A program made the translations under genes and the position numbers. From Nitrospinaceae bacterium (lineage in GTDB: Bacteria; Nitrospinota; Nitrospinia; Nitrospinales; Nitrospinaceae), in the NCBI GenBank assembly GCA_965223245.1, contig CBDCVY010000013.1, positions 3,646,883 through 3,710,882 on the forward strand: a DNA stretch of 64,000 bases, in the 5' to 3' direction. Each line of letters starts with the position of its first letter. The first letter of the stretch is position 1. Below the pieces are notes generated by a model. It was given only the letters and a program-made list of their open reading frames with translations. It searched no databases and was not told the origin of the DNA. Shown here piece after piece: positions 1 to 64,000 of the stretch.

Positions 1-146
1 AGGAAGAAATTTGATTGTATTCCTTCATGCAATTTACCCGTTCTAACCTTTATTATCAAGGGTTCTGGCTTGTGTTCTTAATGAGGATTTGTTAGTATTT
101 TTCCATTCAACTTTAATTTTAAGAAATCAATTGTAGGAGATTTAAA

Positions 147-461
147 ATGTCAAGTTCCGTAGAAGCGTTAAAGCAGGCCGTTATCCTGGAAAAACAAGCT
201 TTGGAACAGTATCAAATTGCATCGGATAATTCACTTCATGCAGAAACCAAGCAAGAATTAGAAAAGTATCTTTCAGATAAGCAACAAAAAATCGATGCTC
301 TTTCTTGGATGATAATGGCAGAATCCGGGACCATAGAGAAATCAGACGAAGCACCTCAAGAAAACGGAGCACAAAAACTCGCTGCAGGGAAATGTCCTTT
401 TTCTGGAGAGCTAGCAAAAATGGGAATCGATATAACTAAAATGTCGAAACCTGATTTATAA
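147..461 (+). CDS. Hypothetical small protein; predicted helical N-terminal half, C-terminal GKCPFSGE motif
   Basis: 104-aa ORF. Heptad-like E/Q/K-rich N-terminus (ALKQAVILEKQALEQYQIA...ETKQELEKYL). No recognisable catalytic motif. Followed 8 nt later by a co-directional Zn-ribbon ORF. Confidence 0.4.
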   Translation: MSSSVEALKQAVILEKQALEQYQIASDNSLHAETKQELEKYLSDKQQKIDALSWMIMAESGTIEKSDEAPQENGAQKLAAGKCPFSGELAKMGIDITKMSKPDL

Positions 462-468
462 TTTTTTT

Positions 469-903
469 TTGAGATTTCTAATGAATTTACAATCACCTGA
501 TGAGATTTTAATCGAATGTGGAGCCTGTGGAATTGAAAATATTTTTTCGGAATATACACCTGGTAAATTTCTAATATGTAATCAGTGCCGCGATGGTTTA
601 TTGCACCCAAATTTCAATGACACTCACAATGAATATCGATGTCAAGATTGTGGATTTTCAATTTGTTTATTAAAAGAGACTGAGTTTGAAGTAGGTAACA
701 CACCCTGCAGATGCAGCAGCTTAAATATTTTACCTGTTAAACCTTCCCAACTTTATGATTTAGCAAATAAAGCCGGGGCTTTCAATGAGGAAGAGGATTT
801 AGAGAAAGGAAGTAGCTTTGATTGGTATCGTTCAGAACCTGAGAATGAAAATTCATTAAAGGACTATAATGAAATGTTCGATCAGGATCCGGGAGCTAAT
901 TGA
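469..903 (+). CDS. Hypothetical zinc-ribbon protein; probable true start near 481, MNLQSP
   Basis: Two pairs of CxxC motifs (CGACG...CNQC; CQDCG...CRC), typical of zinc-ribbon domains. Acidic C-terminal tail. Confidence 0.4.
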   Translation: MRFLMNLQSPDEILIECGACGIENIFSEYTPGKFLICNQCRDGLLHPNFNDTHNEYRCQDCGFSICLLKETEFEVGNTPCRCSSLNILPVKPSQLYDLANKAGAFNEEEDLEKGSSFDWYRSEPENENSLKDYNEMFDQDPGAN

Positions 904-996
904 ACCCTATGAGATAAATATTAATTCAAATAAGTCTCAAACAATGGGAGCAACCTTTGGTTGATAGAATAGAATTTTTTTGGAGGGGAATTCTAT

Positions 997-2196
997 ATGA
1001 GCGTCAAAGCACCCATTTCTGGCTCGTTATGGGAAGAAAATATTAAAAAAGCGGTTTCCTTAATTCGTAATAATCGAGGATTCTTTTTTACGGGTTATCT
1101 TGATGGCGATGCCTTAGGAACTATGCTTTCTCTTGCCCTTTATCTACGTCAATTAGAAAAAAAAGTATTTCTCTTTTTACCTCATCCGCTAAAAACCAAT
1201 CTAAATTTTCTAGAAGCAATTATCCAACACAATAATATAGAAGTTGTTCATAACAAAGCAACTCTGCCTGAAATAAGGAGTGAGATTGATACCTTAATTG
1301 TTTGTGATACTGCTAATGCGCAACTGGTTCCTAATATTTCAGAAATGTCTTCATTTATAATAGATCCGCAAGTTTCCGTGTTGGAAATTGATCATCACTT
1401 TGGAACAGACAGTGATGCGGTATCTCCTCGTTCTATTCGATTATTCCGAAAAGCAAATGCTTGTACTGAAATTGCTGCAGAGCTTTTACAAAAATTTCAT
1501 AGCTTGTTTCCAAATTTACCCAATCCTTTTGTCCAAAGGAATATTCTTCTATGTCTTTTAATTGGAATGGTTACCGATACTGCGGGTGGTAGAGTTATAC
1601 CAATTAAAAAGGATTATTTATATTGGATTGAAGTCTTGGGTGATCAACTTAAAAACGGAACTTTTACTTACTCTAAAGAGTTTTCAGCCTCAGTTTTAGA
1701 TAAAAACTTCTCTTCTCCTGAGGATCTTTTGAACCATATTCACCAGTTAACACCAGAGCAAAATAAGTACGTAGAAAATTTTACAAAAAAAATCCAAAAA
1801 AGGAATGGGGTCGGACAGCTTAATTTATTAGACTCTTCAATTCTGGAAGTTTGTAATGGAGAAGTAGTCCGGGACTTTGAAGCTTTAACCATTATAAAGG
1901 AGTATTTGGTTAATAAGGTACCCGAAGAAGCCGGTAAGGTTGGATTGTTATTTTTCAATGGAACTGATTCACAAGAACAACCATGTATCTATATTAAATT
2001 AAGGCGTAGTTTTGAATTTGAGGGAATTGACTTGAGAGCGGTAGAAAAAAAACTTTTGTCCATTTTTGATAACGATTATATGGGAGGTGGGGGCCATCCT
2101 TCAGCAGTTTCTTTTCGGGTACGTTCTATGGAAGAGGATGAGTTTTTTAAAAAGATAAACCAACTCTTGAGTTACTTACAAAACCACTTTTCATAA
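997..2196 (+). CDS. nrnA: DHH-family phosphoesterase, NrnA-like (nanoRNase / pAp phosphatase)
   Basis: DHH motif (EIDHHFG) in the N-terminal domain and a GGGH motif (MGGGGHPSAVSF) typical of the DHHA1 domain. Confidence 0.7.
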   Translation: MSVKAPISGSLWEENIKKAVSLIRNNRGFFFTGYLDGDALGTMLSLALYLRQLEKKVFLFLPHPLKTNLNFLEAIIQHNNIEVVHNKATLPEIRSEIDTLIVCDTANAQLVPNISEMSSFIIDPQVSVLEIDHHFGTDSDAVSPRSIRLFRKANACTEIAAELLQKFHSLFPNLPNPFVQRNILLCLLIGMVTDTAGGRVIPIKKDYLYWIEVLGDQLKNGTFTYSKEFSASVLDKNFSSPEDLLNHIHQLTPEQNKYVENFTKKIQKRNGVGQLNLLDSSILEVCNGEVVRDFEALTIIKEYLVNKVPEEAGKVGLLFFNGTDSQEQPCIYIKLRRSFEFEGIDLRAVEKKLLSIFDNDYMGGGGHPSAVSFRVRSMEEDEFFKKINQLLSYLQNHFS

Positions 2197-2212
2197 TTTA
2201 TTTTTAATGTCC

Positions 2213-3826
2213 TCACTGTACGATCCTTACTTTTTTCAAGTAAAGTAATTCCATGGCATTAGTTTCAAGTCCTTTGACATAGGGTTTGACCAACATATTT
2301 TGTGCCGTAGTGAAAAGCGAGATAATTGGCGCATCTTTTTCAGTTAAAATTTTTTGAGCTTGATCGTAAATTGATTTTCTTAATTGCAAATTTTGTTCAG
2401 CTGCCCCTTGTTGAATGAGTTGGTCATAGGTTGAATTCTCCCATCGCAAATGATTATTTCCACTGCTAGAGGTAAATAAATTCATAAAATTATCAGGGTC
2501 CGGAAAGTCTGCCCCCCAACCTAATCGAAAAATAGGAGGAGGATCTACCTTCAAGCGGCTTAAAAAAACTTTCCATTCCTGGTCTTCTAAATGAGCTTGT
2601 ATATTTAAATGTTCTTTCCATTGGGCTTGAATAAATTGCGCAATTAATCGATTGGTTGGGTCTGAGTTGTAAGTGATACTAAATTCTGGAAAATTTTTCC
2701 CCTTGGGGTATCCTGCCAAACTTAATAACTTGTTTGCCTTTTCTGGATTAAACTTAGGACCTATATTTTTATTGTATCCAAACATTCCTTTTGGGATCCA
2801 GGATGCCGCAGGCAATTCCCCTCCATTTAATATTTTTGGAATGTGCTTCCGATCAATAGCATGAGCCAATGCTTGACGAATTCGGGCATCGTCAAATGGG
2901 GGTTTCTGAACATTAAAACCGTAATAATAGCCTCTTAATAAAGGCAAGTTTAAATACTCAGGACTGTTTTGGTAATGAGGTATAGCGACTGGCGGTAATT
3001 CCACCATATCCAATTCTCCTGTCTCATAGAGAGTTAACTCGGTAGTAGCTTCCCTGACAATATAAATATTGATTTGATCAATGGCTGGTGGACCTTCATA
3101 AAAATTTTTATTAGCCTGTAAAACCAGTTTGTATTCGTGTTGCCATTCTTTTAAGAGAAAGGGACCATTGGTAATTATATTTTTAGGGTCGGTCCAATGG
3201 TCTCCAAAACGTTCAATCACATCTTTTCTTTGAGGGAAGGTAACCATAAAGGTTGTGATACTGGGAAAGTAAATTACGGGTCGTTTTAAGCGAACCTGCA
3301 ATACGGTGGAAGATAAAGCCTTCACTCCCACTTGATCAGCATTTTTAATTTGGCCAGAGTTATATTCGTAAGCGTTTTTTATATCAAAAAGAAAATAGGC
3401 ATATTCGGCAGCAGTTGCCGGGTTTAATAGACGCTTCCAAGAATATTCAAAATCCTCAGCAGTAACGAGTTTCCCATCTGACCATTTGACATCGTCGCGT
3501 AAGAAAAAAGTTAAAATTCGTCCTTGATCAGAAAACTCCCACCGTTTCGCAATTGCAGGAATGGGTTCGAGTTTTGAATTGTACTGGGTGAGCCCTTCCA
3601 TGATATTTGTCAAAATATCAAACGAGACGTTATCTGTTGCCAGAGACCCATCTAAAGTAGGAGGCTCGGCACTGATTGCTATCCTTAAAGTATTGTGGGA
3701 ATTAATTGAATCTTCGATATCTCCGCACCCGAATAGAAATACCAAGAGTAAAATAAGTGTACCTTTAAGCCAGGTAACTATTTGAATATTAAGGTAATAA
3801 TATCGAGATGGCATGGGGATAAGCAT
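2213..3826 (-). CDS. ABC transporter substrate-binding protein, family 5 (oligopeptide/nickel OppA/DppA-like), lipoprotein
   Basis: The lipobox LFGC follows a hydrophobic N-terminus. Family-5 SBP signature region (ISAEPPTLDG...NIMEGLTQYN). Length 537 aa is typical. Confidence 0.8.
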   Translation of the reverse strand: MLIPMPSRYYYLNIQIVTWLKGTLILLLVFLFGCGDIEDSINSHNTLRIAISAEPPTLDGSLATDNVSFDILTNIMEGLTQYNSKLEPIPAIAKRWEFSDQGRILTFFLRDDVKWSDGKLVTAEDFEYSWKRLLNPATAAEYAYFLFDIKNAYEYNSGQIKNADQVGVKALSSTVLQVRLKRPVIYFPSITTFMVTFPQRKDVIERFGDHWTDPKNIITNGPFLLKEWQHEYKLVLQANKNFYEGPPAIDQINIYIVREATTELTLYETGELDMVELPPVAIPHYQNSPEYLNLPLLRGYYYGFNVQKPPFDDARIRQALAHAIDRKHIPKILNGGELPAASWIPKGMFGYNKNIGPKFNPEKANKLLSLAGYPKGKNFPEFSITYNSDPTNRLIAQFIQAQWKEHLNIQAHLEDQEWKVFLSRLKVDPPPIFRLGWGADFPDPDNFMNLFTSSSGNNHLRWENSTYDQLIQQGAAEQNLQLRKSIYDQAQKILTEKDAPIISLFTTAQNMLVKPYVKGLETNAMELLYLKKVRIVQ

Positions 3827-3955
3827 AGCACTGTTAATGGTTTTTATAAAGATGATCGCCGTATTCTTTCATATAGTTTTCTCACCGACGGAATAACCCT
3901 TTACTTTTCTGGCGACATCGATAAAATTGGGGATTTCCATTAACCATAATTAATC

Positions 3956-4645
3956 TTGGAAGTTATGTCGCCACGCCCATCCACAGATGACATTACCTGG
4001 ATACGACGCTGGATAAAAAAAGGTCTAAGTAAGGATAAAAAGACTTTGGATTTATCTAATCGACGTTTTAATATGCACATCGCCATTGATGTTGCTGAAA
4101 ATATGGCTGTTCCTGGAATTGAAACCCTTTATATGCATAATTGCTGGTTGAAGGATGCTTACCTGGAAGAATTGGTGGAGGGTGACCTATTCGAACCGGT
4201 AAAATTTCTTTGGATGTATGAAAACCTCATTAAAAGTGATGGTGCAGAATACTTAGCAGAATCTCCAAAACTTAATAATGTTAAGTGCCTCAGCCTTTAC
4301 TCCAATAAAATTGGTCCGGAGGGAGCTGAAGCTATTGCCGAATCCGATTCTCTTTCGGGTTTAGAAATTTTAGACCTTTCTTTTAATCGAATTTCTGATG
4401 AGGGAGCCGTTGCTTTGGCCAACTCAAGTAATCTTAGTAAGTTAAAAGTTTTACATTTGGATGCCAATGGGATTGGAGCAGCCGGGATGGAGGCTTTGGC
4501 TGAAGGTAAAGGCCTAAAAAACCTAAGATGTCTCTATATGACTTACAACCGCATGGAACCCGATGGATTAGATATCCTCCAAACGTCTGAGCGTTTGAAA
4601 GCTCTAAAAGAATTTAAGTCAGATGCTCCGGGGGATGATGACTAA
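3956..4645 (+). CDS. Leucine-rich repeat protein, RNI-like (ribonuclease-inhibitor type); N-terminal piece of a probably split gene
   Basis: Repeated 28-aa units of the form LxxLxLxxNxIgxeGaxaLa (LSLYSNKIGPEGAEAIAES, LDLSFNRISDEGAVALANS, LHLDANGIGAAGMEALAEG). Ends 23 nt inside the next LRR ORF, in another frame. Confidence 0.6.
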   Translation: MEVMSPRPSTDDITWIRRWIKKGLSKDKKTLDLSNRRFNMHIAIDVAENMAVPGIETLYMHNCWLKDAYLEELVEGDLFEPVKFLWMYENLIKSDGAEYLAESPKLNNVKCLSLYSNKIGPEGAEAIAESDSLSGLEILDLSFNRISDEGAVALANSSNLSKLKVLHLDANGIGAAGMEALAEGKGLKNLRCLYMTYNRMEPDGLDILQTSERLKALKEFKSDAPGDDD

Positions 4646-6128
4646 ATCCAGCAGTTTACAATCCAATGAAGAACGGATTTTACGTGTTCTGGAGGACGGC
4701 TTGTTGTTACAAACCTCCAAACTAAATCTCAGCTATGAATCCCTTGGGGATTTGGGAGTGATTTTCCTGGCTAGAAAAAAAGATTTATCTCATATCACTT
4801 ATTTAGACTTGAGTTGGAATCAGGTTACGGATTTTGGGATTAAGGCTTTGGCGAATTGTACTTATCTCAAAAACCTGAGGCATTTAGTTCTAGAATCTAA
4901 TGAAATTTCGGATGTGGGTGTGTTGGCCCTTGCCCAAACAAAGTTCTTGCCTAATTTAAAAACATTAAGTTTGGTCAATAACCAAGTAGGTGAGTTGGGT
5001 GCACTGCATTTAATCAAATCCACAGAATTAGAGCAATTGAATGTATTAGAGTTGGAATTGAATAAAATTGGGGAAACCCCACTTTTAGAATATCCTGATG
5101 GTCCGGCAAACCCCAAGCTGAATCGTCTGAATGTCCGAAGAAATTTTATTACTAATGAAGTTTTATGGAATTGGTTGCAGGCTGGAGTATTTGTTCCATT
5201 AAACCATGTTAATTTGGGATGGAACCTGTTGACGGATCTGGGAGCCAAGCAAATTTCTCAATCTCCAACCGTTAAAAGTATAGAAACTTTAATTTTGGAT
5301 TCAAACTATATTGGTAATGAGGGTTCCCAGGCTTTGGCGGAGTCTAAAAACCTATTGCAGTTACGCGAACTATTCATGCATGACAATAAGTTCAATCGAA
5401 CGGGTGAACATTCGTTGAATGATTTTCATCTCCGTCAATTAATTAAAAATAACCTGAAAGATTCTACCTTGAATCTAAATGGTCAGCGGTTGGGAAATAA
5501 AGGTTTGGCTGCCCTTGCTCGATGCGAATCACTCGCTAAGGTAGAGACACTCACTTTGCGCAATAATCATATTGACCACAAAGGTCTGGAAATTTTACTG
5601 CAAAGTGAACATCTTCAGAATCTCAGTTCTCTGAACCTCATGCAAAATCCAATTGGTAATAAGGGAGCCTTGATATTATCGTTGGCAAGCGCGGCGAAAA
5701 AAATAAAAAAACTAAATCTTGAACAGACAGATATAAGCAAAGCAGGTGTGTTGGCATTGGCGGTTTCAGAAAACCTTGAGCAATTAGAAGAACTCAATTT
5801 GAGTGGCAATTTTATTGGAGATTCCGGTCTGGAAACATTGGCAGCTTCTAAGAATGTAGCCAATTTAAAGAAACTGTTTTTGTGGAAAACTGATATAGGT
5901 GACTCTAGTTTAAAAGCTCTAACGAAAAGCCTATATTTAGGAAAATTAAATGAATTACGTTTAAGTAATAACCGGATTGGCCCGGAAGGGATTAAAGTAT
6001 TTGCAGATTCTCCTAATTTTCAAAACCTGAAAACACTCGATTTACGGAACAACGGTTACTCCATCAACACTTTCGTCCTTTTCAAGGAAGGAAAGAAATT
6101 CCAATCCCTCGAGGAATTAAGATTTTAG
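4623..6128 (+). CDS. Leucine-rich repeat protein, RNI-like; C-terminal piece, or an independent paralogue
   Basis: About 16 tandem RNI-type LRRs (LDLSWNQVTDFGIKALAN, LRLSNNRIGPEGIKVFAD, and others). Overlaps the upstream LRR ORF at a GGGGG tract. Confidence 0.65.
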   Translation: MLRGMMTKSSSLQSNEERILRVLEDGLLLQTSKLNLSYESLGDLGVIFLARKKDLSHITYLDLSWNQVTDFGIKALANCTYLKNLRHLVLESNEISDVGVLALAQTKFLPNLKTLSLVNNQVGELGALHLIKSTELEQLNVLELELNKIGETPLLEYPDGPANPKLNRLNVRRNFITNEVLWNWLQAGVFVPLNHVNLGWNLLTDLGAKQISQSPTVKSIETLILDSNYIGNEGSQALAESKNLLQLRELFMHDNKFNRTGEHSLNDFHLRQLIKNNLKDSTLNLNGQRLGNKGLAALARCESLAKVETLTLRNNHIDHKGLEILLQSEHLQNLSSLNLMQNPIGNKGALILSLASAAKKIKKLNLEQTDISKAGVLALAVSENLEQLEELNLSGNFIGDSGLETLAASKNVANLKKLFLWKTDIGDSSLKALTKSLYLGKLNELRLSNNRIGPEGIKVFADSPNFQNLKTLDLRNNGYSINTFVLFKEGKKFQSLEELRF

Positions 6129-6178
6129 TTATTTGCAAAATTTTTTCCTGCCTTTAGAATCGGTAAGCTAAATAAAAT

Positions 6179-6206
6179 AGCCATTCCGGTTATTACCAGA
6201 ATGGCT
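6179..6206. terminator. Bidirectional intrinsic-terminator-like hairpin between convergent genes
   Basis: Perfect 8-bp stem AGCCATTC/GAATGGCT with a 12-nt loop. Flanked by T-rich sequence on the + strand (aaatttttgtttagtttttt). Sits between the + LRR gene end (6128) and the - gene end (6234). Confidence 0.45.
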
Positions 6207-6233
6207 AAGTAAATTTTTGTTTAGTTTTTTAGC

Positions 6234-8057
6234 TTATGCGATTGCCAGAAAATTGCAGGCCTGATAACAAGCGTTACAATTGATACAAAGATCCATATCA
6301 ATGTGGGCTGCAACTTTTTTCGTACCACCGGTAATCGCACCCGTTGGACAAGGTTTAATGCATGCACCACAAGCAACGCATTCTTCTTCCTTAACTACAT
6401 ATTTATAGAGTCCGGTACACATAGCTGCATCACAAACCTGATCGACAATATGCCGTTCATATTCTTTGCGAAAATATTTAAGGCCGGTCAATACTGCCTT
6501 AACTGCTGTTTCACCTAATCCGCATAATGAAGAGACATTAATTTCTTCTGACATTGCCTGTAGTTTATCGAGATACTCTATTTTGCCGCGACCTTCCGCG
6601 ATATCATCTAAAAGGTTCTTAATGAGTGTTAAACCAATACGGCAAGGAGTACATTTTCCACAAGTTTCCGCTTCATTAAAACCAATTGAGAATCGTGTCA
6701 GATCAATAACACATGCAGAAGCATCATAAGCGGCAAAGCTTGCCTGTCCCATAATGACACCCGCATCCAAGAGACTTTCATAGTCTGTTTTCGTATCTTT
6801 TTTCTCCGGAGGCAAGAATCCTCCTGTAACACCGCCTACATGAATGACTTTTAATTCTTTCTTTTTAACAATTCCACCACAGTAATCATCAATAGCTTCA
6901 CCCAAAGTGGTATTCATATCCAGTTCCATAAGCCCGTTGTATTTCAGATTACCTGCGATGGCCCATGTTTTACAGCCTGGAGATTTTTCGGGCCCCATAG
7001 ATTTATACCAATCCGCCCCATTCATAATAATAGGGGGGACCGTTGCCCAAGTTTCTGCGTTATTGAGGTTGGTCGGGTAACCGAAAACTCCACTTACACT
7101 TGAGTGCGGAGGTTGTGATTTTGGAAAAGGACGTTTACCCTCTACAGATGCCATTAAAGCAGTGGATTCGCCACCAATGAATGCTTCCATTCCTTCATGG
7201 ACATAACAATCGATGCTAAAGTCAGTTCCCAATATATTGTTTCCAAGGAATCCGCGTTCTCTTGCCTGCTCCAGCGCTTTGTTAAGACGTTTTACCGCAA
7301 TGGCATAATCAGACCGGGTATAAATGATTGCATCGGTTGCACCAATGGCGTAAGCACCAATAAGGAGTCCCTCTATAACCTGGTGGGGACAACCTTCCAT
7401 AATACTACGGTCCATATAAGAAGCAGGATTCCCTTCGTCACCGTTAACCATGATAAACCTACGTTCCGCAGGTGTATTGGCCGCTATTTCCCATTTGTTG
7501 GCAGTTATAAATCCTCCCCCACCTTTTCCGCGAAGTTTGGCGCTTTTTACTTCCTCAATAATCTCACGCGGTTTCATAGTAGTGAGTGCCTTACGCAAAG
7601 CTTCATAGCCACCTACGGCAATGTATTCATCAATGCTTTCAGGATCAATACTTCCTCCATGCTTTAGAGCAACACGGCTCTGTTTTTCCAAGGTGGTATA
7701 GTAGTCGTCTTTCGCAGCCGCACGTTTAAAGACTTTTCCGCCAATGACATGGTCATTAAAGATCTGCTTTGCCATTTCCGGTTTAACGCGCTCATAAGTG
7801 ACGCGCGGTTCACCTGGAACATAAACATCGACCAGAACATCCCGACTACAATATCCGCGACACCCTACTTGTCCTAATTTGCACCCACCTCGGTCACCTA
7901 ACTCGACATTGGATTGATTCTCGGTGATCAATTTTTCAAATTCTTTAAATACATCCATTCCGCCTTCGGCGATTCCACTCAAGCTCAAGCAAACAGTAAT
8001 TTTAATTGTATCTTTTTTTGTCTCCGTGGCTTGTGGTTGTGCTTCCGCAACTTCCAT
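6234..8057 (-). CDS. NAD(P)H-binding flavoprotein, fused NuoE-like [2Fe-2S] + NuoF-like (51-kDa) + 2x[4Fe-4S] ferredoxin (HndC/HoxF/FdhB-type diaphorase subunit)
   Basis: N-terminal thioredoxin-like 2Fe-2S Cys cluster (CKLGQVGCRGYCSRD). NuoF FMN/NADH motifs (GKGGGGFITANKWE; SLCGLGETA). C-terminal CxxCxxCxxxCP twice (CVACGACIKPCP; CINCNACYQAC). Confidence 0.8.
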   Translation of the reverse strand: MEVAEAQPQATETKKDTIKITVCLSLSGIAEGGMDVFKEFEKLITENQSNVELGDRGGCKLGQVGCRGYCSRDVLVDVYVPGEPRVTYERVKPEMAKQIFNDHVIGGKVFKRAAAKDDYYTTLEKQSRVALKHGGSIDPESIDEYIAVGGYEALRKALTTMKPREIIEEVKSAKLRGKGGGGFITANKWEIAANTPAERRFIMVNGDEGNPASYMDRSIMEGCPHQVIEGLLIGAYAIGATDAIIYTRSDYAIAVKRLNKALEQARERGFLGNNILGTDFSIDCYVHEGMEAFIGGESTALMASVEGKRPFPKSQPPHSSVSGVFGYPTNLNNAETWATVPPIIMNGADWYKSMGPEKSPGCKTWAIAGNLKYNGLMELDMNTTLGEAIDDYCGGIVKKKELKVIHVGGVTGGFLPPEKKDTKTDYESLLDAGVIMGQASFAAYDASACVIDLTRFSIGFNEAETCGKCTPCRIGLTLIKNLLDDIAEGRGKIEYLDKLQAMSEEINVSSLCGLGETAVKAVLTGLKYFRKEYERHIVDQVCDAAMCTGLYKYVVKEEECVACGACIKPCPTGAITGGTKKVAAHIDMDLCINCNACYQACNFLAIA

Positions 8058-8566
8058 GGAACTCTCCTTTTCAGGATCTATAATTAATTTTGATTATAGT
8101 TGTTGTTTGGGATTAAGGACCCTAAGCCCTTAAAAAGTTTCTAAGTATACCAAAATCTCACAATAATTTGGAAAATTCCACAAATTCTAAGGATCAATTC
8201 CCTTTTTGTCAATCCACTGATAAGTTAAAAATTTATTTAGAGATTATTGATTTATTTTTAAAGCATAGTAACCCAAAAATTTAGAAAGAAAATGGTTCTA
8301 ATTCATTTTTTCTAAAGGAATTATACTTAATAAGGTCTCTTAAAAAATTAATGAATAAAACCCGTTCTTCTGTCCTTCCAATGATTAAAAAGATTTATTA
8401 ATCACAGGCTATACAAACCTTCAATCATCCTGCAGTTATAGAGAAAATAGGCAATTTAGATATTTTTTTTAAAAAATGACTCACTTCAGCTTTGTGTTAA
8501 CTAATTGAAATTATTAGATTGAAAGCGATAGAATAAAATACCCCAAGAATAACCCTATAAAATTTA

Positions 8567-8595
8567 TTGACAAACCCCATTAGAGGTATTAAATA
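8567..8595 (+). promoter_or_regulatory. Candidate sigma70-type promoter for the FG-GAP protein gene
   Basis: TTGACA at 8567-8572, a 17-nt spacer, then TAAATA at 8590-8595. Lies 15-55 nt upstream of the candidate starts. Confidence 0.4.
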
Positions 8596-8609
8596 TAAAA
8601 TAACATTAA

Positions 8610-11600
8610 GTGTTAATGAAATTTTATAGACTTAGCCTTGGGAGGGTTATGAACACTATCAAACTTTCAATCAAATTTCTTTTATGGGGTATATGTGCTA
8701 TTTCTCTGGTTGTATCCCCTTCTTTTGCAAATTTTTCAAAATCTAAAGCTGAAAATTCCTCACTGCTACCTGTAACTGGATTAAATAATGCATTGGGTAA
8801 CCCATCCAAAATCTATAGTTTTGAAGAAAATCCTTTCCAATTAAAAAATAAGGTATATTCCTTATCTTTTTTGAAGACGCGGGTGGAGTTTCCGAATGTA
8901 TTAGATGCCCAGCACCCGATCAAACTTCAAACTCCTTATGGAGTAGTTCAGCAAATTTTGGTTTCTAAGGATTCCTATAAAGCCGAACTCCAGGGAAACT
9001 TTTTAATTTATCGAGGCATTAACAACTCGATAGTTTACTTTTTGGATGATGCGAATAATTCTTTGCGTGAATTTGTTTTTCTTGAGAGTGCATCTGGTTT
9101 TTCTTCAACCCAACCGGTTATTCAATGGAAGTTCGAAGGTGCAGACTTAAAAGCGCAAGGAGATGGAAGCATCGTTTTGTCAAAAGTCATTACCCGGAAA
9201 AATGAAAAAAATTATAAAAATATCCTTGATGTTCGTATAACCAGATTTCTAGAAAAGCAATCTCAAAAAAAGAAAAACTTATCGTATACAAAAAAGTTAT
9301 TTGAAATTCCTAAACCAGAATTTATCGACGGAAATTTAAAAGTTCATTACGATGGATTACGTTATTCCACTCAAGGACAAAAATTAGCACTGCATTTAGA
9401 ACCTAAAGAGAAATTAGTTTTTCCTTTATGGGTTGATCCATCGTTACGAGCAGACCCGAATGCAAATGTCACAATTAATGGTCAAGATTCTTTAGATCAT
9501 TTAGGATTTAGTGTTGCCTCTGCAGGAGATTTTAATGGAGATGGATTAGAGGATGTCATTGTTGGAGCTCGGTTTGATGATAACAACTTTGCTACCAATT
9601 CAGGAAGTGCCTATATCTTTTTTGGCCGGAATTCAAATGTTCCGTTAAATTTATCTGTAGATTCAAAAGCAGACGTTATTATCAATGGGCAAAGTGATGG
9701 TGATCGATTTGGAAATACGGTTGCCTCTGCTGGAGACTTTAATGGTGATGGTTTAGATGATGTAATTGTTGGGGCTCTTTTTGATGATAATAATTCTGAA
9801 CTCGATTCAGGAAGTGCCTTTATCTTTTTTGGGAGAAGTCCAACCACCCAATTAACTCTCCGCGCAGATGCAGACGCGAATGTCATATTAAACGGTCAAA
9901 ATAACGGTGATCTGTTTGGTAATTCTGTAGGATCTGCGGGAGATTTTAATGGAGATGGATTGGATGACGTTGTCGTTGGAGCTAACAGTGATGATAACAA
10001 TGGAGAAAACAATTCCGGAAGTGCTTTCATCTTCTTCGGACAAAACCCGGCGACTCAAATGACTCTCCGAGCTGATGTTGATGCAAACGTTGTTCTTAAT
10101 GGTCAAAGTGCTAGTGATCAATTTAGTACATCAGTTGCAAATGTGGGAGATTTTAATGGAGATGGATTGGATGACGTTGTCGTTGGAGCTAGTGGAGACG
10201 ATAACAATTTTCAAACCAACTCTGGAAGTGCATTTGTGTTCTTTGGTCGAAATCCGGCAACTCAGTTGACTCTTAGGGCCGATGCAGATGCAAATGTCAT
10301 CCTTGATGGTCAAAGCACAGGAGATTTATTTGGAGGGTCCGTTGCCTCCGCAGGCGATTTCAACAATGACGGACGTGGAGATATTATAATTGGAGCACGT
10401 TCAGATGATAACAATAGCTTGGACCGATCTGGTAGCGCCTTTATCTTTTTTGGGCAAAATACTGCAACGCAATTGAACCTTCGGGCGGATTCCAATGCTG
10501 ATGTAATTTTGAATGGAGCTGGATTCAGAGATCAATTTGGATTTTCTGTAAGTTCTGCTGGCGATTTCAATGCCGATGGTTTTAGCGATGTTATTGTGGG
10601 TGCCTTTCTTGATGATAATAATGGTGAAGACAACTCGGGAAGCGCGTTTCTATTTTTTGGGCAGAACACAGCCAGTCAACTTACACTAGAAGCGGATTCT
10701 GATGCAGATTATATTTTCGATGGACAAAACTCTAACGATCAGTTTGGAATATCCGTTTCTGCAGCCGGTGATTTTAATGGGGATGGTGTGGATGATGTCA
10801 TTATGGGTGCTTACCAGGATGATAACAATGGCGAAGTTGATTCCGGAAGTGCTTTTCTTTTCTATTCCCCAGAAACACCACCCTCTGATACTGTCCCACC
10901 GGTAATAACACTCCTGGGAGATAATCCTGCTAATGTTGATTTGGGACAGGCTTATGTGGATCCGGGTGCAACTGCATTGGATGATGTGGATGGTGATATC
11001 TCTGCAAACATTTTGGTTACTGGGTTACCCGTGGACACGAACGTATTGGGACAGCATACTATCCTATATGAGGTAACCGATGTTGCAGGAAATTCCACTC
11101 AATCTCAACGGATTGTCAATGTTTTACCCACAGATACAATTCCCCCGGAACTGATCTTGTTAGGTGAAAGTCCAGTAAAAGTAGAAGCGGGTACAAGTTA
11201 TGTAGATGCAGGAGCCACGGCTTTGGACAACGTAGATGGAGATTTAACTGCAAATATAAAAATCAGTGGTCTACCCATTGATACGTTCCAAATAGGAAAT
11301 CATTCAGTACATTATGAAGTAATGGATGCAGCAGGAAATTTAGCACATTTGGAGCGTAAAGTCATAGTCAAGGATACAACACCTCCTTCTATTACGGCTC
11401 CTTTAAATATTACCATGGACCAAACTGCTGAATTCACTACTGTTGATTTAGGAGACCCTGAGGTGGAGGATAGTATTGGAATGGGTCCAGTATTCAACAA
11501 TGCGCCTAACAAGGGTTTTCCTATTGGAAAGACTGAGGTTGTTTGGACTGCACAGGATACCTCTGGAAATGAAGCGACGGCAAATCAACTGGTCACCATC

Positions 11601-12050
11601 AATCCAGTTCCTGGTATTCAATTACAAATTCTCATTGAAATTGTAAAAAATCTGGATATTAACTCTGGTATAAAAAACAGTTTGCTAGCTAAATTAAATT
11701 CTGCAGAAAATTCTTTAATGAGATCTGACCAAAGTGATGAGAAAACCGAAAATATGATACGAAAATATAAGAGGCATATCAGTTTTCTTATGAACCGTAT
11801 GCGCTTTTTTATGCAATCTCAAGATGAGGGATTAGAAAGGATATACCTCGATAATTTAAGAAAATATGTGAAAAGAGTTTATTCAAGGTACATTAGCTTA
11901 ACTCATTTTCATAAAAATAGTGATCAAACGGCTAAAAATATTTTAAGAGCATTTGTCAATCAAGTTGAAGGACAATCCGGTAATAGGATTGATGCAACCC
12001 AATCAAAAATTATGATTGATAAAGCTAATTTTATTATCAGTCTGATTTAA
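8610..12050 (+). CDS. Secreted FG-GAP (integrin-alpha-like) 7-bladed beta-propeller protein with three Ig-like (DUF5011/HYR-like) domains and a C-terminal helical domain
   Basis: The likely start is ATG 8649 (MNTIKLSIKFLLWGICAISLVVSPSFA signal peptide; GGAGGG just upstream). There are seven repeats of about 70 aa with FG...GDFNGDGxDDVIVGA...DDNN...SGSAFIFFG (FG-GAP/Ca-binding). Then three repeats of about 80 aa of the form PPxITLLGxxPxxVxxGxxYVDxGATAxDxVDGD. Confidence 0.8.
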   Translation: MLMKFYRLSLGRVMNTIKLSIKFLLWGICAISLVVSPSFANFSKSKAENSSLLPVTGLNNALGNPSKIYSFEENPFQLKNKVYSLSFLKTRVEFPNVLDAQHPIKLQTPYGVVQQILVSKDSYKAELQGNFLIYRGINNSIVYFLDDANNSLREFVFLESASGFSSTQPVIQWKFEGADLKAQGDGSIVLSKVITRKNEKNYKNILDVRITRFLEKQSQKKKNLSYTKKLFEIPKPEFIDGNLKVHYDGLRYSTQGQKLALHLEPKEKLVFPLWVDPSLRADPNANVTINGQDSLDHLGFSVASAGDFNGDGLEDVIVGARFDDNNFATNSGSAYIFFGRNSNVPLNLSVDSKADVIINGQSDGDRFGNTVASAGDFNGDGLDDVIVGALFDDNNSELDSGSAFIFFGRSPTTQLTLRADADANVILNGQNNGDLFGNSVGSAGDFNGDGLDDVVVGANSDDNNGENNSGSAFIFFGQNPATQMTLRADVDANVVLNGQSASDQFSTSVANVGDFNGDGLDDVVVGASGDDNNFQTNSGSAFVFFGRNPATQLTLRADADANVILDGQSTGDLFGGSVASAGDFNNDGRGDIIIGARSDDNNSLDRSGSAFIFFGQNTATQLNLRADSNADVILNGAGFRDQFGFSVSSAGDFNADGFSDVIVGAFLDDNNGEDNSGSAFLFFGQNTASQLTLEADSDADYIFDGQNSNDQFGISVSAAGDFNGDGVDDVIMGAYQDDNNGEVDSGSAFLFYSPETPPSDTVPPVITLLGDNPANVDLGQAYVDPGATALDDVDGDISANILVTGLPVDTNVLGQHTILYEVTDVAGNSTQSQRIVNVLPTDTIPPELILLGESPVKVEAGTSYVDAGATALDNVDGDLTANIKISGLPIDTFQIGNHSVHYEVMDAAGNLAHLERKVIVKDTTPPSITAPLNITMDQTAEFTTVDLGDPEVEDSIGMGPVFNNAPNKGFPIGKTEVVWTAQDTSGNEATANQLVTINPVPGIQLQILIEIVKNLDINSGIKNSLLAKLNSAENSLMRSDQSDEKTENMIRKYKRHISFLMNRMRFFMQSQDEGLERIYLDNLRKYVKRVYSRYISLTHFHKNSDQTAKNILRAFVNQVEGQSGNRIDATQSKIMIDKANFIISLI

Positions 12051-12227
12051 TGTTTTTTTAAGGGAGAGGTCTTCCCCCCCGAGACCTTGTTATACCCTTT
12101 GCTGAGGAGCCGTCTCCTGTTGGGAGGCGGTTCCATATCAATTTTTTAATTCTTTTGTTCCCGCCTAATTTAATTCTTGAGAATAAAATATAGTAGAATA
12201 GTGAGAAAATTAAAATACGGAAACAAA

Positions 12228-12683
12228 ATGCAGCAGAAAAATGCAAAATTAAGAATCTTGTTTTTGTGCACAGGTAATTCTTGCCGTAGTCAAATGGCGG
12301 AAGGATGGGCAAAGAATTTGAAAGGTGAATCCATTGAGCCTCATTCTGCTGGTACAGATCCTCATGGTATGAATGAGAAGGCAATCCAGGTAATGGAAGA
12401 AGTAGGTGTGGATATCTCAGGACACCATTCTAAAAATGTAAATGAGGTAATGGATATCCCTTTTGATTTTGTGATAACGGTTTGTGGTGCAGCAGATGAA
12501 ACTTGTCCATCTTTTCCCGGAAAAGCAAAAATTATTCATAAAGGATTTGATGATCCTCCTAAATTAGCAAAAGAAGCTAACTCAGAGGAGGAAGCTTTAA
12601 TACATTATCGAAGAGTTAGAGATCAGATTAGGGAATTTATAGAAACGCTGCCCGAATTTCTCATCCAAAAAAGAAAGCTTTAA
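12228..12683 (+). CDS. arsC: Arsenate reductase / low-molecular-weight protein-tyrosine phosphatase family (thioredoxin-coupled ArsC type)
   Basis: P-loop CTGNSCRSQMAEGW is identical to the Bacillus/Staphylococcus ArsC-type LMW-PTP signature. The ORF-track start at 12177 is probably too early; ATG 12228 gives MQQKNAKLRILFLCTGN. Confidence 0.75.
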   Translation: MQQKNAKLRILFLCTGNSCRSQMAEGWAKNLKGESIEPHSAGTDPHGMNEKAIQVMEEVGVDISGHHSKNVNEVMDIPFDFVITVCGAADETCPSFPGKAKIIHKGFDDPPKLAKEANSEEEALIHYRRVRDQIREFIETLPEFLIQKRKL

Positions 12684-12703
12684 AACAAGTAAGGATATGC
12701 GAA

Positions 12704-13816
12704 ATGACTTTTAAATTTTTTTTGAGGACCTGCAAACATTCATTTTATTTTTTTGGTTTGGTTACTCTGATGGTCCTTTTTAGTTTTTCATCAGCCGCTT
12801 GGGGTCATGAGGAAAAATCTCTTTCGGTTGTCATTGTGGGGGATACGGGAATCGGTGAACGTTCTGCCAAAAACAGTTTTAAGCAAATTCAAAAGGAAAT
12901 GCAAAACCAAAATGCTGATATTATTTTGCATCTTGGAGATTTTGTATATCAACCGGATAAATTTCCAGATCATTGTCCGGATAATTATATTGATACCATT
13001 AGAAAAACTTTAGTGGATCCTTATTCGATTCGAATTTTTGTTGCAGGGGATAATGATTTACCTCCACATAAATGGAAACCGAAAGCCTCAGGTTGTTGGG
13101 AAAAAATTGCACCTATGGCAACGCCTTTTGATTCAAACAATGCCAAACAAAATGGACCAGGAAAATTGGAGGGAGCTATAGAAATTGGACCTGCACTCTT
13201 TGTGGTATTAAATAATTATGATTGGAAAAATCCGACTCCCTGGGTTCAGCCGCTTATTGAAAAAGCACGCCAACAAGAAAAATGGGTGATCTTTGCCCTT
13301 CACGAACCTCCTATAACGACCGCTTGGTATCGCAAGCACAATCAGCATATTTTTGAGGATATAAATAATTTAAAGCCTGATTTAGTGTTATCAGGGAACC
13401 AGCATTCTTATGAACGTTTTTTTCCTGTTAAAAAATTGAACGACACATTTACTGTATTGGAAAAATCTTCTTACCCACAAGGGTCGGGGGTAACTTATAT
13501 GGTTTCTGGAGGGGGAGGCGCTTTTTTTAAACCATTTGCAGACATGCAGGGGGTCAAAAAACGAATTGCCCCGGAAGAGATAAAAAGTTCCCTTGCTTTA
13601 CGAAGCCTTATGTTTCATTTTGTTAGCTTAAAAATAGACGAACATAAATTGATGGGTAAAACGTACCGCATTTGTCTCACTGTGGATGATGAATCCGCGA
13701 ATCCTCGGTGGCGTCCGGACGACCCCATGTGGGAAGAGGTTCAATTAGAATGTGATGGCAAACCCTCTGGAACAACAGTTTTCGATAATTTTGAAATTAT
13801 CAAAAATGGTTCTTGA
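12704..13816 (+). CDS. Secreted calcineurin-like metallophosphoesterase (purple-acid-phosphatase-like)
   Basis: Signal peptide. Metallophosphoesterase motifs GDTG, LHLGDFVY, AGDND, GNQHSYERF. Confidence 0.7.
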   Translation: MTFKFFLRTCKHSFYFFGLVTLMVLFSFSSAAWGHEEKSLSVVIVGDTGIGERSAKNSFKQIQKEMQNQNADIILHLGDFVYQPDKFPDHCPDNYIDTIRKTLVDPYSIRIFVAGDNDLPPHKWKPKASGCWEKIAPMATPFDSNNAKQNGPGKLEGAIEIGPALFVVLNNYDWKNPTPWVQPLIEKARQQEKWVIFALHEPPITTAWYRKHNQHIFEDINNLKPDLVLSGNQHSYERFFPVKKLNDTFTVLEKSSYPQGSGVTYMVSGGGGAFFKPFADMQGVKKRIAPEEIKSSLALRSLMFHFVSLKIDEHKLMGKTYRICLTVDDESANPRWRPDDPMWEEVQLECDGKPSGTTVFDNFEIIKNGS

Positions 13817-13856
13817 CTAGATAAAGTTAATCTAAAAAGCTCAATGGATAAAATAA

Positions 13857-14798
13857 TTAAGAACCGAGGAAGGAGTTTATTTCATCAATGGTAGTTTTTA
13901 CATCGGAAGCGGATTTGTCTAACGCCTTTTTTTCCTCATCAGTTAGTTTAAGCTCAATAATTTTATCAATACCTTCATGTCCTAACTCAACAGGAACTCC
14001 AAAAAATATATCTTTCCAACCGTATTCTCCATCCAAATAAGCGGTGCAGGGTAATATACGCCGCTTATCCTGTAAAATCGCCTCAATCATTTTTACAACG
14101 GAAGCACCTGGGGCAAGAAAAGCACTTCCTTTTTTTAGATACCCAACAATTTCTGCTCCACCTTTTCGAGTTCGTTCAACTAAACGTTCAATTTGTTCGT
14201 GAGTCATAAGGTCGGTGATCGAAATACCCGAAACAGTGGTGTAACGTGGCATGGGCACCATAGAGTCTCCATGACCCCCTAAAACCATTGCATCCACATC
14301 CACTAAAGAACAGGACAATTCAAGAGAAACAAAAGTACGAAATCTTGCTGAATCCAGTACACCGGCCATGCCAATAACTTGTTTTCTAGATAAGCCGGAA
14401 ACTTTTTTGGTTAGATAAACCATGGCGTCTAAAGGATTTGAGACAACGATAATAATCGGGTCTTTTGAATATTTCATGATCTCTTCGGTAACACTCTTTA
14501 CAATTTTTGCATTTGTAATTAAAAGATCAGATCTATCTTGACCGGGTTTTCTAGGAACGCCTGCAGTAATTACTACGATATCTGAATCTTTGGTGTCACT
14601 ATAATCATTTGTACCTTGAACGAGACTGTCAAAAACCTGAAGACAACCGGATTGTTGCAAATCTAATGCTTTTCCCTGGGGGATTCCCTCTACAATATCA
14701 ATGAGAATGACGTTACCTAAATTTTTATATGCAATCAGTTGGGCAACAGTGGTGCCCACCTGCCCGGCTCCTACAACAGTGATTTTTCTTCGCATCAT
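13857..14798 (-). CDS. mdh: Malate dehydrogenase, LDH-like family
   Basis: N-terminal Rossmann fold KITVVGAGQVGTTVA. LDH/MDH family signature throughout. 313 aa. Confidence 0.9.
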   Translation of the reverse strand: MMRRKITVVGAGQVGTTVAQLIAYKNLGNVILIDIVEGIPQGKALDLQQSGCLQVFDSLVQGTNDYSDTKDSDIVVITAGVPRKPGQDRSDLLITNAKIVKSVTEEIMKYSKDPIIIVVSNPLDAMVYLTKKVSGLSRKQVIGMAGVLDSARFRTFVSLELSCSLVDVDAMVLGGHGDSMVPMPRYTTVSGISITDLMTHEQIERLVERTRKGGAEIVGYLKKGSAFLAPGASVVKMIEAILQDKRRILPCTAYLDGEYGWKDIFFGVPVELGHEGIDKIIELKLTDEEKKALDKSASDVKTTIDEINSFLGS

Positions 14799-15110
14799 TC
14801 AGCTCCTAAATTAAGTCAGAAACTCTTAAGGTGCAATTGACTGAGAAATTATTTTCCCAATGTTTTTTACTTATAAAAATCCCTAAACTTACGGGGAATA
14901 TTTAAACTAATAAAAATTTGGTGAAATACAAATCCCTATTTTTAAAGGGAATACAAGAGCACAACTCAATGTAAATGAATGAGGTAAACTAAATTATACA
15001 ACCCCTTTTGTCAAGAATTTTTGCTAAGATCGAAAACGGTCTTTATTGAGAAAATTTGCTATAGTAATTTCCTACGTTAGAAATGGAAAGTTTTGCTCTT
15101 CCATTCTTAA

Positions 15111-17897
15111 GTGTTTTGTTTTATATCTGACCCTTGTAGATTTCCTTTTATTACAATTACATTCAGATTAATTTCATTTGGAATCACTTTGGCTTCTCTT
15201 CCCAAAAAATATCAATTCTCTATCGATTTTTCTTCTCTTGGAGATATTCCAAAAGATTCCAAAGAGAGATTGGATTATTTTCAAAAGTTTATGGGACTTT
15301 TGGAGGCGGAGAAGGGAAAAATTAAGCAGTGGCACAGATCTGGAGCAGGAGGAAGGGAAGTGGTCCAGGCCCATACCGGGCTTATTGATGAAACTATAAA
15401 ATATGTAATTACTACCCTTGAAAAATTATCCGGCGTAAAAAATAAAACTCTTTTAGATAAGTTTGCTTTAGTGGCGGTGGGTGGTTATGGACGTGGAGAA
15501 CTAAATCCTTGTTCTGATATTGACCTTTTGTTTCTTTATCAAGGTAAATTGGACAAAGCATTAGATTCTTTTATTCAGGATAGTATTTCTGTTCTTTGGG
15601 GGATCAATTTAGAAATTGGTCATAGTTGTCGAACCGTCAAGGATTGTCAAAGTCTGGCTCTCCAAGACACTACCATTCGAACCTCAATGGTCGAAATGCG
15701 ACTCTTAATTGGAAATATTAATTTGTACAAAAAACTTTCGAGTTCAATTCGAAAAAATGTTTTTAAGAAAAATTCTTTTAATTTTCTAAATGGTCAGCTA
15801 AAGGATTTCTTGACCCGAAAAGAAGCGAAAGAGGGAGTGACAAGTCAACCCGAACCGGATATAAAAAATGGTCCTGGAGGTTTGCGAGATTATCATTTAA
15901 CACAATGGGCTGTGGCTATTCGTTTCGAAGGGCAGTCTTATACGGAATTAAACCGACAGGATATTATTTCCACAAAAGAACTGGATGCATTAGAAAAATC
16001 AGTTGATTTTTTGTTAAGTGTAAGGAATGAGCTTCACTACTTAAAGAATAAAAAAACCGATAAACTGGACCTGGATGTTCAAAAACTTTTGGCAAAAAAT
16101 TTAGGTTATAAAGAACCGAATGAAAGCGCGCGTGTAGAATTTTTTATGCATGATTATTATTGGCATGCCACAACTATAAGGCAAATAGCGGATGATGTTT
16201 TTAATAGGTGTTTAGAAGCGAAGCCATTAATTAAATCTGTCATTTCAAACCTAAGGCAAAAGAAATTGTCAAATGGGTTTTCTATTCGCCAATCACAATT
16301 AACTTTAATTGAAAATGAAGAGTCATTGCTGGGGAAAGATAAAGATCATTTTCTTAGAGTGTTTCAATATTGTAAGGAATACAACATTAAACCAAGTTCT
16401 AAATTGAAACGAGCAATAAGAGAAAACTTATTTCTTATAGATTCAGATTTCTTGCAAAAAGAATCTGTGAGTAGTTTTTTTACTGAGTTATTAGAAAGTC
16501 CTGATTCAGAAAAAATTTTAAGGCTGATGCATGAAATTGGAGTTTTAGGGCGTTTGTTGCCGGAGTTCGAGCAAATTCTTTTTCAAGTTAATTATGATTA
16601 TTATCACCGTTATACAACCGATGAGCACTCGCTTAGAATGGTAAAATTTTTAGAACAAATTCCTTTATTAGAAGAGGAGAACCTTGGCCGTATTCAGGAG
16701 ATTTATTTAGATAATAAAGAATTACCAATACTTAAATTGGCCTGTCTGTTACATGCTTTGGGTGAAAAACGTCAAAAAAGAAAACAAACAATTAAATCAG
16801 CCCTTAAGAGAGTTGTTCTCGATTTAAAACTAAAAGAACACCAGCGAAAATCCCTGGCATTCCTTATAGAAAATTTGAATACGATGAATGAAACTTCTTT
16901 TCACCAAGATATTCATGAACATTCTACAATTAAAAATTTTGGCGAACTGGTCCAATCCGTGGATCAACTTAATCTGTTGTTACTCATCAGTTATGCTGAA
17001 TTGAAAGCTGTTGCGCCGGACACCTGGACTGCATGGAAAAAAATATTACTTTTAGAGCTTTATCATAGAACGCGTAATTTTTTAGTCCGACCCGAATCTT
17101 TAGAGGACAAGCCTAAAGCCACTCGCTTGGCAGTTATATCCTCTTTAAGAAAAGAAATATCTCAGGAAAAAATTATTGAACACTTTGATTTAATGCCTGA
17201 AGATTACCTTCAAATTGCCGATTCAAAAAATGTTATTGATCACATTCGATTAATAAATCAGTTAAAAGGCCAGTCCTTCGTATTCAAAACCCAATATAAT
17301 GAGTCAGGAAAATTTTATGATCTGATTCTATGTTGCCCCAGTAATATCAATGTAGTTAAAAACCTTATTGGTGCATTAACTGCAAAAGCTCTTAATATTC
17401 TTGGAGCTCAAATATTTTCTCGAAAAGATAATCTTGCCATCATAATTTTACAAATTGACGGCGAACAGGCCACCCAAATACACGGAGACGCTGATAAAAT
17501 TTGGAAAATGGTCAAAGATGATTTGATGGCTCTTATTGAAAAACGAATTACCCTCAACCATCTTCTTAAAGGGCGCACACGGTTGATAAATGAAAACAAT
17601 TCTAAGGCTCCTATTTTGCCCAGGATTCAAACGGACAATTTCCCGGATAACTCTTATACCTTTATTAGAATTGAAGCAAAAGACCATCCTGGAATGTTGT
17701 ATAAAATTGTACATTCTCTGGCAAAATTTGGTATTGAGCTGCACAGAGCTAAAATTTCAACAAAAGGGGGACGCGGGATTGATGTTTTTTCTGTTTCTCT
17801 TAGAAATGAAAAGATCAGCTTTCAACCTCTACTCAGAAAATTGAGAGAAAGTTTGATTACCGCACTCTTGGTCGAACGCTTAGAAGACTTATATTAA
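15111..17897 (+). CDS. glnD: [Protein-PII] uridylyltransferase/uridylyl-removing enzyme GlnD
   Basis: Nucleotidyltransferase motif GGYGRGELNPCSDIDLLFLY. A central HD domain (HRYTTDEH). Two C-terminal ACT-like domains. The annotated start is probably too far upstream; MGLLEAE at 15291 is an alternative. Confidence 0.85.
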   Translation: MFCFISDPCRFPFITITFRLISFGITLASLPKKYQFSIDFSSLGDIPKDSKERLDYFQKFMGLLEAEKGKIKQWHRSGAGGREVVQAHTGLIDETIKYVITTLEKLSGVKNKTLLDKFALVAVGGYGRGELNPCSDIDLLFLYQGKLDKALDSFIQDSISVLWGINLEIGHSCRTVKDCQSLALQDTTIRTSMVEMRLLIGNINLYKKLSSSIRKNVFKKNSFNFLNGQLKDFLTRKEAKEGVTSQPEPDIKNGPGGLRDYHLTQWAVAIRFEGQSYTELNRQDIISTKELDALEKSVDFLLSVRNELHYLKNKKTDKLDLDVQKLLAKNLGYKEPNESARVEFFMHDYYWHATTIRQIADDVFNRCLEAKPLIKSVISNLRQKKLSNGFSIRQSQLTLIENEESLLGKDKDHFLRVFQYCKEYNIKPSSKLKRAIRENLFLIDSDFLQKESVSSFFTELLESPDSEKILRLMHEIGVLGRLLPEFEQILFQVNYDYYHRYTTDEHSLRMVKFLEQIPLLEEENLGRIQEIYLDNKELPILKLACLLHALGEKRQKRKQTIKSALKRVVLDLKLKEHQRKSLAFLIENLNTMNETSFHQDIHEHSTIKNFGELVQSVDQLNLLLLISYAELKAVAPDTWTAWKKILLLELYHRTRNFLVRPESLEDKPKATRLAVISSLRKEISQEKIIEHFDLMPEDYLQIADSKNVIDHIRLINQLKGQSFVFKTQYNESGKFYDLILCCPSNINVVKNLIGALTAKALNILGAQIFSRKDNLAIIILQIDGEQATQIHGDADKIWKMVKDDLMALIEKRITLNHLLKGRTRLINENNSKAPILPRIQTDNFPDNSYTFIRIEAKDHPGMLYKIVHSLAKFGIELHRAKISTKGGRGIDVFSVSLRNEKISFQPLLRKLRESLITALLVERLEDLY

Positions 17898-17913
17898 TCA
17901 ATATTTCTCGATA

Positions 17914-18765
17914 ATGGTGATGGATAAGTTGTCTGCTAATGATATTCCTCAACTTTATGAACTATCTCAAGAAGCGGGATGGGAACATTCTATAGAGGAT
18001 TGGAAAACTATTCTAAATGTGGGATTGATGTATGGTCTGCGATCCACAAAGAATGATTTAGTGGCTTGTGCGGGTATTTTTAAATTTGGTAAAGAGCTGT
18101 CATCTATCGGAATGGTTCTAGTTAGCCCTAAAGAACAGGGAAAAGGGTTGGGGAAAAAATTAATCAACCATTTATTGCATGAGGGACAATGTTTTTCCTC
18201 CAGAATTATGCTAGTCGCAGGGGTTAAAGCTAAATCATACTATGAAAACTTTGGTTTTCAACAAGTTGAATCTATATCGAAATTGGTGGGTGAAAAACTT
18301 TCTTGGGAATTTAATATTCCAAAAGACTCACAAATGAAAGTAACCTCAATCACACATGGTGATTTGAAGATTTTGAATCAAATTGACAGTCAGATTACAG
18401 GAGGAAATCGCGAGCGAATGATTCAAGCAAGATTTGAACAATCTCAATTAGGTGCATTAATCAAGAATTTAAAGGGAGTGGTTTTGGGTTACGGGATAGG
18501 GTCCATAAATGGAAAACATCTATTTATAGGCCCTATTGAGGCCTTCAGTCGATACGTTGTTTTTAAAGTAATTCAAGCCTTAACAAAAAATCATAATGGT
18601 CGTATTAGACTGGATGTATTAGACCGGCATGATGAATTAATTAATCAATTAATTTCAATGGGATTTAGAAGCGAAGCCCAACAACCTATTATGAGTTTAA
18701 ATGGTGAATCTCTTCCAGGTAAGCGAGACCATCTTTTTGCTTTATCTTCACAGGCGTTTGGATAA
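17914..18765 (+). CDS. GNAT-family N-acetyltransferase (two-domain)
   Basis: Acetyl-CoA binding motif in the N-terminal domain (GMVLVSPKEQGKGLGKKLINHLL). Confidence 0.6.
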   Translation: MVMDKLSANDIPQLYELSQEAGWEHSIEDWKTILNVGLMYGLRSTKNDLVACAGIFKFGKELSSIGMVLVSPKEQGKGLGKKLINHLLHEGQCFSSRIMLVAGVKAKSYYENFGFQQVESISKLVGEKLSWEFNIPKDSQMKVTSITHGDLKILNQIDSQITGGNRERMIQARFEQSQLGALIKNLKGVVLGYGIGSINGKHLFIGPIEAFSRYVVFKVIQALTKNHNGRIRLDVLDRHDELINQLISMGFRSEAQQPIMSLNGESLPGKRDHLFALSSQAFG

Positions 18766-18860
18766 TTAAAACTCCTCTGAAACCTTTTCATTAGGTCCAG
18801 AGGAGTTAAAATTTTTTTCCATCAATATTGAATCGATGGATATCAAAATAAAAAATATTT

Positions 18861-19586
18861 TTATTTATAAATTGAAACGCTGATGGCACCCCCAAGGTCA
18901 CCTTCGTGGCCTCCAGATTTACCAGCATGGATTCCAGCACCTGCGTCACCACCGTGACATCCCATACAGCCGGCTTTATAATACTCAGGCAGAATTAAGC
19001 GGAAAGCTTTTTTGCCATTGTGAGTAGTTAATTCTGAAAAGGTTTGACCTTTTTTCCAATCCCCTTTGAGAAATTTCCCGTCAATAACACCTTTTTCCCA
19101 ATCATCTGCTTTGTTAGAAGCATTCACTAAATATTTATCTTGGGTAGTAAGTTTAAGGTACATTTTACCACCCGAGGTTTCACCAAATCGTGTGGCTGCT
19201 TTTCTTGCAAAAATTGCGGGAAGAAAACGCCCTTTGGGGTCTAAATCTTTATCTTTCCCACTAATGACATCTCCAACCACTCCTTTAATAGCAGTAAGCA
19301 GAACATCCTGGGCTTTTCCTAAATCCCCGGAGCCTTTTTCAAAACCTTTTCCAGCTATTTTTGCATAATTATCTTTAGTAATTGCAAGGAATTTGTCTAC
19401 GTCAATTCCTGCCCCAGTGGGATTTTTGATCAGCGGTTTATTCTGAACCAAAACCGCTCTCGAGGATTTTAATAATAAAGTCAATTCTTTAGCTATTGCT
19501 TCATCATTGCTTGCCAAAACCGAGGTGGCGCTAAAACCAATCATCAAACAAAACATCATCACAAAAGAAAACAAAAATTTTCTCAT
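18861..19586 (-). CDS. Secreted c-type heme protein, DUF3365/Tll0287-like
   Basis: N-terminal signal peptide. A single CxxCH (CMGCHGG) near the C-terminus in a glycine-rich segment. The overall layout resembles Tll0287-like heme PAS domains. Confidence 0.45.
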   Translation of the reverse strand: MRKFLFSFVMMFCLMIGFSATSVLASNDEAIAKELTLLLKSSRAVLVQNKPLIKNPTGAGIDVDKFLAITKDNYAKIAGKGFEKGSGDLGKAQDVLLTAIKGVVGDVISGKDKDLDPKGRFLPAIFARKAATRFGETSGGKMYLKLTTQDKYLVNASNKADDWEKGVIDGKFLKGDWKKGQTFSELTTHNGKKAFRLILPEYYKAGCMGCHGGDAGAGIHAGKSGGHEGDLGGAISVSIYK

Positions 19587-19775
19587 AGGACGTCCTCCCC
19601 TTTTATTAAAAGGAATAATATTGGTATAAATAACAAGGATTTCGAGAAAGGATTATAATAGAAACAAAACAAAATAATAAAAATAATTGATAAAGTTTAT
19701 TTAACTAGTGGTTTTTCAATGACTTTTAATTAGAAATTAGTTTGGTATTAAGAAGAAAATCGATTTAATATTAAG

Positions 19776-19801
19776 AAAATTCCTAAAATTTTAGGAATTT
19801 T
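19776..19801. promoter_or_regulatory. 26-bp perfect palindrome (candidate operator) in a 1.1-kb ORF-free AT-rich region
   Basis: aaaattcctaaaa|ttttaggaatttt is exactly self-complementary (13+13). It lies about 190 bp upstream of the minus-strand heme-protein start and about 880 bp upstream of the + strand gene at 20684. Confidence 0.35.
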
Positions 19802-20683
19802 CTTATGGAGTTTTACGATATAGGCTTTCGCTTTAGCCCTCTTTTTTTTAATAATAAATTAAAAACAACAGATTTGGGAAACTAAAAAGGGATCTTTAAA
19901 ATAGTGAAATTGCCCAAAAGTACTTAATTTAGGTGGGCGCGTATTTGTTTTTGAATTAAAAAACTTTTGGATCATTTAAATAATTCAATTCAAGCCTTTC
20001 GATGAAACTATGAAAACTGGCAATATGTTTTTAATGAGAACTAAATTATTAAAAAAATTGAATCTACTTAAATAAACTTTCTGAAGGGCAAACGTTTAAA
20101 AATATGAAAATAAAGGAAATTTATTGTAAAAAGGGTGAAAAGAAAATGGAAAGCAAAAAATCATTTTTAATACTCATGGCTTAATGTAAAATAATTTAAA
20201 GAGGGTCAAAGTCTTTGATTTTATAAGTTTAAGGAATAGTATTGCTGAAAACTTATTTGATGAAATCTAATGAATTCCAAACCGTTGTAAAAGAGTTCTA
20301 AAATAAAAATCCTATAAAATTAGCTTTTTTAACTTATAATATAACCCCCTGGGAAATTAAAGGAATTAATAGTTGGAGAGATCAAAAATCAATTTTTTAT
20401 CCTTTAAGGACCCTGTAAAAAAGAGTAGCTTTTTTACAAGTCTTCCTTAATTAAGAGTTCTAGATTTATAATGTAGTTTGTGTGCAAGTAATTCCGAAAA
20501 CGGGAGGGTGACCGGAAAACTTTCAAACAAACTATTGTTTAAATAAAATTAATTATTGATTCGACACTTTTGGGTCGGCTTGGCAGACGTTTGTTTTTTT
20601 TCAATTGATAGTTTGCTTAAAGTCGAATATCCAATAAAGATAAATCTTTTCCAATAGCATTAAATAGAATCTCTGGTCACCTT

Positions 20684-22009
20684 ATGAAAATGAAAGCAAG
20701 ACTTTATTATTTTTTGCGGAATAATTTCATTTTTAAAAATTGGGCAGAATATTATAAGGAGACTTGGGGATTAGTAAATAATGAAAGTACTCACTCTCTT
20801 CTTAAGGACCTTTTGACTCATGCCAGAGAAAATGTTCCTTTTTATAGCAGGTCCATTCCCTACAAAAAAGATTTAGAAAACTATCTTCAAGACATTCCAA
20901 TCCTAAGTAGAGAAGCCATAGAAAAAAACTTAGAGCAATTAAAATCCATTGATTTTTTAAAACGGCCCTATTTTTTAAATAGTTCTAGTGGTTCAACGGC
21001 CCAACCCATTCGGTTTTACCAAGACAAAGATTATAATGAATGGTTGTTGGCAACTGAAAACTATTATTACAAACAGTTTTTAGGAATCGATTATGCTGAT
21101 ACCCGCAAAGTTATTATATGGGGGTCGGCAAGGGATTTAAAAACTTCATCTTCTATTAAATCGAAAATTGGCCAATTTTTAAGTAGCACTTATTTCTTAA
21201 ATTCTTTTGATGTTTCCCCCAATATGTGGGGTAACTTTCGGGATGCCATTAATCATATTAAGCCAGAGTTAATTCGAAGTTATGCGAGTAGTTTGTATTT
21301 ACTTGCAAGGCATATAAAAGAAAATAATCTGAAATGCCACCGACCGAATTTCTTAATCACCTCTGCTGAAACGCTTAAACCGTATATGCGTGAAACTATT
21401 GAAGATGTTTTTCAGCAAAATGTTTTGGATTACTACGGTAGCCGGGAATTAGGGATTATTGCGGCTCAATGTACAAAAGGAAAAATGCATACATTTCCTT
21501 TCTTTAATTATGTGGAAATCACTAATAGTGATGGAAAACCAGTTGAACCGGGTGAAGATGGGATTGTATTGATCACCAATTTAAGAAACTATTCAATGCC
21601 ATTCATTCGTTATCAAATTGGAGACACTGCCATAATGGGAGACCATTGCCTTTGTGGAGAAACTACTCCAGTGCTTGAAAAAGTGACGGGTCGAATTGCA
21701 GACCATTTCCTTGCCCAAGATGGAAGCCAAGTCCATGGACTGTTTTTTAGTAGGATGTTTTTCTTTAAAAAATGGGTGGCGGAATTCCAATTATTACAAA
21801 AAGAAATTGACCTTATTGAAATTCATTTCGTCCCTAAAGAGTTACCCCCTTCATCAGATAAAGAAGAAATTAACAGAAGAATCAGAGAAAGAATGGGAGA
21901 GCATTGCCGGATTAATTGGGTAGAAAAAGATAAAATTCATCGAACCCGAGAAGGAAAGTGGATTATTACCAAGAATTTAATCAATAAGGAAAAAACAACA
22001 GTATTTTAA
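20684..22009 (+). CDS. Phenylacetate-CoA ligase-like / coenzyme F390 synthetase-like adenylate-forming enzyme (PaaK/CapK family)
   Basis: AMP-binding core SSGSTAQP. 441 aa with a PaaK-like domain order. Could alternatively be a CapK-like capsule enzyme. Confidence 0.6.
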   Translation: MKMKARLYYFLRNNFIFKNWAEYYKETWGLVNNESTHSLLKDLLTHARENVPFYSRSIPYKKDLENYLQDIPILSREAIEKNLEQLKSIDFLKRPYFLNSSSGSTAQPIRFYQDKDYNEWLLATENYYYKQFLGIDYADTRKVIIWGSARDLKTSSSIKSKIGQFLSSTYFLNSFDVSPNMWGNFRDAINHIKPELIRSYASSLYLLARHIKENNLKCHRPNFLITSAETLKPYMRETIEDVFQQNVLDYYGSRELGIIAAQCTKGKMHTFPFFNYVEITNSDGKPVEPGEDGIVLITNLRNYSMPFIRYQIGDTAIMGDHCLCGETTPVLEKVTGRIADHFLAQDGSQVHGLFFSRMFFFKKWVAEFQLLQKEIDLIEIHFVPKELPPSSDKEEINRRIRERMGEHCRINWVEKDKIHRTREGKWIITKNLINKEKTTVF

Positions 22010-22044
22010 TATAAATTGAGCCAAATTTATTTCCGGATTGAAGA

Positions 22045-22353
22045 TTATTTATTAAGTTCCTTACCCAACTTTTTTTCCACAGAAGCCATTTTAGATTCTA
22101 GTCGACCGGTTTTCCCTTTCCGATAATCAATTTTTATTGCACATGTGATCCGGTTACAGTCAGAGCTCATTTTTTCATAGCATTGTTTCACCACTTCCAT
22201 CACTTCATCCCATTCTCCCTCGAGAACGGTCCCCATCGGATTTAGACGATAAGGAACACCACTATTTGAAATAATATCCAGAGAACGGCTGACATAAGGG
22301 CTGACACTTTCCCCCTTATCCATAGGCGACATACTAAATTCTAGAAGAATCAT
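22045..22353 (-). CDS. MTH1187/YkoF-family protein (UPF0045; thiamine/ligand-binding ferredoxin-like fold)
   Basis: 102-aa protein with the typical size and MTH1187/YkoF family pattern (SMSPMDKGESVSPYVSRSLDII...YRLNPMGTVLEGEWDEV). Confidence 0.65.
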   Translation of the reverse strand: MILLEFSMSPMDKGESVSPYVSRSLDIISNSGVPYRLNPMGTVLEGEWDEVMEVVKQCYEKMSSDCNRITCAIKIDYRKGKTGRLESKMASVEKKLGKELNK

Positions 22354-22417
22354 TAGGTTTCCTTTCTAATCATATTCTGGTGAACTGAATTTTATGCTTG
22401 CATTTTAGTGGGAAAAT

Positions 22418-23560
22418 GTGAAATCATCAACATTCGCATTCGAAATTCCAAGTTTCGAAAATCCAAGTAAAGGCGGTACAAATCGTTTGAGCAAAATTGA
22501 TCAATTTCGAAGTCAGATCGATAAGATCGACGAGAAATTATTGCAATTGTTCAATCGCCGGGCTAGTTTAGCAATAAAAATCGGCGAAGAAAAATCAAAG
22601 CAAAATAAAGCGAACCATTTTCATGTTCCTCACCGTGAAAGAGACATATTCGAACGCTTAAGGATTTTGAATTCCGGTCCACTTCCCTCTTCGGCAATTG
22701 AAATTATTTTTCGCGAAATATTTTCAGCAACTTTAGCTTTAGAAAAGCCTTTACGAATTTCCTTTTTGGGGCCAGAAACTACTTTTTCGCACCAAGCTGC
22801 CATTAAACAATTCGGCCATTCCGCAGTTTTTCTGCCTTGCGCAACCATTGAATCTATATTTTCTCAAGTAGAGCAAGGAAACGCGGACTACGGTATTGTC
22901 CCCATTGAAAACTCGATCGAAGGAGTTGTGAACTTAACGTTGGATTGTTTTGTAGATTCAAAACTTTTCATTTGTGAAGAAATTAAATTAAGAATTAACT
23001 TGTTTTACATGTCGAAGACAGGGGATTCCAAAAAAGTAAAAGCAATATACTCTCATCCTCAGCCATTGGCTCAATGTCGTAATTGGCTAAATAAAAACAC
23101 ATCCGGAATTGAACAAATTGCTACTTCCAGCACTGCAAATGCAGCAGAGATGGCATCAAAAAATAAAAATACGGCTGCCATAGCTGGGAAATTGGCAGCT
23201 GAATATTATGATTTAGAGGTCATAGCAGAAAGAATTGAAGATCGTTCTCAAAATACCACTCGATTTTTAGTCATCAGCAAGGAACCAGCAAAAAAAGCCA
23301 AACATAATAAAACCTCAATAATGTTTTCGATTAGAGATGAGGCTGGCTCACTTATTAAAGTACTTCAACTTTTTGCCCGCCATAAAATCAATTTGACGAA
23401 AATTCAATCCCGTCCTTTACGCAATCGACCCTGGGAGTATTTATTCTTTGTTGATTTTGAAGGCCATAAAGATGATCAAAGCATTGGAAAAGTAATTGAC
23501 CAACTTGGACGGCGTTGTGTCTTCATTCGTGTATTGGGATCATATCCCAGATTGGTTTGA
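22418..23560 (+). CDS. pheA: Bifunctional chorismate mutase / prephenate dehydratase (P-protein)
   Basis: N-terminal chorismate mutase helix (IDKIDEKLLQLFNRRASLAIKIGEEK). Prephenate dehydratase domain (ISFLGPETTFSHQAA; TRF). C-terminal ACT domain. Confidence 0.9.
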   Translation: MKSSTFAFEIPSFENPSKGGTNRLSKIDQFRSQIDKIDEKLLQLFNRRASLAIKIGEEKSKQNKANHFHVPHRERDIFERLRILNSGPLPSSAIEIIFREIFSATLALEKPLRISFLGPETTFSHQAAIKQFGHSAVFLPCATIESIFSQVEQGNADYGIVPIENSIEGVVNLTLDCFVDSKLFICEEIKLRINLFYMSKTGDSKKVKAIYSHPQPLAQCRNWLNKNTSGIEQIATSSTANAAEMASKNKNTAAIAGKLAAEYYDLEVIAERIEDRSQNTTRFLVISKEPAKKAKHNKTSIMFSIRDEAGSLIKVLQLFARHKINLTKIQSRPLRNRPWEYLFFVDFEGHKDDQSIGKVIDQLGRRCVFIRVLGSYPRLV

Positions 23561-23563
23561 TTT

Positions 23564-24439
23564 ATGGTTAAATTTGAAACCATAAGTATTATTGGAGTTG
23601 GCCTTTTAGGTGGAGCAATTGCTCAAGCTTGTCGATTTCATGGAGTGGCAAACCAAATAATTGGTTTTGGACGAAATGCCAAAAACTTAAAGGAAGCAGA
23701 GCAAGCCAATATTGTTGATAGAAGCTTTACAGATCTGGAGTCAGCTGTAAAGAACTCTGATCTAATAATCCTTTGCACACCCGTAGGGGTGCTAGTTGAT
23801 AGATTAAAGGAAATGCTTCCTTTCTTGAAAAAAGGTTGTTTGATAACCGATGTGGGATCGGTAAAAAGCTCACTGGTAAATAAAATCGATGGATTAATGT
23901 CCGATCAAATTCGTTTTGTAGGCTCCCATCCGATTGCTGGTGGAGAAAAAACAGGATGGAAGGCTTCTAATAAGGAGTTACTGAAAAATGCTCGATGTGT
24001 TGTGACTCCTACCCCTCGAACGGACCCCAGAGCATTGGAAGAAATTCGGTTATTTTGGGAGCAGTTAGGAATGATGGTAGAAGAAATGGATGCAGATGAA
24101 CATGATTATATCTATGGAGCTGTAAGCCATTTACCTCATGTAGTGGCTTTCACTCTTATGAATACAGTGGGTCAATCTAAAACGAAAAATCATGATGAAC
24201 TTTTATCTCTCTCTGCGGGGGGACTAAGGGATATTACCCGTATTGCATCAAGTGATCCTGTAATGTGGAGAGATATTTGTGTGAATAATAAAAAGCATCT
24301 AAATAAATTAATTGATGATTTTCAACAAGAACTGAACATTATTAAAACTTATATTAATAGTGAGGATAAAGAGACCTTACAAAATTCATTTCAAATGGCC
24401 AAGGATAGGCGTGAGTTATTAACTAAGGAAACCGAATGA
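23564..24439 (+). CDS. tyrA: Prephenate/arogenate dehydrogenase
   Basis: Rossmann fold IIGVGLLGGAIA. TyrA family. Lies directly after pheA. Confidence 0.85.
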   Translation: MVKFETISIIGVGLLGGAIAQACRFHGVANQIIGFGRNAKNLKEAEQANIVDRSFTDLESAVKNSDLIILCTPVGVLVDRLKEMLPFLKKGCLITDVGSVKSSLVNKIDGLMSDQIRFVGSHPIAGGEKTGWKASNKELLKNARCVVTPTPRTDPRALEEIRLFWEQLGMMVEEMDADEHDYIYGAVSHLPHVVAFTLMNTVGQSKTKNHDELLSLSAGGLRDITRIASSDPVMWRDICVNNKKHLNKLIDDFQQELNIIKTYINSEDKETLQNSFQMAKDRRELLTKETE

Positions 24440-25101
24440 TAATTGCTATCGATGGGCCTGCGGGTAGTGGTAAAAGTACGGTAGCTCGAATAATTGCCCA
24501 GAAACTAGGGTTTAATTACATTGAGACAGGGTCTATGTATCGTGCGGTAGCCTGGAAAACAGATGAGGATAATGTAGATCCAAAAAATTTGGATCAAGTA
24601 TCATTATTGGCGAAAAAATTGGTAATAGAATTTGTACCCAATACGGAAGGCCAGAAAGTATTGGTGAATGGGAAGGATTTAACTACCATTTTGAAAACGG
24701 AATCCATTGGACAAATTGCGGCCATTGTAGCAGCCAACCCAAAAGTAAGAGAACTTATGGTTGCTAAACAACGACAAATGGGAAAAACAGGAAATGTTGT
24801 TATGGATGGACGTGACATAGGGACGGATGTCTTCCCTAATGCTGAAAGAAAATTTTTTTTAAAGGCGGATCCAGAAGAACGGGCTCGTCGTCGTTACCTG
24901 GAATTGAAAGAAAAATATCCAGGTTTGAAATTAGATGAAGTAATTAAGCAGATGAAGCAAAGAGACTTTGAAGATGAAAATCGGGCGGTCTCGCCTTTGC
25001 GACCTGCAGAGGATGCAGTTATTGTAGACACCACCGGACTGACAATTGATGAGGTAATTGAAAGGGTGTCAAATGCAATTCAATCTGTTCAAGAGAAATA
25101 A
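24436..25101 (+). CDS. cmk: Cytidylate kinase
   Basis: IAIDGPAGSGKST P-loop and ETGSMYRAV. Conserved cmk-rpsA context. Confidence 0.9.
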   Translation: MIIAIDGPAGSGKSTVARIIAQKLGFNYIETGSMYRAVAWKTDEDNVDPKNLDQVSLLAKKLVIEFVPNTEGQKVLVNGKDLTTILKTESIGQIAAIVAANPKVRELMVAKQRQMGKTGNVVMDGRDIGTDVFPNAERKFFLKADPEERARRRYLELKEKYPGLKLDEVIKQMKQRDFEDENRAVSPLRPAEDAVIVDTTGLTIDEVIERVSNAIQSVQEK

Positions 25102-25145
25102 ACACAGAAAAGAATATCAATAATTTAGTTTTAAGGAGAAACATT

Positions 25146-26846
25146 GTGCAGGAATTTGATTTGGAGTTTGATGATTTTGAGGATGAGGAGCTAACAGAGG
25201 AGGATAAAGCTGCTCGCCAAGAATTGGAAGCCTATCTGGAACAAAGTATGACCAACTTCAAAGAGGGCGAAATCATCAATGGGAAAGTATTGAATGTAGG
25301 AAAAGGGATGGTCACCATTGATGTAGGTTTTAAATCGGAAGGAATTGTTAATTTAAATGAATTCCCTGAGTCGGAAAAAAACCTCCAAATCGGAGACGAT
25401 GTTGAAGTTTTTTTAGAGCGAGTTGAGGATAATGATGGCATTGTTGTGCTGTCTAAAGAAAAAGCCAACAAAATAAAAATTTGGGAAAAACTGGTCACGG
25501 CTTTTGAATCTGGAGAAATTATTGAAGGGGTTGTAGTGGCCAAAGCAAAAGGTGGTCTCACAGTGGATATAGGATTAAAAGCCTTTTTACCAGGTTCTCA
25601 AATTGATCTTCGCCCTGTACGAAATCTTGAAAAATTAATTGGTGATCGATTTGAAATGAAGATCATTAAAATGAATAAAAAGCGGGGCAATATAGTCCTT
25701 TCCCGAAGAATTTTGCTTGAAGAAGAACGGCAACAGGCTCGAGAAGGTACTCTTCAAAAAATGGAGGAAGGAAATAAAGTTGAAGGTATTGTTAAAAACA
25801 TTACCGATTACGGGGTGTTTATTGACTTAGGTGGCATTGATGGTCTTCTCCATATCACCGACATGTCCTGGGGACGCGTGAACCACCCATCAGAAATGTT
25901 TTCCATCGGGGACAAGGTTACTGTGATGGTCTTGAAATATGACAAAGAAAAAGAAAGAGTTTCTCTAGGCCTCAAACAGATTACTCCCGATCCTTGGGTT
26001 AATGTTGAAGAAAAATACCCTGTTAATACAAAAATCCAGGGCAATGTAGTCAGTATTACAGATTATGGTGCCTTTGTGGAATTAGAAAAAGGGATTGAAG
26101 GTTTAGTACACGTTTCTGAAATTTCATGGAGCAGGCATGTAAAACATCCAAATAAAGTAGTTTCTATTGGAGACTCTGTGGATGCAATTGTGTTAACTCT
26201 TGATAAAGAAAAGAAACGAATTTCATTGGGGATGAAGCAAACTGAACCTAACCCATGGAATGAAATTGAAGAAAAATATCCGATTGGTTCCCAAGTGGAA
26301 GGTATTGTCCGTAATTTAACGGATTTTGGAGCTTTTGTGGAATTAGAGGACGGTGTAGATGGCTTGATCCATATTTCTGATATGGCGTGGAACAAGAAAA
26401 TTAAACATCCCTCTGAAGCCCTTAAGAAAAAGGACAAAGTCACTGCAGCTGTTTTGAATATTGATAAGGAGGCTTGCCGGATTTCCCTTGGAATTAAACA
26501 ACTTGAACCGGACCCTTGGGAAAATATCCCTGAGCAATACCCTATTGGTAAAGATGTTTCAGGAACTATAGTAAAGGTTACCGGTTTTGGGGCTTTTGCT
26601 GAGTTTGACGAGGGATTAGAAGGTTTGATCCATGTTTCACAATTGAGTTCAGAAAAAGTTGCTCATCCGGAAAAAGTTGTAAAAGTTGGAGATTCTATTA
26701 AGGCTAAGGTGGTTAAGGTCGATACCACTAATAAGAAGATTGGTTTAAGTATTAAGGCTTATGAAGAGAACATGGATCCTTCGCAAATTGCTATGGAAGA
26801 TGTTCAGCTTGATGATCCGGAAGAACAAACCGAGGAATCCTCTTAA
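25146..26846 (+). CDS. rpsA: 30S ribosomal protein S1 (six S1 domains) with an acidic N-terminal extension
   Basis: Six tandem S1 repeats (GxVxxITDFGAFVEL...GLxHxSE). GTG start at 25146. An alternative ATG at 25251 would remove the 35-aa acidic extension. Confidence 0.95.
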   Translation: MQEFDLEFDDFEDEELTEEDKAARQELEAYLEQSMTNFKEGEIINGKVLNVGKGMVTIDVGFKSEGIVNLNEFPESEKNLQIGDDVEVFLERVEDNDGIVVLSKEKANKIKIWEKLVTAFESGEIIEGVVVAKAKGGLTVDIGLKAFLPGSQIDLRPVRNLEKLIGDRFEMKIIKMNKKRGNIVLSRRILLEEERQQAREGTLQKMEEGNKVEGIVKNITDYGVFIDLGGIDGLLHITDMSWGRVNHPSEMFSIGDKVTVMVLKYDKEKERVSLGLKQITPDPWVNVEEKYPVNTKIQGNVVSITDYGAFVELEKGIEGLVHVSEISWSRHVKHPNKVVSIGDSVDAIVLTLDKEKKRISLGMKQTEPNPWNEIEEKYPIGSQVEGIVRNLTDFGAFVELEDGVDGLIHISDMAWNKKIKHPSEALKKKDKVTAAVLNIDKEACRISLGIKQLEPDPWENIPEQYPIGKDVSGTIVKVTGFGAFAEFDEGLEGLIHVSQLSSEKVAHPEKVVKVGDSIKAKVVKVDTTNKKIGLSIKAYEENMDPSQIAMEDVQLDDPEEQTEESS

Positions 26847-26869
26847 CCTTAAAATCTTTGGAGAGAAAT

Positions 26870-27781
26870 ATGGCAGGAACGGCAACAAATAAACCGAAAA
26901 GATCTTTTAGTCGAGGTCTAATTTATTTTCTTGTGGGGCTTTTGGCCCTGATTGGACTCTCTTCTGTATTAGGGAAGTTCATGTCTAATGACTTAGACAA
27001 TGGTAAGGAAAAGATCGCTTTAGTAGAGGTTACAGGAATGATATCGGATTCTGCTGAAGTGGTGAATCAATTATCGCAGTATGGGAGAAATAAAAGTATT
27101 AAGGGTATTATTTTGCGCATTGATTCACCAGGGGGAGCGGTTGCGCCTTCACAAGAAATATATGATGAGGTTCTGAGAACTCGGGCAAAGAATAAAACGG
27201 TTTATGTCTCTATGGGAAGCCTGGCTGCTTCAGGGGGTTATTATATAGCCGCTGCTGCGGATCGTATTTTTGCTAATCCCGGAACTCTAACAGGAAGCAT
27301 TGGAGTTATAATGGCTTTTTCCAATGCAGAAGAGTTGATTCAAAAAATTGGGTTGAAGCCTGAAGTTGTAAAAAGTGGAAAATTTAAAGATACCGGATCC
27401 CCTGCCAGAAAAATGAGTAAGGAAGAAAGAGGATATTTACAAAGAGTAGTCAATGATGTCCACCAGCAGTTTGTCGAAGCAGTGGCAAAAGGAAGGAATT
27501 TAAAAATACCTGAGGCTCGAAAGTTGGCGGATGGAAGAATCTATACAGGCCGTCAGGCTTTCAAATTGAAAATGGTGGACCAAATAGGGAGCCTGGAAGA
27601 TGCAATTGCCAGTTTGAGTGAGGTTTTGGGGATACATGGAAGACCAAAAATTGTTAAAGAGTCTAAAAAACAAAGTTTTATGGAATGGTTTTTAGGAAAT
27701 AATGCAGTTGCTGAAAATATAAAAAGCGCCCTTTGGCCGGCTCGGTTTCCCCACCTCCAGTACCTATGGCTTCCGGGATAG
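26870..27781 (+). CDS. sppA: Signal peptide peptidase SppA (36K type, S49 family)
   Basis: One N-terminal TM segment. S49 motifs (RIDSPGGAVAPSQEIY; GSLAASGGYY). ATG 26870 is preceded by GGAGAG. The ORF track began at TTG 26858. Confidence 0.85.
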   Translation: MAGTATNKPKRSFSRGLIYFLVGLLALIGLSSVLGKFMSNDLDNGKEKIALVEVTGMISDSAEVVNQLSQYGRNKSIKGIILRIDSPGGAVAPSQEIYDEVLRTRAKNKTVYVSMGSLAASGGYYIAAAADRIFANPGTLTGSIGVIMAFSNAEELIQKIGLKPEVVKSGKFKDTGSPARKMSKEERGYLQRVVNDVHQQFVEAVAKGRNLKIPEARKLADGRIYTGRQAFKLKMVDQIGSLEDAIASLSEVLGIHGRPKIVKESKKQSFMEWFLGNNAVAENIKSALWPARFPHLQYLWLPG

Positions 27782-27970
27782 TTTACAGCTCAAAATTTTG
27801 CTATTTCGATAATTTTGTGGCTCAGATAGGGTATGAACCGATTTTATAACATTTTTTGAAGTTGGCTAACCTTTATTAAAGAAACCTTCTAACAAAAAAA
27901 AGTCCGAATTTATAAAAAATCCCAATACATACAAAAAAGGTATTATCTATTTCGATATGCTCAAAAACTC

Positions 27971-27998
27971 TTGACTTAGTTGGGGTTAGTGGTATACT
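27971..27998 (+). promoter_or_regulatory. Candidate sigma70 promoter of ihfB
   Basis: TTGACT, a 16-nt spacer, then TATACT. Lies 38 nt upstream of ATG 28036. SD AGGGGGAG. Confidence 0.4.
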
Positions 27999-28035
27999 TC
28001 TCCCATATTACGAGGCCATTAGGGGGAGAAGTTTC

Positions 28036-28368
28036 ATGACCAAGGCGGAGTTGGTAGAAAAGGTTTCCGCGCAAATCAACCTGACCAAAAAACAAACAGA
28101 GGTTGTGGTCAATACTGTGTTTCAAAGTATCACAGAATCTTTGGCGCAAGGCAAAAAGGTTGAGCTACGTGGATTTGGAAGTTTTCGAGTTCGAAATCGT
28201 AATGCCCGGATTGGAAGAAATCCAAAATCCGGTGATCGTGTTGACGTTCCAGCCAAGAAAGTCCCTTTTTTTAAAGCAGGTAAGGAGCTTAGGGAGCTAG
28301 TGGATGGGCATTTTGAAATCATGGACGATGATGATTATGATGATCTTGAGGATAGTTCCGAAGATTAG
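28036..28368 (+). CDS. ihfB: Integration host factor beta subunit (HU/IHF family) with an acidic C-terminal tail
   Basis: HU/IHF fold (GFGSFRVRNRNARIGRNPKSGDRVDVPAKKVPFFKAGKEL). The rpsA-...-ihfB synteny is typical of Proteobacteria. Poly-D/E tail DDDDYDDLEDSSED. Confidence 0.8.
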   Translation: MTKAELVEKVSAQINLTKKQTEVVVNTVFQSITESLAQGKKVELRGFGSFRVRNRNARIGRNPKSGDRVDVPAKKVPFFKAGKELRELVDGHFEIMDDDDYDDLEDSSED

Positions 28369-28413
28369 TTTTTGTTCATGATTTACCTCTTATTTCTATT
28401 GTTTATAAGTAGA

Positions 28414-28438
28414 GCAGGGTTTGGCCCTGCTTTTTTTT
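28414..28438 (+). terminator. Rho-independent terminator after ihfB
   Basis: GCAGGG-tttgg-CCCTGC hairpin followed by T8. Confidence 0.7.
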
Positions 28439-28504
28439 GTTTAACGACACAGTTTTAAATCCTTCTTTGCACCTACTTTATTTCGTTTTTACCTATTAAT
28501 TAGT

Positions 28505-29575
28505 ATGCCTGGAAATACGTTTGGACATTTATTTAAAGTAACTACCTGGGGTGAATCCCACGGAAAGGGTATTGGCGTTGTTGTTGATGGTTGCCCGTCC
28601 GGATTACCTTTGGTTGAGAAAGATATTCAAAAGGAATTAGAACGTCGTCGCACGGGGCAAAGTAAAGTTACCACTACTAGAAAAGAGCCGGATCAAATTA
28701 AAATACTTTCAGGTGTTTTTAAGGGAAAAACCACTGGAACCCCGATTTCTATGATGGTGGAAAATAGTGATGCGGACTCTTCCAAGTATGAGCTTATTAA
28801 AGATCTTTACCGTCCGGGCCATGCTGATTTTACCTATGATGAAAAGTATGGATTCAGGGATTACCGAGGCGGAGGCCGGAGCAGTGCTAGAGAAACCGTA
28901 GGGCGAGTGGCTGCAGGGGCGATTGCTAAAAAATTACTAGCCCTTAAAAAGATTAAAGTTTTTGCTTACACCAAGCAAATTGGCGAACTGGTAGCCAAAA
29001 AGTTTGATGTAAAAGAAATTGAAAAAAATATCGTAAGATGCCCGGATAAAAAAGTAGCTGCACAAATGGTGGATGCCATAATGAAAGTTCGAAAACAAGG
29101 GGATTCTTTAGGTGGTGTTATAGAAGTTATTGCACAGGGTGTCCCAGCCGGTTTAGGAGAACCTGTTTTTGACCGACTGGATGCAGAGTTAGCCAAAGCG
29201 TTAATGTCCCTACCAGCTGTTAAAGGAGTTGAAGTGGGAATTGGGTTTGAGGCGGCAAGACTTAAAGGATCACAATGTAATGATATTTTCATAAAAAAAG
29301 GAAAAAAAATTTCTACCAAAACCAATAATGCTGGTGGGATTTTAGGCGGAATTTCAAATGGAAACGATATTGTATTGCGAATGGTGGTAAAACCTACCTC
29401 TTCCATTAACCGGGTTCAAGATACTGTAAACCAAACAGGTAAAAAGTCTAAAATCAGAGTGGAAGGCAGACATGATCCTTGTGTAGCACCTCGAGCCGTT
29501 CCCATGGCAGAAACCATGGTTGCCCTTGTTTTAATTGATCACCTATTTCGGCAAGAGCATTCGCAGTTAAAATAA
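28505..29575 (+). CDS. aroC: Chorismate synthase
   Basis: N-terminus [29 protein letters not shown]. Conserved AroC motifs ([16 protein letters not shown]). Confidence 0.9.
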
Positions 29576-29608
29576 AAGTCCTCGAATACCTACTTCCCAA
29601 AATCAAAT

Positions 29609-30412
29609 ATGGCAACCCTATATAAAGTTGGATTTTTACAAACCCATCCAGATTTCGGTCAAGTGGAGAGCAATCTGGTGGCTATCGAAAAGTCTTTCCA
29701 AAATGTTAATGCCGATTTGATGGTATTGCCTGAACTTTTTAATACAGGCTATCAATTTAAAAACATCGAGGAAGCAAAGGCCATTTCGGAGGTAATTCCT
29801 GAGGGCCAAACCACGCAGTTCTTAGTTAAGTTAGCTCAAAAAACTCAAACTGCAATCATTGCTGGCATTGCAGAAATTGAAAATGGAACTTTATTTAACT
29901 CTGCTGTCATCATTAGCTCTCAAGGGTATTTAGGAAAATACAGAAAGGCTCATATTTTTGATACAGAAAGAAAATTTTTTAAACAAGGGGATATGCCTTT
30001 AAAGACTTTTCAACTTGGCCATGCCAACGTAGGGGTCATGATCTGCTTCGATTGGCGATTTCCCGAAGTTTCTCGTACGCTGGCTTTACACGGGGCTGAC
30101 ATTATTGCCCATCCTTCCAATTTAGTCTTACCGCATTGTCCGCAATCTATGATTACCCGGTGCCTGGAAAATCGGGTATATGCTGTTACTGCTGATCGCA
30201 TAGGATCTGAAAGCCGGATTGCAGGTGAATCTCTTACATTTATTGGTCAAAGCCAGATTGTTGATCCTAATGGCGAAGTGCTTTATAGAGCTTCACAGGA
30301 CCAGGAAGAGATAAAAGTTATTGAAATCGACCTTGACCTGGCAAGGGAAAAGAAAATTAACTCCCACAATGATCTTTTAAAAGATCGAAGAGAAGATCTT
30401 TACAGAACTTAA
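29609..30412 (+). CDS. Carbon-nitrogen hydrolase family protein (nitrilase/amidase-like)
   Basis: CN-hydrolase catalytic-triad context (E in LMVLPELF; K in YRKAHIF; C in VMICFDWRFPE). Confidence 0.8.
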   Translation: MATLYKVGFLQTHPDFGQVESNLVAIEKSFQNVNADLMVLPELFNTGYQFKNIEEAKAISEVIPEGQTTQFLVKLAQKTQTAIIAGIAEIENGTLFNSAVIISSQGYLGKYRKAHIFDTERKFFKQGDMPLKTFQLGHANVGVMICFDWRFPEVSRTLALHGADIIAHPSNLVLPHCPQSMITRCLENRVYAVTADRIGSESRIAGESLTFIGQSQIVDPNGEVLYRASQDQEEIKVIEIDLDLAREKKINSHNDLLKDRREDLYRT

Positions 30413-30604
30413 TCAAATTTGTAAACTAACGCTTACTTTTTTCAGAATAATATTTGTGGATCTCAATAGTTAATTTTTTTGACGTGCTAGGATTCGCCAC
30501 CTAGAAAATAAGAGTTAGTTTCACGCACACGCAAAATAAGATTCTTAGAGGCTCCCTTAACTTCAAAGCTTTGGTTTTGAGAATATTGATATAAAGGACT
30601 TTTT

Positions 30605-31030
30605 ATGCAACCTCCGAAATCTCGATTTTTAAAAAAAGATGATGATACGATTTATGATTCTCTCACCAGTCTCACCTGGAAAGCTAAAGACTCTTGGTTG
30701 GATTTAGAAAAGGAAGTTTCTTGGGACGAAGCAAATCAATACGCTCAAGAAACCAATGATCATCAATTTGGAGGGCATAGTGATTGGAGAGTGCCCACGA
30801 TTCATGAAGCTTCATCCCTTTATGAAGAAGAAAAGTTAAACAAAGATGCTAAAGGGGGGGATATTCACCTGGATTCTATTTTTCCTCCTGGTGCAGGTAA
30901 TTGCACTTGGACCAGTAACGAACGTGGCAGTGAAGCTCAAATCATGTTTTATTTAAATGGTTGTCCCTATTGGTACGATAAAAATGATAAAACTATTTCC
31001 CATTCCGTTCGTTTAGTTCGAAGGGGTTAA
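30605..31030 (+). CDS. DUF1566 (Lcl C-terminal domain-like) protein
   Basis: Motifs LTSLTWKAKDSW...WDEANQY...GGHSDWRVPTIHEASSLYE and C-terminal SVRLVR, characteristic of DUF1566. Confidence 0.55.
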   Translation: MQPPKSRFLKKDDDTIYDSLTSLTWKAKDSWLDLEKEVSWDEANQYAQETNDHQFGGHSDWRVPTIHEASSLYEEEKLNKDAKGGDIHLDSIFPPGAGNCTWTSNERGSEAQIMFYLNGCPYWYDKNDKTISHSVRLVRRG

Positions 31031-31105
31031 TAGATACCCCAATTTTTTATATTATCTTTTCATAAAATCTGAGAACCTAAAGTAAAACCTATTGACTCTT
31101 TTACA

Positions 31106-31558
31106 ATGGATAAACTTAAGGTTCTTCAAGATATTGATAATGCTTTTGGTCATATATCCCGACCAATCCGTTTTCTAAAGAATCCCAATCATTGTTGTGA
31201 ATGTGCAGAACATGAAGAAACCTTACAGCAGGTGACCCCGGCCTCTGTAAGTTTAAAAGAAGTAGGTTCTCCAGCATGGGACCCTTTGTGTGGAATTAAA
31301 CCGGAAGCATTTCAATACTTAATGCCGGGTTTAGCACGTCTTGCGATGGGCAGGGGAGATCGTTATTATTTAGATCAATTCATGTTTCATTTAGAATCGT
31401 TCCAAATAGATGGGTTTGATACGGTTCAAACTCAAGCTATTTTAAATTTACTTTGGTTCCTATTTGAAACTATGCCTGAAGAAATCGAATCTACCCCTTG
31501 GGATGAATTAACCTTAGGGAGGGTGATTGAAAAACTGGAATTGCAACTTTGCAAATAA
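31106..31558 (+). CDS. Hypothetical protein
   Basis: 150-aa ORF with good coding periodicity. No motif recognised. Cys-rich patch NHCCECAEHEE. Confidence 0.35.
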   Translation: MDKLKVLQDIDNAFGHISRPIRFLKNPNHCCECAEHEETLQQVTPASVSLKEVGSPAWDPLCGIKPEAFQYLMPGLARLAMGRGDRYYLDQFMFHLESFQIDGFDTVQTQAILNLLWFLFETMPEEIESTPWDELTLGRVIEKLELQLCK

Positions 31559-31564
31559 ACTTAG

Positions 31565-32449
31565 CTATTTTTTATCCAGGTTGTAAACCAGCGGAATTCC
31601 ATTCGTTCCAACCGGGATATAGACTGTTGTGTGATTTGGGGAATCTGCCATTTTATTTTGTGCGTTGATGGCTTCATGTTGTAAATAATTTTTTGTTAAA
31701 GTTGAATTAATAATTTTCTGTGATTCCGCTATACCCCTTGCCTCTTCTACCCGAATTTCGGCATTTTTAATAGCGATTTGCCGTTCAATCGCTTTCTTTT
31801 CCAGTTCTTGCTCTGCAGCCAGTTTTCTTTCTACGGCTTGTGCCACCGCTTCGGGATAATCAATATTACCTACAACTAGCTTTAGCAATTGAAATGGAGT
31901 TCCCTCTAAGTGGTTTCTAAGCTTAACTAAAACTTGTTGGGAAATTTTTTCACGATTCGCTTTAATTTCTCGAGAATCAAAGCTATGGACAGCATCGCGG
32001 ACAAAAGATCGAAAAGGTTCCTTTACAAACCGAACATACCAATTTCTTCCGCCATAATTTTCCACAACCTGTTGAATAGTTCCTTCTTTGATTTCAAAAA
32101 CTCCTTGAAACCTAAAGTTTACATTGAGGTCGTCTTTTGCAAGAATTTTAAATTCCTCATTCAGGGTCATGGGGCGAAAATCTACATTTATGGCTCTATT
32201 TCGCCAAAAGGAGACACCAAAGTTTCCCGGACCTTTTACTCTTCCTTTAAAACCACCATTTCCCCATACTCGAGGTTTTTCATATACATAACCTTCATGG
32301 CCTTCGGGAGTGTAAGGATTGGTATAAATTGAAAAGAAAATTATTAGAAAAATAAAAATACACACTAAGCCCAATGTAAAAAAAATATTGGATGTTTTCA
32401 TATTCATCTCTTTTATTTGGAGGTCCTTATAATCCATGGAATTATTCAA
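31565..32449 (-). CDS. SPFH/band-7 domain membrane protein (prohibitin/HflC-like)
   Basis: An N-terminal TM helix followed by an SPFH domain. A coiled-coil A/E-rich C-terminal segment (AVAQAVERKLAAEQELEKKAIERQIAIKNAEIRVEEA). Confidence 0.7.
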   Translation of the reverse strand: MNNSMDYKDLQIKEMNMKTSNIFFTLGLVCIFIFLIIFFSIYTNPYTPEGHEGYVYEKPRVWGNGGFKGRVKGPGNFGVSFWRNRAINVDFRPMTLNEEFKILAKDDLNVNFRFQGVFEIKEGTIQQVVENYGGRNWYVRFVKEPFRSFVRDAVHSFDSREIKANREKISQQVLVKLRNHLEGTPFQLLKLVVGNIDYPEAVAQAVERKLAAEQELEKKAIERQIAIKNAEIRVEEARGIAESQKIINSTLTKNYLQHEAINAQNKMADSPNHTTVYIPVGTNGIPLVYNLDKK

Positions 32450-32572
32450 TAACTTTTTTGCCCAAGCGTAAAAACCTTGGGCGAAAAAATATTCTATTTT
32501 ATGATTGCCGGGGTTCTAGTTTTTAAAATGTTAAAAGAACTATTTTGTTGGGAAGGAGGTTAGATAGTATTT

Positions 32573-33196
32573 CTAAATACTATTTATATCGTAAACTAGT
32601 TCTTCGCCTCGCAATGCAGGCTCCTCGACCTTAATAAACAAATCTTTAAGTTTCTCAAGCACATCTGTATCGATAGAGCTTGTTCCGCGTGATTGGGCGG
32701 TAATAGAATCAAAAAGGTGTTGGTAATATAATCGATAGGTTTTAGCTAAAATAATTGAGTAATTATTTTCTATTTCTTCATCATAAAATCGATTTAAAAC
32801 ACTTTGAATTAAAGTATATAAGGCTTCTGAGTATAACTGAAAATAAGCGGACTGCTTTTCAAATTCTTCAAAATGAATTTCACTTTTGTCACCTTTTAAA
32901 TATTTGAAAATTGCTTTTCCATCAACATCCGTATTTCGTTTAAAATACTCTTGCCACATCACCATATTTTTAATGTTTTCGATAAGAGTTTTTCTGAATG
33001 CACATTTCTGATCTAAATGATTTTCTTTGGAACAAACATCGTTAACCACAGAAAAAAAAGCCTGATGAACATCTCCATTTAATTGGGTGTTATTTTGCAA
33101 GGCTTTCGCAAATAGAAACTTATTTTTGGCTTCTTCCTCGGTTGCGTATTGGTCAAAAATCCTTTGACCAAAATCTTTGACAGTCCCTATATCCAT
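32573..33196 (-). CDS. Hypothetical soluble protein (all-helical; function unknown)
   Basis: 207-aa ORF on the same strand, immediately downstream of the lipid cluster. No motif recognised. Confidence 0.35.
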   Translation of the reverse strand: MDIGTVKDFGQRIFDQYATEEEAKNKFLFAKALQNNTQLNGDVHQAFFSVVNDVCSKENHLDQKCAFRKTLIENIKNMVMWQEYFKRNTDVDGKAIFKYLKGDKSEIHFEEFEKQSAYFQLYSEALYTLIQSVLNRFYDEEIENNYSIILAKTYRLYYQHLFDSITAQSRGTSSIDTDVLEKLKDLFIKVEEPALRGEELVYDINSI

Positions 33197-33491
33197 TTAA
33201 TCCTTTTCTGGCTCATCTAAGTGTACAAGCAGATTAGCATGTCATTACTCTAAGGTAAACAGAGACCACAAATTTATTCAAGGCTATAAACTATGGGAAA
33301 TTAGAAAAAATTATTGTAAGAAAAATCGTATGCAAAAACTTTTGAAAACGTCTTTGTTATCTTTAAACCCTGCGGTTGAGTAACAGAGTAAGATAAATTA
33401 AAAGTTTCAAAAAAATTTTTAAATCTTGAAGATATTAATTGAGAATTATATTTACAAAAATATCTTTTATACGATTTCGTGATGTGGGTAT

Positions 33492-34295
33492 CTAATTAGA
33501 GCGTTGCGCTTTTTTGACGATGTCTTTATCAAAATAATTGATGGACATTCCAGCGTCGAGAACGATTCCTTGCGCATTAATGCCACTGGAACGCTTGCTT
33601 AGTAAAAATACTGCTGCATTAGCTACTTCTTGGGTAGTCAACGCTTTTTTTCTAAGGGTCAATTGTTCCGCATGAAGGTAGGAGTCTATATATCCAGGGA
33701 TCCCAGCAGATGCTGAGGATTTGAGCAGGCCTGCATTGACGGAGTTAAATCGTATTTGGGAGAAAGTACTGAAGGATTTTGCCAGAAAGCAAAGGGAAGA
33801 GTCCAGTGCTGCTTTTGCAGGTCCCATATAACCATAGTTCTCCGCTGCCATCCGTGTAGTAGATATTGAGACCGTAACAACGGAAGCATTTTTATCAAAC
33901 AATTCTTTAAATGTATTAGCAAGTTGAATAAGAGAAAAACACGAAATATCTACGCATTGCAAAAAATCTTGTTTTTTGGTTTCGTGGAATGGTTTCAAAC
34001 CTTCAGCAAAATTTGCAAATGCAATTGAGTGGACCATTCCATGAAGCACATCGGTTTCGTTTGTAATCTGGTCTTGTAATCTTTCAATATCTTCAGACTT
34101 TTCAACATCACAAACGAATACAGGTGCCGGTTTTACCAAAGCTTCAGTACACTTTTTTCGATTTTCGCTACGTACACTATATAAAACACGCGCCCCTTGC
34201 TCAGTTAGAGTTTTTCCAATAAAGTGGGCTACGCTTTTTTTGTTTGCGACACCGGTGACTAAAATGGTTTTACCTTGCAACTCAAGAAAGCTCAT
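33492..34295 (-). CDS. Enoyl-[ACP] reductase, FabI-like SDR
   Basis: N-terminal [13 protein letters not shown], cf. FabI LITGVAsxxSIA. Catalytic Y-x6-K region [11 protein letters not shown], cf. FabI YNVMGLAKA. Confidence 0.65.
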
Positions 34296-34717
34296 GGGCT
34301 ATCCTCCATCATCATTGCGGTAAATTCAACAGAACAAGCAGGTTTACCATTAACAAAAGCTTTGCCTTTCATATAATGAGCAGGTCCAACCGCTTCAATA
34401 TGATGGACTTCCATTTCTAGTTGGTCTCCTGGATATACAGGATTCTTGAACTTTACATTTTGAATTCGTGTTAATACGGGAACCCCTGAAGGAAATCCTC
34501 CAATCCTTTTCGAGATTAATATGGCTCCAGTCTGAAATATACTTTCGCAAATTAAAACTCCCGGCATGATGGGATGATTGGGATAATGTCCTTTAAAAAA
34601 CGATTCGTCAGGATTAATTTGTTTATAGGCTTTTATATATTGATTGGTTTGTTCCTGGATTTTGTCAACAAATAAAAATGGAGGCCGGTGTGGAATAGAA
34701 TTTTCAATTTCGTTCAT
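34292..34717 (-). CDS. 3-hydroxyacyl-ACP dehydratase, FabZ/FabA-like hotdog
   Basis: FabZ active-site region [28 protein letters not shown] 34717 overlaps the fabG stop (ATGA), with GGAGG upstream. Confidence 0.7.
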
Positions 34718-34719
34718 GG

Positions 34720-35463
34720 TTATAAACCTCCAGTAACTTCCAATACCGCGCCATTTATATAAGATGATTCCCTGCAAGCAAGAAATAATACACAATGAGC
34801 TACATCTCCAACATTACCAAATCTTTTTAACGGAATTTGTTTCAAGTATTTTTCCTTTTGGTCTTCGGACAAATCAGCGATGAATTCAGTATCAATAAAT
34901 CCTGGAGAAACACAGTTGACAGTAATTTTTCGGGTTGCGACTTCTTTGGATAAAGACTTCGTAAGTGCAACTTGCCCGGCTTTGGTGGCCGCATAATTGG
35001 ACTGGCCCGGAAAACCGAATTTTCCAATGGGGGAAGTAATATTGATTATTCGCCCGTAGCGTTGGCGCATTAAACTTTGCACTCCCAACTTGCACATGTG
35101 GAAGGTTCCTGTAAGGTTGGTATCCATGACTTGGGTCCAGTCCTCTTCCCGCATCATCCCCAAAACTGAGTCGCGTCGAATTCCGGAATTATTCACTAAA
35201 ACTTCAAACTTACCAAAGGATTCTTGCATAAATTGAAAAAAGCTTTCAACCTCGGAAAATTGCGTTATATCAAATTGCTTTAGAGTTAATTGATCTTTAT
35301 ATTCTTTATTTGCTTCTTGAAACTTTTCAGCTGCTTGTTGATTAGCCTGAAACGTCGCAACCACAGTAGCCCCTGCTTGTAAAAACGACTCTACGATACC
35401 TCGGCCAATTCCGCGAGTACCACCTGTTACAATTACAGTTTGGCCTGTAAAATCGAATTTCAT
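34720..35463 (-). CDS. 3-oxoacyl-ACP reductase, FabG-like SDR
   Basis: TGGTRGIGRGI cofactor motif. NAG, YxxxK (YAATKAG). 247 aa. Confidence 0.8.
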   Translation of the reverse strand: MKFDFTGQTVIVTGGTRGIGRGIVESFLQAGATVVATFQANQQAAEKFQEANKEYKDQLTLKQFDITQFSEVESFFQFMQESFGKFEVLVNNSGIRRDSVLGMMREEDWTQVMDTNLTGTFHMCKLGVQSLMRQRYGRIINITSPIGKFGFPGQSNYAATKAGQVALTKSLSKEVATRKITVNCVSPGFIDTEFIADLSEDQKEKYLKQIPLKRFGNVGDVAHCVLFLACRESSYINGAVLEVTGGL

Positions 35464-35534
35464 GGGTAAGGAAGATTAAAGGAAGAGAGTACACAATATT
35501 CGTTTTAAAGAAACGGTATTGAGTATTTTTAAAA

Positions 35535-36983
35535 TTAAACGCTTACAACTTCTAGTTCTTCTTTTGGTGTATGCATCTTCTGTAAAAACTTGTCTACTTC
35601 GTTTGCGACTATCACTCCATAGTTCGCAGCTCCCAGCCAGCCCGACATGATAATGCCCACTGACCCAGCATGAAACAAACCAGCAATTTCTTTAGGCAAT
35701 TCTTTACTTACCTTAAGACCCTCAAATTTGGTTCCAAAGGAAACTCCTCCGGGGTGCTGAGTGTAACGCTTAAATGTTTTAGGGGTAGAAGCTTCTAAGT
35801 GACCAATCTTACTTCTTATATCAGGTACATAACGTTCCAGGGCGTTTAAAGTAGTTTCAATTAATTCCTGTTTCTTTTTTTTATATTCTTGTTCTTTTAA
35901 ATGGGCCCAATCCTGAAAACGTGCATTCGTGGAAGCTACGATGGCATACATTTTAGATCCGGGTCTCAACTCCGGATAATAAAAAGAAAATGTTCGGCTA
36001 GTAGTATGTGGTTCTAATAGCTTTTCAGAATCAAATTCTGGTTCTTGTGAAGTGAATAACAGATCCCCGATATTATCGATTTTTTCGCCACGTTTTATTC
36101 CTATATATACCTGGCAGCTACTGTCGTTCAGTCTTACCTTTTTAACTTCGTTCAGGTACTCTTCTGAGAAATGTTCATCACCTGCCAATTTATGAATTGT
36201 CGTCAATAGGTTGGAATTAGACAGTACCGCATTAGAATGAACCTCTCTTCCGTTAACCCTGACGCCAACAATCTTTTTATTTTCGACCAGAATTTTATCC
36301 ACCAAACAATGTGTGCGAATATCCACTCCATTTCGAAGAAGTTCTTTTTTCATTTTTTTTATGAGAGCATTGGTTCCACCTTCAAAGGTATAGACTCCTT
36401 TATCCATGAAATTTGAAAATACAATACCGTAAGTGATAGCAGGATCATCCAACGTAGATCCATTGGCATATGTAATGGGTTCCATGAGAAGGCGATGCAC
36501 ATCGGTTCTTCCCGGAAAGAACTTTTCAAAGAGGTCACGAGTGGTCATGCTTAAGTCGTCATAAAAATTCATGCCGCGAACGGTAGTAAAGAAATCATCT
36601 ATAGTTTCTTTTAAAATTCCAAATCGCTCACGCATTAGGTGGGTAAAGTCCACCTTATCGAAAGAAGTCATGAAAGAAAACTGAGGGTTATCAAATCGAA
36701 TATTTTTGAGGCGGATGATAGAATCGGCAATTTCTTTAGACCAATATTTTCTACAAGTCTTAATCATTCCAATGGGAAAGCCATGGAGTGAGATATCTAA
36801 TATATGCCCTCCTTTACGCTTAAACCAGGTAGCCAAACCTCCTAAATTGTAGTGGTGCTCAAGGATCAATACTTTATGACCCATTTTCGCTAGTTTGTTT
36901 GCAGCGGTGAGCCCACCTAAACCGCTACCGATGATAATTGTGTCGTATGCTTGCTTGACTCCTTTTAACCAGTATTTCGACAT
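35535..36983 (-). CDS. FAD-dependent oxidoreductase, phytoene-desaturase/amine-oxidase (CrtI/CrtN-like) family
   Basis: Dinucleotide-binding motif [30 protein letters not shown]. Start ATG 36983 shares 1 nt with the upstream stop (TAATG). Confidence 0.7.
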
Positions 36984-38395
36984 TAAATTCTCCCGTATTC
37001 CGGTTTGCTTTGACCCTGCAAAACATGCAGATTGGCCATCGATATCCCACTCAGCGTCGCACCAATAATACCTAAAAATCCTTGATCTGTCCCACAAATA
37101 AACAAATTTCTGATGGGGGTGAATCCGTTTTTGACTTTTTTAGGGGAACCATAAACCGCACCATTGAGGTGGCCCGTATATTTTTTTATGGTTTTTGGCG
37201 TAAAAGTGTCTAAAAATACCACATGTTCCCGAAAATCGGGAAAAAATTTGAGCAAAGCTTCTACAGCTTGGTCCCTACAAGCCTTTTTAGCTGCTCGATA
37301 GTCTTTACGGATCATAGAGTCCCAAAATTTAAAATTTGCTTGATTCGTCACGCGTATAATCCCTTCGTGCAGGGAACCTTCATATTTAAAGTTGTTGGGG
37401 ACACATAAAACCCCGCTGGTTGTGTCGGTTAATTGGTCTGGAACGCGATATTGAAATTGAGGTTCTGTGCAATAGAACACTATACTTTTATCATAACCGA
37501 TTTTTTTGGGTTCACTACCTAAAACGAATAGAGATTCCAAAAAAGAAATTTGCCCGACTATGTAATTTTCCGGCCCATCTACATTAGGATGGCAAAGGTC
37601 CATGGTTTCTACATAACCGGCAGAAGATATTACTTTATCTACTTCAATAACTTCACCCGAATCAAGTTGAACCGATTGTAAAACTTCGTTTTGGTGTTTA
37701 ATTTGACTAACACCAGCCCCCATTTTTAATTCCCCTCCCAGGTTTTGGTATTTTTCAACCAGCATATTAAGAATAGAGACCATGCCTCCCTGAGGACGGG
37801 CGAACCCCTCAAAATAAACACTTTTAAACATAATGACGAATTGATAGAAATCCATATCATGCTCTTGAGCATTGCCGTAATACATAAGGGGGCAAAAAAT
37901 CATATCGATTAGAAGTGGATCGGATAAATACTGATCCAGGACCTGGCGAGAAGAGAGCTGCTGATGGTTATTGATGTCTAGCTCATTGAAATTCCGAATA
38001 TGTTCCAACAACTTGCGAAACCCATCAATTTGACTGGGAAATTGTTCGGCAATTTCCTGTTCAAAAAGGCTAAAATCGTTATTGAACCTGAGAGCTTTTC
38101 CCGGAAACCGCACTTCTGACATTTCTTGCTCGCATAATTGGAAATCTTCATGTTTCAATCGAAGTTGTTTAAGAAGCTTACCCAGTGGAGAGGATCGCAT
38201 TCCCTTTGGGGTAAAATTGGTCATAGCGTGCAAACCAACATCAAAAGTGCGATTTTTTCTTACATAAAAGGAATTGAGGCCTCCGACTTCAACATGTTTT
38301 TCAACAATTATTACCTTTTTATCGAACAGTGCTAGTCGAATGCCTGCGGCCAAACCGGATAAACCGGCTCCTATGATCAATGCATCGTAGGTCAT
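36983..38395 (-). CDS. FAD-dependent oxidoreductase, phytoene-desaturase/amine-oxidase (CrtI/CrtN-like) family
   Basis: N-terminal [32 protein letters not shown]. About 470 aa. A paralogue of the downstream enzyme. Confidence 0.7.
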
Positions 38396-38464
38396 GAAAT
38401 GAATAATGAACCAGGAAACTTAATAAATCAATAGGGGGGAAATCGGGAAAAACGGGAATTACTA

Positions 38465-38728
38465 TTAGGTGACGGGCTCTTGATCCTGCAATCGGGGAAA
38501 TAAATAAGCAATACAGCTCGACATACTGACAAGTTCCGGGTAATCATTCTCAGGAACTTCCAAATTGTAACGTTTACGCAATTCCATCACAATGTCTAAA
38601 AAGTCCATGGAATCCAGGTCAAATTGGTCCCGCAGCTTTTCGTCGTCTTTTAGCTTGCTTAAATCCTCATCTGGGGCAATATCTGCAATGATATCAATTA
38701 TCGCTTGTCGAACTTCGTCCCGGGTCAT
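38465..38728 (-). CDS. Acyl carrier protein
   Basis: 87 aa. Phosphopantetheine attachment motif DLDSMDFLDIV. Acidic helical protein. Confidence 0.8.
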   Translation of the reverse strand: MTRDEVRQAIIDIIADIAPDEDLSKLKDDEKLRDQFDLDSMDFLDIVMELRKRYNLEVPENDYPELVSMSSCIAYLFPRLQDQEPVT

Positions 38729-38876
38729 CGAGTAGTATCTCCTAAATTCTTGATCTTAGGGGAAAAGACGCAAAATTTCAATACTATTTTTAATTCTTCC
38801 CTCTTCATTTTTTATTATTGGAAGGGCCTTGCACAGAGGCAACCTAAACAGGTTTAATACTGGATTGCTTTATGTA

Positions 38877-40115
38877 TCAGGCAGTAAATCGTTTTACGAT
38901 TAAAACTGAATTGATTCCGAACATGCCAAATGAATTGTTCATAATTACATCGACCTGATCCATTTGTTCAGGTTGGTTGGCAACCAAATTGTTAAGTTGG
39001 CATTCCGGATCAATCTCATCTAAATTGATGGTGGGATGAACATAATTATCCTCAAAGGCCGGTAAATTTCCTGTAAGTTCCAATGCTCCAGCCGCACCCA
39101 TAGTATGCCCTATGTAGCTTTTTGTGTTATTGATTCGAGTTTGGCCCTTTGTCCCGAAAACTTCTCGAACAGCTTTACATTCTTGGATATCTCCTAACTG
39201 AGTTGCGGTGGCGTGAGTGTTTAACAAAGCGATATCCTCGGGTTGCAATTCTGCGCGTTTCAAAGCTAAGCGCATACATTCGGCTTGGCGGTTGGGTTCA
39301 GGAAGAATATAGTCATATGCATCCGAGTTACTAGCGTAACCAATTATCTCACCATATATTTTTGCACCGCGTTTTTGTGCATTACCTAATCGCTCAAGCG
39401 TATAAAGGCAACCCCCTTCGGAGCAAACTATTCCGTTACGATTTTTATCAAAGGGTCGGCTGGCCTTGGTGGGGTCCTTGTGTTCTGCCAAAGCACCCTC
39501 ACTCTTAAAGCTTGCGAATATACCGAAGGTGTGAATACTTTCTGAAACACCTCCTGCAATAGCCATATCGACTTCGCCTAACCTGAGCATTTGAACACCC
39601 TGAATGATTCCCAAATTTCCCGCAGCGCAGGCGGCTCCAATGGCATAATGAGGTCCGGTTATCCCCATATTTAAGGTTACTTCCCCAGCAGGATTATTGG
39701 CTACGGTGCGTGGATTGTGATGATGTGACCAATATTTGGTGTCATACTCATATTGGCTGATGTTGTAGACCTCGTTTTCTGTTTCAACATTTCCATGCTC
39801 AGTGGTTCCTATGTAAACCCCAATCCGTGATTTATCGAGAGCATCGAAATCAATCGCCGAATCCAAAACTGCCTCACGGGAACAGTAAACGGCGATGGAT
39901 CCTGCCCGTGTCCCACGACGTACCTCTTTTTTCTTTTGGTAACGCAATTCATCGAAATCACAGACTCCGGCAAGAACTTCGCCCATAAATCGAGTCCTAA
40001 ACTTGCGAACACCCGATTTTCCTTCTAGTAATGCCTTGCGAAATTCGGCTAACGAATTTCCATTGGGTGCGGTAAGTCCAATTCCAGTTATAACAATACG
40101 ATCATTTAATGACAC
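38877..40115 (-). CDS. Beta-ketoacyl-ACP synthase (KAS I/II, FabF/FabB-like)
   Basis: Thiolase-fold KAS. Active-site Cys region (GPHYAIGAACAAG), His-His motifs (NTHATATQLGD; GHTMGAAG) and C-terminal NSFGMFGINS. Confidence 0.85.
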   Translation of the reverse strand: MSLNDRIVITGIGLTAPNGNSLAEFRKALLEGKSGVRKFRTRFMGEVLAGVCDFDELRYQKKKEVRRGTRAGSIAVYCSREAVLDSAIDFDALDKSRIGVYIGTTEHGNVETENEVYNISQYEYDTKYWSHHHNPRTVANNPAGEVTLNMGITGPHYAIGAACAAGNLGIIQGVQMLRLGEVDMAIAGGVSESIHTFGIFASFKSEGALAEHKDPTKASRPFDKNRNGIVCSEGGCLYTLERLGNAQKRGAKIYGEIIGYASNSDAYDYILPEPNRQAECMRLALKRAELQPEDIALLNTHATATQLGDIQECKAVREVFGTKGQTRINNTKSYIGHTMGAAGALELTGNLPAFEDNYVHPTINLDEIDPECQLNNLVANQPEQMDQVDVIMNNSFGMFGINSVLIVKRFTA

Positions 40116-40276
40116 AAAATTATCCTAAAATGGAACCTCATAGGTTGGTTATTATAGGCAGGTTTAAACCAAAAAGCATTATAAACGAAGAATTAGGAAA
40201 TGGGGAGAATTGGATTTTTGATTTTTTTCTCTTTTAAATGATTTTCTTTATATATTTTGAATCAAGAAAGGGAGTT

Positions 40277-40753
40277 TCAGATCTTTTCAATTAGTGCAAC
40301 TGCATAAGCGGCGAGACCTTCCTCACGGCCGGGGAACCCAAGTTTTTCAGTTGTTGTTGCTTTAATATTGACTTGGAAGGGTGAAATGCTAAGAGCTTTG
40401 GCGATATTATCCTTCATAGGGTTCATATAAGACGCGAGTTTAGGTTTTTGAGCCACAATGGTAGAATCAATATTCATGATTTGGAATCCTTTTTCATTTA
40501 CCATCCGACCCACTTTTTCTAATAGTACCAGGCTGGAAACACCACGCCAACGGGGGTCCGTATCGGGAAAGTAGAGACCTAAATCGCCCCCTCCACTCGC
40601 GCCAAGCAGGGCATCACAAATAGCATGGCATAAGGCATCAGCATCCGAATGTCCTAAAAGCCCTTTAGGATGTGGAATTTCCACGCCGCCTAAGATTAGT
40701 TTTTCGCCTTCTTCAAGGCGATGAACATCGTATCCATTTCCGACTCTAAACAT
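40277..40753 (-). CDS. ispF: 2-C-methyl-D-erythritol 2,4-cyclodiphosphate synthase
   Basis: [12 protein letters not shown]...[18 protein letters not shown], canonical IspF motifs. Confidence 0.9.
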
Positions 40754-41025
40754 AAACTACCTTTAAACTTGGTAAGTTATTAAAGTTCAATTACCATTGT
40801 ACCCAGAGTCGTCTGGCCTCCACAACACTTTACTTCATCTATTAGGGTTTTTTTATTGCTTTAACAAAAGGACATTATTTTTTTAGTTTGAATAGATAAG
40901 CCTGTTTCTAATAAGAAAAATTGATCCTGTTTATATGAAAAAAATAGATCCGCAAAATATATATGGGAAATGGCTAAATAGTAAAACTTTTTTCTTTGAA
41001 TTTATTTTAGGTTATTTGATTGCAT

Positions 41026-42336
41026 CTACGTTGCAGCAACTTTAGTTTTTACCAAACTGAGCAGTGCAAAGGGGTGAACGGGTGCTTCCATTTGGATCCA
41101 AACGCGACCATTCCCGCCATGGGCAACCGATATAGATTCGTTTTTTAGGTTCTCCATCGCAGTTAATTGGAAATTATGTTGTCCCTCGGGAGAAATGTAT
41201 TCTAGTTCATCCCCGATTTCGATTCTATTCTTAACTTCAACTTCCATCCATCCACCAGGCCGTTCTCCCGTTACCTGACCTGCAAAAACTTGTGTTAAAT
41301 CTTCTTCTTGTGGCGAATCAAAGCGCTCTGTTTCATGGTCAGATTTAGGAACATAAAATGCCGAGGTAAAACCGCGATTTGCGGTTTTGTTGAGTTCCTC
41401 TAACAAGGCTGAATCGAAGGGTCGACCTTCTGCCAGGTCATTTAAGGCTTTGCGATAGGTTCTTACGACCAAAGATAAATAATAAATTGTTTTGGAACGG
41501 CCTTCGATTTTTAAAGAACATACGCCTGCATTTCGAATTTGTTTTAAGAATTCCAAAGCTCGCAAGTCTTTAGAATTCATAATATAGGTACCGTGCTCGT
41601 CCTCATCGATTGGCATTAATTCTCCGGGACGTAGTTTTTCTTCAATAAAATATTCGCCTTTTAAAATCTCGGGGTTGTGGGTGCTTTGCGAAAAGTCATT
41701 AGCTGATTCACTATTTTCTTGAGTTAAGTTATATTCCCATCGGCAACTGTTAGTGCATGTTCCTTGATTGGCATCACGGTGATTAAAATAATTTGATAAA
41801 AGGCACCGGCCCGAATAGGCAATACAAATCGCCCCATGAACAAATGCCTCCAGCTCCATTCCAGGTACTTTTTCATGAATTTCCTGGACCTCAGGCAGGG
41901 ACAATTCACGAGAAAGAATAATGCGTTTTACCCCCTGTTCATACCAAAACTGAACTGTAGGCCAATTCATCGTATTGGTTTGCACTGAAAGGTGAATCGG
42001 GATTTGTGGAAACTCTTTTCGCATAAAATGAATCATCCCCGGATCAGCCATAATGAAAGCATCGGGTCCGGCTTCAGCAAAATATGACAAAGATTTTTTA
42101 AACGATTCGATTTTTCGATTAGGAGGTAAAATATTTGCGGTGATATAAATCTTTTTTCCTAATTGATGGGACCGGTCAATCGCGGTCTTTAAGGTCGCAT
42201 CTTTAAAAGGATTTTCCCGCGCCCGCAAAGAGAACTTTGGAATTCCTGCATAAACCGCATCAGCTCCATAAGCAAAAGCATATTCCATCTTTTCTGGACT
42301 GCCAGCGGGTGCTAATAATTCTGGGATGAGATGCAT
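41026..42336 (-). CDS. Peptidase U32 family protein (collagenase-like; YegQ/RlhA-type)
   Basis: N-terminal PELLAPAGSPEKMEYAFAYGADAVY. A U32 core with Cys-rich segment. C-terminal beta-barrel extension. Confidence 0.75.
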   Translation of the reverse strand: MHLIPELLAPAGSPEKMEYAFAYGADAVYAGIPKFSLRARENPFKDATLKTAIDRSHQLGKKIYITANILPPNRKIESFKKSLSYFAEAGPDAFIMADPGMIHFMRKEFPQIPIHLSVQTNTMNWPTVQFWYEQGVKRIILSRELSLPEVQEIHEKVPGMELEAFVHGAICIAYSGRCLLSNYFNHRDANQGTCTNSCRWEYNLTQENSESANDFSQSTHNPEILKGEYFIEEKLRPGELMPIDEDEHGTYIMNSKDLRALEFLKQIRNAGVCSLKIEGRSKTIYYLSLVVRTYRKALNDLAEGRPFDSALLEELNKTANRGFTSAFYVPKSDHETERFDSPQEEDLTQVFAGQVTGERPGGWMEVEVKNRIEIGDELEYISPEGQHNFQLTAMENLKNESISVAHGGNGRVWIQMEAPVHPFALLSLVKTKVAAT

Positions 42337-42434
42337 TTTCTATTTCCATAATTTAAGGTGCAGTTTGACAATTATAGTAAAAAATATACTTAAAGGAAAA
42401 GCAAATCTCTTTGACCCTGATAAAACTGTTGGAA

Positions 42435-43109
42435 TTAAGGACATCCTTTGGAAGGTATGTAACCAGCGCGTTCTGCTTCTAACATATTGCTAAAGATGAT
42501 CGCTTTTTTGAGAGGAAAAGGTTTGTATTTTTGGCAGGCAGGCCATTGGTATTTTTTCGTTTTCTCATTAGCTACGATCCCATAATGAAAAATTTGATTG
42601 TAATCAACTTTGTTCGGACTGACTGGAGCCTCAGGAATGGATGTTTCTTTGCGGAATTCCCAAGGGGGTAATGGATCGGGTTGCATCCATAACCCAATAT
42701 GGTTTGAATAGGCGAAATATTCTAGCTTTGTTAATTTCGGAGAAGGTTGATGTTTGACCCGATAATGCCACGCTAACCCGGAAGCTAAAAGTTCCTCATT
42801 TAATATTCGTCCATCGTCCAGAGCGACTTTGCCAATGAATAGCCCATTTACATCGATTTGCTCAATGGTAACTTCCACTTTTCGATCATATATCATGTCA
42901 TATGTGAAATTTTGGGCTTGTCGTCCGAAGGATTGTTTTAACTCTGGAGCATCGACATCTGCCAGGCGAATTTTATATAATTCGTTGTCACTGAGGATTG
43001 TAAAGGTATCCCCGCTATGAACAGCAATTCCAATTCCAGAAATCATATGGGCAGGAGTTTGAGAATTTAACAATAACGAGGTCACTAAAAATATTGCTTT
43101 TATATCCAT
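42435..43109 (-). CDS. Secreted staphylococcal-nuclease (SNase/thermonuclease)-like protein
   Basis: Signal peptide. SNase core (RLADVDAPE...GRQAQNF...LLASGLAW). An extra C-terminal roughly 80-aa region. Confidence 0.6.
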   Translation of the reverse strand: MDIKAIFLVTSLLLNSQTPAHMISGIGIAVHSGDTFTILSDNELYKIRLADVDAPELKQSFGRQAQNFTYDMIYDRKVEVTIEQIDVNGLFIGKVALDDGRILNEELLASGLAWHYRVKHQPSPKLTKLEYFAYSNHIGLWMQPDPLPPWEFRKETSIPEAPVSPNKVDYNQIFHYGIVANEKTKKYQWPACQKYKPFPLKKAIIFSNMLEAERAGYIPSKGCP

Positions 43110-43156
43110 TAAATTCCGTTTTCTAGATTTTTAAATTAGAATAAAATATCATTTGG

Positions 43157-44086
43157 TTAACATTCTAAAGTTTCTCCACAATGAGGACATTGATTGGGAG
43201 AATTAGAGTCTTTCCCTTTTTGTAATTCTTCTAAAAACCCAGTTGCCAGGATAGCTGCGGGTAATCCAAACATTCCTAATCCTAAAATTGCAATCAACCC
43301 ACCGAAAACTTTACCTAAGGGGGTAATGGGATAAATATCTCCATAGCCCACTGTAGTCATGGTAGCAACTCCCCACCACATGGAAGCGGGTATGCTGGAA
43401 AAAGCATCGGGTTGAACTTCATTTTCCAAAAAATAAATAATACAGGAAGCAAAAATTAAAAGGAAGATGATCATAGAAAAGGTGACCAACAACTCTTCCT
43501 TTTTTTCTTTACCCACTTGAATGAATAATTTGAGAGAGCGAGAATATCTCACTAACTTTAGGACAACTAATAATCGAAATAATCGAAAAGCCCGTATAAA
43601 CCGTAAATCTACTGCAAAAAATGTTGAAAGATAAAAAGGCAGGATAGCTAACAAGTCTAAGAGCATCATGGGTGTGATGGCATAACGGATCCGACCTTTC
43701 ACAGGATCACGATATTTCTCTGAAGTGGTACATGCCCACAGCCGTAAAAGATATTCAGTGGTAAAAAAAACCATAGAAAAAATTTCAAAACCGAAAAACC
43801 AAATTCCATAATTTGCATTTAGAAATTTGACGGTTTCTAAAACTACCGCCAATACATTAAGTAGGATCAAAGCTAAAATCAATTTGTCAAAAGTATTGAT
43901 TACCCGATCGTGACGAGCAACAGGAGCCATTAAATCGGCAACTCTCGATTTAAAAGGTTTGTTGGGTTTTCGATGTATTGAATTCATATGTTCAAGAATA
44001 AATTCCGAAGTTCTGTTTGAGAACTTGATTAGATCTGGAATTGGGCATACATTTAGATTAAATACTTTTTCGTTATTTGTGAACAA
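43157..44086 (-). CDS. Voltage-gated-type K+ channel (6-TM, TVGYGD filter) with a C-terminal Cys4 zinc-ribbon
   Basis: S4-like arginine repeats (RFIRAFRLFRLLVVLKLVRYSR). Selectivity filter TTVGYGDIYP. C-terminal CPHCGETLEC. Confidence 0.8.
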   Translation of the reverse strand: MFTNNEKVFNLNVCPIPDLIKFSNRTSEFILEHMNSIHRKPNKPFKSRVADLMAPVARHDRVINTFDKLILALILLNVLAVVLETVKFLNANYGIWFFGFEIFSMVFFTTEYLLRLWACTTSEKYRDPVKGRIRYAITPMMLLDLLAILPFYLSTFFAVDLRFIRAFRLFRLLVVLKLVRYSRSLKLFIQVGKEKKEELLVTFSMIIFLLIFASCIIYFLENEVQPDAFSSIPASMWWGVATMTTVGYGDIYPITPLGKVFGGLIAILGLGMFGLPAAILATGFLEELQKGKDSNSPNQCPHCGETLEC

Positions 44087-44129
44087 AGCTTTGAAAAAAT
44101 TCTTAGTTTAATTTTCGCAGACTAAAAAA

Positions 44130-44996
44130 ATGTCTGAATTACAACAAGCCCAATTAGCCTTAGATCAAGGAGACATTGAAAAAGCAGTCTTTATCCTGAC
44201 AGGATTATTGAAAAAGGGAGAACTGCCTTTCTCAGACCGGCTGCGGGCTCTTCATAGTCGTGGGGATGCTTTAAATAAAATGGGCCAATTCCAAAAAGCG
44301 ATGGATGACTATGACCAAATGATTGAATTGAGCCCTGATTCCCCGGCCTCGTATTTTCCTAGGAGTTTGGCATTTTACAGAAATGGAATGTTTCGACAAG
44401 CTATTCAGGGTTTTAATCAAATGATTCGACTGGATCCGGATTTTTTTTATGCTTATCTTTATCGTAGTGAAGCTTTTTTCCAAGAGGGTAACTTTGACTT
44501 AGCCATCGAAGACTATGACAACCTTTTGCGATTAAGCCCGGAAGATGTCTCCATTTTTTTTCAACGAGGATTAGCGCATTTTTGTTGTGGTAACTTTGAA
44601 TCAGCAGAAGGAGACTTTGAAGCTTGTCTTGATATGGATCCACGGGATTCATATGGGATGACCTGGCTTTACTTAAGTCGTGAGCGGGATGGGAGAACGG
44701 GAGAATTACAATTGGTGGTCCAATCGGTTAATTTGAATCCTAAACATTGGCCAAATCCTGTTGTCTTTTTCTTTTTAGACGAATTGACAACTGAATTATT
44801 AATAAATGCTACCCCGGATTCAAATAAGAATATAGAAGAGAAACGAATTTGTGAGGCTCATTTTTTTATAGGACAAAAATTTTTGTTGCTAGGTGAAAAT
44901 ATTAAAGCCTGCCAAAGCTTTAAAAAATGCCTTGAATATCCGTGCCAAATTTTTATGGTCTCTGCCGCTCAAAAAGAAATAAGCCGTTTGAAATAA
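44130..44996 (+). CDS. Tetratricopeptide-repeat protein
   Basis: At least five 34-aa TPR units (W/LG/Y/A/F/A/P patterns such as AYLYRSEAFFQEGNFDLAIEDYDNLLRLSPED). Confidence 0.7.
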   Translation: MSELQQAQLALDQGDIEKAVFILTGLLKKGELPFSDRLRALHSRGDALNKMGQFQKAMDDYDQMIELSPDSPASYFPRSLAFYRNGMFRQAIQGFNQMIRLDPDFFYAYLYRSEAFFQEGNFDLAIEDYDNLLRLSPEDVSIFFQRGLAHFCCGNFESAEGDFEACLDMDPRDSYGMTWLYLSRERDGRTGELQLVVQSVNLNPKHWPNPVVFFFLDELTTELLINATPDSNKNIEEKRICEAHFFIGQKFLLLGENIKACQSFKKCLEYPCQIFMVSAAQKEISRLK

Positions 44997-45637
44997 TTCT
45001 TTTTTGATTTTCTATTTAAAAACTTAGGATATGGGCTCGTATTAAATAATTTTTAGAATAAATTTAATTTCGAGTATATTTTTATTTAAGGCTTTTTTAT
45101 ATTCATGTGAAATAATTGAAGTGTGTGCTCGGAATATTAGAGCGGTTGTTTTGTTGGATATGTTTGGAATTCAATAGTGGATGAATATTTACTGGGTAAA
45201 TTATTTTTGAAAAAAAACAAAATGATTTGATGGGTTTTGGATTTGTCTTTGTGGATGACTAATGAGACGAGAAAAAGGAATATAGATTTACAAAGTAAAC
45301 CTTGCGGCGGTTCTTCCTTCTATGTTGATTTATCTTTATTTGAAAGCTTAAGGTTGAAGGGGCGGGTTTGGAAAAAATGACCTAAACGAAAAAACTACTC
45401 TTTAAATTTTAATTAACCCTTACACTATTTTATATATTGAGATTAATGAGAACGGGTAAGAGTTAGAGAAGGAATCCTTTTCTCTGTTTAATAAAAATAT
45501 TTTTTAATTTAGAAAGTGTATTGGGTTAATAAGTTTCATTCAATTTTCATGATTTACTTTAATATTGCGGATGTTCTAACAAAAACTTAAGGGGTATTTT
45601 GTTAAGAATATTAATTCCATAGATTGAGGAAAAAAAT

Positions 45638-46747
45638 ATGCTAGAGGAAGGACAAAAGGAAGAGGCAAAGATTTTAATTGTGGATGATACCAAGCCTAAT
45701 GTGGTATTGCTTGAAGAAATGCTTTCAGGGTTTGGGTACAAGCGTATACAATCTGTCACGGACTCACGACAGGCAGTTCATATGTATGAAGTTTTTCGTC
45801 CTGATGTTCTTTTGTTGGATTTAAATATGCCGCATGTTAGTGGATTTGAAATAATGGAGGAGTTAAAAAATATTGAAAGCGACTCCTATGCACCAATCCT
45901 TGTCCTTACAGCTCAATCGGACACAGAGACTAAGCGAAGAGCATTGGAGGTTGGAGCTAAGGATTTTATAGTGAAGCCTTTCGATTTTAATGAAACCTTA
46001 CAACGCATTGGGAATATGCTGGAAATCCGACTGCTTCATAAACAAACCCAAGAGCAAAATAAATATTTGGAGCGAACTGTTTACGAGCGGACAAAGTTGT
46101 TGGAAGACACCCGGCTAGAAGTAGTTGAGCGATTAGGAAGAGCTGCGGAATATCGAGATAATGAGACAGGGAATCATGTAGTCAGGATGAGTCGGTTTTC
46201 TGCGATTTTGGCTCGGGCGGCTGGAATGCATGAAAACTATTGTCATTTAATACTCCATGCAAGTCCCATGCATGATATAGGAAAAATTGGCACTCCGGAT
46301 AATATTCTTTTAAAACCGGGGAAATTGAATGAAGAAGAGTGGGAAATAATGAAAGCTCATTCGACCATTGGAGGTGAGATTCTGTCAGGAGGAAAGTCCG
46401 ATCTTCTTAAAATGGCACAAACAATTGCTCTATCTCATCATGAAAAATGGGATGGTTCCGGATACCCTTTGGGTCTAAAAGGGAATGACATTCCTTTTGA
46501 AGGTCAAATAGTAGCAATTTGTGATGTGTTTGATGCGTTATCCTCTGAGCGTCCCTATAAAAAGGCATGGCCTTTGGAAAAAACTTTGGATTTAATTAAG
46601 GAACAAAGTGGAAAACATTTTAATCCTAAAATTGTGGATTACTTCCTTAAATCCTTAGATGAAATTCTCAAGGTACAAAAACAATACCAAGATCCAAGTG
46701 GTGATCAAGCCCAACCTCAAATAGCCTCAATGAGAAGTGCGGTGTAG
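45638..46747 (+). CDS. Response regulator receiver fused to HD-GYP phosphodiesterase (RpfG-like)
   Basis: REC domain (ILIVDD...LLLDLNMP). HD...HHEKWDGSGYPLGL motif of HD-GYP. Confidence 0.85.
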   Translation: MLEEGQKEEAKILIVDDTKPNVVLLEEMLSGFGYKRIQSVTDSRQAVHMYEVFRPDVLLLDLNMPHVSGFEIMEELKNIESDSYAPILVLTAQSDTETKRRALEVGAKDFIVKPFDFNETLQRIGNMLEIRLLHKQTQEQNKYLERTVYERTKLLEDTRLEVVERLGRAAEYRDNETGNHVVRMSRFSAILARAAGMHENYCHLILHASPMHDIGKIGTPDNILLKPGKLNEEEWEIMKAHSTIGGEILSGGKSDLLKMAQTIALSHHEKWDGSGYPLGLKGNDIPFEGQIVAICDVFDALSSERPYKKAWPLEKTLDLIKEQSGKHFNPKIVDYFLKSLDEILKVQKQYQDPSGDQAQPQIASMRSAV

Positions 46748-46810
46748 AAAAGGGATATCTTCTGTTTTTCGAGATAAATCTTATCAAATAAACCATGCTA
46801 CAATGCCCCC

Positions 46811-47770
46811 ATGAATATTTTATTTTTTGGGGCAGGTGCCGTAGGCCTAGGGTTAGCTAGTTTCGTAATCCAATCGGGACAAAATGTATTTTTAATTGGA
46901 AAGAAAGAAACAGCTGATGAATTAAAAAAAAATGGTCTTCAACGAGTTGGTATTTTTGGCGAATATCATTCCTTACCAGATAAATTCTTTGTAACAGATA
47001 ACCTCAATAATCTACCTCAAAAAAATTTTGATTATATTCTCGTTTGCACAAAATCTTTCGATTCTAAAAAGGCTGCAGAAAGTATTTCTTATTTTCTAAA
47101 GGGTGAAAAGAGAGAGCCTCTTGTGGTTCTTTGCCAGAATGGTTGGGGAAACGCGGAAATCTTTAGTCAATTTCTACCAAAACATCAAATAAAGAATGCT
47201 CGAGTAATAACGGGGTTTCATCGCCCTTTAAAAAATAAAGTGGAAATTACTGTACATGCTGATGCCATTAAAATGGGAAGTCTTTTTGGAGGAAATGTAA
47301 GCAATCTTAAACCTTTGCGGGATGTCCTTAATGAGGGAGGGATCCCTTGTGAAGTCACAGAAACCATTGACAAGGATCTATGGGCAAAAATGTTATATAA
47401 CTGTATGCTAAATGGTTTAAGTACGATTTTTGATGTCCCGTATGGAAAACTTGGGGAATCGATTTCGACACGAAATTTGATGGAAAAGATTGCTTTAGAA
47501 GTGTTTGAAGTTATGCAAGCAGCTGGTTTTAGGACGCACTGGGTAAGTGCAGAAGAATATTTTAAGATTTTTTATCAAAATCAGCTGCCGGCAACATATC
47601 ATCATGAGCCCTCAATGCTGCAGGACATTCGCTCCCTTAAGAGTACTGAAGTGGATACTCTCAATGGAGCGATTGTTACATTAGGAAAAAAGTATAACCT
47701 GGAAACACCACATAATTTTTTTATTACCTCGGCCATTCATTTTTTGGAAAATCGCTCCAAAATAAAATAA
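46811..47770 (+). CDS. panE: 2-dehydropantoate 2-reductase (ApbA/PanE family)
   Basis: N-terminal MNILFFGAGAVGLGLASF Rossmann fold. ApbA family length and C-terminal domain. Confidence 0.7.
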   Translation: MNILFFGAGAVGLGLASFVIQSGQNVFLIGKKETADELKKNGLQRVGIFGEYHSLPDKFFVTDNLNNLPQKNFDYILVCTKSFDSKKAAESISYFLKGEKREPLVVLCQNGWGNAEIFSQFLPKHQIKNARVITGFHRPLKNKVEITVHADAIKMGSLFGGNVSNLKPLRDVLNEGGIPCEVTETIDKDLWAKMLYNCMLNGLSTIFDVPYGKLGESISTRNLMEKIALEVFEVMQAAGFRTHWVSAEEYFKIFYQNQLPATYHHEPSMLQDIRSLKSTEVDTLNGAIVTLGKKYNLETPHNFFITSAIHFLENRSKIK

Positions 47771-47777
47771 CTATTTC

Positions 47778-50700
47778 TTACTGCGAGTAAGTAATAGTTA
47801 TTTTAGGCCTTTTTGAAGAGGCTTCACTAGAGTTGAAACCAATTCCATTATTGGATCCACTCGTTTTAACAATGAATCCTCGATTAGTAATGCTTCCATT
47901 AATCCATCCCTGAACCAGGTTAACACCGCTTGAATTCAAAGAGATCTCCTGTTCATTAAAAATATTGGACGGAATGGTACCCAAGCGGGTAGACCCAATG
48001 TCACCCGATCCGTCAAAGTCGTTCCAATCGACTGAACTTTCGGACCAGGAAGACTTGGCTTGATACAAATAATGGTCGGCCGAACTCCCATCTGAAATAT
48101 TAAAAGTCAAACTGACAGATTGGACCACGGCGTTACTGGGAATCGAAGATAAATCCCATGAGATGACACTCATTACTTCGCCATAGTTTCCATTGGAAGG
48201 ATCCGGGGCGACTCCATCAACTAGTAAGATGCTCGAACTTCCATAATTAGAATTAGGAGAAGTTTCTCTTAAGGTAGCATCTCTTGTACCGGAATAGCCA
48301 TTCACACCATTTTGAAGGCTGACTGAATTTCCCCCGCCCACTGAATAGGTAATAGTTATTTTAGGCCTTTTTGAAGAGGCTTCACTAGAGTTGAAACCAA
48401 TTCCATTATTGGATCCACTCGTTTTAACAATGAATCCTCGATTAGTAATGCTTCCATTAATCCATCCCTGAACCAGGTTAACACCGCTTGAATTCAAAGA
48501 GATCTCCTGTTCATTAAAAATATTGGACGGAATGGTACCCAAGCGGGTAGACCCAATGTCACCCGATCCGTCAAAGTCGTTCCAATCGACTGAACTTTCG
48601 GACCAGGAAGACTTGGCTTGATACAAATAATGGTCGGCCGAACTCCCATCTGAAATATTAAAAGTCAAACTGACAGATTGGACCACGGCGTTACTGGGAA
48701 TCGAAGATAAATCCCATGAGATGACACTCATTATTTCGCCATAGTTTCCATTGGAAGGATCCGGGGCGACTCCATCAACTAGTAAGATGCTCGAACTTCC
48801 ATAATTAGAATTAGGAGAAGTTTCTCTTAAGGTAGCATCTCTTGTACCGGAATAGCCATTCACACCATTTTGAAGGCTGACCGAATTTCCCCCGCCCACT
48901 GAATAGGTAATAGTGATTTTAGGTCTTTTAGAAGTAGAGGATTCACTAGAGTCAATTCCAATACCATTATTATTTCCATCGGTTTGCAAGACAAAGCCTC
49001 GATTGGAAACGGTCCCATTAATCCATCCTTGAACCAGGTTAATGCCATTTTGATTCAAAAAGATTTCTTGTTCATTAAATAGATTAGGGCCAATGACCCC
49101 TAAAACTGTAGACCCAATGTCACCCGATCCGTCAAAGTCGTTCCAGTCGACTGAACTTTCGGACCAGGAAGACTTGGCTTCGTGGAAGTAATGGTTACCG
49201 GAGCTTGCATCCCAAAAGTTTAGAGTCACACTTACGGATTGGACAACCGCATTGCTGGGAATCGAAGATAAGTCCCAAGAGAGTACGGAAACTACTTCAC
49301 CGTAGCTACCATCTGCAGGATCGGGGGCTGTCCCATCAACCCATAAATGGTTCTCATTCCCATAATTAGTGTTGGGAGAAGATTCTCTCAAGGTAGCATC
49401 TCTAGTTCCAGAATATCCATCCACACCATTTTGAAAACTGACAGTACTTCCCCCTCCTGGCGGTGGAGGCGGTGGAGGTGGGGGAGGTGGGGGACTTCCA
49501 CCACTGTAAGTAGAGTTTTCATTAATGTTAAATTGAATTCCAGGACTTGGTATTGGCAAATTGGCTGCATAGTCTTTGACATTTACCACAGTTAATACTT
49601 CAGATCCCGTTACTGATGAAGATGTAGTTAATCGAACCACTCTTGGATCGCTTTGTCGAACAGCACTGCTTATTGATACGCCATTATTTAGTGAATAATT
49701 GCTTTTAGTTTCTGCACTAGATTCATGGACGGGTTCTGAAAATTGCACATCCAGTTTGGTGCTGCTAATACGATGAACTGCAAAAATTGCAGGTGGCGCA
49801 ACGTCGCCAGAATTGGCGATGGTGAATTTATCTCGTATTAAACCATCGTCGTCTAAGAAACCGGCTTCCATCCGGTTCGCATAGATATCTAGTACCATAG
49901 AACCAAATACACCATCACCCGAATCCAATTCAGTGTACATGATGGGATGTTTGGGGTATCCATTTGTGGAAGTATGTCGACTTGAATTGCCTACGATGGC
50001 ATAAACAGCGCCCGATTTTCCTGATTTTGTATATGCTCCATCAGCACCAGACTCCGGAAAGGATTTTCCATTGCTTGATGTAATTTTACTCCCGTTGTTG
50101 GTAAAGTAAGATCGTTCATACCAATGATTATTCCCACTCAAAACTAAATCGACTCCATTAGATTCAAGTATTGGAATGACATTCTCTCTAAGTTCTGTAG
50201 GGATAGTGCTATTATTATTCACCGCATTTGAATAGGCAGGGTTATGAAAAATACAGATGATCCAATCTTGATTGGTTGAACTTAAATCATCCTCTAACCA
50301 GGTTAACATTGAGGATCCAGAGGATCTTGAGCGCTTTAAGGAATTCAAAACCACTATGTGAATATTGTTGTAATCAAAAGAATAGTAATCCTCCACACCC
50401 GAAGCAACTCCGCCTAATTCTCCATTTGCAGGAAATTCAAAATTTTTAAAGAAGGGGCCAGCTTGATCGTTTACATCAGAATAAGGTTCGCCATCAGAAA
50501 ATGTTGTGAAGATAGGAGTATTACGTAGAACTTCTGGGAGGGTATCAAATAATCCACCTTCGTAAGCACCGTCGGAACCTTCCCAAAAGCCATTGTTGGT
50601 ATATGCATTATCACCTAAAGCTAAAAGGAGATCGGCTCTACGAAGTTTGCTGTAATTTTTAAAGGAATCGCGAACTCTATCTGCAATGGAACTACCTGTC

Positions 50701-51179
50701 CCCATATCTCCAACCACCCAAATTCTAGTAGGTTGAGGATTTCCACCGCCCACTGGTGTCATAAAACTACCCCGAGCAGAGGATTCATTTAAAGGAGAAC
50801 TTGAAGTTCCAATTTCATAATAGTAACGAGTCCCAGGACTTAAGTTTGTCAAGGTAACCCTATGCTCAAGTAAGTTTCCACAGCTACTGCAAAGAGAAAC
50901 ATTGACAGGGTTGGAATCAGTTTTTACAGAGCTGTAATCTTGGGGAAATTCTCCATAATGTACACTCCTATAGGAGGACTCTGAAGTGCTTACTCTCCAT
51001 TTAACTACCACACTTGTGGGACTTATCTTTTGTAAGTAGGGGCCCCGGTCAACAGTACCAGCAGTAACATTTATAACATTAAGAAGAAGGAAGCTAAGGA
51101 TAAGAAAAGTGTGAAATAAATAAGGAAAAAAATGTTTTTGAGTTTTTTCTTTAAAGCAAAATCTCACGATATACCTCAT
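47778..51179 (-). CDS. Large secreted protein: purple-acid-phosphatase-like metallophosphoesterase (N-terminal FnIII-like + calcineurin-like domain), poly-Pro linker, three tandem ~187-aa C-terminal domains (DNRLRE-like?)
   Basis: Signal peptide. PAP N-domain (HRVTLTNLSPGTRYYYEIG). Metallophosphoesterase motifs (VVGDMGTG, LGDNAY, GNNHWYERS). P13 run. Three repeats containing GYSGTRDATLRE...WDLSSIP...DWNDFDGSGDIG. Confidence 0.7.
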   Translation of the reverse strand: MRYIVRFCFKEKTQKHFFPYLFHTFLILSFLLLNVINVTAGTVDRGPYLQKISPTSVVVKWRVSTSESSYRSVHYGEFPQDYSSVKTDSNPVNVSLCSSCGNLLEHRVTLTNLSPGTRYYYEIGTSSSPLNESSARGSFMTPVGGGNPQPTRIWVVGDMGTGSSIADRVRDSFKNYSKLRRADLLLALGDNAYTNNGFWEGSDGAYEGGLFDTLPEVLRNTPIFTTFSDGEPYSDVNDQAGPFFKNFEFPANGELGGVASGVEDYYSFDYNNIHIVVLNSLKRSRSSGSSMLTWLEDDLSSTNQDWIICIFHNPAYSNAVNNNSTIPTELRENVIPILESNGVDLVLSGNNHWYERSYFTNNGSKITSSNGKSFPESGADGAYTKSGKSGAVYAIVGNSSRHTSTNGYPKHPIMYTELDSGDGVFGSMVLDIYANRMEAGFLDDDGLIRDKFTIANSGDVAPPAIFAVHRISSTKLDVQFSEPVHESSAETKSNYSLNNGVSISSAVRQSDPRVVRLTTSSSVTGSEVLTVVNVKDYAANLPIPSPGIQFNINENSTYSGGSPPPPPPPPPPPPGGGSTVSFQNGVDGYSGTRDATLRESSPNTNYGNENHLWVDGTAPDPADGSYGEVVSVLSWDLSSIPSNAVVQSVSVTLNFWDASSGNHYFHEAKSSWSESSVDWNDFDGSGDIGSTVLGVIGPNLFNEQEIFLNQNGINLVQGWINGTVSNRGFVLQTDGNNNGIGIDSSESSTSKRPKITITYSVGGGNSVSLQNGVNGYSGTRDATLRETSPNSNYGSSSILLVDGVAPDPSNGNYGEIMSVISWDLSSIPSNAVVQSVSLTFNISDGSSADHYLYQAKSSWSESSVDWNDFDGSGDIGSTRLGTIPSNIFNEQEISLNSSGVNLVQGWINGSITNRGFIVKTSGSNNGIGFNSSEASSKRPKITITYSVGGGNSVSLQNGVNGYSGTRDATLRETSPNSNYGSSSILLVDGVAPDPSNGNYGEVMSVISWDLSSIPSNAVVQSVSLTFNISDGSSADHYLYQAKSSWSESSVDWNDFDGSGDIGSTRLGTIPSNIFNEQEISLNSSGVNLVQGWINGSITNRGFIVKTSGSNNGIGFNSSEASSKRPKITITYSQ
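47781..49463 (-). repeat. Three tandem 561-bp coding repeats; the two 3'-proximal copies are near-identical at nucleotide level
   Basis: The sequence starting tattttaggcctttttgaagaggcttcactagag at 47793 recurs at 48354 (period 561). I see only about 2 mismatches over the unit. The third copy (about 48903-49463) is diverged. Confidence 0.85.
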
Positions 51180-51772
51180 TATTGCAAAAATAAAATTGAA
51201 GGGACTTAAACCTTTTGAGTAGAAAGCATCGAGTTTCCGAAAAAAACTCGATTTTTTAAAAAAACTTTATAAAAATTTTGTCACGGTTAAAAAAAAGTGC
51301 ACACCTTAAAAATGAGAATCATTTTAAATATGTAGCACTTTTCTATGTATTAGGGTTAAAACACCGTTTTCCCTATACAAACAAAGTAAAACTGTTCAAT
51401 TTGAAATTTAGGAAGCTGAGCAAGAATAAACAGTATTCTACGATGCAATTTTTATGCGGAACGGGCTCTTTTTATCAAATTTTTGGAAATAAATAAATAA
51501 AAACCTTTTTTACAAAAGATTCAAATTGTTCGGAAGGACTACCGTTTAAATTTTTTAAAATTTTTCTACTACCTTAAAAATGCTGTTCATAACTAATAAG
51601 TGACTTTTATTACAACCCCTTAATACTTCTTTGATAATTTAAGAATCGAAAAACAAGTTGCATTGATTTTTCCTTAGTTTTAAAAAAATAGGTTTTTCGT
51701 GTAAACAAATTTCAAGGTGAAGCGTTTTATATTTTGAGCAACAGATTGAATTAAACAACAAGGAGGAATGAA

Positions 51773-52297
51773 ATGACAAAATCTAAATTTTTAAACGCTT
51801 TTACTCTTGCAGCCTTATTATCTTCTTCCCCTGTTTTTGCTGATAATGGTGGAATAGGTCAAAAAGTAGAAAACCATTGGGATAGAAAAGGAAACCGTAT
51901 TGAAAATAGATTAGATGCTAAAGGAAATCGTATAAATAATCATTTAGATAATAAAGGACAGCGAATCGATAACCGATTAGATGCCAAAGGACAAAGAATA
52001 AATGATCGTCTTGATAACCTGTCTAGTCGGGCTCAACAAGAGGGAAAAAATAACTTAGCACGAAAACTAGACCGGCGAGGTAATCGAATTGAACGAAAAC
52101 TGGACAGAAAAGGAAATCGAATAGAGCGTAAATTAGATCGAAGGGGAAATCGAATTGATAGAAAACTAGATCGCAAAGGAAAAAAAATTAATCGACGTAT
52201 GGATCGTAAAGGCAAACGATTACATCGAGGAATTGATCGTCGTAGCTTTTTAATTCCTGTAAATATCAACCAAAAACCAACTAATTATTTTGCATAA
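51773..52297 (+). CDS. Secreted highly basic protein composed of tandem 11-residue repeats (LDxKGxRIxxR)
   Basis: Signal peptide MTKSKFLNAFTLAALLSSSPVFA. At least 11 repeats such as LDAKGNRINNH/LDNKGQRIDNR/LDRRGNRIERK. AAGGAGG SD 8 nt upstream. Confidence 0.5.
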   Translation: MTKSKFLNAFTLAALLSSSPVFADNGGIGQKVENHWDRKGNRIENRLDAKGNRINNHLDNKGQRIDNRLDAKGQRINDRLDNLSSRAQQEGKNNLARKLDRRGNRIERKLDRKGNRIERKLDRRGNRIDRKLDRKGKKINRRMDRKGKRLHRGIDRRSFLIPVNINQKPTNYFA

Positions 52298-52453
52298 AGT
52301 TGGGTAATGGAAAATTTTTTTTTGTAATATTTGAATGTTTGCACCCGGTTTATAAAGTTCTTCGAACCGTTATACTGTGAAAGGAGCATAGAGATCATTA
52401 ATTCATTTAAAAAGGTCTCTTTCTCTTTTCATGCTCAAGAAATTTCTTAAACT

Positions 52454-52981
52454 ATGGAAGAATTTTTAGCATCGGTTGAAAAAAGGGCGTTTCAAATGGC
52501 CCGAATGGCGACTGATAATATTGATGAGGCAATGGATATTGTTCAGGATAGTATGTTGCAATTAGTCCGTACCTACTCGAACAAACCAAAAGAAGAATGG
52601 CGTCCATTATTTTTTCGAATATTGCAAAATCGGATTCGTGATTGGTACAGAAAACAAAGCCTGCGAAACCAATTATATGCATTATGGAATAACTTTAAAA
52701 ATCAAAATGAATACTTGGAGAACCCTATTGATTTACTCCCTGATCCAAAGGAATCAAAATCTGAGGAGAGTGTTGCCCTAAAGTTTTCCAGGGTTAAGCT
52801 TGAAAATGTGCTTAAAGAATTACCCTTGCGTCAACAACAAGCTTTCCTTTTAAGGGCATGGGAGGAATTAAGTATTTCGGAAACTGCATTGGCAATGAAT
52901 TGTTCAGAAGGTTCGGTGAAATCTCATTATTTTCGGGCTTTACAAACTTTACGTGAAAAGTTGGAAGGTTTGGATTTATGA
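52454..52981 (+). CDS. ECF-family RNA polymerase sigma factor (sigma-24/RpoE-like)
   Basis: Sigma-70 region 2 (FFRILQNRIRDWYRK) and region 4 HTH (LSISETALAMNCSEGSVKSHYFRALQTLR). Confidence 0.8.
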   Translation: MEEFLASVEKRAFQMARMATDNIDEAMDIVQDSMLQLVRTYSNKPKEEWRPLFFRILQNRIRDWYRKQSLRNQLYALWNNFKNQNEYLENPIDLLPDPKESKSEESVALKFSRVKLENVLKELPLRQQQAFLLRAWEELSISETALAMNCSEGSVKSHYFRALQTLREKLEGLDL

Positions 52982-53331
52982 AAATTAAGGGTTCAAATGA
53001 TGACTTCATTAAACGAGTCAAAGAAGAATTAGATGCAACCGAAGAAAATCTAGATAGTGGCATTAAATCTAGATTGAGCCGAATCCGCTATCAGGTTTTA
53101 GAATCTCAAAAAGAAAGTCACTGGTTTCAAAAATGGTTTCTAAAACCAAAGATGGTATTTGCATCTATCGTTATCTTGATCTTGGCGGGTGTTTTGTTAA
53201 TTAAATCACCAACCTCAGTTAACGTAGATTTTGAGGATGTAGATCTTTTAACCTCAACGGACCAGCTCGAACTATATGAAGATATGGACTTCTATGTTTG
53301 GCTAGAACTGGAAGGGGTCGATGCAGGTTAA
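52978..53331 (+). CDS. Putative anti-sigma factor (single-TM, DUF3379-like)
   Basis: Translationally coupled (ATGA overlap) to the ECF sigma gene. One TM helix (MVFASIVILILAGVLLI). Size and position are typical of anti-sigma partners. Confidence 0.45.
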   Translation: MKIKGSNDDFIKRVKEELDATEENLDSGIKSRLSRIRYQVLESQKESHWFQKWFLKPKMVFASIVILILAGVLLIKSPTSVNVDFEDVDLLTSTDQLELYEDMDFYVWLELEGVDAG

Positions 53332-53581
53332 AAATATTTTGTGGATTTTGTCCATTATCCTTTGGAACTTATTTCCTTTAGGAGTTTTTGCGGAGGATTC
53401 TCCACAGGACAAAGGAAAGCCATCAGACCAAGAAATTGAAGATGAGGCTCTGTCCGCAGATTTTTTAGAATTTTTAGCAGACTTCGAAACTGATGAAGGG
53501 CAGTGGTTAAATCCGGAAGAATTGGATCAAATTGATTTACCAGAGCCCAAGCAAGGTAAAAATGAAAAATCAAATAAATAA
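53321..53581 (+). CDS. Small secreted acidic protein (hypothetical)
   Basis: Signal peptide ILWILSIILWNLFPLGVFA followed by a D/E-rich sequence. Overlaps both neighbours. Confidence 0.3.
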   Translation: MQVKNILWILSIILWNLFPLGVFAEDSPQDKGKPSDQEIEDEALSADFLEFLADFETDEGQWLNPEELDQIDLPEPKQGKNEKSNK

Positions 53582-54107
53582 AATTTTAGGAATAAGTTTA
53601 ATTTATTGTTTGATAAGTCCTCTTAATCTTTCTTATGTATTTGCTGAGGAAGGTCCTGTTTCTTGGAAATCCTTGTCTCTAAAGGAACAAAAAATATTAA
53701 AACGATTTTCAGAGAAATGGGATCAATTACCGGTTAAACGCCAACGTAATTTGCAAAAGGGTGCTGCACGATGGTCTAAACTAAATTCAGATGAACGTGT
53801 TACTTTTAAACAGCGTTTTAGAAAGTGGAAACAATTCTCTCCGGAAAAACGGGCTCGAATCCGAAAAAAATTTAGACAATTTCAAAACCTGTCGCCAAAA
53901 CAACGGAAGAATATTCGACAAACACGAAAATGGTTTCGTAATTTGCCTCCCAAGCAACAGCAAAAATTTAAACAACGCTGGCGCAATCTTCCCTCGGAAA
54001 AAAAGAAGGCGTTAAAAAAACGAATGCGAAATATGAGTCCGAAACAACGAAAGCGATTCCTAAATCAAAAGAAGAGAAGATTTCAGAAACAACGACATGG
54101 TGAATAG
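53562..54107 (+). CDS. Secreted basic repeat protein, DUF3106-like
   Basis: Signal peptide. Repeats of about 22 aa containing W-K/R...LSPEKR / LPPKQQ / MSPKQRKRF. DUF3106 is typically encoded after ECF sigma/anti-sigma pairs. Confidence 0.45.
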   Translation: MKNQINKILGISLIYCLISPLNLSYVFAEEGPVSWKSLSLKEQKILKRFSEKWDQLPVKRQRNLQKGAARWSKLNSDERVTFKQRFRKWKQFSPEKRARIRKKFRQFQNLSPKQRKNIRQTRKWFRNLPPKQQQKFKQRWRNLPSEKKKALKKRMRNMSPKQRKRFLNQKKRRFQKQRHGE

Positions 54108-54159
54108 TTGATAATTTCCCATATGGTTTACGTACTAATAGGGTAATTAAGAACTTTAA

Positions 54160-54654
54160 CTATGGCTTTATGTATATGTATCCTTCTCGTTGCAAGTCGG
54201 CAATGCGTTTCACTGCCACTGGATGACCCGTAGGTTGAAACCCGGGGGCCAGTTTATCCAAAGGAGTATTAAATAATTTCATCGATACCTGACACATTTC
54301 TGCACCGATTCCCTGATCTAACACTTTCTTTAGTTTTGCCTTAAGTTCTGGGTCAATGGTTTCTGCCTTGAATAAGTGAAGTGCCGGACCGTGCACAACA
54401 AGCTTCACATCTATTTTATCCGGACCACCTTCAGCCTCAATGTGCTTATTGATCAAAGCCATTGCATATTTTACCGTTCCTAAATCATTGCTATCCACAT
54501 GGTATAAAACTTTTACTTTCTCACCCGCCGAAGCAGAATTAAGCACTGAATCGTGGAATCCAATGAAGGTAAATACTGAGAAAAAGATAAAAGAAAAAAC
54601 GGCTGTTGATAACTTGGACGCGCATTTATATTTTAATGACATGATTTCCTCCAT
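54160..54654 (-). CDS. DsrE/DsrF/YchN-like family protein with an N-terminal signal/TM segment
   Basis: Core KVKVLYHVDSNDLGTVKYAMALINKH...VKLVVHGPALHLF resembles DsrE/YchN-fold sulfur-relay-like proteins. Confidence 0.4.
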   Translation of the reverse strand: MEEIMSLKYKCASKLSTAVFSFIFFSVFTFIGFHDSVLNSASAGEKVKVLYHVDSNDLGTVKYAMALINKHIEAEGGPDKIDVKLVVHGPALHLFKAETIDPELKAKLKKVLDQGIGAEMCQVSMKLFNTPLDKLAPGFQPTGHPVAVKRIADLQREGYIYIKP

Positions 54655-54869
54655 CGATTAGATAGGTTTCATCTGAAATATGTGATTAATTGTACCACGA
54701 ATTTCTAGGCCCGGTATTTTAAAGGATAGAAATAAAATTCATTCCTGAATGAGAATCCTGTCACTTCTGCTGCCTCAATAAAACTAGTTTTATGTGCTAA
54801 CATATAAAATTTGTAAGAGGCCGAGAAATTCAAGATTATTTTGTGAATAGGGAATAAAATCAAGAGAAA

Positions 54870-55241
54870 TTACTTGGGTATGGAGGGAAGATCATTGTAG
54901 GAGATTTTGTGACCGGGGTGACCATATTCCAAGAGTAGTTTTATCACTTGTTTTATCGCAGCCACATGATATTTTCTGCTTGCCATTCCATCAAAGTGAG
55001 GATCGTTTTCTTCAATAGATATTGAGCCAGGTTTTAGGTAGTTTAAATAAAAAGCGCCCAAAGGTCTAAACTTATCTAAAGGCTCATCCTCCGGGCAGGA
55101 ATTTACTATTATCATATGAATATCTTCTCCGGGAGTGGAATACACCTCAAACAAGCCCCCTTTTTGAATGCTGTTTGTTTGGCAATAGTTCAAAATGCGT
55201 TGAGCGTCTTGAATATTGATTTCTTTAAATAGAGTATGCAT
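54870..55241 (-). CDS. Hypothetical protein
   Basis: 123-aa ORF. No motif recognised. Confidence 0.3.
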   Translation of the reverse strand: MHTLFKEINIQDAQRILNYCQTNSIQKGGLFEVYSTPGEDIHMIIVNSCPEDEPLDKFRPLGAFYLNYLKPGSISIEENDPHFDGMASRKYHVAAIKQVIKLLLEYGHPGHKISYNDLPSIPK

Positions 55242-55343
55242 AGGTAAACGCCTCCTTCCCTTAATATATTAATATCAGGAAATTTCCCGTTTTCAATTAA
55301 ATAATGGTAATCTGAGTTCGGAATTTATTTACGTGAGGTTTTC

Positions 55344-55928
55344 ATGCCAAACTCAATGGACAAATGGTTAGAAAAATTTAAAAACCTTGAAAAAGAACTT
55401 TTACAAGAAATTCAGCAAAAAGAAAAAGAATTTTTTTATAAAATAAAAAAGAAACGCGTTCGATTTGAGAAAGAGGTTCGACAACAACATAAGCTCCTTG
55501 TAAAAAAAACTTTTCGTTATATCAAAGACGCACGAATTCTCGTAATCTTAACTGCTCCTATCATTTGGTTCTGCCTGGTGCCGGCATTATTGATGGATTT
55601 AGTGATTTCATTCTACCAATGCATATGTTTTCCAATTTACGGAATTCCCAAAGTGGAAAGAGGAGACTTTATCGTGATTGACCGCCACTATTTGGCTTAT
55701 TTGAATCCAATTGAAAAAATGAATTGTGCCTATTGCGGTTATTTTAACGGGGTTATTGCGTATAGTCGAGAAATCGCAGCTAGAACCGAACAGTATTGGT
55801 GCCCTATTAAACATGCTCGTAAAACTCGTGCGTTGCATAATCGATTTGCTTATTTTTTCGATTATGGAGATGGTAAGCGATATCGTCAAGAAATAGAGAC
55901 GGTACGGCGAAACTTTAAAGACCTTTAA
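55344..55928 (+). CDS. Hypothetical membrane protein (coiled-coil N-terminus, 1-2 TM, Cys-containing C-terminal domain)
   Basis: K/E-rich N-terminus, hydrophobic segment ILVILTAPIIWFCLVPALLMDLVISF, then CAYCGYF...YWCPIKH. Confidence 0.4.
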   Translation: MPNSMDKWLEKFKNLEKELLQEIQQKEKEFFYKIKKKRVRFEKEVRQQHKLLVKKTFRYIKDARILVILTAPIIWFCLVPALLMDLVISFYQCICFPIYGIPKVERGDFIVIDRHYLAYLNPIEKMNCAYCGYFNGVIAYSREIAARTEQYWCPIKHARKTRALHNRFAYFFDYGDGKRYRQEIETVRRNFKDL

Positions 55929-55963
55929 TATTTTCTATTTATGAATATGGAGAGGAAAAGAAT

Positions 55964-56548
55964 ATGAAAATGTGCAGTTTGAAAAAATTATTTATTGTTG
56001 CAGGGGCTCTGTTCTTTCTTTGTATCGGGTTGACTGTTCAAGCAGGAGCCGAATCCTCTGCTGAAAAAAAAGCGAATATTCGCAAGCTCCTTCAAGTTAC
56101 CGGAATTAAAGATCAGTTGGCCTATATGAAGACTAGTTTATTGAAATCATATTCTGTTGTTGTAACTTCAACTTATCCAAAAATACCAAAAGAGTTTTGG
56201 AATGATTACAATGAATTAATCGGGAAAAAGGATTTGGATAACCTGGTTGATGAAGTAGTGCCAATCTATGAAAAACATATGAGCCATGATGCGATTAAAA
56301 AATTAGTAGAAATGTTTGATACTCCCTTTTGGAATGAGTGGAAAAATAAAATGCCCATTATTAGTAAAGAGGCTGGAGTCACTGGCAGCCAGTGGGGACA
56401 AAAAAAAGTTCAATCCAAAGAGTTTACTAGTAAACTGGATGCGCTTATAGAAAAACATAAGTTAAAAGACTTAAATAAGAAAAAAGAGGAACCCAAAAAG
56501 ACCCATAAAGAAAACCCTCAACCTAAAAGCGAATCCCCAAAACCATGA
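55964..56548 (+). CDS. Secreted protein, possibly DUF2059-like, with a lysine/proline-rich C-terminal tail
   Basis: Signal peptide LFFLCIGLTVQAGA. The tail KKKEEPKKTHKENPQPKSESPKP. Confidence 0.4.
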   Translation: MKMCSLKKLFIVAGALFFLCIGLTVQAGAESSAEKKANIRKLLQVTGIKDQLAYMKTSLLKSYSVVVTSTYPKIPKEFWNDYNELIGKKDLDNLVDEVVPIYEKHMSHDAIKKLVEMFDTPFWNEWKNKMPIISKEAGVTGSQWGQKKVQSKEFTSKLDALIEKHKLKDLNKKKEEPKKTHKENPQPKSESPKP

Positions 56549-57021
56549 GCATTTTTGACTTAAAAAACCTTTTGGAAATTCCTATTAAAGGACCTGATCA
56601 AAAACGAGCTATAAAAGTAATCCAAATTATGCAGCAAATATCTGCCAGAGGTGGTGGCAATATTCCCTTGCAGGCTATTGTTCCTATACTAGGATTTGAT
56701 AAACCTATAGCTGAAAAAATAATCAAGAAGCGAGGTGATATCAAAGTGCATTGCCCTAAAGGGAAGGAAGGAAAATTAGAAGGACTCATTTTAAATATTG
56801 GGCAACCTATGCAAGAGATTATTCCTAAATTAAAAACTTTAAAACCCGAAATTGTAGGAGAGAAGCGTATTTTTGGTCGTTATAAGGCAAAACCAAAATT
56901 GCTGGAAATTTATCAAATTACTGGATTAAAATTAGTAAAACGCATGTCTAAAAGAGAATGGGATCTCTCCCTGCCGATTCGGAACGTCCACCTGAAACCT
57001 AATTCGATTGCAGTATTCTAA
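56545..57021 (+). CDS. Hypothetical protein
   Basis: 158-aa ORF translationally coupled (ATGA) to the upstream gene. Confidence 0.35.
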   Translation: MSIFDLKNLLEIPIKGPDQKRAIKVIQIMQQISARGGGNIPLQAIVPILGFDKPIAEKIIKKRGDIKVHCPKGKEGKLEGLILNIGQPMQEIIPKLKTLKPEIVGEKRIFGRYKAKPKLLEIYQITGLKLVKRMSKREWDLSLPIRNVHLKPNSIAVF

Positions 57022-57104
57022 AAACTTTTATTCTTAAGACCGTAGCTTTGCTTCGTTATTTCATAAGTTGACAGCAAATGCCCTCTCTGTTAAAAACGTA
57101 GGAT

Positions 57105-57983
57105 ATGAATTTTCAGGATGTAATTTTAAAATTAAACGAATATTGGGGATCACGAGATTGCGTGATTCAACAACCGTATGATATAGAAGTTGGAGCGGGA
57201 ACTTTTAATCCAGCCACATTTTTTCGGGTGCTCGGACCTGAACCTTTTAGAGCGGCTTATGTGGAACCTTCACGGCGCCCGACGGATGGTCGATACGGTG
57301 AAAATCCTAACCGCCTGCAACATTATTATCAGTATCAAGTAATTCTTAAACCTTCCCCAGAAGATGTTCAGGATCAGTATTTAGAAAGCTTGAAAGTTTT
57401 AGGAATCGATCCGTTAAAGCACGATATCCGATTTGTAGAAGATGATTGGGAATCACCTACGCTGGGTGCCTGGGGGTTAGGTTGGGAAGTCTGGCTCGAT
57501 GGAATGGAAATCACTCAGTTTACCTATTTCCAACAAGTGGGAAGTATTGATTTGGATCCTATCTCGGTTGAGTTGACGTACGGGCTGGAACGAATCACAA
57601 TGTATTTGCAAAACGTTGATAATGTTTATGATTTAAAATGGAATGAAAGTGTTAAGTATGGTGATGTGCATTTAGAAACAGAAAAACAATTTTCCCGTTA
57701 CAATTTCGAAGAGTCTGATAAAGAACGATTGTTTCAATGGTTTAATATGTACGAAGCCGAGGCAATAAATTTAATGGAAAGAAACTTAGTGTTGCCTGCC
57801 TATGACTATACTCTTAAATGTTCCCATGCGTTTAATCTTTTAGATGCACGAGGAGCGATTAGTGTTACCGAAAGAACGGGTTTCATTGGACGTGTTCGTA
57901 AATTAGCCAGACTCTGCGCCGAAGGTTATGTCCAGCAACGTGAAGAATTGGGCCACCCTCTCCTGACAACCTCCGAAAAATAA
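57105..57983 (+). CDS. glyQ: Glycine--tRNA ligase alpha subunit
   Basis: [26 protein letters not shown]...GAGTFNP, highly conserved GlyQ sequence. Confidence 0.95.
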
Positions 57984-57985
57984 AA

Positions 57986-59050
57986 TTAATTATTTTCTTT
58001 TTCGGAAATTCCCGCAGTTTTGAAAGTTGCCATTTCGTTATATATTTTCACACTGGCCTCAATTAACTGCATGCCTAATACTGCTCCGGTCCCCTCACCT
58101 AATCGCATACCTAAATCAAAAAGTGGAGGCACGTCTAATAGCTTAAAAAAAACTTGATGTCCTAGCTCTTTAGATTGATGAGAGACAAAAATAGAATCTT
58201 TCACTTTAGGTTGCATTTTTAAAGCTAATACGGCAGCGGCTCCTGAAATCAAACCATCCACAACGATGGGAATTCTATAGGACGCAGCCCCAAGGATCAA
58301 TCCCGCCAACCCCCCAATTTCGAAACCACCAACTTTTGCAAGCACATCTATGGGATCTTTAGGTTTGGGTTTGTTATTTTCAATAGCACGTTCAATTACG
58401 GCAATTTTTTTTAGCCATTGTTCATCCGAAATACCCGTCCCCTTTCCAGTGGTAAACTTCGGTTTTTTTTCTCCATAAACCGAAAGTATGGCTGAACTGG
58501 GAGTTGTATTACCAATACCCATTTCGCCAGTACAAATAATATCGAATTCATTTTTTGCACAGTTTTCTGCTATTTCTATTCCTATTTGAACTGCCTCTTC
58601 TGCCTGATTTCGAGACATGCTGGGACCCTGGCTCATATTCTTTGTTCCGGGAGCAATTTTTTTGTGGATTAAGTTTGGGAGAGAGTCAAAGTTATAATTT
58701 ACGCCAATGTCCACAAGAAAAATATCTGCTTGTGCAAAATTAGCAAGTACATTAATTGCAGCCCCTCCGTTTAAAAAGTTGAGGACCATTTGTTGTGTAA
58801 CAGATTGAGGATAAGCACTGACCCCTTCTTCTACAACACCATGATCGGCAGCAAAAATGACAACAGCTTTTTTATCAATTTTCGGATTAATATTTCCCCG
58901 AATACCAATATACTGTCGTGCTAACTCTTCTAAACGCCCCAAACTGCCTGGGGGCTTTGTCAGTGAATCGATATGTTTTTGTGCGGCAATAATTTTTTCT
59001 GAATCGATAGATTCAATATTATGGATAGTGTTTTCAATTATAGGAAGCAT
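57986..59050 (-). CDS. cobT: Nicotinate-nucleotide--dimethylbenzimidazole phosphoribosyltransferase
   Basis: CobT family motifs (KPPGSLGRLEE; GEMGIGNTT; LGEGTGA). Confidence 0.9.
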   Translation of the reverse strand: MLPIIENTIHNIESIDSEKIIAAQKHIDSLTKPPGSLGRLEELARQYIGIRGNINPKIDKKAVVIFAADHGVVEEGVSAYPQSVTQQMVLNFLNGGAAINVLANFAQADIFLVDIGVNYNFDSLPNLIHKKIAPGTKNMSQGPSMSRNQAEEAVQIGIEIAENCAKNEFDIICTGEMGIGNTTPSSAILSVYGEKKPKFTTGKGTGISDEQWLKKIAVIERAIENNKPKPKDPIDVLAKVGGFEIGGLAGLILGAASYRIPIVVDGLISGAAAVLALKMQPKVKDSIFVSHQSKELGHQVFFKLLDVPPLFDLGMRLGEGTGAVLGMQLIEASVKIYNEMATFKTAGISEKENN

Positions 59051-59106
59051 TGCTAAAGTTGTTTAGTAGTATCAGGATTTTCAATGAGAAAAAAATTATT
59101 TTATTT

Positions 59107-59661
59107 CTAAAACTCTATTCCTTTTTGTGCGGGTATCTTCTGGTCTTTAAAAGGATGTTTAACGCACCGCATTTCTGTCACCATATCTGCGATTTCAATT
59201 AAACTTTCAGGAGCGTTTCGACCTGTGCAAACGACATGGACTTTTTCCGGTTTGTTTTTAAGAGCATTTATAAATTCTCTTTCTGGTAAAAATTCATAAT
59301 GGAGCACATAATTTATTTCATCAAGAATGACTAATGAGTAATCTCCACTCATTATCTTTGATTGGACGATTTCCCAAGCTTTGCTTGCGGTTTTAATATC
59401 TTGTTCCCGGTTATTTGTGTCCCAGGTAAACCCATCTCCCATGGGTACAACCTCAATTAGAGAAGGAAATTTTTCAAGACTTTTTCTTTCACCGGATTTC
59501 CATTGGCCTTTCATAAACTGCATTATGAAAACTTTCATTTTGTTTCCAGCAGCTCGTATTGCCAAGCCAAAGGCGGCGGTGGATTTTCCTTTTCCATCAC
59601 CTGTATTGACAATTATTAGCCCCTTGCGTTTCCTTGGATCTGAAGTGGGTCGTTTTTTCAT
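59107..59661 (-). CDS. cobO: Cob(I)yrinic acid a,c-diamide / cob(I)alamin adenosyltransferase (CobO/BtuR)
   Basis: P-loop GDGKGKSTAAFG. The BtuR/CobO family motif FMKGQWKSGE. Confidence 0.85.
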   Translation of the reverse strand: MKKRPTSDPRKRKGLIIVNTGDGKGKSTAAFGLAIRAAGNKMKVFIMQFMKGQWKSGERKSLEKFPSLIEVVPMGDGFTWDTNNREQDIKTASKAWEIVQSKIMSGDYSLVILDEINYVLHYEFLPEREFINALKNKPEKVHVVCTGRNAPESLIEIADMVTEMRCVKHPFKDQKIPAQKGIEF

Positions 59662-59677
59662 GGGAGATGGTCACTCA

Positions 59678-60280
59678 TTATTTTAATGTTAAAATTCTTT
59701 TCTTAGGCTGTCGCATTGATGGTCCAAAGGATCCTGAAATGATTTGAACCAAGTTCGTAGCGAGTGCAAAAATTGAAACATACAAAAAGACTGCTCCTAA
59801 GTAATTTGGAAAGTTATGATGTGCCCTATAGAACTTTTCTATGAAAACAGACGAATCATAATAACCTGAAAATAAATAAAAACTACCTGTTGATATCCAA
59901 AAAGCTAAAGTTCCACACAAGAAAACCATTTCAATCAAAGCCAAAAGTTGGCGGGTAGATGAAATCCTCAAATTTCGAAATTGAGTTCCTCCCCACCAAA
60001 GAGATAAATAAGTTGGTACTAAATAGACGTACGCGGGAGTTACACACCAACTACTTACACCATTTTTTATTGATACGAAGTCAATGAGTCCCACTCCTGA
60101 AAATAAAACTATTGAATAAATATACTTTCGTAAATATACCCCTGCTAAGAAAAAGGCGGCAAGAGTAAAATCCGGAACCTCCCAGTGAGAGCGAAATAGT
60201 GAACTGCGGGTTCCAATCATTAAGGCAATACAAATTGCCAAGAAAATTACTGGGTGGTGCCAAATTTGTTTTCTTTGCAT
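59678..60280 (-). CDS. Small polytopic membrane protein in the B12 operon; candidate BtuM-like vitamin-B12 transporter component
   Basis: About 6 predicted TM helices in 200 aa. Sits between btuB and cobO in the same riboswitch-led transcription unit. Assignment to BtuM is by size and context only. Confidence 0.4.
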   Translation of the reverse strand: MQRKQIWHHPVIFLAICIALMIGTRSSLFRSHWEVPDFTLAAFFLAGVYLRKYIYSIVLFSGVGLIDFVSIKNGVSSWCVTPAYVYLVPTYLSLWWGGTQFRNLRISSTRQLLALIEMVFLCGTLAFWISTGSFYLFSGYYDSSVFIEKFYRAHHNFPNYLGAVFLYVSIFALATNLVQIISGSFGPSMRQPKKRILTLK

Positions 60281-60292
60281 TTGTATGCTCCA

Positions 60293-62134
60293 TTAGAAGT
60301 TAATAGTAAAACCGGCATATCCGGAAATTCCGGCTGTACCAAATCCTAAAATTTCCTGGTAATTCTCATCAAATAAGTTTTCTCCCCTTAAAGTGAGCTT
60401 TAAATTTTTGCAAATTTGATACTCCAACACTGAACGAACAACAATATATTTATCAGTTCTTCCTGAAAAATCTACTGTATCGCTTTTGTATGTAACTCCT
60501 ATTAAAGTTTTTAACTTTTTGCGCCAATTATGTTGAAAATTGATATGGAATTTATGTTCTGCTCTTCTCAATAACCTTTGTTTGGTAATATCATCTCTCG
60601 CAATATTCCAAGTATGATTTGCAGAAATTAGTATATTTTGAGGTAGCTTTATCTTTAAAGAGGTTTCCACTCCTCGAGATAAAGCTTTCCCAATGTTTGC
60701 TGCTGAAAATGTCGAAGGAGGAGTGAATAATGTTTGGATTAGATTAGTGTATTTAGAATAAAAGAATACAGAGCTAAGAACTACTCGATCTCCTAACAAA
60801 TTTTGGTCAAACCCAACTTCCCAGTTCTTGACTTCTTCCGGTTTAAGGTTGGGGTTTCCAAAATTCGGGAAAAACAACTCATTAATTGTTGGGGCACGAA
60901 ATCCGGTTGCATAAGCTGCTCGAATGCGTGTGCCAGTATTTTTTACACGATAAGCACCTTCAAATTTGTAAGTTAATTTGTCTTCAAAAGAATCGTTGTC
61001 ATCAAAACGAAACCCCGCAGTTAATATTAGTCCTTCATAAAGATCTAAAACCCCTTGCATATAGGTACTAAAGTTTCCCAGGTCTGCGTTCACCCCAATT
61101 CTTGAAAGGCTTCCCTTCCGATTTTGGTATTCACCACCAACAATCAAAGATAGAAATTCCCCAATAACAAAATTGTTTTGAATGTCCAAGGTGTAGTTTG
61201 TGCTGTAAATATTAGAATCTGCAAAAAGTTGGTCGCGAGATTTTAATCCAGTGTAAGAGTAATTTGGATTGATTTTTATGTCCCACCAAGGAAATATTAC
61301 AAAACTTATTGGCATTGAAAAGAATATTGATTCTTGCGTTGAAAATGGTGGACCGTCAACGGGGATAAAAACAATGTTATCAAATTCGTTGTGAACATCG
61401 ATAAATTGTCCAATTAATTCTACCCTCCCTTGTTCGCTAAAATTCATACCTGTTCTCACTGATAAGGAAGTATTTTGATACCCGTCGTTCTCTGTATTTC
61501 CAATACTAGCTTCCGCTGAGGAAAAACCTTGTGAATCAGTTCTTGAAATTGTTGCGGAATAATCGAACTTACCGATTTCTCCAGAACTACCTAAAACTTC
61601 TTTGAACGTTGCAAAACTTCCTCCTTCAAAAGAAAAATAATGAGAAGGTTGTCCTTTTCCCTTCTTTGTTACAATATTAATCACACCCCCCACAGCATCA
61701 GCCCCCCAAATGGTACTTTGTGGACCTCGCAATATTTCGACCTTTTCAATATTTTCCGGTTGTATATGGGCAAAATTAAATGAACCGGTTGTGTTGGAGT
61801 TGACTTGAACTCCATCGACGAGAACCAAAGTAGAGGAAGAACCGGCGCCTCGGGTAAAAACAGTTGTGTTGGAACCTAAAGGACCATTTTGAACTACATC
61901 TAAGCCCAATTCTTCGCGCAACATATCCTCTACATTGATATAGCTTTTTTCTTCAATTTGTTGTTGGGTTATGACTGTTACAGAAGTGGGAAGATTTTTT
62001 AATGCAAGAGGATTTCTTGCTGCGTCTACGTCAATCTGTTTTAATTTTTCGATTTTCTCAGTAGCTAATAATTGAAAAGGATAAATGAGTTGCAATAAAA
62101 AGAAAACGATAAAAGCAAACTTTAACAATTTCAT
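60293..62134 (-). CDS. btuB: TonB-dependent outer-membrane receptor, BtuB-like (cobalamin)
   Basis: Signal peptide from ATG 62134 (MKLLKFAFIVFFLLQ). Plug domain, C-terminal TonB-dependent barrel ending in F (TINF). Preceded by a cobalamin riboswitch. Confidence 0.8.
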   Translation of the reverse strand: MKLLKFAFIVFFLLQLIYPFQLLATEKIEKLKQIDVDAARNPLALKNLPTSVTVITQQQIEEKSYINVEDMLREELGLDVVQNGPLGSNTTVFTRGAGSSSTLVLVDGVQVNSNTTGSFNFAHIQPENIEKVEILRGPQSTIWGADAVGGVINIVTKKGKGQPSHYFSFEGGSFATFKEVLGSSGEIGKFDYSATISRTDSQGFSSAEASIGNTENDGYQNTSLSVRTGMNFSEQGRVELIGQFIDVHNEFDNIVFIPVDGPPFSTQESIFFSMPISFVIFPWWDIKINPNYSYTGLKSRDQLFADSNIYSTNYTLDIQNNFVIGEFLSLIVGGEYQNRKGSLSRIGVNADLGNFSTYMQGVLDLYEGLILTAGFRFDDNDSFEDKLTYKFEGAYRVKNTGTRIRAAYATGFRAPTINELFFPNFGNPNLKPEEVKNWEVGFDQNLLGDRVVLSSVFFYSKYTNLIQTLFTPPSTFSAANIGKALSRGVETSLKIKLPQNILISANHTWNIARDDITKQRLLRRAEHKFHINFQHNWRKKLKTLIGVTYKSDTVDFSGRTDKYIVVRSVLEYQICKNLKLTLRGENLFDENYQEILGFGTAGISGYAGFTINF

Positions 62135-62169
62135 GATCTTTCCTTTCTCTCGAAGGCAATAGATTTTTC

Positions 62170-62300
62170 TGACCAGGTATCCTGACTTAAGGGTATTGCA
62201 ACCGCGCCTTCCCATCGAACGACAGTGGCCTAGAGCGGTCCCTTCCCTATCACAGTTGCGGGACAGTATCGGATTCTCACCGAGCTTCCCTAACCAGAAA
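62170..62300 (-). promoter_or_regulatory. Cobalamin (AdoCbl) riboswitch in the btuB leader
   Basis: Minus-strand sequence CTGGTTAGGGAAGCTCGGTGAGAATCCGATACTGTCCCGCAACTGTGA...GCCACTG...GGGAAGGCGCGG...AGTCAGGATACCTGGTCAG matches the conserved Cbl riboswitch core (GGTGxxAATCC, CCCGCAACTGT, B12 box GCCACTG, AGxCAGGAxACCTG). Confidence 0.8.
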
Positions 62301-62350
62301 GGTTAAAAAAATAGAAACAAGTTAATTTTGTATTTTCAAAAGTTTTTAAA

Positions 62351-63610
62351 TTAAATCTCTACAACTTTATTCTTTGGGGATCCATTCCAATAGTTATAGC
62401 AAACAAGGTTTTTTAACTCTAAACGATCTGCCCAGCCTTTGGTTTCTAAGATAGGCTTGTCTTCAAACTTATCTGTATAACCCACACATAAATAAGCAAT
62501 AGGAATTACATCCTCAGGAAGTTTTAAATCTTTTTTGATTTGATCTAAATTTAATATGCTGACCCAACCCACGGCCAATCCTTCGGCTCTGGCAGATAAC
62601 CATAGATTTTGTACTGCACAACAAGTGCTATAAATATCTGTTTCAAAAATTGTGTTTCTTCCTAAAACATGAGGACCCAATCGAGACCGATCGCAGGTGA
62701 CACAAATATTGATTGGAGCTTCGAGAATTCCTTCCAACTTTAAACTATCATAAAGTTCTTGACGCTCTCCTTTGAAGCGCGTCCTTGCTTGAGAATTTGT
62801 TTTCTTGAAGTTTTCTGCAACTTTTTGTTTGATCTGGTTGTTATCAATAATGATGAAATTCCAGGGTTGCATAAACCCTACAGAACCTGCGTTATGTGCT
62901 GCATGTAAAACTTTCCCTAAAACTTTTGGAGGAATAGGTTTTGAATTAAAGCTGCGAATATCCCGCCGTTTAAAAATTGCTTGATAAAGACCTTGCTTAT
63001 GAACTTCAGAAAATTCATGGATGTTCGATTTATTTTTCTCACTTAAAAAAGAATCATTGGATTGACTGTCTCGATTCTTCCCACTATTTTTTATCACCGT
63101 TGGAATGCCAGAAACCATATTCACCACTTCATCAAAATGGGAAGCGAATTTTTGATTGACAATTCCGGCTATATCTCTAAACTTTCGCCCTAATTCGTTT
63201 TCTGGAACAATCCCTGCTCCAACCTCGTTTGTGATAAAAATAAGTTTCATCTTTGATTGTATGCAGTAATTTATTACTTCGTCGACTCTCTTAAATATTT
63301 TCTCAGAGGAAAGCGGTTTTAATAATAAATTTGAAATCCAAAGGGTAATGCAGTCTAAAACTATACTTTTGGTTTGTTTCTTTTCCTCTTCCTTTAAGAC
63401 CTTAATTAGGTTGATAGGTTCTTCCACCGTTATCCATTCAGGTCCTCGTTCCTTTTGGTGTTTTTTAATCCTCTTAGACATTTCATCATCGTGGGCTTCG
63501 GCCGTCGCAATAAATACTTTTCGAACAGATAATCTAGAAGCCAATTTTAGGGCGTATTGACTTTTACCGCTTCGGCAGCCACCGGTAATAAGTGTTTTCC
63601 TATTCTCCAT
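62351..63610 (-). CDS. cobU-bluB: Fusion protein: adenosylcobinamide kinase/adenosylcobinamide-phosphate guanylyltransferase (CobU/CobP) + nitroreductase-fold BluB-like 5,6-dimethylbenzimidazole synthase
   Basis: N-terminal P-loop LITGGCRSGKSQYA and CobU fold (about 175 aa). The C-terminal ~215 aa carry nitroreductase/BluB motifs (RRDIRSF; HNAGSVGFMQPWNFIII; GWVS). Confidence 0.75.
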   Translation of the reverse strand: MENRKTLITGGCRSGKSQYALKLASRLSVRKVFIATAEAHDDEMSKRIKKHQKERGPEWITVEEPINLIKVLKEEEKKQTKSIVLDCITLWISNLLLKPLSSEKIFKRVDEVINYCIQSKMKLIFITNEVGAGIVPENELGRKFRDIAGIVNQKFASHFDEVVNMVSGIPTVIKNSGKNRDSQSNDSFLSEKNKSNIHEFSEVHKQGLYQAIFKRRDIRSFNSKPIPPKVLGKVLHAAHNAGSVGFMQPWNFIIIDNNQIKQKVAENFKKTNSQARTRFKGERQELYDSLKLEGILEAPINICVTCDRSRLGPHVLGRNTIFETDIYSTCCAVQNLWLSARAEGLAVGWVSILNLDQIKKDLKLPEDVIPIAYLCVGYTDKFEDKPILETKGWADRLELKNLVCYNYWNGSPKNKVVEI

Positions 63611-63625
63611 AATTACTTAGTGGTC

Positions 63626-64000
63626 TTAACCCATAGTTGTAAAAGGGCATACCACTCCTCCATATATAAAGAAACAGATTTCAATAATTTCATTAAGTGC
63701 GCCAAAATTATCTCCTGTCATTCCTCCAATTTTCTGGTGGAAGAAGAACAAAATACAAAACGTGAGTAAAATAAATATTCCAATAGATAAAATTCCTATC
63801 CAAAAATTTAAAAATAAAATTGGTACAAAAGGGAAAATACAGCCGACCAAACTTTTATAAGATTTTCCATAATAGAGATCGTTTGCTAGACCGCCTGCAT
63901 TCTCCGGATAACTCATAAATGTAAGACCGAAAACTTGAGCCGAGCGTGCAATGGCTGGAGTTATTAACAACCATAGCCAACAAGTTGGAGTTGGAATATT
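63626..64000 (-). CDS. cobS: Adenosylcobinamide-GDP ribazoletransferase (cobalamin synthase) CobS, C-terminal part; gene runs off the window
   Basis: Hydrophobic membrane protein with CobS C-terminal motif GGMTGDNFGALNEIIEI (cf. GGxTGDxLGA). The N-terminus lies beyond position 64000. Confidence 0.7.
   Translation of the reverse strand, partial: NIPTPTCWLWLLITPAIARSAQVFGLTFMSYPENAGGLANDLYYGKSYKSLVGCIFPFVPILFLNFWIGILSIGIFILLTFCILFFFHQKIGGMTGDNFGALNEIIEICFFIYGGVVCPFTTMG

Follow-up and report, generated by a model that had tools for sequence, protein, structure and literature searches.

A seven-gene fatty-acid synthase module with two CrtI-superfamily flavoenzymes in Nitrospinota, a candidate oxygen-independent route to polyunsaturated acyl chains

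Gene content and organisation of the module

Seven co-directional genes on the minus strand (33492-40115) of a 64-kb window from a Nitrospinota genome, the window being the whole stretch of DNA that was analysed, combine the parts of a fatty-acid elongation cycle with two flavoproteins related to carotenoid enzymes, which raises the question of what acyl chain such a set would make and how the flavoproteins would take part in it. The genes were assigned with Pfam and NCBIfam models, with the equivalog cut-offs of NCBIfam, and all seven lie where the preliminary description had placed them:

38877-40115, minus strand: KAS, FabF-like beta-ketoacyl-ACP synthase, first gene of the module (Pfam ketoacyl-synt N and C)
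38465-38728, minus strand: ACP, private acyl carrier protein of 87 aa (PP-binding; serine motif DLDSMD)
36983-38395, minus strand: FAD1, flavoprotein of the CrtI/CrtISO superfamily, 470 aa (Amino_oxidase and NAD_binding_8)
35535-36983, minus strand: FAD2, paralogous flavoprotein, 482 aa from the ATG at 36983 (Amino_oxidase and NAD_binding_8)
34720-35463, minus strand: FabG-like 3-oxoacyl-ACP reductase (TIGR01830, NF009466)
34292-34717, minus strand: FabZ-like 3-hydroxyacyl-ACP dehydratase, 141 aa from the ATG at 34717 (FabA-like domain, NF000582)
33492-34295, minus strand: FabI-like enoyl-ACP reductase, last gene of the module (adh_short_C2)

For FAD2 the ATG at 36983 (TTTAATGTCG) is the most probable start, displacing a TTG at 37097 and giving a TAATG overlap with FAD1, i.e. 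translational coupling, while the most likely start of FabZ is the ATG at 34717, 2 nt past the FabG stop, displacing 34795. FabZ and FabI share an ATGA overlap, so that coordinates, domains and overlaps all bear out the co-directional set as first described. FabI is separated by a gap of 295 bp from a 207-aa gene, which had been suggested, along with an SPFH gene, as a further member; neither adjoins the module at other Nitrospinota loci and this suggestion is not upheld.

The KAS contains both ketoacyl-synthase domains (N-terminal, E 4e-37; C-terminal, E 4e-29; Pfam) and aligns end to end with FabF 4qav, the catalytic triad being intact [Cys (IGAACAAG), His (NTHATAT) and His (YIGHTMG)], and it scores 336 bits against TIGR03150, which has a cut-off of 494. 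The ACP (PP-binding, E 5e-7, Pfam) reaches 38 bits with its top NCBIfam ACP model (cut-off 66), and the FabI-like protein (adh_short_C2, E 8e-54, Pfam; Tyr/Lys motif YGYMGPAK in the translation) reaches 173 bits with the top FabI equivalog (cut-off 391). The FabG-like protein shows a YAATK motif and has 280 bits against the 298 of TIGR01830, but passes NF009466; the FabZ-like protein has a FabA-like domain (E 5e-25, Pfam), HPIMPG/ES motifs and 135 bits with NF000582, above the cut-off of 113, together with a sub-threshold ApeI-like match (24.6 against 28.5). A type II elongation set is thus represented by the KAS triad, the DSM serine of the ACP, an SDR ketoreductase, a hot-dog dehydratase and an SDR enoyl reductase, of which only FabZ and one FabG subfamily model pass the housekeeping equivalog test. 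Since KAS, ACP and FabI fall far under the equivalog cut-offs, the earlier view of a dedicated module rather than a housekeeping fab cluster is supported. Like housekeeping type II systems, the module has discrete KAS, ACP, ketoreductase, dehydratase and enoyl reductase proteins, but its genes do not follow the order fabH-fabD-fabG-acpP-fabF. Neither fabD nor fabH turned up among the annotated ORFs of the window, where the remaining small ORFs are too short for FabD or FabH.

The paired flavoenzymes

The paralogy of the two phytoene-desaturase-like FAD enzymes, proposed at the outset, was shown by BLASTP (23% identity, E 8e-26) and hhalign (probability 100%). FAD1 has the FAD-binding CrtI-type fold and is 14-22% identical to solved structures, and the best structural matches of the flavoenzymes are carotenoid isomerase and desaturases; likewise, the top HMM of both proteins is the carotenoid isomerase model. 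Together with the position of ispF, which is found upstream of the module in the window and at four of the seven other Nitrospinota loci, these matches could indicate that FAD1 and FAD2 really belong to a carotenoid or isoprenoid pathway, the proximity of ispF then reflecting isoprenoid metabolism. Such a role is very improbable, since the scores are far under the NCBIfam cut-offs (carot_isom, 105 bits against 587; CrtD, 72-102 against 550; crtI_fam, 66-82 against 238), in agreement with the initial judgement that these enzymes probably do not act on a carotenoid. Furthermore, the distance of ispF from the module varies from <200 bp to 5.3 kb and ispF was not seen near the module at non-Nitrospinota loci, while in six lineages the flavoenzymes are flanked by KAS/ACP and FabZ/FabI. 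As first noted for a carotenoid synthase, crtB and crtM are absent from the annotated ORFs of the window and from the conserved neighbours at 82 loci, as is crtE from the window's annotated ORFs and the conserved neighbours. Anammox homologues expressed in E. coli did not replace CrtI (PMC4790861).

FAD1 shares its FAD-binding fold with CrtI, CRTISO, RetSat and the P. acnes polyenoic fatty-acid isomerase, but the flavoenzymes of the module partner FAS and ole genes instead of carotenoid genes, and their substrate is presumed to be ACP-bound. In CRTISO and the P. acnes enzyme FAD is used for redox-neutral double-bond isomerisation. We know of no CrtI-superfamily enzyme with an acyl-ACP as substrate, which speaks against the pathway proposed below; activity on one would, if true, be new chemistry for the superfamily. 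In the FAD2 family, 16 sequences that represent six phylum-level lineages have a mean column identity of 70%.

Distribution of the module and linkage to oleABCD

The neighbourhood survey covered 82 loci, 75 from outside the Nitrospinota and seven from other Nitrospinota. The module is present at six of the seven Nitrospinota loci fetched, and the order KAS-ACP-FAD1-FAD2-(FabG)-FabZ-FabI is also seen in Dehalococcoidales, Planctomycetota, Opitutales, deltaproteobacterial MAGs and Bdellovibrionota, with the ACP sitting between KAS and FAD1 at 67 of the 82 loci. FabG belongs to the cluster in Nitrospinota, Dehalococcoidales and deltaproteobacterial MAGs and is often missing from it elsewhere, and FAD1 occurs alone at some planctomycete loci. 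Across phyla, module orthologues are 61-72% (KAS), 57-67% (FAD2) and 55-63% (FabI) identical. An order kept by dozens of genomes that represent six phylum-level lineages goes far beyond what chance would produce, and the co-occurrence that the preliminary description had singled out for comparison is real, the set travelling as a unit with both flavoenzymes across phyla. Dehalococcoidales and the module-bearing deltaproteobacterial MAGs are taken to be strict anaerobes, and on this assumption their presence among the carriers fits oxygen-independent chemistry.

The most informative fact, invisible from the window alone, is that the module is physically joined to oleABCD elsewhere. At 37 of the 75 non-Nitrospinota loci, in five phylum-level lineages, ole genes lie within 10 kb of the module, and at about half of the non-Nitrospinota loci no ole gene was seen within that distance. 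Leaving out a few families of overlapping ORFs that are probably spurious and an epimerase family seen in Opitutales only, ole genes are the sole other recurrent neighbours. The neighbouring OleA matches the X. campestris OleA structures (E 1e-52) better than FabH (1e-21), OleC matches the olefin beta-lactone synthetase model NF045786 (E 3e-147) and OleD matches NF042423 (E 2e-110), while the OleB-like protein is a haloalkane-dehalogenase-like hydrolase. In two deltaproteobacterial MAGs (L020 and L039) the genes form an 11-gene operon, KAS-ACP-FAD1-oleA-oleB-oleC-oleD-FAD2-FabG-FabZ-FabI, with junctions of mostly -28 to +21 nt and four longer ones of 43-112 nt. By contrast, the arrangement of an Ole-linked secondary lipid synthase, seen at these 37 loci, is not that of the present locus: ole homologues were found neither in the 64-kb window nor within 10 kb of the module at the seven other Nitrospinota loci. 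An oleC has been reported in a Nitrospina MAG (PMC10176705).

In housekeeping type II synthesis (FabA/FabB, FabM, FabN, FabQ, FabX) a cis bond is introduced on the acyl-ACP without oxygen, and FabX shows that a flavoenzyme can do so. FabX is an FMN/4Fe-4S enzyme with a fold unrelated to that of the CrtI-fold FAD enzymes. The module might be an oxygen-independent route to ordinary monounsaturated membrane fatty acids that replaces FabA/FabB, its flavoenzymes, like FabX, creating or isomerising a single double bond while the acyl-ACP is of middle length. The complete elongation set with its intact KAS triad and the occurrence in lineages taken as anaerobes would suit this route, as would the precedent of H. 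pylori FabX as a flavoenzyme in unsaturated fatty-acid synthesis (PMC8626469). The main fatty acids of Nitrospina, which include 16:1, would suit it too. The route is nevertheless unlikely, since bulk synthesis would call neither for a divergent ACP of its own nor for a pair of flavoenzyme paralogues, oleABCD are joined to the module in five phylum-level lineages, Ole systems working on ordinary fatty acids (e.g. in Xanthomonas) are not reported with a private synthase, and aerobic planctomycetes that bear the module have 18:1w9-type profiles.

Alternatively, the private FAS could give OleA an ordinary chain and FAD1 and FAD2 could act after condensation, desaturating the C27-C31 olefin or ketone as a phytoene-like hydrophobic substrate. 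We give this little credence, since flavin dehydrogenation of unactivated methylenes is chemically unfavourable, as was also argued by Rattray 2009 (PMC2649909), and the methylene-interrupted cis bonds of the known C31:9 come from a PUFA-type precursor (PMC6463001). Moreover, the private KAS, ACP, FabZ and FabI would be left unexplained, and Nitrospinota keep the module without adjacent ole genes.

A proposed pathway and related systems

The reading that we favour, at somewhat better than even chances, is that the module is a dissociated, oxygen-independent synthase whose pair of flavoenzymes places the cis double bonds in a polyunsaturated acyl-ACP destined for Ole. The analysis shows the gene content, the intact catalytic motifs, the paralogy of the flavoenzymes, a module that is conserved and, at other loci, physical linkage to oleABCD; we infer that the product is polyunsaturated, that the flavoenzymes isomerise rather than dehydrogenate, and that OleA receives the chain. 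The seven genes would form a self-contained type II synthase building a special unsaturated acyl chain, most likely a polyunsaturated one, on its own ACP. Elongation cycles would be run by KAS, FabG, FabZ and FabI, with FabI reduction in some cycles only, and the CrtISO/CrtI-superfamily flavoenzymes would step in at the enoyl-ACP stage, so that double bonds are kept and repositioned without oxygen, for example by trans-2 to cis-3 and trans-2 to cis-2 isomerisation, both of which a methylene-interrupted chain such as 16:4n-3 would need. More specifically, and with somewhat less than even confidence, we suggest a flavin-dependent type II PUFA synthase, in which the CrtISO-like FAD pair supplies the 2,3- and 2,2-isomerase activities on ACP-bound enoyls, as FabA-like domains do in Pfa. 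In most module-bearing lineages the acyl-ACP would pass to OleA and then, through OleBCD, become a long polyolefin of the C31:9 type. Since the present Nitrospinota genome has no ole genes nearby, its chain would go to ole genes elsewhere or to membrane lipids. A role in an unusual unsaturated lipid, as initially proposed, remains the best reading of the sequence. FabN and FabQ are isomerases, and the FabZ-like protein could itself be one, which would leave the flavoenzymes another role. Further points against the proposal are the anammox homologues, which gave no new lipid in E. coli, although they lacked CrtI activity as well (PMC4790861), the loci with no ole gene within 10 kb, both in Nitrospinota and at about half of the others, and the planctomycete loci with FAD1 alone.

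In the current view, bacterial polyunsaturated chains come from Pfa megasynthases or oxygen-dependent desaturases; a dissociated flavoenzyme route would, if true, be a third way, by which bacteria from six or more phyla could make methylene-interrupted polyunsaturated chains without oxygen. To our knowledge, published fatty-acid profiles of Nitrospina gracilis list no PUFA, a point against the proposal, which would predict unreported PUFA or polyolefin in the marine nitrite oxidisers of the Nitrospinota. The proposal would also tell where the C31:9 hydrocarbon comes from, as has been asked since 2009 or earlier, and explain this polyolefin in planctomycetes, Opitutales and Desulfotalea, which lack Pfa or were not found with it. 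Indeed, n-C31:9 is "often present" in planctomycetes (PMC6995999), of which Gemmata and P. limnophilus alone were found with pfa-like clusters (PMC3098273). The proposal bears on non-cyanobacterial hydrocarbon production in the ocean, where Nitrospinota, Planctomycetota and Desulfobacterota are abundant, and the small size of the module (seven genes, or 11 with ole) makes it directly testable by heterologous expression.

The closest functional parallel is Pfa (PfaABCDE) with OleABCD in Shewanella and Photobacterium, a secondary lipid synthase that is likewise apart from the housekeeping FAS, oxygen-independent and often adjacent to ole. There, a polyunsaturated acyl-ACP (16:4n-3) is passed straight from the ACP of the synthase to OleA and yields C31:9 (PMC6463001), and the same hand-over is proposed for the module. 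PfaE is the PPTase of Pfa, and at one module locus, of Dehalococcoidales (L008), a dedicated PPTase and a FabD-like transacylase lie directly 3' of FabI, as in secondary lipid synthases. However, Pfa is built as a multidomain megasynthase of type I, in which tandem ACPs are combined with FabA-like dehydratase/isomerase domains, whereas the module has discrete proteins, a FabZ-type dehydratase, one ACP and two CrtI-superfamily flavoproteins lacking in Pfa. A Pfa-type PUFA synthase was rejected, since multidomain PfaA or PfaC is missing and all module proteins are single-function (87-482 aa); the match to the PfaA model (79 bits, cut-off 1010) reflects KS-domain similarity only.

A related pathway had already been hypothesised by Rattray 2009, who saw that FASII clusters of Kuenenia, Desulfotalea, Geobacter and Pelobacter contain genes resembling phytoene dehydrogenase and who suggested a novel PUFA pathway for anaerobes (PMC2649909), so that, contrary to what had been supposed, the idea is not wholly undescribed; the linkage to ole was not known in 2009, and no published description of it was found in the literature. 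The clusters of Kuenenia stuttgartiensis and Desulfotalea psychrophila resemble the module in combining FabF, ACP and FabZ with amine-oxidase/phytoene-dehydrogenase-like flavoproteins, and Desulfotalea, which makes C31:8 and C31:9 without PKS-type PUFA genes, has an adjacent pair of them, DP2405/DP2406 (PMC2649909). The genes kuste3336 and kuste3607 and the DP genes are possible orthologues of FAD1 or FAD2. The clusters also encode proteins that the module lacks, namely radical-SAM/B12 enzymes, SAM methylases and FabF paralogues whose active sites are altered.

A different specialised lipid, such as a conjugated polyene pigment, a signalling lipid or a ladderane-related chain, with the ole linkage reflecting shared use of an acyl chain only, has a slim likelihood. 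The weak ApeI-like match of FabZ, the Nitrospinota without an ole gene near the module and the phytoene-dehydrogenase-like genes in candidate ladderane clusters of anammox bacteria speak for it, but the main recurrent partners are ole genes and the conserved FabI speaks against a fully conjugated polyene. Aryl polyene clusters have a KS/CLF pair, ApeI/ApeP dehydratases, an adenylating starter enzyme, LolA/MMPL export and no enoyl reductase. The module has one KAS, a sub-threshold ApeI-like match, a conserved FabI and no aryl-starter ligase or export genes, and such a cluster was rejected. The anammox ladderane candidate has a radical-SAM/B12 enzyme and an altered FabF paralogue beside amxACP, amxFabZ and a phytoene-dehydrogenase-like gene, and was rejected as well, since the KAS triad is canonical, the module includes no B12 enzyme, and radical-SAM genes are found neither within it nor beside it; the annotated ORFs of the window include neither radical-SAM nor AMP-ligase genes, as first stated. 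The module offers a model outside the anammox bacteria, and a tractable one, for the phytoene-dehydrogenase-like enzymes on which ladderane hypotheses depend.

Seven co-directional genes in the window

Domain assignment with Pfam and NCBIfam places seven co-directional ORFs, all on the minus strand, between positions 33492 and 40115:

Genes of the module (coordinates, strand, product)
38877-40115, minus: KAS, a FabF-like beta-ketoacyl-ACP synthase with ketoacyl-synt N and C domains
38465-38728, minus: ACP of 87 aa with a PP-binding domain
36983-38395, minus: FAD1, a flavoprotein of 470 aa with Amino_oxidase and NAD_binding_8 domains
35535-36983, minus: FAD2, a flavoprotein of 482 aa with Amino_oxidase and NAD_binding_8 domains
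34720-35463, minus: FabG-like protein (TIGR01830, 280 bits)
34292-34717, minus: FabZ-like protein (NF000582, 135 bits)
33492-34295, minus: FabI-like protein (adh_short_C2, E 8e-54)

Reading of the gene junctions revealed that FAD1 and FAD2 overlap in TAATG and FabZ and FabI in ATGA, and led to revised start codons for FAD2 (ATG at 36983) and FabZ (ATG at 34717, with the FabG stop 2 nt before), such that ORFs, domains and junctions together bear out the overlapping seven-gene cluster of the preliminary description. The private elongation set has intact catalytic motifs: KAS aligns over its full length to FabF structures and retains the Cys-His-His triad, and the ACP, reductase and dehydratase motifs are seen in the translated ORFs. 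FAD1 and FAD2 are paralogues (23-24% identity, hhalign probability 100%) and have in common a D-[VI]-[GS]-L-H motif directly past the dinucleotide-binding fold. The structure model of FAD2, computed from a Nitrospinota-only alignment, was poor (pLDDT 59). Promoter and terminator scans gave no signal exceeding shuffled expectation, and no RNA element turned up close to the module in an Rfam search.

Judged by model scores, the module corresponds neither to the housekeeping fab set nor to a carotenoid set. KAS, ACP and FabI score far under the NCBIfam equivalog cut-offs (336 bits versus 494, 38 versus 66 and 173 versus 391, respectively), in line with the non-housekeeping character proposed earlier. 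The carotenoid isomerase model is the top match of both flavoproteins, yet the score reaches 105 bits where the cut-off is 587, and the general phytoene-desaturase family model is likewise missed (66-82 bits, cut-off 238), so that the earlier view of these proteins as something other than carotenoid enzymes holds by HMM. Among solved sequences, CrtI (E 6e-12) and archaeal oxidoreductases come nearest to them. A carotenoid role is highly improbable given these scores and the absence of a synthase gene; ispF, the sole other window gene recurring beside the module within Nitrospinota (between less than 200 bp and 5.3 kb away), does so only in that phylum. No fabD, fabH, crtB/M, radical-SAM or ligase gene was found among the annotated window ORFs. 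Production of some other specialised lipid is improbable as well, since the module comes without the genes that define aryl-polyene or ladderane synthesis.

Conservation within Nitrospinota and in other phyla

FAD1 is matched by an identical copy on a contig of 4.0 Mb, and its best named relatives are all from Nitrospinota (65-72% identity), Nitrospina gracilis 3/211 among them, and the same applies to FAD2, with relatives in N. gracilis, N. watsonii, Nitromaritima and Nitrohelix. N. gracilis has all seven genes in identical order, with 67-84% identity to the window proteins. In an older assembly of strain 3/211 (locus L001, 8288-9583 and 12994-13668) KAS is in pieces of 290 and 76 aa and FabG is shortened; both genes are intact in a second assembly (L002), and the breaks are probably sequencing frameshifts rather than pseudogenes. 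One Nitrospinaceae MAG (L004, 1-10000) carries FAD1-FAD2-FabG-FabZ-FabI, while KAS and ACP are absent from the 10 kb upstream and a sodium:solute symporter occupies their place, indicating that the module can be split within the phylum.

The adjacent 207-aa gene (32573-33196, minus strand), which matches no Pfam or NCBIfam model, and the SPFH gene had been put forward as possible members. Neither was found beside the module in other Nitrospinota loci, and they are thus not part of it. A protein of the peptidase-U32 family (41026-42336, minus strand) adjoins ispF and was not seen beside the module in other Nitrospinota loci; oxygen-independent hydroxylases (UbiU/UbiV, TrhP) are among the members of this family.

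The FAD1 family comprises 267 representatives (E<=1e-30, 50%-identity library) and forms a separate, medium-sized branch. A genome scan with one genome per species yielded 80 loci, and tblastn of the window proteins against these loci recovered KAS-ACP-FAD1-FAD2-(FabG)-FabZ-FabI in Dehalococcoidales, many Planctomycetota (including the cultured Botrimarina and Bythopirellula), Opitutales (including Horticoccus), deltaproteobacterial MAGs and Bdellovibrionota. With the same order in N. gracilis and in these further lineages, gene-neighbourhood comparison substantiates the conserved co-occurrence. Identity to the window proteins across phyla is 61-72% for KAS, 57-67% for FAD2 and 55-63% for FabI, and FAD2 reaches a mean column identity of 70% over 16 sequences from six phylum-level lineages; the two paralogous flavoproteins of the CrtISO/CrtI superfamily are very strongly conserved. 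Compared with this cross-phylum identity, the window KAS matches FabF structures at E 4e-72 at best, which indicates that the module KAS forms an orthologue group of its own. The G+C content of the loci equals that of the host, from 36% to 66%, so that transfers, if any, are old. Where planctomycete and Opitutales loci have further genes separating FAD1 from FAD2 (a TIM-barrel isomerase, parts of ABC transporters, Uma2-like proteins), these are unrelated, as are the remaining inserts between module genes. At several planctomycete loci (L013, L018, L019, L026, L031, L037, L048, L050 and L067), including that of a MAG labelled Pirellula staleyi, FAD1 stands alone with the other module genes absent within 10 kb, and these must therefore be dispersed there.

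Linkage to oleABCD and a proposed role

All ORFs of 82 loci were clustered into families to find recurrent neighbours. Beyond the module, the recurrent families are four ole families, a fifth family, which is NAD-dependent epimerase-like (11 loci, Opitutales only), and a few likely spurious overlapping ORFs.

The ole families recurring near the module (number of loci, best-matching models or structures)
OleA (FabH-like), 23 loci: X. campestris OleA structures at E 1e-52 versus FabH at 1e-21; passes NF006720
OleB-like, 18 loci: haloalkane-dehalogenase-like hydrolase
OleC, 11 loci: olefin beta-lactone synthetase models, E 3e-147
OleD, 22 loci: 2-alkyl-3-oxoalkanoate reductase models, E about 1e-110

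Outside Nitrospinota, 37 of the 75 loci carry one or more ole genes no further than 10 kb from the module; ole genes are rare, with about 70 genomes in 2011 (PMC3122158). The module is fused with oleABCD at the operon level: two deltaproteobacterial MAGs (L020 and L039) carry KAS-ACP-FAD1-oleA-oleB-oleC-oleD-FAD2-FabG-FabZ-FabI on a single strand, with junctions mostly of -28 to +21 nt and four longer ones of 43-112 nt. In Bdellovibrionota loci FAD1 is followed by oleABCD with 4-nt overlaps, Opitutales have oleA and oleB downstream of FabI, and planctomycetes have oleD or oleABCD upstream of KAS. In the Dehalococcoidales locus L008, oleA adjoins a duplicated KAS, and a phosphopantetheinyl transferase and a FabD-like transacylase directly follow the module. 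In this locus (1-5071 and 12592-14157, minus strand) the oleA-KAS pair occurs twice in tandem before FAD1, accompanied by one ACP, and a third, divergent amine-oxidase-family gene lies downstream. Since oleB, oleC and oleD were not found within 6 kb, the Dehalococcoidales lineage may go no further than the product of OleA. No ole gene was found near the module in the window, and the Dehalococcoidales OleA as query gave matches only in Dehalococcoidia (at least 67% identity), without recovering a Nitrospinota OleA. By report, oleC occurs in MAGs of PVC bacteria and Deltaproteobacteria and in one Nitrospina MAG (PMC10176705).

Gram-negative producers make “especially nonaenes” (PMC7158056). In Shewanella, C31:9 derives from the 16:4n-3 chain of the Pfa synthase, with OleA drawing the chain directly off the synthase ACP (PMC6463001). 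Among planctomycetes, pfa-like clusters have been found only in Gemmata and P. limnophilus (PMC3098273), yet the group is one in which n-C31:9 is “often present” (PMC6995999). Lacking PKS-type PUFA genes, Desulfotalea still produces C31:8 and C31:9, and a FASII cluster of this organism holds phytoene-dehydrogenase-like genes next to each other. On these grounds Rattray et al., at a time when the ole genes had not yet been discovered, put forward a novel anaerobic route to PUFA (PMC2649909). An origin of Geobacter C31:9 from the module was considered and dropped; Geobacter bemidjiensis has pfa and ole in tandem. CrtI is not replaced by the anammox homologues, whose function was treated as an open question in 2023 and 2026. 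A literature search found no co-mention of OleA, OleC and phytoene, and no published description of the synteny between module and ole genes was found in the searchable literature. To call the system undescribed was an overstatement with regard to the idea of Rattray et al. (2009).

Gene content and neighbourhood make it quite probable that the module is dedicated to an unsaturated lipid, serves neither housekeeping nor carotenoid synthesis, and has an evolutionary tie to Ole, and the preliminary description was correct in its main thrust. As to the product, we lean towards a polyunsaturated chain that the module would assemble on its private ACP, which would then present it to OleA. Following Pfa logic, 16:4n-3 would require reduction in only some cycles and two types of isomerase step, one turning the trans-2-enoyl intermediate into the cis-3 form and the other into the cis-2 form. 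FAD1 and FAD2 could provide these, since their family has redox-neutral double-bond isomerases, such as CRTISO, and the P. acnes isomerase belongs to the fold superfamily of that family; alternatively, they may be dehydrogenases linked to an acceptor. That Dehalococcoidales and deltaproteobacterial MAGs, assumed to be strict anaerobes, carry the module fits oxygen-independent chemistry if that assumption holds. A secondary lipid synthase feeding Ole would be of a known kind, with enzyme components that are not known in such a role. A monounsaturated fatty-acid route replacing FabA/B is rather unlikely, as it leaves the private ACP, the two flavoenzymes and the ole fusion unexplained. Desaturation of the olefin after condensation has a low probability, being chemically unfavourable and leaving the private FAS without explanation.

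Other genes of the window

The remainder of the window consists of ordinary chromosomal genes (pheA, tyrA, aroC, cmk, rpsA, sppA, mdh, glnD, glyQ, ispF and cobalamin salvage). A 441-aa ORF (20684-22009, plus strand) has no Pfam match. Two adjoining proteins (3956-4645 and 4623-6128, plus strand) are built of LRR_6 (ribonuclease-inhibitor-type) leucine-rich repeats, which are uncommon in free-living bacteria, and a surface-type protein of 1146 aa (8610-12050, plus strand) combines FG-GAP repeats, bacterial Ig-like domains and a HYR domain. In a protein of 1133 aa (47778-51179, minus strand), purple-acid-phosphatase N and metallophosphoesterase domains are joined to CBM96 and disaggregatase-type repeats, which is odd for a phosphatase. 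A cobalamin riboswitch (82 bits, E 1e-18) precedes a TonB-dependent receptor, flanked by cobalamin salvage genes for a CobT-like phosphoribosyltransferase and for CobU fused to a nitroreductase-family (BluB-like) domain (62155-62321, 60293-62215, 62351-63610 and 57986-59050, all on the minus strand).
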